Shown here piece after piece: positions 1 to 32,285 of a DNA stretch of 32,285 nucleotides. The stretch covers positions 1 through 32,285 of the forward strand of contig CAXNAD020000073.1 in the NCBI GenBank assembly GCA_964200185.2, in the 5' to 3' direction. Below the pieces are notes generated by a model. It worked only from the letters and a program-made list of their open reading frames with translations, searched no databases and was not told the DNA's origin. This stretch comes from Choristocarpus tenellus KU-1152. Its lineage: Eukaryota > Protista > Phaeophyceae. The translations under genes and the position numbers were made by a program. Every line of letters begins with the position of its first letter. The stretch's first letter is position 1.

Positions 1-106
1 GTTAGGGTTAGGGTTAGGTTTAGGGTTAACCCTAACCACGTTCAATACAATTGGTAAGGGTTAGGGTTAGGGTTAACCCTAACCCTAACCCTAACCCTAA
101 CCCTAA
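1..106. repeat. Telomeric repeats with two head-to-head (TTAGGG)n-(CCCTAA)n junctions
   Basis: ...TTAGGGTTAACCCTAACC... at ~23-32 and ~70-79. Confidence 0.95.
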
Positions 107-180
107 CATTGTTTGCAACTGCCTCATCAACCTTTCAAATTAATCGCCCCCACAACCTCTGACAGAATATACACAATACT

Positions 181-544
181 GACACAACAATAATGTGTGT
201 TCGACCCGACAAATAATGTGTTTCGACACAACAGCAATGTATTTTAATGCAGCAGTAATGTGTTTTGGCACAACAACAATATGCTTTGACACAACAGTAA
301 TGTGTTTTGACACAACAACAATATGCTTTGATATAACAGTAATGTGTTTTGACACAACAACAATATGCTTTGATATAACAGTAATGTGTTTTGGCACAAG
401 AGCAATGTATTTTGATGCAGCAGTAACGTGTTTTGACACAACAACAATATGCTTTGATGCAACAGTAATGTGTTTTGACACAACAACAATATGCTTTGAT
501 ATAACAGTAATGTGTTTTGACACAACAACAATATGCTTTGACAG
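181..544. repeat. Minisatellite, 42-bp unit made of two diverged 21-bp subunits (GTAATGTGTTTTGACACAACA / ACAATATGCTTTGATATAACA), about 8 units
   Basis: Visible periodicity. It explains the repetitive ORFs in four frames. Confidence 0.95.
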
Positions 545-745
545 GACTCCGCCTTCGGGTAGCGGTATTGTCATCGAGGATAAGGAAGATGCTGACGACG
601 TGAGTGATAATGAAACTGGTTCCCTTATGCCTGGAAATACGAAGCCTCCCTTTCATGGGTCATCTACTGAAGAGGGAAAGGAACGCATGGACGCCTCTTT
701 GAGACCTACACGCCCACGATTGCCCGTCTCTCGCCCTCCAACCAT
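545..745 (+). CDS. CTL-like gene, N-terminal acidic/low-complexity exon (TPPSGSGIVIEDKEDADDVSDNE...RPPT)
   Basis: Acceptor tttgacag at 544 and donor AT|gtaagg at 746. CpG-rich compared with the flanks. The phase-2 end joins exon 3333 to make ATG. The true start may lie upstream of the window or at ATG 216. Confidence 0.55.
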
Positions 746-3700
746 GTAAGGGTTAGGGGATTGAGTACCACCTCGGTTGTGAATATTTTTCAAGTTTTTT
801 TTAATCTCACTTCCTAGGCCTTTTGGGGTTAGGGTTAACCCTATAACCCTAACCCTAACCCTAACCCTAACTTTTATTAGTTCAATTTTTTTAATGAGAT
901 TTTGTTCAATCGGTTGGCTCTAATTACGATGTTCCCATTCTCTCTATATATACTGGTGTTTACTTCTGATATGTCATATGTTGAAAGCCTATGACTTGAA
1001 CTTCAAGTCAGCGTAATGCTTGACCCCTAACCCTTTAGTCACTCACCGGTTGGGGTTAACAAATTGGGGGTTAGGGTTAGGGTTAGGGTTAGGGTTAACA
1101 AATTGGGGGTTAGGGTTAGGCCCTTTTTGCAAGTCCTGATAGAGACCTCAGATTTTTCTAACTCATTGAAGGACACTACAGAAAAGGCCTTACTAGGTGA
1201 TCAGGGTTAGGGTTAAGGTTAGGGTTTGAAAAATTAATTGTCAGTGATTTTTCTTGAAGACTCCCAACCAATCTTGAGTTGTCAAAGTCTCAAGTAAGGA
1301 GTCCTAGGATGGCAAGCAACATAAGTAAGAGGTTGAGAGGGCCAGCCTCAGAGACACCTGCAGACATGGGGAAACCGAAAAACAAGAGGGAGGCTCTGAG
1401 GAAGACCAGGCAAGGTCCTTAACGGCTGCGTCGAGGAAGAAATAGGTTAAGAATATATTAACAGAGATGGTGCTCAAAAGGTTGGCAAACTGGTGCTAAA
1501 GAGCAAATGAAGAAATACAAGAAGTTGGTCAAAGAGAGGTTCTTTCTGAGGGGTAGGCGCGTTTACTGGTGATACACTAGCCCTAATCCTGTACTATCAC
1601 TACCAGTTTGTTATCTACAACCATATGGTCCAAACTGAAGTAGTGGAGGCCATCTACTACTTGGCAGTGTGAGTGGGATGCAACAAAGGTTTTGCTGTGT
1701 TGTAAAAACTTTGAAGGATAAGGGGGAGATTTATTCCGACTCTGTGACTGGGAGGGGGACTGTTCAAGTTAGCTCTAACTCTGACAAGTTAACTCTAACT
1801 CTGACAAGTTAACTCTAACTCTGACAAGTTAACTCTAACTCTGACAAGTTAACTCTAACTCTGACAAGTTAACTCTAACTCTGACAAGTTAACTCTAACT
1901 CTGACAAGTTAACTCTAACTCTGATAAGTTAACTCTAACTCTGATAAGTTAACTCTAACTCTGATGTGTTAACTCTAATAAGAGTTGCAAGGTCCTTAAT
2001 CCACAGCTCGACAAGACAGAATTCTCTACCTTTGGACAGCACTTGTTGGGAAGTAAATGTGAAATTACATTTGGGTTTGGTGACCTGGGTAAAAGACAAA
2101 GCTTGAGGTGACTCTCATTGATGGTTCTGGGTACTGTTCCAAAGTGTCGGGGTGTAATTTGTAAACTGCCCAGCTTTCGGACCATAGAGTTGTTTTGGCA
2201 GCAGTTTGTCGGTTAGGGTTAGGGTTAGGGTTAGGGTTATGGAATGAAAACGGGAGATCGAGTACACAAATTGAACAGTCAATAACGCTGGGGTGGTGTA
2301 GTGACCCTAACTGGGATTTAGGGTTAGGGTTAGGGTTAGGGTTAGGGTTAGGGTGGGTGGAAACCAGCAGACTGTGGGAAGCTGGTCACACATGACAAAC
2401 CAGAGGGAGATGACAGATTTCCTCAACACAAGAGGACAAGTATATTGGAGGGAGACGTACACTCAACCTGGTGAGAGTTCTGGATGAGCTGAAAAATACT
2501 TCAGATTTAGCGAGATCGGTGGGTGCTGTAGAGTTAGGGTTAGGGTTTGTAGATAAGAGTTTGCAGGTGGATTATGAGGTGGAACTCATTGTCTACGATG
2601 GCCAAAGATGGCAACAAGACAACATCGAAGCTGCCGATCACTGGCTATTTTTGTAATAAGAAGTATCAAAAGGTGACCAAGCAAAACTCTGAGTACTCCA
2701 GGAGTTTTTTTGTATCTGAAAATGTTGTCTGCTGCCACCCGAAACGATTTGGTCAGCCAAAAACATTTCCTAGGAGTCCTGTGCACATTAGCATTCCCAT
2801 GGCATACATGTTTTGCATCATGCAGAGTTAAAACCTAGGGTTAGGGTTACAATTGTGTTAATGTGAAAACAAAAAATACCTTGAAAACAGAAACTCTCCC
2901 TTTATACGCATAGATCACCTTACTGCATACTGTAGTGAGTTAAAGGCTACTGTAACTTAGGGTTAGGGTTAGGGAGTCAGCATTTATTTCACGTGAATTT
3001 CATGGGATGAATCCACTTGTAGCATATTTGACAGTGGTTTGAATGCCTCCAGTCTATTGTGTGAATTGAGTATTTGCTCCGAATTGGGCCTAGAGCAACA
3101 CGTATGTTGGGTCTATGTGGAGTTAGGACCTCAAATCAATACCTAATGAGGTCAGGGTTAGGGTTAGGGTTTGCCCTCACCTTTCCAACCGCATTTGTTA
3201 AGAAAAAAAATTGGTGTCTAAGTAATAAAAATTAAAAAATACGGAAAGATATTTCCAATCCTTCGATTATTACTTGCCTCCGATATATGTGTTGGATTAT
3301 ATTGGTACATCAAAGTTTTTTTTTTTCATCAGGCAAGGCCATTTCCCTGCAATGTGGAATATTGGTGATGTGGAAGAAGCAGCAGCCTTAAGGGAAAATG
3401 TTTGCTATGGTGGTTTAAGTACTGAACTTTGGATTGCTCTTGCATCTAACACATCTCATTCGTTTGGTAGGCGTGGGGTTGCAGTTCTGTTGCTATAGGG
3501 CGTTCTGTACAGTGCATGACAGGAAGAGTGAGAGTTGTCCCATCTTAATCTGGTAGGAGTGATGCTGAGGTTTTCCCTGCACTCAGAACAATCAGTTTGT
3601 GGAAGGTTGGTTTGTGCTAGTTCACAATTCTCTCGGATCCTTCTTGGTACAGTATGCTACAGTAAGGCACACAAGTGCTTGAGCTGTGAATGAGTTCATT

Positions 3701-6700
3701 ATTTGTATCGGTTTGACTTGGAACAGACGTTTTCTTGGACTATGAGGTAGGTTTGGCATAAAATGTTCTGAAACACTCCTTACTGTTCACATATTCGTGA
3801 TTCTAGGGTTGGGGTTAGATACTTGTGATCAATGCTAGGTGTGAATAGCAGTTCGTATCTCTCTGTGTTTGTTGTGGCAATGTAGATCCACGAAGACAAT
3901 GTGAAGTGGTTAGGGTTAGGGTTAGGGTTAGGGTTAGGGTTAGGTACTTGTGGTCAATGCTAGGTGTGAATAGCAGTTCATATCTCTCTGTTTTTGTTTT
4001 GGCAATGTAGATCCACAAAGATAATGTGAAGTGGTTAGGGTTAGGGTTAGGGTTAGATTCTTGTAATTGATGCTAGGTGTGAATAGCAGTTCATATCTCT
4101 CTGTTTTTGTTGTGGCAATGTAGATCCACAAAGATAATGTGAAGTGAGACTGCGGTCCACTCCTGCCTCCTTGACTTTGAGAAGATGGTGAGTTCATGTT
4201 CCACTGGTGAAGTCTTGAATGTGTCAACGAGGTCTCCTCCAAGTTTATCCAAGAGGTCAATACATCTAGCCATACAGTTGATGGCAAGTTTCAGTACAAG
4301 GGCCTTTTAGGCAGAGATGCCAATAGTGGGGTCATGTTGTGCCTAGGTAGTACTTTCTGTCATGCGGATGGTGATGAGAAGATTAGGGTTAGAGTTTAGC
4401 CATCAATAGGAAAAAAAAAGAATTGTTGTAAAAAAAAGGTAAAAAAAGGGTTAGGGTTTATCCACGTGTTGTCAGGACCTCTTCCTTTGCTTAGGGTTAG
4501 GGTTCTCCTTTCATACAGTTTGCTACCTATAAGCACATGAGATGAGCTTTTTATTACTGGCTAGTAATTGAATCATGATTGTGGAGGACCCCAAGGTGAT
4601 AATGTTGTTCTGTCTAGCTAACCCTAACCCTAACCCTGACTGGGTAGCTCCGTGGCATAATTGAGCTAGTGTCATCTCCCCAATTTCTCACCCACAGAAA
4701 TGACCAAAAAGTTAATTTGATCCATGTTGCACAGAGGCACCGAATGGGGGCACATGGCCTTGCTCGAGCCTGATACCATCCATGGTACAGATGAGTATCC
4801 CTCGGGGATAATTGGCTTGATATTTACTTCACACCCTAGCAATAGACTTTTTTTTGTGCAGTCTGGCACTCTTTGCCCCTCCGTTTGCACTTGTCTGGCA
4901 CTCTTTGCCCCGTGTTATAAGGACCCTCGTGACATGTTAGAAATAGGTTTGTAGGTAATCAAACCAAGAAAACTGCTTTTGTCATCTACTTGTGATCTAT
5001 TTCCTTCCAGACAAAATGGATGAGGTTAGTTTTTTTTTGTCATTCACTGTCCACGTGGAGGCATGGGGGTACCAACTTCTCCTCATCAGGCCTTCCAAAT
5101 CATGGAAGGCGTGGGTGGTTTGAGCTGTGGTTTCCAAGTATCCGAGGTAGGAGTGTGGCCTGCACTCCATTTTCCCCCTGTATTTGTGTCTCTGGCGAAG
5201 GTGCTTGTTCTTGTTCCTCTGGCTGTCCTCTCTTAGTGACATCCTCTTGTCTATACTTGGTCCCAGCACCTCAGCACGCTATGTTGCAATAATTCTTTTA
5301 TGGCTTATTGATAGAACTACACCTGTGATGAGAATTACATGCACTCAGACACACTTGTTGGGACAATGCTGTTGAGCAACAATTGTTTGAAGTACTCAGT
5401 ACCCTTGTGTTTCACTTACAATGACCATAATGGGCTGCTGCCGAATTTCTATGGTGAGGATGGGGTACTACATGATGCAATGCTGTGATTGAGTAATGGA
5501 GGGGTAGCTCAGCCAGTTAGCACCCACTTTGTTCCATCAGCTCTAGAAAGAAAGGAACAACAATGGAGAAGTTGTGGATGGATAAACATGTGGGGACTGA
5601 CCAAGAGATCTGTCACTAATCAATCACAGTGCTGGAGCAACACCAGGAAGAGAGGTGCAGGGGAGGTCTGTGTGATCTGTGCTGGGTGAGAAGAATGAGA
5701 AGCTCCACCATACAGCAGCCATGAATCTCCAGTGGCACCAGGAGGAATGGCTTGGAGTGGGACTGTGTAAGGGTGGAAAGGGTGGGTGTGCCCGGGCAGG
5801 GTCTGTGCATGCTTGTGCAAAATTTGATCTAGCTAAGTGTATGTGTATAGTCGTGGGGTCTGTGCATCACATTAGACTTGAAAATGTTCAACACTTAGAA
5901 ATTTCGGTATCACAGGTCAGGGCTCTGCCCAGCGGCATAAGAACAAGTAACATTCTGGTACAATCATCACCTCAATTTTTGTTCATAGTATCTGTTGACT
6001 CAAGGTAGAATCAGGGTTAGGGTAACAAAGGGAGGGGGCTTATGACAGTAGTTCCAGAATATCCACTCCTTTTTTTGTAGCAATACCCTACTACTATCTT
6101 TTTGTTGTGGATCGTAGCGCTTGATATTTGATCCTGCTTTTTGCTAATGATTGACACTGACATTTTGTCAACAGTTCTTTTTGTTGAAACATTCACTGTC
6201 TCAGCACCCATGCTTGTATTTCATGTTGAGAGTATAGTTGACAGTTTGTTCTTGTCCTGGCCTTGGAGAAGGTCAATTACTAATAGGGTCAACCATGAAG
6301 TTACAGACCTGTTTGGCATGACTGAGGCATGCATTTGTCAGCATCGATGTCCTGTTTCATAGCATGGTTGATGAAGTGGCAGTGGCAAATAGCTCTCATC
6401 TTGTCAAGACAAGATAGTCCCAGCAACGTTTCTCGAGCTGTGGTGGGTGGCTTGAGCTAAGTTGGCTCCAATTGTGAGCAGTATATTGACTGATAGTGTT
6501 GTTCCACTTAAGAGCTCTTCTTAAGGCCTCTAAGGGTCATGCTCTTTTGATGGGCTGATGTGGTCAACCTCTCTGGGTAGACACTAGTAACACTGCATCT
6601 CGGTTGTAATGATTGGCCTATGATAAGTGAATCATGTTCATCTCGGTTGTAATGATTGGCCTATTATAATCAAATAATGTTCATTTCGGTTGCAATGATT

Positions 6701-9700
6701 GGCCTATTATAATCAAATCATGTTCAGACCTACTTCAAGCAGCAATGCAGTATTACTTCAATTTTTTTGTATTGTAATGGTGCATATAGGGGTTAGGGTT
6801 ACAAAATGTGTCCATTGTGTGGGTACAGGATGGAGTCAGCAAGATGCTGCATAGGCTGACGACCAATGAGAATCTTGCTTTGACCGTGGTGAAGATAATG
6901 AGGTCAATGTCAGATTACTTGGAAGTGACCTGACTTAGAACTATGTATGGGGGATACATTTCAGATGTTTTCGTGATCAATTGGAGCAAGTTGTGAAGGA
7001 ATGTGGTCAACTGATTGGTTCAGACCAGTGGTAGTCAGTGGTACCTATGTGGCATGTGATTGACATGATGCATGGCAGGGAGTAGACATGTTGTGAATTT
7101 CAGATATACTGCATCGCCCAAGGATTTGACTCTGTTTGGAATGGTAGATAATGGATAGTTTTGGTAGATGACAGAAAAAGAAAAAATATGTAGTTCGTGA
7201 CCTCCTACATCGTGCAAAGAGAACATTAATAGGAATTCAGGAGATTGGATGATATGTTGTGTGATGCATAGGGTTTGAGAAGCATAGAAGGTTGCGAGCG
7301 CTGCCCTGCCATGTGAAAGAACCCTAACCCTAACCCTGCCATGTGAAAGAACCTTCATGGGTATTTGGAAGTGTACACTGTAACTTTGGAAGAATGTTGA
7401 GACGAGGAGTGATTTGAGATTTTTGCTGTGCATCGTGTCTTTGATCTATGGTAAAGATGCAGCAGGTCAAAGGTTGATAGCTCCACTTTGTGCGTCAGAA
7501 CTGCAATAGTCAAGTCTTGAGCAGTCAAGTTTGGTGCTACTCTAGTTCATTGATGACAATGAAAGCAAGATCCATACTTTGGCATTTTGGTTGGTTGTGC
7601 CAAAGAGTAATCTGACCAGGGGACTATTTGCTCAAGACACATGGTTGAACCTTGCCCCTATTGTTTGAGCAGGTCCAGAGATGTACGCTACACGGTGCTG
7701 TTCTTGCTTCAGTCAGTGATCACCCTTACTGTTTCCTTCAAGACTGGTAGGTATTAGAGGAAGGGTCTTGAAGTCATATCAAGATTACGTACTAAGATGC
7801 TTAAGTACTACTCAAAGTATTCAGTTCGAGTACTCTAACCCTAACCCTAACCCTAACCCTAACCTCTGGAATAACACGTGCCGCATCTAACAGTGTCTCC
7901 AAACACCTGTTTGCTCTGTTATCGTTTAGTGCTGTCTTGGAGGTCTTTTTTAGCACCCTCTTCACCTTATAATTTCAACATCATCGCACTCTCTTCACAT
8001 GGGGGCCAGGACCAGAGATTGTCGATGTAGTCACTACCCCTTCGTGTGCCTCCTTTCTGTTCATATATATATATAGTTCTGTTAGCCTTGGAAGAGACAC
8101 AAGCCATGGTAAGGACTGACTCTAAGCACCTACAATCGATTTGGGGTTGATGTTACCTCATTGATTTCAAATTTTGTTATTATTTCCCAATATTCATCCG
8201 CAATTCTGGTCTTTCCTTCTCTAGGCAACAACTACAATGTCAACAGCGCAAGTCCTAACGAAGCTCAGTGGATACCCATTCCTGATGGGGTTCGTTGGGG
8301 CAATTGTCTCAACCTGGGGGCTGCCATGGGGTTGTTCCTTTCTTGCATGTTCCAGTGGGTCCTAATGAACACCCGACTCGGTTCCTTCCTGGCGAAAAGG
8401 TCACTGCATGCTGCTGTGGCATTGGAGATCATCTTAAGGTGATAGAGTTGGGGATATATTTTGTGACTGGTTGGACTGTGCGTTACGCTATAGCGCATGC
8501 ATGAATGACAGAGGGTTAGTTTAGGACAAGAGTTAGGGCCTGGTTTGATTTAAGGTCGCTTTAATTTTCATGCCAAACTAGGATTTGTTGGGTTAGCTCT
8601 TCTATGGTTAGTGCTTTGTGTCAATCCTTGGGCTCAGGATGGTAGCTTGCAGCTCTGAGCTATTGGGGAAACAACTTGAGAAGAAATCAGACTTGGGAAA
8701 TTTTATGTATGTGAAGTGTTGAGCGAGTCCGTTCTATCGAACTCACCCCACTTCTCCTGCTCATAAACTGGCGCTCCCACTTCCCCTGCTAGCTTGAATC
8801 CGGTTTCCGTTCTTTCTTTCTCATCCCCATCTCCCTCTTCCACCTGCCCTAACCCTAACCCTAACCCTAACCCTAACCCTAACCCTAACCCTGTGTTTTT
8901 TGCACCGTTGTTGTTAGTGTTGGCATCCTTGCCTTTTCTCGTGTACATTGGCCCTTGGCAGTCGTGCTGGGGGTAATGGCAGTTAATGGTGTTAGATGGG
9001 GAACGCGTTTGAAAGACTCACGGCACTTCCTTGGCATGCTGGTTGACATGGTGAGTAGTAGGGTTAGGGTTGGGACTGACGAGAGCATTTAAGGCCTACC
9101 CTCAGGAGATGCTATTTATTTTTGTGCTAACTTTAGGGTTAGGGTTAGGGTTAGGGTTAGGGTTAGGGTGAGCCGTGATAGTGCTGTGGTTGTATGTAAT
9201 GGGCTGACATTGGGCTGCACCTGTTTGCAGTCTAGTGGTTAGTTGGGACTTAAAATCTGGTTTCACTCAGTGCTAAACTCATGTAACAAATGTGGGCCAT
9301 TTTTTGTTAGTTTTCCTGAGTCGAATATCGCTTAGGGTTAGGGTAAGGAGATTTGATGTGGTTTTTGACTTGGTGAAATATTTGTGAAGTACTTAGTGTT
9401 CTCCTCTAATACGCCACAGCCTCCACAAGAAAAGTGTGCAATCTTTGTTGATGTATGGTTTCACTCCCCTTCAGCGAGATAACCCTAAGAATATAGGGTT
9501 AGGGTTAGGGTTAGGGTTAGGGTTAGTGTTCATCTTTTGCATGTGCTCCGTGATGCACTATCTTCCCCTTTGTCTTTCACAACAGTGTGAGGCTTTCGTT
9601 GAGCAGGGTCCGTGATACACCCTGAAGTGTCTCGCTGCAACTGGTTTGATCAACTGAGATTTCATGTGCATCCCTCTGCCTCCTTTTGAGGTATGCAGTG

Positions 9701-12700
9701 TGCCCACCTGTTGCTGCTGATATCCTGTGACAGCACAGACTGAGTGAGTCAAGGTGTCCTAACTCCACTAAAAACTCCTTCTAAGTCACTAAAGGGATGT
9801 GTAGCCTTTTCTGACCCGTGTGAGGGCTCACACTGTTGTTGTAGCACCATCCATACTTCGTATTTACAACACCCCTGTGTTAGTTTGAGGTCTCAATTGC
9901 TTGGTGGAGAAGGTGCTGGTCTAATCTCCATCCCAGGATGACGCCAACCAGATGCTCTGCTCCCCTCCTGTTCTATATCAACATGTCTTTATAACCTAGC
10001 TGTGAAGAGAACCTGAAACTGTTTGTGAGGAAATGAATTTCAACACATTTCTAAGTGGTACTGTCGCTGATGAACAAGGATAGTGCGAGGTTTACTGCTG
10101 TCACTCTTTATTGCTTCCTTGACCTGTTGTATCCTTGAGTTCTGTTTTATGGTTTGGAACTCCTGATTCACAACTTCTACAGTTTGTTAGAATTGACTAG
10201 GCACCATCGAAAAATATATTTATCCTTTTCACTATTTCATGTTCTAACGAACTATTTCCTTATGCCATACCAGTGTAAAACCAACCGAAATTTGCGACCA
10301 TCTCAATATGATCTGTTTTCAAAAATGAGAGGCATTTTCATTAACCTGACATAATAGCACGGTTGAGAGCAATGATTCCACTCTTGATGCCCATGTGTAG
10401 TCCACATCTAAACCTTAGAATGTACATGGACGTTCTCTAGGTTAGGGTTAGGGTTGACGAGGAGCACAGTAGGGATTTTGTGGTCGCAGTTCTTTTGTTT
10501 GGCACCAAGATAAAACTGTGCTTGGTAGATTGCGATCACCTTGCACACTCATTCCTCTTGTGAAAGATGTTGCACCCTTGACAGGTCTTTGGTTTTCTAC
10601 TGCATTGTGTCGTATCACTTAACGTATCACTTGATGCTCGTGTGAAATCACCATCAAATCTGTTGGCTGTGTTAACTTGATTGAGTTTGAAAGACCCACC
10701 CTCTAAGGTGGGGCCTGTCATGATGAGATGCACACCATCTCATCACATGGCATTCTGGTGGAGTGGTCAGTTCGTAGTGCATAATATTTGTCCATGGAGG
10801 CTTGATTTGGATACTGATGAGCCTCAAAATGTTGCTTTATTGGGCGTGAAGCATCCCAACTTCGAGCTTCCATGAAGGGAAATGTGTGAAATACATATTT
10901 TGAACAGAATAGTGACTCCTGCTCCTGTTGGGCTTTCTACTGGTACCCCTGCTTCAGTTTTTTTTTTTTCTGATTTAGGGTAATATATCGTTAATCCTTG
11001 CTGGTTGGGACCAGACTTTGGAGACTGGTTTGATAGTTGGTAGTACAGAACAGTATGCTGGCCTTTGATATACTGCAACACGATATCCAGGGTGAGTTAT
11101 CACAGTGAGAAGATGAGCCAGGCGTAGCTGTTGCTAGAAGTGGAAGCCACTAGCTGCGATCCTGTCCAGCATCCCCATTTCTATTTTTGGTTCCTGTCTG
11201 GCCTGAACCCTTCCCTCAGACTATAACCACCACCTCTACCCCGCCTTGGTTAAGAGTGACCCTCTAACCCCTGTGTACAAGCCAATGACTTGTGGCCTGC
11301 CCTTCCATATCTGAAATACAGCACTGCTTTCCACAGACCGGTGCAGCAAAATTGCGCAGTTGTTACCCCTACACTCTCAGCATGCTGTATGTCTTTCATT
11401 ATCAGTTCCTCTTCCCTCATACAGTCACTAACCCTACCCTGGTCTCAGTCATGCAAAACTCATTGTGCTCCAAGTTTTGATGGAGGCTTTTACCCTCCTG
11501 CATAAGCCCAGTCAATTCTCTTTGATATCTTCCCTCTAACACTGTCACATTATTGATTTCACCCACATAGGCTCTACTTAGGGTTAGGTTTGGTAGGAGA
11601 CTCAGTCTTTCAATGTATTCATTTTCCACCCAGACCTCCAAGCTCCATCACCAACTCCTCCATCTTCATTTATTGATTGATACGGGTCCCTTGCCTTCCC
11701 CAATCTCAATCCTGGCTATATCATCTTCATTTATTGATTGATGAACATCCGTGGCAGTTGTAGACGTTAAATCTCTCTCAGTGCCTGGAACGCCTCGCAT
11801 GGTAATCTGTGGCTATTGAGGATATCCTTGGCTGGTCTCCTAAGACGTGCTAAACAATACAGACATTGCAAAACATGTCCTCCTCGCAACCTCCCACTTG
11901 TATTGTTGCTCCTTGAATCTCAGGTGTCAGGTGTCAGGTGTCAGACCCTGTCCTGAGATGCTCCTTCGGCAGCAGTGTTGCCTGCCATCCCCCCGTAGAT
12001 GCATGCACCATAGACCTTTCCATTCCTTTCCCACCTGGGTTAATCTATGTTTCGTTCTCCCATGAACACCTTCATCTGTCTTTCCAAGTATATTCAAGTA
12101 TGGTCAAGTCATTGTAGGGTGACCTCATCATCAGGCACAGTACTTATCCTACCCTTTCCCAACGTTTTTGCTCGGATTCATTCCCTGCCAGGTCTTGTGT
12201 GCAAAACTAGATTGACAACCCACATAATGAGAGTGGCAGGTAGCATGTTAATTGAATCAGTACTAGGTGGTTAGGGTTAGGTTTAAACCTAACCCTAACC
12301 CTAACCCGTCCAACCCTTCCGTACTAAGAGTTGCTACCTAGCCAGCTGTTGAGTAAGTCAACAGCTCACCTGAGGTGGGGTTTCTCAATTACTTTCCATG
12401 CTATCAATCTACGCTATTGTGTAGTCCATGAGTTGCGCAGGAGAACTCCCCTGTCCTTAACAACCACCACTGTCATCTTATTTCATTTCTTCAAACAAAG
12501 CTTAGGGTTAGGGTTATTTTTCACACACAGTACAGGGCTAGTGCTAGAGTTTAGTTTTTTTAAATTGTGTGTGTGAGAGAGTGAAAAGTGGTGGGTCTTG
12601 AAAGTTGATGGTTCCCAAGTGCACATTGTGTACTGCTGGTCCATTTAGTTGAGTTCTAGGAAGTTTCCTTCGCCGTTTAAGAATATTTTCGACTCACAAG

Positions 12701-15700
12701 TTAGGGTTAGGATTATAGGGTTAGGTTTTTTTAATGTGTGTGAAAAAGGAAGGAAAAAAACCAGTGGGGTTTCCTAAGACGAAGGGATTTCCCTGTGCGC
12801 TGCAGTCCATTCTGTTCTGCTTGCTGTCCCTAGAACTTGGGAATGTTACACCTAACTCAGTTGCTCCTCTGTTGCTCTGATAAAATTGTGTAGAGAAACC
12901 CAACCTCGGAGTTAATTGTCATCCTGCTTGTAACCCTAAGTTGACCGGTTTAGGAATGAGAAGAATGATCAATGTCTGCTAAATCTTGAGAGTTGTTGAT
13001 GGGTACACTCTGCATGTGACACACTGTTTTTGGAGGTGGTGGAGGTGCTAGGTGAAGTACGGGGGGCTGCTGGAGTACCAATCCTGATCTTGTTGCTCCA
13101 AGTGATGTATCTAATATGGTGGGGGAGGGCACTCTCCTCAAGTTTGACAGGCACTAGCATGAGCTCTGGTTGGGGAGGGTCGGTGCTAGTTCTGATGCTG
13201 TTCAACTTGTACTGGACTTGTCAGGTACGCAATCCCTAACCCTGAATCAAATACGAACAGTTATGTGGGGGTGGTTGAACACTTATCACTCTCTTTTGAA
13301 ATTTGGTGTAAGGAAACACCAGGTATAAGAAATCAATTAATAATATGATAAATGTCCTAACCTCAGAATTTGTGCTTGGGTTGTGTCAGTGTTGGGTTGT
13401 AGTAGTGACTGAAGGTAAAGGACGATAGCTATTTCACAAAAGGAAATGATATCAGCGCTTTTAGATAAGACTTGCTGTAATCTCTTGCAGTTCCTCTTAC
13501 TGCAATGTACTTGACATATCCCTGACTGCGACAATGGTCATGTGGGCAAATCATTTGTTGGTGTGACTAAGCTGCTTCTCTTCACTAACGGCTATCTCTT
13601 GTCTTCTTTGCATGTTCTTCTACTGTTTGTTCTTCTACTGTTTGTGCACTGCATCCCCTCGTGATACCTCTTTCCGGCAGGTGTTTAGAGGTATCATGGT
13701 TGTATTTGTGTCTGGGACAATGTCCTCGTGCTGCACATCAGACAATAGGAAGTCAAAAGGTTCAGGGTTTTCACAAGAACTTGTTGAAGGAAAGGGGTAT
13801 CTCGATGAATATGACGAGTACCTCAATGATGATGTTCTTGTGGGAGAGGGGGGGAGGGATGGAGGCGACACCGATGGCAATCCTCTAGTATCAGGGAGAA
13901 ATGAGTCGCATGACTCTGTTTCAGGATCAGGACGACCAAAGGAGAGGGGTTCATCAAGGGTGAGGACGGTTCCTCCTGTCATTTCCCTCGTTTGTTAGCT
14001 TGACCTTGAAGCCTTGCCCATTTTTGGTGTGTGTGTAAAACTGCCTGTATGTGACCTATCAACAACTTCAATGAACTTTAGGATCCTCTATGGGCCTACT
14101 ACAAATTTGTCTACGATACTTCATCAACCTTAGTGATTCCAATACATCTGGGTGATTCTCAATAGTTCCACACTTGAGTAGTCTGTGGTGGTGCCTCCGC
14201 TGTATAATGAGACTTGACCTGTACCCCGTTTTCTTGTCAGGAAAACACACTAGTGGAAAACACACTAGTGGCAGTCTACCTTCGCATTGCTCTCACTTCC
14301 AGCTTTGGTTCAGCTTGCAAGGGAGCCATCCTATCACCACTTGGCCAGGTAAGCTCGGTCTCGGAGAGGTGTCAAGCATGTACCCTCCTCAAACCTTTTA
14401 ATCCAGCAATGTGGTGGAGTAGAAAATGTAGCCGTTGGCCATGGAAGTAGCTTGCAAACACCGTTGGCTTGGCTTGACAGGTTTGGTTTGGGGTAGTGTA
14501 GTGCATTGATAAGAAAAGAAACCCTTTGAGCAGGAGGTAAGACATTGTTTTTGTGGTTTGTAATGGGTGACCGGCGTGTCCTGCTCATCAATCACTGTTA
14601 AGTCACGCATGCATTCTGTGCAGCAAAATTACCTTTTGACACTGTTTTAATGGTGTTCACTGTTAAGAAGTGGTTCAATGGTCCAAGACGTTTTTCACTG
14701 CCCTATTTTACGGGATGGCACTGAACCAGTTTCGAGATCTCAGACAGCAGTAGGTTGTATTGTTATCGACTGCAATTGAGGGGGGGGGAGGGGGAGGGGG
14801 TGTCACTCTGGACAGTTCAGTTGATTGTAAGCGCACTGCATTGCTATGCACCACCACATAGAGCAGCATTGATTGTTGCTCTGTTTACTCTTTTCCAATG
14901 CTTTTGTTACTTGTGATGAGGTCCCATGTCAAGAACAAGCTGGTATTGACTCAAAGAAGCCAGTCACAACACCATCGAACCGTCCAATCACATCCATTCA
15001 GACCATGAACCGCAGTATATAGTCTCGCTAAGAGCAACCATTTGTTTTTTACTGAAGCTGTGACAAATACAATCTTGCATTGTTTGCATATTTCTTTGTT
15101 CACATGATTGGTAGCTCACCTCCTGCTCAGCTTGATACCTTAGGGTTAGGGTTAGGGTTAGGGTTAGGATTTTTGTTCACATGAGATTGGTAGCTCACCT
15201 CCTGCTTAGCTTGGCAGCTGATGTCCTCGTCTAGCAAATGCAAGTTATCTGCAGTCACACAAACATAGAGCTGTTTATCGTTTAAGAGAGTAAGTGGACG
15301 CTACTTTGACAGAGTACCTCAACAAGAACTATAAATTTCGGCCAAGGCAATAAAACAGTGCTTCTTTTGTTTAAGAGCATGGATCCCCCCTAAGCCATGC
15401 TCCTAGAAGGACAAATTTCGCGCTGCATTTGGTCATTTCTTCCTGCATTTTGTGTAAATGTTACAAATAGTCATTAAGGAAACGCTTGATAATATTATTT
15501 CAATATCAGCTCCTAGGATACTACCATCTTTCTGATTGGAACATTTGTTCAGCACATCCCAATCTTGATGAAAACTCCAAATGTAGAGCTGATTCTAATG
15601 CTAACCCTATCTCCACTAGTGCTTACAATTTTTGTTTTCCTGTATGGACTCTAAATTTCATGCATTTCAATCCCTCCAGCTCAGATCTATGGTGACGTGC

Positions 15701-18700
15701 TTGACTTCAAGGGTGAGGGAGCCTTCTGGTAGGCAAATATCAAGAGGTGGCCGTTGTGTAGATGCCTTTGAGTCGCTGACAAGGGGGTACCACGACTTGG
15801 CGCTCGTTCATGTTGGTGCCTACAGGTATACCAACTTTGTAAGCTTTCCATTTTTCTGAATGCTATCCCCAACAGCACTTTCCTCTCCTGGTGTGGGTTC
15901 CAACTTAGGGTTGGGGTTAGGGTTAGCACGATGGAAGCACTCACAATTCAAACCCTACTGAAGTCCAGGCCATGGCAGGCGTTGAGCAAGTGGCAATAGT
16001 TGAAAGTATATAGTGAGTGCACTAGCAGCGAGGATCAGATGGGGAGAAGTATTACTTAATAGAGGACATCAACTCAAGGACTGTTGGCAATAGTGCATAG
16101 CCAACATATTATTTTTGTGAAGATTGGTTATCAGCCATGTGAATGCACAACTGCCTGTTTAGGAGAGCCTCACATCAACCTGTGGCAGTGGCAACAATCT
16201 AAATAATCTACTGGTAGAATGGATAGTCAGCATAAGGTACCCAGGAGGAAGAGATTGTGGTGTTTTTTCTCATCTTTCCATGTCCCCTCTCAGGTGATTT
16301 TGCCAGTAACAGAATGGGATCAACACACAACCCTAACCCTGATTTCGATAGTTTTCCTGCTGAACTAGTTGTGTACTTAAGTGCTTCTACATACTCAGTA
16401 CTTCAGTTGACAAATTTCAATCCTTGCACATTAGAGTGTTTGCAGACAGATCAATTGGAATGTGCCTGAATATTTGTATTTTCAACCTACTGCATGGAAC
16501 ATGTTGATTTAACTGTAATATGTCTGGCGTTGGATGTCACGATGACAGGAGGATGTACACAAGAGTTTAGTAGGTGCAGTCAGTAGAAACGTAACTGCTT
16601 TTTGTCCAATACTTTTTTTAATTTTTTTCTGAGTGATTGGTATTGGTCACCTCAATGCGGATTTTTTTTTCGCATTATGTTAGAGAGGGAATGCTCGCTG
16701 TTGAGATTGCATGCAAAGTAGACCAGTAGAAAGCATGAAGTCTTGTCTGGCTTTGGGAATTATTTTAGAGTTAGTGGCAACCTCCTGCACAATGGTGACC
16801 TTCCTTGCGTACACGCCTCACTTTAATTTGGACTCAGATTGTGTCACTGACTGAGTTAAAAACACAAAATTGGGCTCCACTGTGGTTGTCAGTGTGTAGG
16901 AACATTCTGAATTTGTTCCCCATCCTTTATAGTTTGTTGGGTTTTTGCTCTGTTGCCCCACACTATCCATTTGTCCAGGTGCATGGTGATCACTGTGGTG
17001 CGGGTTGGGCGGAGGACCGTTGTCTGAGCTGAAGTGTGAAACAAACCCCAACATCAGATCTCATCGTAACAAGTTGGTGTCACTCCCCTCGACTTGTACA
17101 ACAGCTTTATGCCAGCTCTAATTGCCTCATAGTAATGTTTCGATCTTGTCCCATTAGTACCAACTTTGCATTTCGGCGCATTGGTACTAACATATTAATT
17201 TTGCTTGTCCCATTTTGTAATTGCCCCATTTTTTTAATAGTACTGCATATTCCCCTGCTGTGGATGAGGTCTGGAAGCTTCTCCGACAATCTGGACTAGA
17301 GGCGGTGTTTGCAGAAGACCTTGTAGGGCCAGCAATGAACTGGCTCTCAGTATCCATGGCAGTTTTGACAGCTGCAGCTATTGGTGCTGCTCCACATGGC
17401 CATGCTGCAGACAGGTACCAAGTATGCCCTGCCCTGTAAATACGTATCAGGTGGTATTGTGTATGTATTGCTCATTTTGTTTTGTTGCAACTCATTCTAC
17501 TTGTAATAGTTTGCAACTGACAACAGGAAGGTTGTAATAATAATAATACTAATAAAAATAATACTAATCGTCTTCAATGGCTGCGCACCATGTTTGAATG
17601 CTGAATTGACTCTTCATTCATTTTCTGTTACTCTAACTGTTTCCAAGAATCGTTCCCTCTTCCAGTTCTTATCTCTCAGCCGGTTCCTTTCACTGATTTC
17701 CACTGACTAATTGTGACAGTTAATGGAGTGCTTATCTTTGGGGTCGGAAAGACTTGAGTGCATTTTAGGGTGGTTCAGTTCCTGTATCGCAAATATACCC
17801 TACTGTTGTGCTTAGAGGTACTGAGGCTGAGGAGGTAACTCCATCACTCCATCACTGTAAAGTTGAAGTGATACCTTAGTGTTCAAATCGTGGTGGTAGG
17901 TCACTTTTCCCATGTGGTTGCTTGGTACCACGAGAATAATGCACCCCGTATTCCAATCCAACTTAGGGTTACTGTTTTGAGTGAGAGTAAGAATGGTGTC
18001 CAATTCTCCTGTTGGTGTGGTGTTCTTGCGAAGAGGGCATTGCAGTGGAAATGATACACTCAAAGGCAAGAGATAAAACACACTGCACAAGATGAACACA
18101 CGGTGCATGTGATTTGACTCGGCTGTAGAGGAGTAGGGAGAGTTGATGAACAATGTAGTATCTGAATCTGTAATGCATGAGAAGCAATGCCCTGACCTTA
18201 GTGCCAGGTGAATCAAGTTAGAACTACAATTTAGGCTAGTCCAGGCTAACATGAAAATGATGGTATTAGTTTCCCCAGAGAGGTCAAAGTATCTGGGGGG
18301 GGGGTGTCGGCATCCTTTTTTCACCCTTTTTTCGATTTTCACTTTTTTGATGCGATTTGGTCGCACGTGTCGGATTTGAAATGTCAGCAGAAACAGAAGT
18401 TATTTGACTGAAACAGACGCTCCCTCACAAACCACCCCCCCACCCCCTCTCCCAGATACTTTGACCCAGAGGCAATTGGAACAGTTTTTGCAAAATATAC
18501 TCTGGGGAAGATAACATGCTTTGCAAGATTGACATTAGCTGAGCTTCTTGGTATTGTGCCTGTTGTAGAAGGATTAGGTCAGACTGTGCCTGTACATTGT
18601 CGAACACTTTGAAGTATTGACGTAACTTTGATTTGTCCCTGTAAAAGAGAACACTCTATAAAGGAAAGGGTAATAGTCTATACTTGAAAGGGAGAATATT

Positions 18701-20346
18701 CTTAGTCAGAACAGCACACTTTTGCTAAATTTATAGTGAGCAATACAGATATCCCTGCCCTTGTTTCTGTATGTGTTTCATTTTGGGGCTCCTCGACTAT
18801 TTAGTACTTGCCGAACAAAGCTTAACCTGTTGTATGTTGATTCTATATCTGCATCTCTTGGCTACCTGCTGTGTTTGCTTTTGACCTCTGAATGACTGCT
18901 CAGGTTGATATTCTTCACCTTCCTTGTGTTTTACGTGGTTCGCTCCTGTATGCAAACAGGAACAGAGGTATGCACTTTTATCATGATCACATTTACTCTG
19001 AGCACCATTTCGCTGCACCTACAGGACTGTAAAAATTCCTGGAATAAACAGGATCCGCAATCCTGTTGGAGAGTTCTACACATAAATGAAGTTTGTGCTC
19101 CATGGTAGTACAAGTGCAGAGTCATTTGTAGTGCAAAAATCGTAAAACAAGCAAAGAAGATTTTGATTATGTAATCGTTGCGGTATATTCTAACCCGAAC
19201 CCTAACCCTGAATACATCCAGTGACAAATTGTACTATCACAATGCTGAACTTCTATGAATATCCATGGACAGGAATGTTGGTGTGTCCCTGTAAGTGGAT
19301 TTCAATTTACTCCAAACCAAGAATTACTCAGAATGGCCCTAGCTTCAGTATGTTGCTGATATAGCACATGCTCTTTGGTAGTATTACAAACCAAATGTCA
19401 CTTGCGCATGACCCCAGTTCTCACTTCTCTTGTATGATGTAATATTCCCTCCAGGATTTCCTCTTTGTACTGTGGCCCCTTTCACCGATTTGACAGACTG
19501 AACCACAAATATGAGTAGCAAGAGCATAACGGCTGTATCTTGTTTAACTTCCCCTTGGTATCTTGGTCAAAACGTATTTCTTACACATTTACCACTTTTT
19601 TCCGTGCTGTGGATGCCTGGTCAAATCTTTGGTAGTGGGGTCAGTTTGAAGACTGTGGTTGAAGCATCCTCTTCATTGAAATAAAGGATTGGTACTAGGA
19701 CAATTGTAGAAATGGCCAAAGCCTCCTGTAGCAACCAACCTGGAAATGATCATTTTTTCAATTAACTGCCTTCAGTGTGTATAATCCTTGCCTTACCAGG
19801 TGCTAAGGTCTGCTGTTTATGCAGTTTACCTCCAATTTGTGGACAATCCACACAGCTTGGGAGAGGTACGTGACTTGGAAAAATGTAGCATTGCTTGTAG
19901 ATGTGGAGTGTGTATTTTAGAAGTTGCTGGGTTGTGATCTGTGGCATCAAATATAGACTGTGCATTGAGTTGTGATCCAATCTCCAATCAAGGAAAGAAA
20001 GGCAGTATTGGAGATTCACCAATACTTCAGAGATGGTCAAATACCTACAACCCACTGTAGAGTTCTATTTCCAGTACTCCTGAAATACTGCATTGCCAAT
20101 AATGTGTGCAGCCGGGCTTTCTGTATTGGTAGTGACAAGTGCAATATATGTTGTCTTTCCATTTTGCTAAAATTTTGTCAGTGCAGACCCTTTTTATCAT
20201 GTTTCTCGCTTTCTGAACCTCTGTGCTCTCTTCTGTTCTTGCTCTGTGTGACGTCCTATCAGCGGTTCTCCCTTATCTACCACCGCCTTGAGCGTGTTTC
20301 AGAGTTATGGAAATACCAGGATCAACTGTGGGGTGTGCAGGTCTAG
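545..20346 (+). CDS. Choline transporter-like (CTL/SLC44/PNS1 family) multi-pass membrane protein, spliced gene. Exons: 545-745, 3333-3466, 8010-8108 (uncertain), 8225-8438, 8918-9050, 13036-13224, 13681-13959, 14241-14348, 15680-15825, 17241-17414, 18904-18967, 19800-19865, 20263-20346
   Basis: All introns are GT-AG and the phases join without stops (1891 nt = 1 + 630 codons including TAG). The product has family-typical segments in the expected order: LMLFNLYWTCQ|VFRGIMVVFVSG (cf. LFSLYWTSQVIKNVVHVTVAG), RIALTSSFGSACKGAIL (cf. RAxTxSFGSICFGSL), FESLTRGYHDLALVHVGAYSTAYSPAVDEVWKLLRQSGLEAVFAEDLVG (cf. FNxYAxxxVAIYGxSFxxAAxxxWxLxxxxGxxAxINDDL) and VLRSAVYAVYLQFVDNP. Family assignment is by motif recognition, not a database search. 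Confidence 0.85.
1295..1720 (+). mobile_element. Highly decayed RTE-type LINE reverse-transcriptase C-terminal fragments
   Basis: Broken translations LGWQAT*VRG*EGQPQRHL...GRPGKVLNGCVEEEI...WQTGAK and MVQTEVVEAI loosely resemble RTE motifs (LRWAGHVVRM..RLPKR, GRP.K.W.DCV..D, M.KAEVVEALLYG). Confidence 0.3.
1765..1978. repeat. 20-bp tandem repeat (CAAGTTAACTCTAACTCTGA), about 10.5 copies
   Basis: Near-perfect 20-nt period. Confidence 0.97.
3333..3466 (+). CDS. CTL-like gene exon (QGHFPAMWNIGDVEEAAALRENVCYGGLSTELWIALASNTSHSF)
   Basis: Poly-T tract plus catcag acceptor, donor G|gtaggc. Phase 2 in and phase 1 out, compatible with neighbouring exons. Confidence 0.6.
3804..4146. repeat. Three ~90-bp direct repeats, each preceded by a TTAGGG tract of different length
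   Basis: Copies at ~3819-3907, 3943-4032 and 4057-4146 share ...ATGCTAGGTGTGAATAGCAGTTC...GGCAATGTAGATCCAC...AATGTGAAGTG. Confidence 0.95.
5620..5820 (-). mobile_element. Decayed Ty1/copia LTR retrotransposon fragment (aspartic protease active-site region)
   Basis: DSWLLYGGASHS resembles the copia WxLDSGASxH motif. The surrounding ~5-6.6 kb region is CpG-stripped and riddled with stops. Confidence 0.4.
6596..6726. repeat. 43-bp tandem repeat x3 (CATCTCGGTTGTAATGATTGGCCTAT...)
   Basis: Units start at 6596, 6639 and 6682. Confidence 0.92.
8010..8108 (+). CDS. Candidate CTL-like exon (putative first TM segment), contains (AT)6
   Basis: ccag acceptor, strong gtaagg donor at 8109, symmetric phase 1-1 and open as PEIVDVVTTPSCASFLFIYIYSSVSLGRDTSH. 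The reading frame is ambiguous (see findings). Confidence 0.4.
8225..8438 (+). CDS. CTL-like exon, TM segments (…CLNLGAAMGLFLSCMFQWVLMNTRLGSFLAKRSLHAAVALEIIL)
   Basis: Pyrimidine tract plus ctag acceptor, AG|gtgata donor, hydrophobic helices. Confidence 0.75.
8918..9050 (+). CDS. CTL-like exon (VGILAFSRVHWPLAVVLGVMAVNGVRWGTRLKDSRHFLGMLVDM)
   Basis: ttgttag acceptor and canonical gtgagt donor. Phase 2 in and phase 0 out. It is not in the ORF track. Confidence 0.8.
9560..10030 (-). mobile_element. Possible decayed copia gag remnant
   Basis: EVWMVLQQQCEP resembles the gag EAWxxLxxxYEP motif. This is weak evidence. Confidence 0.22.
13036..13224 (+). CDS. CTL-like exon (VVEVLGEV...ILLLQVMYLIWWG...VLVLMLFNLYWTCQ)
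   Basis: Two TM helices and the conserved YWTxQ motif. Donor CAG|gtacgc. The acceptor is a less common GAG. Confidence 0.85.
13681..13959 (+). CDS. CTL-like exon (VFRGIMVVFVSGTMSSCC + long acidic/Gly-rich loop)
   Basis: ctctttccggcag acceptor and AGG|gtgagg donor. It continues the YWTxQ-V motif. Confidence 0.85.
14241..14348 (+). CDS. CTL-like exon (ENTLVENTLVAVYLRIALTSSFGSACKGAILSPLGQ)
   Basis: ttttcttgtcag acceptor, CAG|gtaagc donor and the SFGS motif. Confidence 0.88.
15680..15825 (+). CDS. CTL-like exon (LRSMVTCL...VDAFESLTRGYHDLALVHVGAY)
   Basis: ccctccag acceptor and AG|gtatac donor. Phase 0 in and phase 2 out. Confidence 0.82.
17185..17191 (+). promoter_or_regulatory. Canonical branch-point sequence TACTAAC
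   Basis: Exact TACTAAC about 50 nt upstream of the 17240 acceptor. Confidence 0.6.
17241..17414 (+). CDS. CTL-like exon (TAYSPAVDEVWKLLRQSGLEAVFAEDLVGPAMNWLSVSMAVLTAAAIG...)
   Basis: TACTAAC branch point at ~17185, T-tract plus aatag acceptor, AG|gtacca donor. Confidence 0.88.
18282..18466. mobile_element. MITE-like element (185 bp) with terminal inverted repeats GGTCAAAGTATCTGGG...CCCAGATACTTTGACC
   Basis: Perfect 16-bp TIRs continued inward by G/C runs. Flanks CAGAGA/CAGAGG are a possible 6-bp TSD with one mismatch. A related TIR occurs at 32209. Confidence 0.75.
18904..18967 (+). CDS. CTL-like exon (LIFFTFLVFYVVRSCMQTGTE)
   Basis: ctcag acceptor, GAG|gtatgc donor, TM helix and compatible phases. 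Confidence 0.78.
19800..19865 (+). CDS. CTL-like exon (VLRSAVYAVYLQFVDNPHSLGE)
   Basis: ccttgccttaccag acceptor and GAG|gtacgt donor. It resembles the family's VxxAVxTxxVCFAEDP segment. Confidence 0.82.
20263..20346 (+). CDS. CTL-like terminal exon (RFSLIYHRLERVSELWKYQDQLWGVQV*)
   Basis: Long pyrimidine tract plus atcag acceptor, phase 0, ends in TAG. Confidence 0.75.
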   Translation, partial: RFSLIYHRLERVSELWKYQDQLWGVQV

Positions 20347-22329
20347 CTTTCTAGTATGTGTCAATCTCGAGCGGTCGATGGTGTTTTGGCTTGGGAAGTT
20401 GACAAAGAGGGGTGAAACATCTGACACAGTGAAAATTGAGGCACTAGCAACACACACATGCTGGAGGACGTCCAATACAGCTGGATTCGTAGGGGACTTG
20501 AATTTTAGAGAGTAGGAAGGTGATCATGGTCAGGTGTATAGGTCAGGTGATAGACTGACACATGGCATCAAAGAGTAAAAACCAGGAAATTTCCTCCTTC
20601 AAATTGGAGATGTTTTGAAGTAGATATCAAATTGTGTCATATCTTGTTCGCATCAAGAGTTAGGTGCTGTGCAACCATCACCATACCTGCGTGGCTTTAT
20701 TGTGACAGCAGGATGAAGGCACATTCAGTGTTCTGTGTTTTCTGACTTCTTCTGCCTTCTTCTGTTGGGTGACCAGGCATGTTGAGACATGGAGGACCAC
20801 ATACGTTCCCCTCTCTCATACCTCAATCAAAAGTTTGGATTTTGCAGCACTTCAGTAGCAAGTTTCCTTGAGAACCAGAAAGGATGTCTGTAAAAATGCT
20901 AAGTCTTGCATATAGTATGTGTCAACCTTTCAAGTGTTGGGTCAAGTGCAATGGCTACCCATACTTAACGTCTATTGGTATTTTCATAAATGTACTAAGT
21001 TCCACTAAAGGGTGGATTGTAGAGTCTTGCACCATTATGTCGGCAATGGAGAATTTAGTGTACACTGAATGGTGAAAAACCTCCTGGAGCAGACATTCCA
21101 CCATGGTCCATTATAGCATGAATACGAGCGTTCTGTTTTTCTTACAAAAGGACTCGCAAAAGGAGAGTTCTCCATTGTAGTATAGGTCGGTTGCAGCAAA
21201 AGGACAATGAGATGCAAGCAATTATTATGTGGAGTCATACTCTTGATACTCTGCGATTATGATTGTGTACTTCTAGTAACGTGCACCAGGGGATGTTGAC
21301 TGTCTGTCTCCCGTTATTGCAATCCCTTCGGTTAGTGTGACAATGGCATGAGTTTGAAAGTAGGAAGGTGAAGCAAGCAAAAGAGATATATGAATGCTCC
21401 TGGTAGTGGTGAGCTCGGCTAGTTCAAGATCACAAGTGCAAGTATGGCCTGGTATTGTGTTGACACAAGATTTTTGTGATAAGAATGAAATCTCGTATCA
21501 ACTAATGCTAGAGGGACAACAAAAGATACATCGATGACTAAGTGTGAACTGAATCTCCATCGTACTGTTGTCAGTTTATTTCAGTCATACAATACCATCA
21601 ACGAGTTGAAAGGGCTTACTTTTTCTGTTCACCAGGCTAGAGGGAAGTCCTCACAGTGATAGAAGTTTTGTAGTTCACTTGTACACTTGCAACAGCCTAC
21701 ACTACACATAATTCAACTTTCATGAGCAAGTCCTGAAAGTCTAGTTTAAGGCACGGTATAGGAGTGGACGAAGGTGGGATGTTTTGGATGAATGTGGAGT
21801 GTAATGGAGGTGGAGCATTTTAGGAGGATTGTTGTGCGAGTGGATTTGCAGAAATTGGTTGGCGGTTGGATGAGTGGAAAATGGCGACATAGTTGGAGTA
21901 AAAAAGATGGTTGTGACGATGGTGTGATACGGAGTGGTTCGACGTCAGTTGAGGCATGGAGTGGATGCACAGCTAAGACCAGGTCAAATAATTAATTCAG
22001 AACTTGTGAGGAAGGCAAAACAATGACTAATCAAATTGTGGAAAACAGGGTTGTTTGTCACCATATCGTTACTGCCGCATGTCATATACCGACATATCGG
22101 TTGAGGTTCTTTTCTGAGATTTCGGTTCAACTGTGGTGGATCTTAGGAATGAAGTTTCTGCGACTGCTTGTGGCATATCTCCAATGTCAGGGGTTTCTAT
22201 CCTAAACCCCATCCGAACCGTCATCCTCCCCACTTCCTCACTCAGTACTTGTCCTTGTGTCCAACCTTAAACTCTCGTCTCATTACGGTTCGTCTTGGTT
22301 CATCTGGTCTGATTTGCTTGGTGATCGAT

Positions 22330-22860
22330 TGTCTTCGCCACCCTTCCCTCTGTGAATCACGCCTTCACAGAATTACACCTTTCACAAATAGTATCAGCCC
22401 TGTCACAGTGGACAGGAATCTCCGCATGGATCTGGTGTTCAATGCAGGGGCGCTGGCGGACGCTGGAACAGCCCCCTACAGGGACAAAGGCCTTCTACTC
22501 GAAGTCACATTTGCAGAGGTACAGGCAACCTCCCACCCTACCCACTCATCCACCAGCAAGCAATGGTGTAGCTGCTGCTGCAGCTGAGGCACGAAAGTGC
22601 ACCCACTACGAGTATTCTTTTGATCCTCGTAGTTATAATAACCTCAACACCTTCATGGTTGAAAGTTTTGGGCGCCTCAGCAACCAAGCGGAATGTTTCC
22701 TGGATGAGCTGGCTACTCACGTGGTAGGGGGGCAAGGGGCAGGAGGTTGTGGCAGGAAAGAAAGGAGTAGTTAAATCCTGGCTACGCCAAATTGCCTCGG
22801 TACCTACGCAAGTGGTACTATCCAGACGTGTCATGCGTTTTAAGATGGTATCACCAGGAA
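22330..22860 (+). mobile_element. CRE-like non-LTR retrotransposon 3' fragment (restriction-like endonuclease domain), frameshifted
   Basis: LRMDLVFNAGALADA...DKGLLLEVTFAE...GVAAAAAEARKCTHY...SFDPRSY...TFMVESFGRL...FLDELATHVVGG...KGVVKSWLRQIASVPTQVVLSRRV across two frameshifts. This is the R(P/M)D-(D/E)V-K-Y RLE layout followed by the ESFGR motif. Confidence 0.8.
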
Positions 22861-23549
22861 GATGGGCACGGAGGGGCTTATTGGATTCTGGGGATGCTGT
22901 TGAAACATTAGTAAACCCCTGAGCTACCGATTACTACTGTTTCAACAGATGCCTCCCTAGGTCCTCCCCCTGGGGCATAGGTATAGGTAGATTGGAGACA
23001 CAGGAAGGCAGTAGTACAATATAGATAGTGGTGAAGGAACAAATAGATTAGTCTTTCACATGTATGACATTTATTTCCTTAGGGCTTACACTGACAATGT
23101 GTATAGTTTTCATTGCTTTCCCCCCTGACACATCTTCAAAATATCCGAGAGCATAATAAAAGAGTAAAACCATAGTACATACATATAATCTTGGTATAAC
23201 TTACACAATATTACAAAAGAAATTTGTTCCTACACTCAAACAGACACAAGGCATCTATAGGGTTAGTGTGTGAAAACATTTATTTCTAGTATGTGATGGT
23301 GGGGTGAAAGAGAATAAAATTACCTTCGTTCCTCCTCATGGTTCCCCCACATTCGATACGTTCGAGTGTTTGGAATCGAAGAGACTTTCGTAAAGGAACC
23401 ATCCCCTGGATGTTAGCTTGTGGGGATGCTGATGTTCAAGGTTATCCCTCTTCACGAATTATTTCGCTTTTGACTCTCTTTCTGTGAGAAGAGCTATCTT
23501 GCCTTGAGGTGGAACAGGTGAAGGGTACAAAACCCAGCTCTTGTGAGCT

Positions 23550-23830
23550 AACCAACACAGTAATCCCACAAACGCGGCGTGATTTCAATGTCTCTTGAGA
23601 GTCGTTGATTGCCTCCTTGACGCATTGGCCTACGATCTTCCATCGTCAGCATCTTACACAAGAGAACTACAGGGCTGATGGTGTCGGCTTCAACCGAGCA
23701 GCATGAGTTCGCAATATCGTTTGCAGATCAGCGGGGCTTCGCCGCCCAAGTGGCCAAGGAGAAGGCGGCTATCGAAGCATCGAGGCTTGATGTGAGTTTC
23801 CGATACAGAGATAACCCTTCTTTCTCATAT
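23550..23830. promoter_or_regulatory. CpG-retaining patch, likely unmethylated promoter/first-exon region
   Basis: About 11 CpG in 23641-23800 versus 1 CpG in 5281-5760 (hand counts). It overlaps ATG 23678. Confidence 0.5.
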
Positions 23831-26800
23831 GTCTCAAAGGAGATGCCGAGCTATACACATGGCCAACATCTCAACAATTGATAAATGTGCTCAGTCAAAC
23901 AGAAATTGCATTTTCCTATAACAGAATCCAGTGTATCACGGATTCTCCCTACGGGATGAACATCATGCCCTCAAAATTTGCACGGCTGCCTTTCATGCGA
24001 ACGAGTTCGCCCAGAATATTGTATGTAGGGGAAATCGAAATCCATCTTTACTAATGTAACAGAATAAGAAGATATCGTCTCATTTCATTGCTTTCCGAGG
24101 ATGGCGTAGGTGGGGCTGACAGCAGAAGAGACTCATATGCTGGTACCTCTTCTGTAAAAATAGGAACAGGTCGAGTAGGTCTCCTATTACATGATTCTTT
24201 ACTGTTCAAAAAGTACGAGTCCTTACCTTTTGTCCTTCAAGTCCCTGTTGTTCGAACACCTGATGTGATAAAATGCCTTTGCCTCATTGGCAGCACGAAC
24301 AGTGGGAGCGGCATTGGCATTGTGAGAATCGAAGGGTGAGGGAGCACTATTCAGCCGATGGGAGACAGACATTTGCTCTCACCTTCTTCAATGGGAAGAA
24401 GCCAGGGTAAGTGTCTCAGAAAGAACAGACCTCATACTTTATGCTTCAGTATGTAGGGAATGAGTTCTCTCAGAAATATAACCTTCTAATCAGATTTCCT
24501 TCAGCGTTGTAGATATATCTTCTGTGGTGCTTAGTTGGTTCGAATGCCAGTGGATCCCAGCTATTCAACAGATTTAATCAGCGCCGATTATCTAATAATA
24601 TGTTGATATTGATGAGCTATGTGAGAATAAAAGCTGTTTTTAGTAAAAAGTAATGTGGAGAACCAGTTGATACACATCATTCAAGAAGTCATAGCCAACA
24701 GAGTTGCCCAGTAAATCACAAGCCAGTTTTTCGACCAAGGCATAGTACCCCTATGATGTTGTATACTATACTTTGTACCTCTCATACGTTTTTACTGGAT
24801 ACTGCTCTTCTACATCAGTGCAACAGTGATCATATGGAGTAATGAAGCATAGAGGTGTACAGGAGCCCCAGTGATCAGCCATCGCATTACCATCTATTTA
24901 CAGGGAAATACTCCTGCCCCTTTGGTCGTGTTCTAGGAGGGAATGCTGCAATCCTATTGCAAGGGATGTGGGAATCCCAATGGAAGAAGCTCTCCCCCTT
25001 CACACGGTCAAAGCAAACTTTGAAGAAAGTTTTATTGCCATATTCATAGAGACTGCATTATTCACAGTCCGCCTCACTTATCACACCCATTGACATGAGA
25101 AATATGACCTCATCATATTAAAGGTTAGCCTTACTACCCCTTCGCCTGTAGGGTGTTTCAAATGAAAAAAATATGTACACCAGCAACACAGTTGAACTAC
25201 ACTCTGGCAATTGTCCAGAAAATGCTATACAAGAAACATATCTCAGCTGGGCCTACAAACAGTGTGTTGATACCACTTGAGGAGGATGCAACATAGCATC
25301 CCGTCCATTCCCCATGTTGGCAGGAGGAGTATGGAAGGCGAGGAAATTTGCTGAGAGCTTGCTTGTGCATGTATCATATTGAGGGACAATATTGCATCTT
25401 GGCGTGTTCTATGACATATAGAGGGAGATATGGAAGTAAGGTACTTCTCATGGATGCAGAGGGTCTAATACCACATAAACGTGCCAACTGTGTGTCCTCA
25501 ATTCTCTACTACAGAGCTCAGAATGGCATCATTTTGTTGTTACAAATACCTCCCATTTGTCAATGAAGCTAAAGCACCCATAGAGTACCCTGGCAGACAA
25601 TGTGGGAGACATATTGGCACCATATTTTTTACAGAACTTCTCATTGCAGGGGTGCATCGCTTGTTGCCCTATGCAATGACACACACATTCCAATTCCAAT
25701 GAAAGACCTGACCTTCCAGTCACAATTGACACTAAACTGGACAGGAAAACAGAATGCCTGGCATTGGATTATCTAATGGCTGCGCAATACTTGAAGTCAA
25801 GAACTATCAAGGCAGAGCCTTCAAGCGATATGGTGAGGTAGACAATTAATGATGGAGTCAAAATCAGAAACCGATTAATCAAGAGTTCGATATACCTTCA
25901 AGCACAAATACAGTACTGTGGTATGTAGATTACACCTGAATGCATCAGAAATGCGACACTATTTTGCTAAGCACATCTTTCCCGCAGAATATATAGGAAT
26001 ACGTTATTTCCGTATGCATCAAGCCCAGGGAAAAGTTGGGTGCACTTAACTGTTGATAAATTGTTCTGTCAACTCCTGTATCCATTGCAATGGACCCCAA
26101 AAGCCATTTGGGATTACTTTAGACTACCAGAGTTGGTGATCTTACAACCACACGGTTCAGCAGTCTATGATGGTCGCTAGTTTATATACCCTGGTTCACG
26201 TTTTGGGGTTTGGGCATCTGGAAGTCTCCAATTATTTGAGACTCCTGGCAACTGCAAGTTGCCATACGGTATGTCTCTGTAGGCAGATGGATGAAACGTG
26301 TACTCTCTACATTGATTTTGATATGCTTCTGGGGGAAGAGTAATACAGTTCATATTTTTGGGTTGCTACCTACTAGTAGGTACTCTGTCCAAGACTATGC
26401 AACAAACTTCGATCTAAGCAAATTACCTCTGCAAGTTCCATTTTCCAAATATGAACTATCAAACTTACATTATCCTGCACTCGATCATTCATGAAGCCCA
26501 TTTTTTTGGTCCCACATACATATTCGGAGGATTTCAAGTTGCCTAAGGACACCCCGGTCAAGGGCACAAAACAATTGTGCAAGCCACATTTCAAGATTTT
26601 GTTCAACAAGTCGAAGAAGCCCATAGATTTGCGATCTGAGGCTGCGTCATTCCAGGCAAGGATATCTTGTGATCCTGCTACAACCACCAGGGATGTAGGC
26701 ATGACTCATTGCCACTCTTGTTTTGAGTGCTTCTCCTACTCATTGGCTATGACTAATCATCCACATCCACCATTATGTCACTGATATATATCACAATGTT

Positions 26801-29800
26801 GTCAGCTCACTATTTAAGGGACTTCATGACTTCAATCACTGTTACATATTTTCCAATTTTAATGTTCTTCACCATAACGGACAATGCAGTTGGGTATATT
26901 ATGTCCCTTACAATCTTACCCAGAATGCTTGACGTGGAATACTACTTCCCAATTCTGTAACAATGCTTAAGAGTTGACTACATACAGAGAGTTTGCAAAG
27001 TTCTATCTAGAGCTCTTGGTCTTGCATGAGTCCTATCTTCCCTTCAATCAAATGTAAGTAATTGCTCAAATATAGAGCTCGTGTACAACCAGTTGTCAAG
27101 TCCTGAACATGCTGTGCATGATACCTGGAGGAGGTACAATCTACATTAGTAGACAGTGATATCACAGATACCATGAATTATTCTTGTCTTTCCTCCCTAG
27201 TTCATTCTGTGAGTGACAACCACTCAAAACTATAAAGTGACACTAACCTCTTCCTCTCTCACTGGCCCTCATCGTTTTCCACCCCTGATCACTCACGCGC
27301 ATATAGCTCAGGCAAACATCTATGACCCACGCCCTGGAGCTGTACAACTTTCTCCTCGAGAAAAATATGTTTTATGCAAGCTGGGGCTCAATATTGACGC
27401 TCAGCAGGGTTCTGATGACAATGAGCGCTCTCCCTGGGTAAAGGTGTGTGAGTCGGATTGGTTATTGCTGAGATAATCCTCCATGATAAGCTTTCAGTAA
27501 TAAGAAACTTGACTTACTTTGTCGACCTCCAAACTGTGTTAATCCTCCACTCAAATTACGCCTTTCTTGTACTACACTTCATTGAGTAGTGGAATCTCCC
27601 TGCCCTTCTCACATAGAGTGAAAGTATCTTAGGGTTAGGGTACACGTTTTGCCCTGTTTGTCCGTTTGTGACTTGACTTCCCATGGGTATTTTATTACAT
27701 TTTACCTACTTCGAAATGTTTCGGAGTAGGTAAAATGTATACTTCATGCAAAGGTATGTCCGGAACAAGGATATTGAAACTTCCTAACAACACACAACAG
27801 CCAAAATTACATCAAAATCGCAACATTGGATTTGACCCCAAACGGACCCGGCTCTACCCTCTAAGATACATTGACTCATGTAAACATCATTCTTTGATCA
27901 CCAGTTTACTCAATAGATAAGATAATAGTAGCATAACTCCTGCTAGTGGAATATGTACAGACTGACTTGAGTTGTGCAGATAGATGCAACTCCCCCTCCT
28001 TGCTTTAATCCATTCAGCTTATTCATACCAAATATATGTTTTTCTCCTCCTATACTACCGTACAGACATTGCCTGCCTCCCTCAGCAAAATCTGTCCCAT
28101 GTTCTTGACACACCTTATTTGCCCAGTAAGGAGGACCCTAATTGTGTGCATTGCTATGCACGTCTCCATTAGATATATACCAGGTCGTCTATGCACCTCA
28201 ATTTCGACCTATCGTTGTTTGTGGTGATGCCTTGCCACAATAAAAGCAAGTTTCAAGCCACCAACCACCACTGGACAACACACCTTTCTAGTTTTGGATG
28301 TCCATGAGAGGAGCGTTTTCGTGATAGCCCTGAAGGGAGGGTCTTCGAACACAGTAGTTACCAAAAGTTATCTTGAGAGTTTGTAACGGCTGAAGTAAGG
28401 GTTTTACATACCCCGGCCTATGCATCATGAAGAGGTCTTACCCAGGGTATGGCATGGGCAACACACTTCCTGTATTGCAAGAGGTTCAGGCTCCTGATTG
28501 ATATGTATATCTATAAGGGAGAAAAATAGATCTAGTATGAACCTTATTCCAGCAATCACCGCAAACTTCTTGAAATACATACATCAAAGTAATATACATG
28601 TTGTTGATTGTAGGTGTGGGGACACACTGCGTCAAAGTGGGCTAACCAGGAGCGGGTGTTTGAAGTTGCAAAAAATCAAGGCCTCCTTTGGGGGAGGTCC
28701 ACCTACATGCCAAAGAACAAAACCCCTTCAAGGTGAGCCCGTTTTGAGTGACTTCCACTAGCAACCAAGTGATGTGTTCACGGACACAACAGAGATATGG
28801 TATTGGTACAAACATGCTTCGAAGAAATTTTCAACGTAGATTGCCCCCCCCCCAAAAAATGCTGGGTAGGTAGGTGCCTATTTGTTGCCCAAAGACAGGT
28901 TAAACATTGGCGTTCAAGAAAAAGTATACATCTACTGGAGTGACAGCTTTGCATCCACCCAGGTATTGTCTTTCTCACATATGGTTTGAAATATCTTACA
29001 GGGCATCATTTGAAGTTCGATCTTATCCACTCATGGTTAGACTTGTACATGTATATATTTTGATGTACTAATTTCAGCTGGTGTTGACAGAGGAACCTGT
29101 CTAGTGCGATAGCTTCCCTACTTACCCTAGGGTCTCACCCACCAGATATTGCAACTTATCCTCATGTACAAGATGCAGTAGGTATTGCTGACAATTAAAC
29201 TGAATTGTATGTGACCCAATGATTGTCCGATCCTTCCCAAGCAGAACATCCCATGAGATTCTCAACCCATGGGTAAGGTACCTACCACCAGTCTCTGACA
29301 AGAGACTCCAGATGGCATCTCGGCTCCCTATTTCATTTCTTGACCAACATGTGGACTGTGAAGTCCTGGAAGCCACCCGTAGGTTGCAGCGCCAAGAACA
29401 CAGGCAATTTATTCATGATACCCTACTTCGTGGTTGTAAGGAGACAAAAGCAGAAACTGTGGACTCATTTGCAAGTTCTAGTGCAAAAAATGACTTGAAC
29501 GAGGCAGACAGCATCAATAAACACAGCACAAGGAAGATTCCCTCGCTTGGAGAGTTCTTCCACTGGCCCTGCACTGCATCAGTACAGGAACCCTTGCCAT
29601 CACACATGCAGGTGGTCGTACCTGAGGGATCTGTCCAAAGGGAGAAATCACAACAGTGTCTAGCTGCCAAAGAGACTGAACCAAATTTAGCCTCGAGCTC
29701 AAAGCTTCAAGTAGGCGAGTGCAAGGAATTAGTGGATGGGTTGGTGGGGTTGCAAGGACAGACTCATAGGGATGAGGAGGTAGACGCTGGCGCAGCAGAG

Positions 29801-31877
29801 AAAAGGCTCGATGATGGGGTGGGTCAGGGAATCAGCACAGGTGATCTGGCAGAAGATTTGCATTATAAGGAGACTTCCGCCAGCTTTGGCCTAACTTCAG
29901 TCATCTCTACTGTCCAAGTATCTGATGAAATGGTGACCATGGACTTGTCGGATGAGACAGGACTGAGTCTAAATGCGGAAGGTCACAAATCAAATAACTT
30001 GAAGGGGAAAAGCAACACATCAATTCCAGTGCCAGCGGGAGAGGAGGTTCCCACTCCTGGACAAGAATCGCAAGATTAATATTTTCCCCAGAAGTCTGTT
30101 CTAGTTCTTGCGATAAATATTCCAAGACTTTTAAGAGTGATTCTTCTTAGACCTGGAGTTGAATTAGGTTCCCGCAGATACTGTTTGATTATGGGTCGCT
30201 TGTAGGTGCTCACGGCACTCTTTTGCAACCACGCTTGCATAGTTGGAGGGATCGCAAGTTATGGGATTGGCATGTTTATCCCCACCAAATTGTAGTATCT
30301 CTTCCTTGATTTCGTGCTCCGTTTGAGTGAAGCAAAGGGCGGACAAAAACACGCTAGTTTACTCCTCAATGATTATAACTTAAGGAAAGTGAGATGTGGT
30401 AGGTGACATCGTGCAGGGTGTGTGGGTAATTGCTATTCTGCCGCTTCAAAATGAGGCAGTAGTGTGCATAATTGGCTAAGATCGTGTATGTGAATAATCG
30501 ATATAATAGGGAAGTGACAAAGAAAATAGTCATGTTTCCTCAGTGTAGCAAATTTAATCCGTATCAAAGGCTGATCTAGGGGGGAATATGTGCTACCTTC
30601 ATAGTGTGACCCCAATTCATCCTCTATTGGTATGGTTCTGTTGCCTGTACTTCTAGAACTTTCATCATGCCATGTGATAATAGAGAAAAACAATCACTTA
30701 AAGGTCGCTTCTTGTTCACCTGATCATGGAATGACCCTGAAGTAAAAATACACTCTGGAATACTACGTAAGATTGTATAATAGGGTTAGGGTATAATACG
30801 ATGGATAAGGTTCCTTGTTGGAAGACTGAGGCAAAGAGCAAAAAGTGCTCAGTGAAAACTATTGTTCCATACTTACTCAAAAGATCGGTCGGTGGGATGG
30901 CTGAGCCCAACGTGGGAGAAGTAAGAAGGCACAACTGGAGGCAGTAACCATAGGTGTAACACAGGAGTCTGTTGCAATAGTTAGTATTGGAAGTAATCCA
31001 ATGTGTAGCGCCTCTGCCCACAGGTCGGGATAGTTCCCAGAACAAAGTGAAGCAACAATAAAAATACAAATATATTGCATTGAAAAAACCTTCCTCTTTT
31101 AGATGTTAATACTCCAGAATATTATCAGAATATTAAGATCGTAAATATAATACAAATACATTGTTGGGTGTCTGAGGTGATTTGTGATCTGTAGTAAGTG
31201 ATCGTTTAAGACACGCAGTGGACATGGACTGATACAATGCCCTGTGGACATAGTCCAGACTTTTTAATTTCTGGCCTGGTGAAAAGCCCTGATGATTATG
31301 CATTATGATGAACCAAAAAACATGAATCAAGAAGACAATGTGTTTAGTTTCGTTCTGTGGTCTGATTTGTTGGCCACTTCAATAGGCTTGTAGACGTCTA
31401 TCCTAGGTACTGATTGATGTGCTCTTGTTCCCTGATGAAAAAAAAACATTTCATCAGAGTAATACTGAACTTTGGTTATGCTTCCTTCACAACAAGTTTC
31501 AGGTTTGCTTCTGTACACAAATACAGAAGCAACGTAAGATGGGTGTAACATTGATAGTTCACACCAGTACAGCACCGTGCTGTAGCCAAACAGTACAACA
31601 ACCCCAATCATGCTAAGAGCAGCACCTGCAAACAAAACGACACCATTTCATCTTGCAGTCTCCATATCAAAGTATTAAGTCCTTTCCCCAACCTGCACAC
31701 CTTTCAGACACCTGTGCCTTTCAATCTAAAAATCTCCACTGATATGCAGAAATAAATTACAGACATCCCTGTGGCACATACTGTAAAACACACCCTCTGG
31801 AGATGTACAATGGAGCGTACAATACATTCAGGAGATCTTTGCCTTGGAGAAGTCCATCTCTGGGTGCTGTTGTGCAG
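23678..31877 (+). pseudogene. Multi-exon gene of unknown function, probably decaying. Candidate exons: 23678-23791, ~24100-24175, 24294-24406, 24904-25006, 25324-25440, 27312-27443, ~28291-28445, 28614-28732, ~29091-29181, ~29245-30205, ~30296-30388, 31708-31877
   Basis: First exon MVSASTEQHEFAISF...RLD|gtgagt. Exons 24294, 24904 and 25324 chain in phase. There is a 286-aa ORF at 29219-30079. Apparent in-frame stops lie at 28374, 28428, 30077, 30203 and 31753, with protein-like sequence continuing after them. The model is incomplete and the product is not recognised. Confidence 0.45.
29219..30079 (+). CDS. Large exon of the second gene, acidic/disordered region
   Basis: Longest ORF in the window (286 aa) with E/S/D-rich composition. 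The reading frame appears to continue past the TAA. Confidence 0.6.
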   Translation: MIVRSFPSRTSHEILNPWVRYLPPVSDKRLQMASRLPISFLDQHVDCEVLEATRRLQRQEHRQFIHDTLLRGCKETKAETVDSFASSSAKNDLNEADSINKHSTRKIPSLGEFFHWPCTASVQEPLPSHMQVVVPEGSVQREKSQQCLAAKETEPNLASSSKLQVGECKELVDGLVGLQGQTHRDEEVDAGAAEKRLDDGVGQGISTGDLAEDLHYKETSASFGLTSVISTVQVSDEMVTMDLSDETGLSLNAEGHKSNNLKGKSNTSIPVPAGEEVPTPGQESQD

Positions 31878-32208
31878 GTAACAGCAGCAGCAGCAACAGC
31901 AGCAGCACAACCAATTGTCAACAGAGTAAACATGAACAGAAGGTGGACAAAAAACTCCATAGAAGTGACAATTGAACAGGAGTGTAATTTTTATGGTTGG
32001 TTGCCCATCAAAAACGTAAAAAAGTCCATGGATTAGTTGTAGCCAATATCTGCCATGACACATGGGAAGGCCTCAAGCAAAAAAGCTTTCATAAAAAAAA
32101 CGTTCATAACACAGAAGAGTGAGCAGTGCTATGTATACACAACACATGAAGAAGATACTACAGGAATTATGATCGGTTGATATCCTGACTGGGTTCCAAA
32201 TCAAAACT

Positions 32209-32285
32209 GGCTCAAAGTATCTGGGGGGGGGGGGGGGGGGGGGGGCCGGGTGGAATAGTTGGATGGGGTTTGTGGTTGTTTGTGT
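32209..32285 (+). mobile_element. Left end of another member of the same TIR family (GGCTCAAAGTATCTGGG + poly-G), truncated by the window edge
   Basis: Shares TCAAAGTATCTGGGGGGGGGG with 18284-18304. Confidence 0.6.

What the first reader, a model, noticed from the sequence alone, without database searches (positions are those of the whole stretch)
1..19209. Genome peppered with telomeric insertions: candidate telomerase-mediated break-repair system
Seen: about 35 separate short TTAGGG/CCCTAA tracts in 19 kb, in both orientations and of varying purity (perfect to decayed, e.g. TTAGGT, TTGGGG, TCAGGG). They interrupt unrelated sequences and are absent from all 13 reconstructed exons. Established: short interstitial telomeric sequences arise when telomerase acts at double-strand breaks, but they are normally rare. 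Inference: in this organism telomerase addition is a frequent or default step in break repair, active over a long period and filtered by selection in exons. An alternative is programmed fragmentation and rejoining.
Basis: partly seen in the sequence, partly recalled or inferred. Interest (0 to 1): 0.85.

Follow-up and report, generated by a model that had tools for sequence, protein, structure and literature searches.

The report
Brown-alga gene introns peppered with telomere repeats
The introns of one brown-alga gene, and of the matching gene in a related alga, hold dozens of short, real copies of the chromosome-end repeat, which look like marks of telomerase-type repair of DNA breaks at a density far above any animal genome described.

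Summary
The window is a whole 32,285-bp contig of Choristocarpus tenellus. It holds 48 TTAGGG/CCCTAA tracts of 12-56 nt, 45 of them in 1-19211, against 0.14 expected by chance. Contigs built from three public runs cross the short tracts without a mismatch. More than 100 other contigs per run share a tract but have unrelated flanks.

The tracts lie in introns of one colinear, spliced choline-transporter-like gene and in none of its 12 exons. The orthologous Discosporangium gene has 71 tracts in 22 kb.

Several signatures fit synthesis onto 3' ends followed by end joining:
- abutting or nearly abutting opposite tracts are head-to-head only (6:0);
- some tracts sit between flank duplications of variable length;
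- tract junctions are in register with the flanks;
- the variant TCAGGG occurs only as the first unit (12:0:0).

A transposon terminus, a subtelomeric patchwork, ordinary microsatellites and assembly error are rejected.

Telomerase itself is not shown. No empty site was found. Individual tracts look young (1.5% mismatch).

This is the known break-site insertion of telomere repeats at extreme density, so I class it a new variant of a known kind. The scan had already noted it on other pieces of this genome.

The parts
1..108 (.). Contig-end block with two head-to-head telomeric junctions (1-38 and 53-108), each centred on GGGTTAACCC
   Evidence: not covered by the read check
543..745 (+). Unannotated upstream coding exon, conserved with L001 5397-5612; its donor GT is at 746
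746..758 (+). G-strand tract that starts at the first base of the intron, so the donor GTAAGG is part of it
823..872 (.). Head-to-head junction: G tract 823-838 followed by C tract 843-872
1023..1228 (.). Tracts 1023-1034 (C), 1067-1098 (G), 1106-1121 (G) and 1201-1228 (G, first unit TCAGGG). A 16-nt flank copy at 1055-1070 and 1094-1109 brackets the second tract
2210..3173 (+). Six G-strand tracts: 2210-2242, 2317-2355, 2529-2549, 2835-2850, 2956-2975 and 3150-3173 (the last starts with TCAGGG)
3804..4146 (+). Array of three ~86-nt units (3821-3906, 3946-4031, 4060-4144), each preceded by a tract of different length (15, 39 and 26 nt); no tract follows the last unit
4381..4640 (.). Tracts 4381-4396, 4446-4459 and 4489-4505 (G) and 4617-4640 (C; its G strand starts with TCAGGG)
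6011..6802 (+). G tracts 6011-6025 (starts with TCAGGG) and 6789-6802
7304..7353 (-). Ten inserted telomeric bases (7324-7333) between two perfect 20-nt copies of the flank (7304-7323 and 7334-7353); both junctions are in register with the repeat
   Evidence: bridged by a 0-mismatch contig 7000-7822
7641..20346 (+). Choline-transporter-like gene (P0001, 520 aa). Exons: 7641-7746, 8225-8438, 8918-9050, 13036-13224, 13681-13959, 14241-14348, 15680-15825, 17241-17414, 18904-18967, 19800-19865, 20263-20346. All are free of tracts
   Evidence: splice joints seen in the RNA-like run X3; weak colinear PF04515 hits
7832..7865 (-). C-strand tract in intron 1
   Evidence: the intron is spliced out in X3
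8846..8893 (-). (CCCTAA)8, the longest single tract; it ends 24 nt before the acceptor of exon 3
9058..12728 (.). Intron 3 tracts: 9058-9074 (7 nt after the donor), 9132-9172, 9330-9348, 9493-9530, 10439-10456, 11577-11591, 12500-12517 and 12699-12728 (G); 11428-11439 (C, weak)
12268..12308 (.). Head-to-head junction inside intron 3
   Evidence: two contigs overlap across it
13232..13245 (-). C-strand tract 7 nt after the donor of intron 4; its G strand starts with TCAGGG
15095..15213 (+). Tract 15139-15171 between two ~40-nt copies of the flank (15095-15134 and 15172-15213, 93% alike)
15905..16342 (.). Intron 7 tracts: 15905-15927 (G) and 16328-16342 (C; G strand starts with TCAGGG)
19190..19211 (-). 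Intron 9 tract; its G strand starts with TCAGGG
23258..30793 (+). The only tracts downstream of the gene: 23258-23269 (weak), 27628-27642 and 30780-30793

Best explanation
Each tract is a scar of break repair. A free 3' end inside the chromosome was extended with telomere repeats by a polymerase copying a fixed RNA template, most likely telomerase, and the extended end was then rejoined to the other side by end joining. Extension of the left end alone gives TTAGGG on the + strand. Extension of the right end alone gives CCCTAA. Extension of both gives a head-to-head junction. A staggered break filled in on both sides gives a flank duplication of arbitrary length around the tract. In Choristocarpus and Discosporangium this happens, or is tolerated, at least 100 times more densely than in any genome I found described. 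Survivors accumulate in introns; in exons only in-frame ones survive. Shown here: the tracts are real, internal, motif-specific, polar, independent of any repeat family, and shared by two genera. Inferred: the enzyme, the break, and the order of events.
For: Reality. Zero-mismatch contigs from three runs bridge all tracts under 31 nt, and contigs break only at longer tracts.
Independence of sites. With tracts masked, no flank family is shared in the window. More than 100 other contigs per run carry the same 18-20 nt tract, and their flanks show no consensus (agreement 0.35-0.44).
Motif specificity. There are 38 telomeric hexamer arrays against 9 for the next unit, which is part of a 20-bp satellite.
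Polarity. TCAGGG occurs 12 times as the first unit and never as an internal or last unit. T at position -2 of A-phase starts occurs in 18 of 27 cases (P=1.6e-4). The 3' ends fall in all six phases.
Junction orientation. Six opposite-orientation pairs that abut or lie within 12 nt are all head-to-head and none tail-to-tail, as expected if only 3' ends are extended.
Flank duplications of 16 to ~90 nt surround 5 of 43 loci in the window and more than 10 of 62 loci in L001. The variable length argues against a transposase or integrase.
Register. At the duplication loci the native flank ends in register with the repeat: GGG at 7323, a G run at 1070, GG at 3906.
Precedent. Duplications, register and head-to-head forms are all reported for break-site insertions in horse and human.
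The orthologous gene of Discosporangium carries 71 tracts with the same features.
Against: No empty (pre-insertion) allele or paralogue was found, so insertion is inferred from anatomy. No indel polymorphism was seen among the three runs. No sequence derived from telomerase RNA outside the template was found, and the brown-alga telomerase RNA is unknown. Density differs about tenfold between the gene body and the flanking DNA and declines along the gene, which random breakage does not predict. Tracts are enriched next to splice donors (8 seen, 2.4 expected). About a third of native near-telomeric hexamers in these loci carry a tract, which could also fit seeded expansion.
Confidence: 0.62

Rival explanations
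1. Seeded microsatellite growth. Chance telomere-like hexamers expand by replication slippage and unequal exchange, without telomerase.
For: Tracts sit in local tandem arrays of tract plus flank (window 3804-4146; L001 9344/9403 and 11017-11202). Tract length differs between array units. Many tracts begin with a 5-of-6 unit that could be a native seed.
Against: Only this one hexamer behaves so. Slippage has no polarity, yet TCAGGG is first-unit only. Slippage explains neither head-to-head junctions nor a 10-nt insert between perfect 20-nt flank copies.
Confidence: 0.1
2. Insertion of cDNA. Telomere-repeat RNA (TERRA-like), or telomerase RNA copied by a retroelement reverse transcriptase, is captured at breaks or nicks.
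For: A polar start and variable flank duplications also fit target-primed reverse transcription. Telomerase-RNA-derived inserts are known in mouse and horse.
Against: No subtelomeric or other RNA-derived sequence accompanies any tract. No reverse-transcriptase ORF was found in either locus. Head-to-head pairs need two primed ends.
Confidence: 0.08
3. The tracts are kept, or even expanded, because they work as intron signals: G-rich elements after donors, and CUAAC-rich pyrimidine tracts before acceptors. This would explain their distribution rather than their origin.
For: Eight of 22 donors have a tract starting within 30 nt, against 2.4 expected (P=0.004). Two donors lie in the tract itself (window 746; L001 14863). 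One of the longest tracts in each locus is (CCCTAA)8 just upstream of an acceptor. Tracts are very pure.
Against: Both orientations occur next to donors. There is no enrichment before acceptors (2 seen, 2.4 expected). The test of relative position by orientation is not significant (P=0.076). Most tracts lie deep in introns.
Confidence: 0.1
4. Termini or footprints of one mobile-element family, or a subtelomeric patchwork of fossil chromosome ends.
For: The contig starts with telomeric repeats and satellites, and density falls with distance from that end. Ectocarpus subtelomeric satellites contain TTAGGG motifs. Another reader noted a telomeric repeat in a MITE end.
Against: No shared flanks appear in the window or among more than 100 other contigs. 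Flank duplications vary from 16 to ~90 nt. The tract-bearing DNA consists of the introns of a single-copy, colinear, spliced gene with flat DNA depth. Both orientations occur. The orthologous gene in another genus shows the same pattern.
Confidence: 0.03
5. Assembly or sequencing artefact.
For: Contig-end palindromes at 1-108 were not covered by the read check.
Against: Contigs from three separate runs agree base for base across 13 tract loci. An independent assembly of another species shows the same pattern.
Confidence: 0.01

Closest known systems
Short interstitial telomeric sequences inserted at double-strand breaks in primates, rodents and horse (Nergadze and colleagues; Santagostino et al. 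2020, PMC7215372)
   Same: Short exact (TTAGGG)n tracts at unrelated internal sites. None of the human loci is exonic. Direct flank duplications occur at a minority of loci, flank nucleotides are in register with the repeat, and head-to-head forms occur occasionally.
   Different: Density. By the paper's criterion of at least 4 units, this contig has about 560 per Mb and the Discosporangium locus about 760 per Mb, against about 0.07 per Mb in human and 0.06 in horse (those two figures use genome sizes from my own knowledge). Here no empty orthologous site is available. The tracts cluster in one gene body, and a first-unit TCAGGG variant is seen.
Caenorhabditis elegans interstitial telomere sequences (Frenk et al. 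2019, PMC6800518)
   Same: A genome-wide population of internal telomere-repeat sites, mostly in introns (63%), nearly absent from coding exons, of uncertain origin.
   Different: About 1,260 sites in roughly 100 Mb (genome size from my own knowledge), or about 13 per Mb, against 1,500-3,200 per Mb here. The nematode sites are longer composites of degenerate and perfect repeats; these are short and 98.5% pure.
De novo telomere addition (chromosome healing) at internal breaks
   Same: Extension of a non-telomeric 3' end that has short complementarity to the template. The polarity of the product fits (established knowledge).
   Different: Healing ends the chromosome. Here the extended end was rejoined, so the gene stays colinear.
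Ectocarpus subtelomeric ~98-bp satellite containing TTAGGG motifs (bioRxiv 10.1101/2024.05.11.593484)
   Same: A brown alga with a TTAGGG telomere and telomere motifs embedded in a tandem unit. The array at 3804-4146 looks similar.
   Different: That satellite is described as almost exclusive to subtelomeres. Here the tracts are scattered in gene introns, and the array units are not shared with other loci.

Membership tests
Short interstitial telomeric sequence (break-site insertion class) | Short exact telomeric tract at an internal site between unrelated unique sequences | tested here: met
Short interstitial telomeric sequence (break-site insertion class) | Insertion shown by an orthologous or allelic empty site | not testable with these tools
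   No indel among the three runs. Introns of the only retrievable orthologue are too diverged to align.
Short interstitial telomeric sequence (break-site insertion class) | End-joining marks at the junctions: flank duplication or deletion, and nucleotides in register | tested here: met
   Five of 43 loci have adjacent flank duplications of 16 to ~90 nt, with junctions in register.
Short interstitial telomeric sequence (break-site insertion class) | Trace of telomerase itself, such as sequence copied from telomerase RNA outside the template | tested here: inconclusive
   The first-unit-only TCAGGG (12:0:0) could reflect the template's alignment region, but native TCAGGG is also common and the RNA is unknown.
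Subtelomeric interstitial repeats at duplicon boundaries | Degenerate tracts, one orientation, separating blocks shared with other chromosome ends | tested here: not met
   Tracts are pure, in both orientations, and inside introns of a single-copy colinear gene with flat depth.
Mobile-element terminus or tail | Shared element sequence next to the repeat and a fixed target duplication length | tested here: not met
Ordinary microsatellite | Many motifs affected; no strand polarity | tested here: not met
Chromosome-fusion telomeric site | Long head-to-head arrays flanked by subtelomeric DNA of two chromosomes | tested here: not met
   Head-to-head junctions are 38-56 nt. One (12268-12308) lies inside intron 3 of the annotated gene and another (823-872) lies between the upstream exon and the first annotated exon.

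The most novel reading that the evidence does not exclude
In this early brown-alga lineage, telomerase is no longer kept away from internal 3' ends and acts mainly in transcribed gene bodies. That would explain the tenfold excess inside the gene, the decline from 5' to 3', and the excess next to splice donors. Some tracts have since been taken over as splice signals. The first-unit TCAGGG would reveal that the still unknown telomerase RNA reads CCCUGA in its alignment region.
Probability: 0.18. Interest if true: 0.8.

Novelty: new variant of a known kind. Interest (0 to 1): 0.6.

Why it matters
If telomerase-type extension of internal breaks is this common in a multicellular lineage, these algae are a natural system for two questions. 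One is what normally keeps telomerase off broken DNA (Pif1-type inhibition, choice of end-joining pathway). The other is how genomes tolerate thousands of internal telomere seeds. The tracts make up about 5% of this gene's DNA, so they also contribute to intron growth and local tandem duplication, and a few reach coding sequence as Gly-Leu repeats. The polar first unit offers a handle for finding the unknown brown-alga telomerase RNA.

Tried and rejected
Orthologues outside the two genera, for a contrast with Ectocarpus-type brown algae. Three protein searches (whole protein, two-sequence profile, conserved C-terminal region) returned only the Choristocarpus and Discosporangium proteins. I therefore could not test whether the trait is lineage-specific.

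Other hits. The two other hits of the exhaustive search are unnamed ENA proteins and were of no use.

Pfam on 40 ORFs of the tract-poor and tract-rich flanks gave no transposon or other domain, so the cause of the density difference is unknown.

Rfam found nothing in either locus.

Literature. I found no paper on interstitial telomere repeats in brown algae and no brown-alga telomerase RNA.

Exact spliced model of P0004 on L001. The script found none, so the L001 exon limits are approximate, from tblastn and splice-site context.

Orientation by position in the intron (TTAGGG early, CCCTAA late). There is a trend only (P=0.076).

Inverted-repeat scan. It found only tract-to-tract pairs and no element-like structure.

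I sent no joined exon model to any search tool. The full-length protein used is the public annotation returned. Exon pieces were joined only inside one script, to confirm that they reproduce that annotation.
Full report
What the window is. The window is the whole contig CAXNAD020000073.1 (32,285 bp) of Choristocarpus tenellus, assembly GCA_964200185.2. Its only annotated gene encodes P0001, a 520-aa choline-transporter-like protein (PF04515). The gene has 11 exons on the + strand between 7641 and 20346 (weak colinear Pfam hits on single exons). One more coding exon lies at 543-745. It is unannotated but conserved with the sister genus, including its donor site. The gene therefore probably starts at or beyond the left contig end.

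The observation. Ninety 12-mers lie within one mismatch of (TTAGGG)2, against 0.14 expected. They merge into 48 tracts of 12-56 nt in 44 loci. Forty-five tracts lie in 1-19211 and three beyond. Thirty-five read TTAGGG on the + strand and 13 read CCCTAA. Telomeric DNA is 5.4% of the first 19.2 kb. No other hexamer behaves this way: 38 telomeric arrays against 9 for the next unit, which is part of a 20-bp satellite.

Are the tracts real? Three public runs of one study hold the contig. X1 and X2 behave as DNA, with flat depth of about 15 and about 7. X3 behaves as RNA: exon depth is about 300 and GT..AG joints run 7745>8224 and 8436>8916. On 7000-12999, contigs with no mismatch bridge every tract shorter than the 31-nt assembly word. 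These include the insertion with its 20-nt flank copies at 7304-7353 and, by two overlapping contigs, the head-to-head junction at 12268-12308. Contigs stop only at the four tracts longer than 31 nt. The runs may come from the strain that was assembled, so this is support from independent data, not from an independent individual. The first 6 kb were not checked with reads.

What the tracts are not. With tracts masked, self-comparison of the window finds only local tandem copies and no family shared between tract loci. In each run more than 100 other contigs (the counter stops at 128) carry the same 18-20 nt tract. This rules out a single mobile-element terminus and shows the tracts are spread through the genome. 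A subtelomeric patchwork is ruled out for 7.6-20.3 kb, because there the tracts separate the colinear exons of a single-copy spliced gene.

Signatures of origin.
1. Polarity. The variant unit TCAGGG occurs 12 times as the first unit of a tract (window plus L001), never inside a tract and never at its end. Among the 27 tracts that start at AGGG, T stands two bases upstream in 18 (P=1.6e-4) and TC in 12 (P=1.3e-6). The 3' ends fall in all six phases. A templated polymerase with a defined start fits this. Captured telomere fragments or slippage do not.
2. Junction orientation. Opposite tracts that abut or lie within 12 nt are always head-to-head: four in the window and two in L001, none tail-to-tail. 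This is expected if only 3' ends can be extended.
3. Flank duplications. Five of 43 loci in the window lie between direct copies of the flank, of 16, 20, ~40 and ~86 nt. More than ten of 62 loci in L001 do as well. The variable length speaks against a transposase.
4. Register. At these loci the native flank ends in register with the repeat, and at 7333/7334 and 1093/1094 the far junction is in register too.

Duplications, register and head-to-head forms are described for break-site telomeric insertions in horse and human. A caution on TCAGGG: native copies are common in these loci (31). Part of its excess may therefore reflect use of native near-telomeric seeds. Either reading would fit a telomerase RNA whose alignment region reads CCCUGA, which is my inference and untested.

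Sister genus. The only detectable homologue is P0004 of Discosporangium mesarthrocarpum, at 50% identity. Its locus L001 (22,288 bp) holds 71 tracts, or 3.2 per kb, in both orientations, with first-unit TCAGGG and arrays of tract plus flank. P0001 maps to 11 exons in L001. Three of them lie upstream of the annotated start, so P0004 is a truncated model and intron positions are conserved. NCBI places the two species in different families. To my knowledge they form the earliest-diverging brown-alga order. The propensity is thus shared across an old split. The individual tracts look young: 14 mismatches in 955 core bases, 34 of 48 cores perfect, and few decayed remnants.

Distribution. Between the first and last coding exon, density is 2.07 per kb in the window against 0.25-0.56 outside. 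In L001 it is 5.45 against 0.75 (P=5e-6 to 5e-4, and 7e-11). The 5' introns are denser than the 3' introns: 3.0 against 0.7 per kb in the window (P=0.001), and 6.7 against 3.3 in L001 (P=0.10). Eight of 22 donors have a tract starting within 30 nt, against 2.4 expected (P=0.004). Two donors lie in the tract itself. One of the longest tracts of each locus is (CCCTAA)8 ending 8-24 nt before an acceptor. These are two orthologous loci only. The nature of the tract-poor flanks is unknown, and other readers noted strong variation between contigs. Exon avoidance in the window is weak on its own (3.7 expected, 0 seen, P=0.026). In L001 two coding exons carry in-frame tracts that read Gly-Leu repeats, one of them without any length change relative to Choristocarpus.

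Comparison with the known. By the published criterion of at least 4 units, the two loci have about 560 and 760 sites per Mb, against about 0.07 in human and 0.06 in horse (genome sizes are from my own knowledge). Counting all tracts gives 1,500-3,200 per Mb, against about 13 per Mb for the intron-enriched sites of C. elegans. Ectocarpus has a TTAGGG telomere and a subtelomeric satellite with telomere motifs. I found no paper on interstitial telomere repeats in brown algae.

Earlier notes of this scan. Other windows of this genome were already reported with the same peppering, and two follow-ups reached the same general reading. New here are the read-level check of this contig, the flank-consensus test across more than 100 other copies, the sister-genus locus, the first-unit and head-to-head statistics, and the gene-body and donor-site distribution.

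Verdict. Break-site extension by a telomerase-type enzyme followed by rejoining is the best-supported mechanism (0.62). The enzyme, the breaks and the reason for the extreme density remain inferred.

Noticed in passing
L001:5526-5544 and L001:9935-9952: Telomeric tracts lie inside conserved coding exons of the Discosporangium gene, in frame as Gly-Leu repeats. The second replaces six codons with no length change relative to the Choristocarpus exon (window 8918-9050).
   Followed up: partly
window 543-745; L001 5397-5612, 6565-6690, 8339-8518, 9875-10030: Both public gene models look 5'-truncated. A conserved upstream exon is unannotated in both species, and P0004 lacks three further exons that P0001 maps to.
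   Followed up: partly
window 8846-8893; L001:13238-13289: One of the longest tracts in each locus is (CCCTAA)8 ending 24 and 8 nt before an acceptor, in different introns. The unit contains the branch-point-like CUAAC.
   Followed up: partly
window 746, 9058, 13232; L001 about 8523, 10049, 11909, 14863, 15690: Tracts start within 30 nt of 8 of 22 splice donors (2.4 expected). At window 746 and L001 14863 the donor GT is part of the tract.
   Followed up: partly
window 214-541, 1765-1978, 6596-6726: Three tandem arrays without telomeric units, of 42 bp x 7.8, 20 bp x 10.7 and 43 bp x 3. The 42-bp array is open in the same frame as the upstream exon (ORF 183-746).
   Followed up: no
window 29204-30076: A 291-codon open frame on the + strand with no Pfam match and no annotation, in the tract-poor part of the contig.
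   Followed up: no
window 9178-12995: The RNA-like run X3 also covers intron 3 at about a tenth of exon depth (23-58 against ~300). This could be unspliced transcript or DNA carry-over.
   Followed up: no
window 8940: One contig of run X2 reads T where the window has C, inside exon 3.
   Followed up: no
window 14-25, 12276-12290; L001:10144-10182: A recurrent variant with an extra T and one G fewer (GGTTTAGG) occurs in tracts of both species, in L001 as a short array of its own.
   Followed up: no

Follow-up and report, generated by a model that had tools for sequence, protein, structure and literature searches.

A telomeric tract between perfect 20-bp target copies in the brown alga Choristocarpus tenellus: a candidate scar of break repair by telomerase

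How does a short telomeric run come to lie between two perfect copies of its own target, within a unique stretch of a brown-algal genome, and which polymerase wrote it? Cells are thought to keep telomerase off internal breaks because the healing of a break by a new telomere loses the chromosome arm; mammals have only tens to hundreds of internal telomeric scars per genome. We addressed this question in bases 1–32,285 of contig C73 (hereafter the window) of the C. tenellus assembly, which comprises 164 Mb in 27,310 contigs, and in tracts sampled from elsewhere in the same genome. The telomere repeat of brown algae is TTAGGG (10.1101/2024.05.11.593484), and the tract on which this study centers is a short, exact run of that hexamer in unique sequence (Table 1).

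The structure of the locus can be read directly. The two 20-mers are identical, with 10 telomeric bases between them, as the original prediction had stated. The AACC that ends the left copy and the CCCT that opens the right copy continue the telomeric register of these bases, with the result that the exact tract reaches four bases into each copy and amounts to precisely three AACCCT units; the predicted microhomology, four in-register bases at each junction, is thus present on both sides. Read on the minus strand, the sequence runs from the CAGGG that closes the right-hand copy through TTAGGGTTAG to GGTT, where it resumes in register, again exactly as had been proposed. The AGGG in which the target terminates on that strand therefore comprises four break-site bases that match the insert, and is the putative primer end for a minus-strand synthesis of the telomeric G-strand. 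The G-strand phases of the tract, A3 for its start and T2 for its end, are both common classes in the genome sample. In terms of its flanking modification, the locus belongs to the duplication class, with a perfect repeat of 20 bp.

The duplication of the 20-mer around the tract is not due to chance. The 20-mer occurs exactly twice in the window, with no further occurrence at up to three mismatches, and was recovered in none of 100 shuffles; the expected number of exact abutting repeats of at least 20 bp across 139 sampled tracts is 7 × 10−9. The net change at the site is the 20-bp duplication plus 10 new bases, i.e., a gain of 30 bp. The ancestral site, as reconstructed from the duplication itself, is unambiguous: left flank, one 20-mer, right flank, and no tract. 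Any choice of breakpoint inside the 4-base overlaps leads back to this same site, and the ancestral sequence is therefore unique. The locus is a clean, young, and self-documenting example of a kind already known from mammals. A tandem duplication of a 30-bp unit was also considered and rejected, as the period-30 similarity covers 50 bases where 60 are needed. The 10 bases outside each copy of the 20-mer match the 10-base filler at only 2/10 and 3/10 positions, and it is because these outer flanks are unrelated to the filler that the similarity stops at 50 bases.

Table 1. Positions of the telomeric tracts, flanking duplications, and comparison sites considered in the text (window coordinates unless a contig or locus is given).
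Feature	Position	Strand	Flanking repeat	In-register overlap, left/right (bases)	Remark
Left copy of the 20-bp target	7304–7323				Final 4 bases AACC in telomeric register
Telomeric filler, newly written	7324–7333	-			CTAACCCTAA on +, TTAGGGTTAG on -; not derivable from the target
Right copy of the 20-bp target	7334–7353				Initial 4 bases CCCT (+) / AGGG (-)
Exact telomeric tract, 18 bp (window 7320)	7320–7337	G-strand on -	20 bp	4 / 4	4 + 10 + 4 bases
Second window case (window 15140)	15095–15213	+	About 40–45 bp, imperfect		29-bp TTAGGG tract (15140–15168) between imperfect direct copies; five extra bases at one junction
Candidate third window case (window 30781)	30775–30798	+	8 bp	2 / 2	8-mer GTATAATA on each side of 8 telomeric bases
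Tract on contig C5			11 bp	0 / 0	
Tract on contig C30			11 bp	2 / 4	
Tract on contig C4			8 bp	0 / 1	
Tract on contig C9			7 bp	2 / 2	
Dispersed repeat, about 250 bp	27596–27850; L012:2110–2372 (contig C3); L007:1975–2235 (contig C3435)				
Empty site in the window's repeat copy	27716–27730				Paralog comparison
Head-to-head telomeric junctions	20–37, 57–107, 826–871, 12269–12307				

The target had been predicted to lie in a host repeat, other copies of which were to be searched for the tract-free allele. This part of the prediction did not hold, as the 20-bp target is single-copy in the assembly. A genome search with 261 bp around the site recovered the self-match only; with a 4.2-kb query, the part holding the site again matched only itself, the sole repeat in that query being window 5256–5975; and a 25-base target/flank pattern, run over the whole assembly with three mismatches allowed, likewise returned nothing beyond the site itself. 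There are hence no other copies in which a tract-free allele could be sought, and two exact-pattern scans of metagenome contigs, one with the right flank and one with the left, recovered neither a related locus nor an empty allele. The repeat at window 5256–5975 is a dispersed one, with more than 40 diverged copies elsewhere in the genome (64–79% identity). Nine loci centered on it (about 27 kb) held a single telomere-like tract.

The site is spanned by an ORF of 132 codons on the minus strand (7035–7433), which has no significant Pfam match and whose translation looks non-coding. A comparison of 18 further window ORFs with Pfam likewise gave no significant match, the one listed (for the ORF at 195–749) falling below the cut-off, and a search of the window for Rfam families and tRNAs recovered none. 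Between about 3 and 21 kb, the plus strand of the window shows an excess of T over A and of G over C. Such a skew would be expected of a long, intron-rich transcribed gene, but none of the ORFs compared had a significant Pfam match.

We lean, on balance, towards reading 7304–7353 as the scar of a repaired double-strand break, at which telomerase added a short telomeric run before the ends were rejoined. The starting site would have been a single 20-mer with no tract, and the break, or its processing, would have left the 20-mer on both ends. A possible route to this is a staggered break with 3' overhangs of about 20 bases; another is limited copying across the break before joining. As telomerase makes the G-strand only, the sole extendable end would be the minus-strand 3' end in CAGGG, which could pair with a CCCUAA-type telomerase RNA template and receive TTAGGGTTAG in register. 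The GGTT of the extended end would then anneal to the AACC that terminates the opposite 3' end, with fill-in and ligation fixing the gained bases. We infer telomerase as the polymerase, along with the geometry of the break and the microhomology-mediated joining. The original prediction had invoked just such an extension at a staggered break, followed by microhomology-mediated rejoining: the extendable CAGGG end, the in-register addition, and the 4-base overlap fit it, but the stagger is only one way to keep the 20-mer on both ends, and a DNA polymerase would give the same product. Moreover, complementary overhangs of 20 bases would tend to re-anneal, which makes a plain staggered break mechanically awkward. 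The ancestral state at this site comes from the duplication alone, the searches for an empty allele or ortholog being negative, and the wider evidence for this reading comes from other tracts in the genome.

We tabulated flanking duplications and junction registers for the window and 30 further loci, together 122 kb with 139 non-redundant tracts, the loci being chosen in part for holding a tract. Four to seven of these 139 tracts lie between duplications that range from 7 to about 45 bp (Table 1), against a chance expectation of 0.35 repeats of at least 7 bp and 0.0015 of at least 11 bp; controls with the repeat placed 8–30 bases off the tract gave fewer matches. The duplication class takes in 3–5% of the tracts, near the 4.5–16% of mammals, where it has been attributed to staggered breaks and accounts for 4.6% of rodent, 16% of primate, and 4.5% of horse loci (PMC2246262; PMC7215372). 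In the second window case, the copies (15095–15134 and about 15169–15213) differ by one 2-base indel and one substitution, and the five extra bases, ATACC, stand at the left junction of the tract; the event belongs to the same class as that at 7304–7353 but is older. The candidate third window case possibly belongs to the class as well, its 8-mer being short enough to arise by chance.

The junctions of the duplication-flanked tracts are enriched for bases in the telomeric register. At least two such bases are present at 8 of the 12 junction sides, against an expectation of 1 in 16 (binomial p = 9 × 10−8). Since short repeats are found partly through the overlapping bases themselves, the safer figure is that for repeats of at least 11 bp, where the count is 4 of 6 junction sides (p = 2 × 10−4). 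Among mammalian loci, about 77% have in-register bases at the break site (PMC2246262, PMC7215372).

A filled/empty comparison was afforded by a dispersed repeat, three copies of which (about 81% identical to one another) are available in the window and on two other contigs (Table 1). In the copy on contig C3 (L012:2233–2251), 17 bases, namely 14 telomeric bases plus TGT, are inserted directly after a GG. This GG precedes the insertion point in 3/3 copies, and the copies in the window and on contig C3435 (L007) are empty there. The comparison shows directly a one-step insertion with two in-register seed bases on the 5' side of the G-strand; it carries no target duplication. Telomeric insertions occur de novo, then, at other sites of this genome. 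At a second site of the same repeat, a telomere-like motif is present in all copies, two of which read TTAGGGTTAGGGT and the third GTAGAGGGT; this is either an older insertion shared by the subfamily or growth from a telomere-like seed. Given that this motif is common to the three copies, not every tract is a private insertion.

The tracts further display a polarity. Seventy-nine isolated tracts that had played no part as bait in the searches do not begin at every G-strand phase equally often (p = 1 × 10−4; p = 0.007 in the window alone and p = 0.02 outside it), with starts at T1, A3, and G5 favored and those at G4 and G6 rare. No such preference is seen at the other end, where the last base is uniform in phase (p = 0.25). 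A phase bias restricted to the start is predicted by one-directional, template-primed synthesis with random termination or trimming, and is not predicted by symmetric copying of a duplex; the test draws on 79–139 tracts, part of them from loci selected for their tracts. The genome has a telomerase RBD domain, with a match above the Pfam cut-off, and family-A DNA polymerase genes are present too. Together, the paralog comparison, the junction enrichment, the 5' phase bias, and the telomerase RBD support de novo, seed-primed, polar insertion in this genome. In rodents, the strongest evidence for telomerase is flanks derived from the telomerase RNA; here, no sequence derived from telomerase RNA beyond its template was seen beside the tracts, which counts against the telomerase reading.

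Telomeric tracts are abundant in this genome. The three-unit 18-mer occurs 6,354 times genome-wide compared to 6 occurrences of a reversed control, and the telomeric 24-mer occurs 2,344 times; from these two counts, there are about 4,010 tracts with an in-phase 18-mer, or one per 41 kb. In the human genome, 83 comparable interstitial telomeric loci are known (PMC2246262). The density of tracts with at least three repeats (about 4,000 in 164 Mb) is thus about a thousand-fold above that of human. A human origin of the contig was considered, given that humans share the TTAGGG repeat, and was rejected: nothing besides the repeat suggests it, and no human region approaches this tract density.

The same product could have been made without telomerase, had a DNA polymerase taken a telomeric tract already in the genome as its template, whether in polymerase-theta-type end joining or in microhomology-mediated template switching. 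A 3' end at a break or a stalled fork would anneal by 4 bases to a telomere or an interstitial tract, about 10 bases would be copied, and a 4-base switch back to a point 20 bases upstream would cause the 20-mer to be re-copied. We regard this as rather unlikely, though deserving of real weight, since it explains the duplication without a 20-base stagger, and since 4-base microhomology at each junction together with a short duplication is the classic signature of a polymerase template switch, which counts to that extent against telomerase. Known polymerase-theta end joining and template switching similarly leave short inserts with microhomology at both junctions and often a small duplication, and the family-A DNA polymerase genes would supply the enzyme. 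Templates are plentiful as well: any tract of at least 18 bp could have served as the donor, and there are 47 tracts in the window and about 4,000 of at least 18 bp in the genome. The nearest candidate donors, at 6790–6801 and 7835–7864, are about 500 bp off, however, with no template closer than about 480 bp, and the inserts here are purely telomeric, carrying none of the non-telomeric bases of a donor locus. Nor does a symmetric process predict the biased G-strand start phase with unbiased ends, and in a region as yet free of tracts, the earliest ones would still have to come from a telomere or telomerase.

Target-primed reverse transcription usually leaves target-site duplications of 7–20 bp, and the 20-bp and 7–11-bp duplications seen here fall within that range. 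A retroelement enzyme might accordingly have reverse-transcribed telomeric RNA at a nicked target, as non-LTR retrotransposons copy themselves between direct duplications of like size. This is improbable in our estimation. The insert consists of 10 telomeric bases only; no element body, tail, or common flank accompanies the tracts; only about 3–5% of tracts are duplicated at all, and the paralog-defined insertion on contig C3 is not; and none of the 19 window ORFs compared with Pfam resembles a reverse transcriptase. An all-against-all comparison of tract flanks recovered only the overlaps of neighboring tracts and one dispersed repeat, and no recurrent non-telomeric k-mers abut the tracts in the 139-tract sample; the lack of a shared element or k-mer argues against a mobile element. 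Slightly less probable still are two separate events, i.e., a 20-bp tandem duplication followed by a telomeric insertion at its junction, or the expansion of a seed by slippage. Simple tandem doubling of the 20-mer would indeed place AACC beside CCCT and so create a telomere-like seed, but slippage on AACCCCCT cannot yield the 10-base CTAACCCTAA, and both events would have to hit the same base. The copies and the tract are, moreover, all perfect, suggesting one recent event, and the same architecture is found at other tracts with unrelated targets. An assembly artefact or chance is least credible, to the point of being barely worth entertaining: the assembly is broken into 27,310 contigs and assemblers can be misled by telomeric tracts, but the 50-bp structure is shorter than a sequencing read and is embedded in unique sequence, 7 kb in from the end of the contig, and the expectation by chance is negligible.

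The closest known counterparts of the telomerase scar that we favor are the interstitial telomeric sequences of primates, rodents, and horse (Nergadze et al. 2007; Santagostino et al. 2020), which arise via telomerase in break repair and include a target-duplication class and in-register microhomology (PMC2246262, PMC7215372). Both they and the algal tracts are short, exact TTAGGG runs in unique sequence, with a minority duplication class, in-register bases at the break, and head-to-head tracts at complex events. They differ in that the host here is a brown alga, a stramenopile, with tracts about a thousand-fold denser, and in that neither an empty ortholog nor a telomerase-RNA-derived flank was found in our searches. 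De novo telomere addition (chromosome healing) likewise extends, in register, a 3' end with a few template-complementary bases; unlike in healing, about 10 bases were added here and the ends were rejoined, with no new chromosome end. Among algae, the haptophyte Calcidiscus leptoporus has been reported, without an analysis of insertion junctions, to possess pervasive interstitial telomeric tracts (PMC13518057). It too is marine, has TTAGGG telomeres, and shows frequent tracts genome-wide, albeit as a member of a different lineage. The searchable literature yielded no account of interstitial telomeric tracts in brown algae.

A broader prospect is that, in this brown-algal lineage, telomerase is a routine patching polymerase at internal breaks, working at roughly a thousand times the mammalian density. 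We put this forward tentatively, as a generalization that may well fail. If it were true, the locus at 7304–7353 would be one of the few scars in which the sequence before the break and the end that primed synthesis can both still be read, base by base. A genome with thousands of fresh, perfect scars, some with duplicated targets that expose the primer end, would be a natural system for studying the access of telomerase to breaks, the rejoining of its products, and genome evolution through insertions, duplications, and inverted junctions.

Within the window, there are 47 exact telomeric tracts of 10–46 bp, with the G-strand on the plus strand in 35 and on the minus strand in 12. Their distribution is uneven: nearly all fall in the first 16 kb, and the stretch 1–19209 contains 45 of the 47, the rest being within 19210–32285. 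At 3804–4146, a 125-bp unit is repeated 2.8 times, with a telomeric tract in each unit whose length differs (37 and 24 bp); the presence of a tract in each unit indicates that local tandem duplication, too, multiplies tracts and alters their length, carrying them along as passengers. At 1053–1120, telomeric runs take turns with GGGTTAACAAATTGG, and copies of a 21-base unit extend across a 30-bp tract, which looks like one junction copied in repeated rounds. The head-to-head palindrome AGGGTTAACCCT has three exact occurrences (0.01 expected), and the tail-to-tail form AACCCTAGGGTT is absent from the window. In about 7 cases among the 139 sampled tracts, the G-strand 3' end is succeeded by an inverted C-strand tract. 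Such head-to-head junctions (Table 1) suggest the fusion of two extended ends or fold-back priming. Beyond the telomeric tracts, the window features three unrelated minisatellites, at 214–541 (42 bp × 7.8), 1765–1978 (20 bp × 10.7), and 6596–6726 (43 bp × 3), and an unbroken run of 23 consecutive G at 32223–32245.
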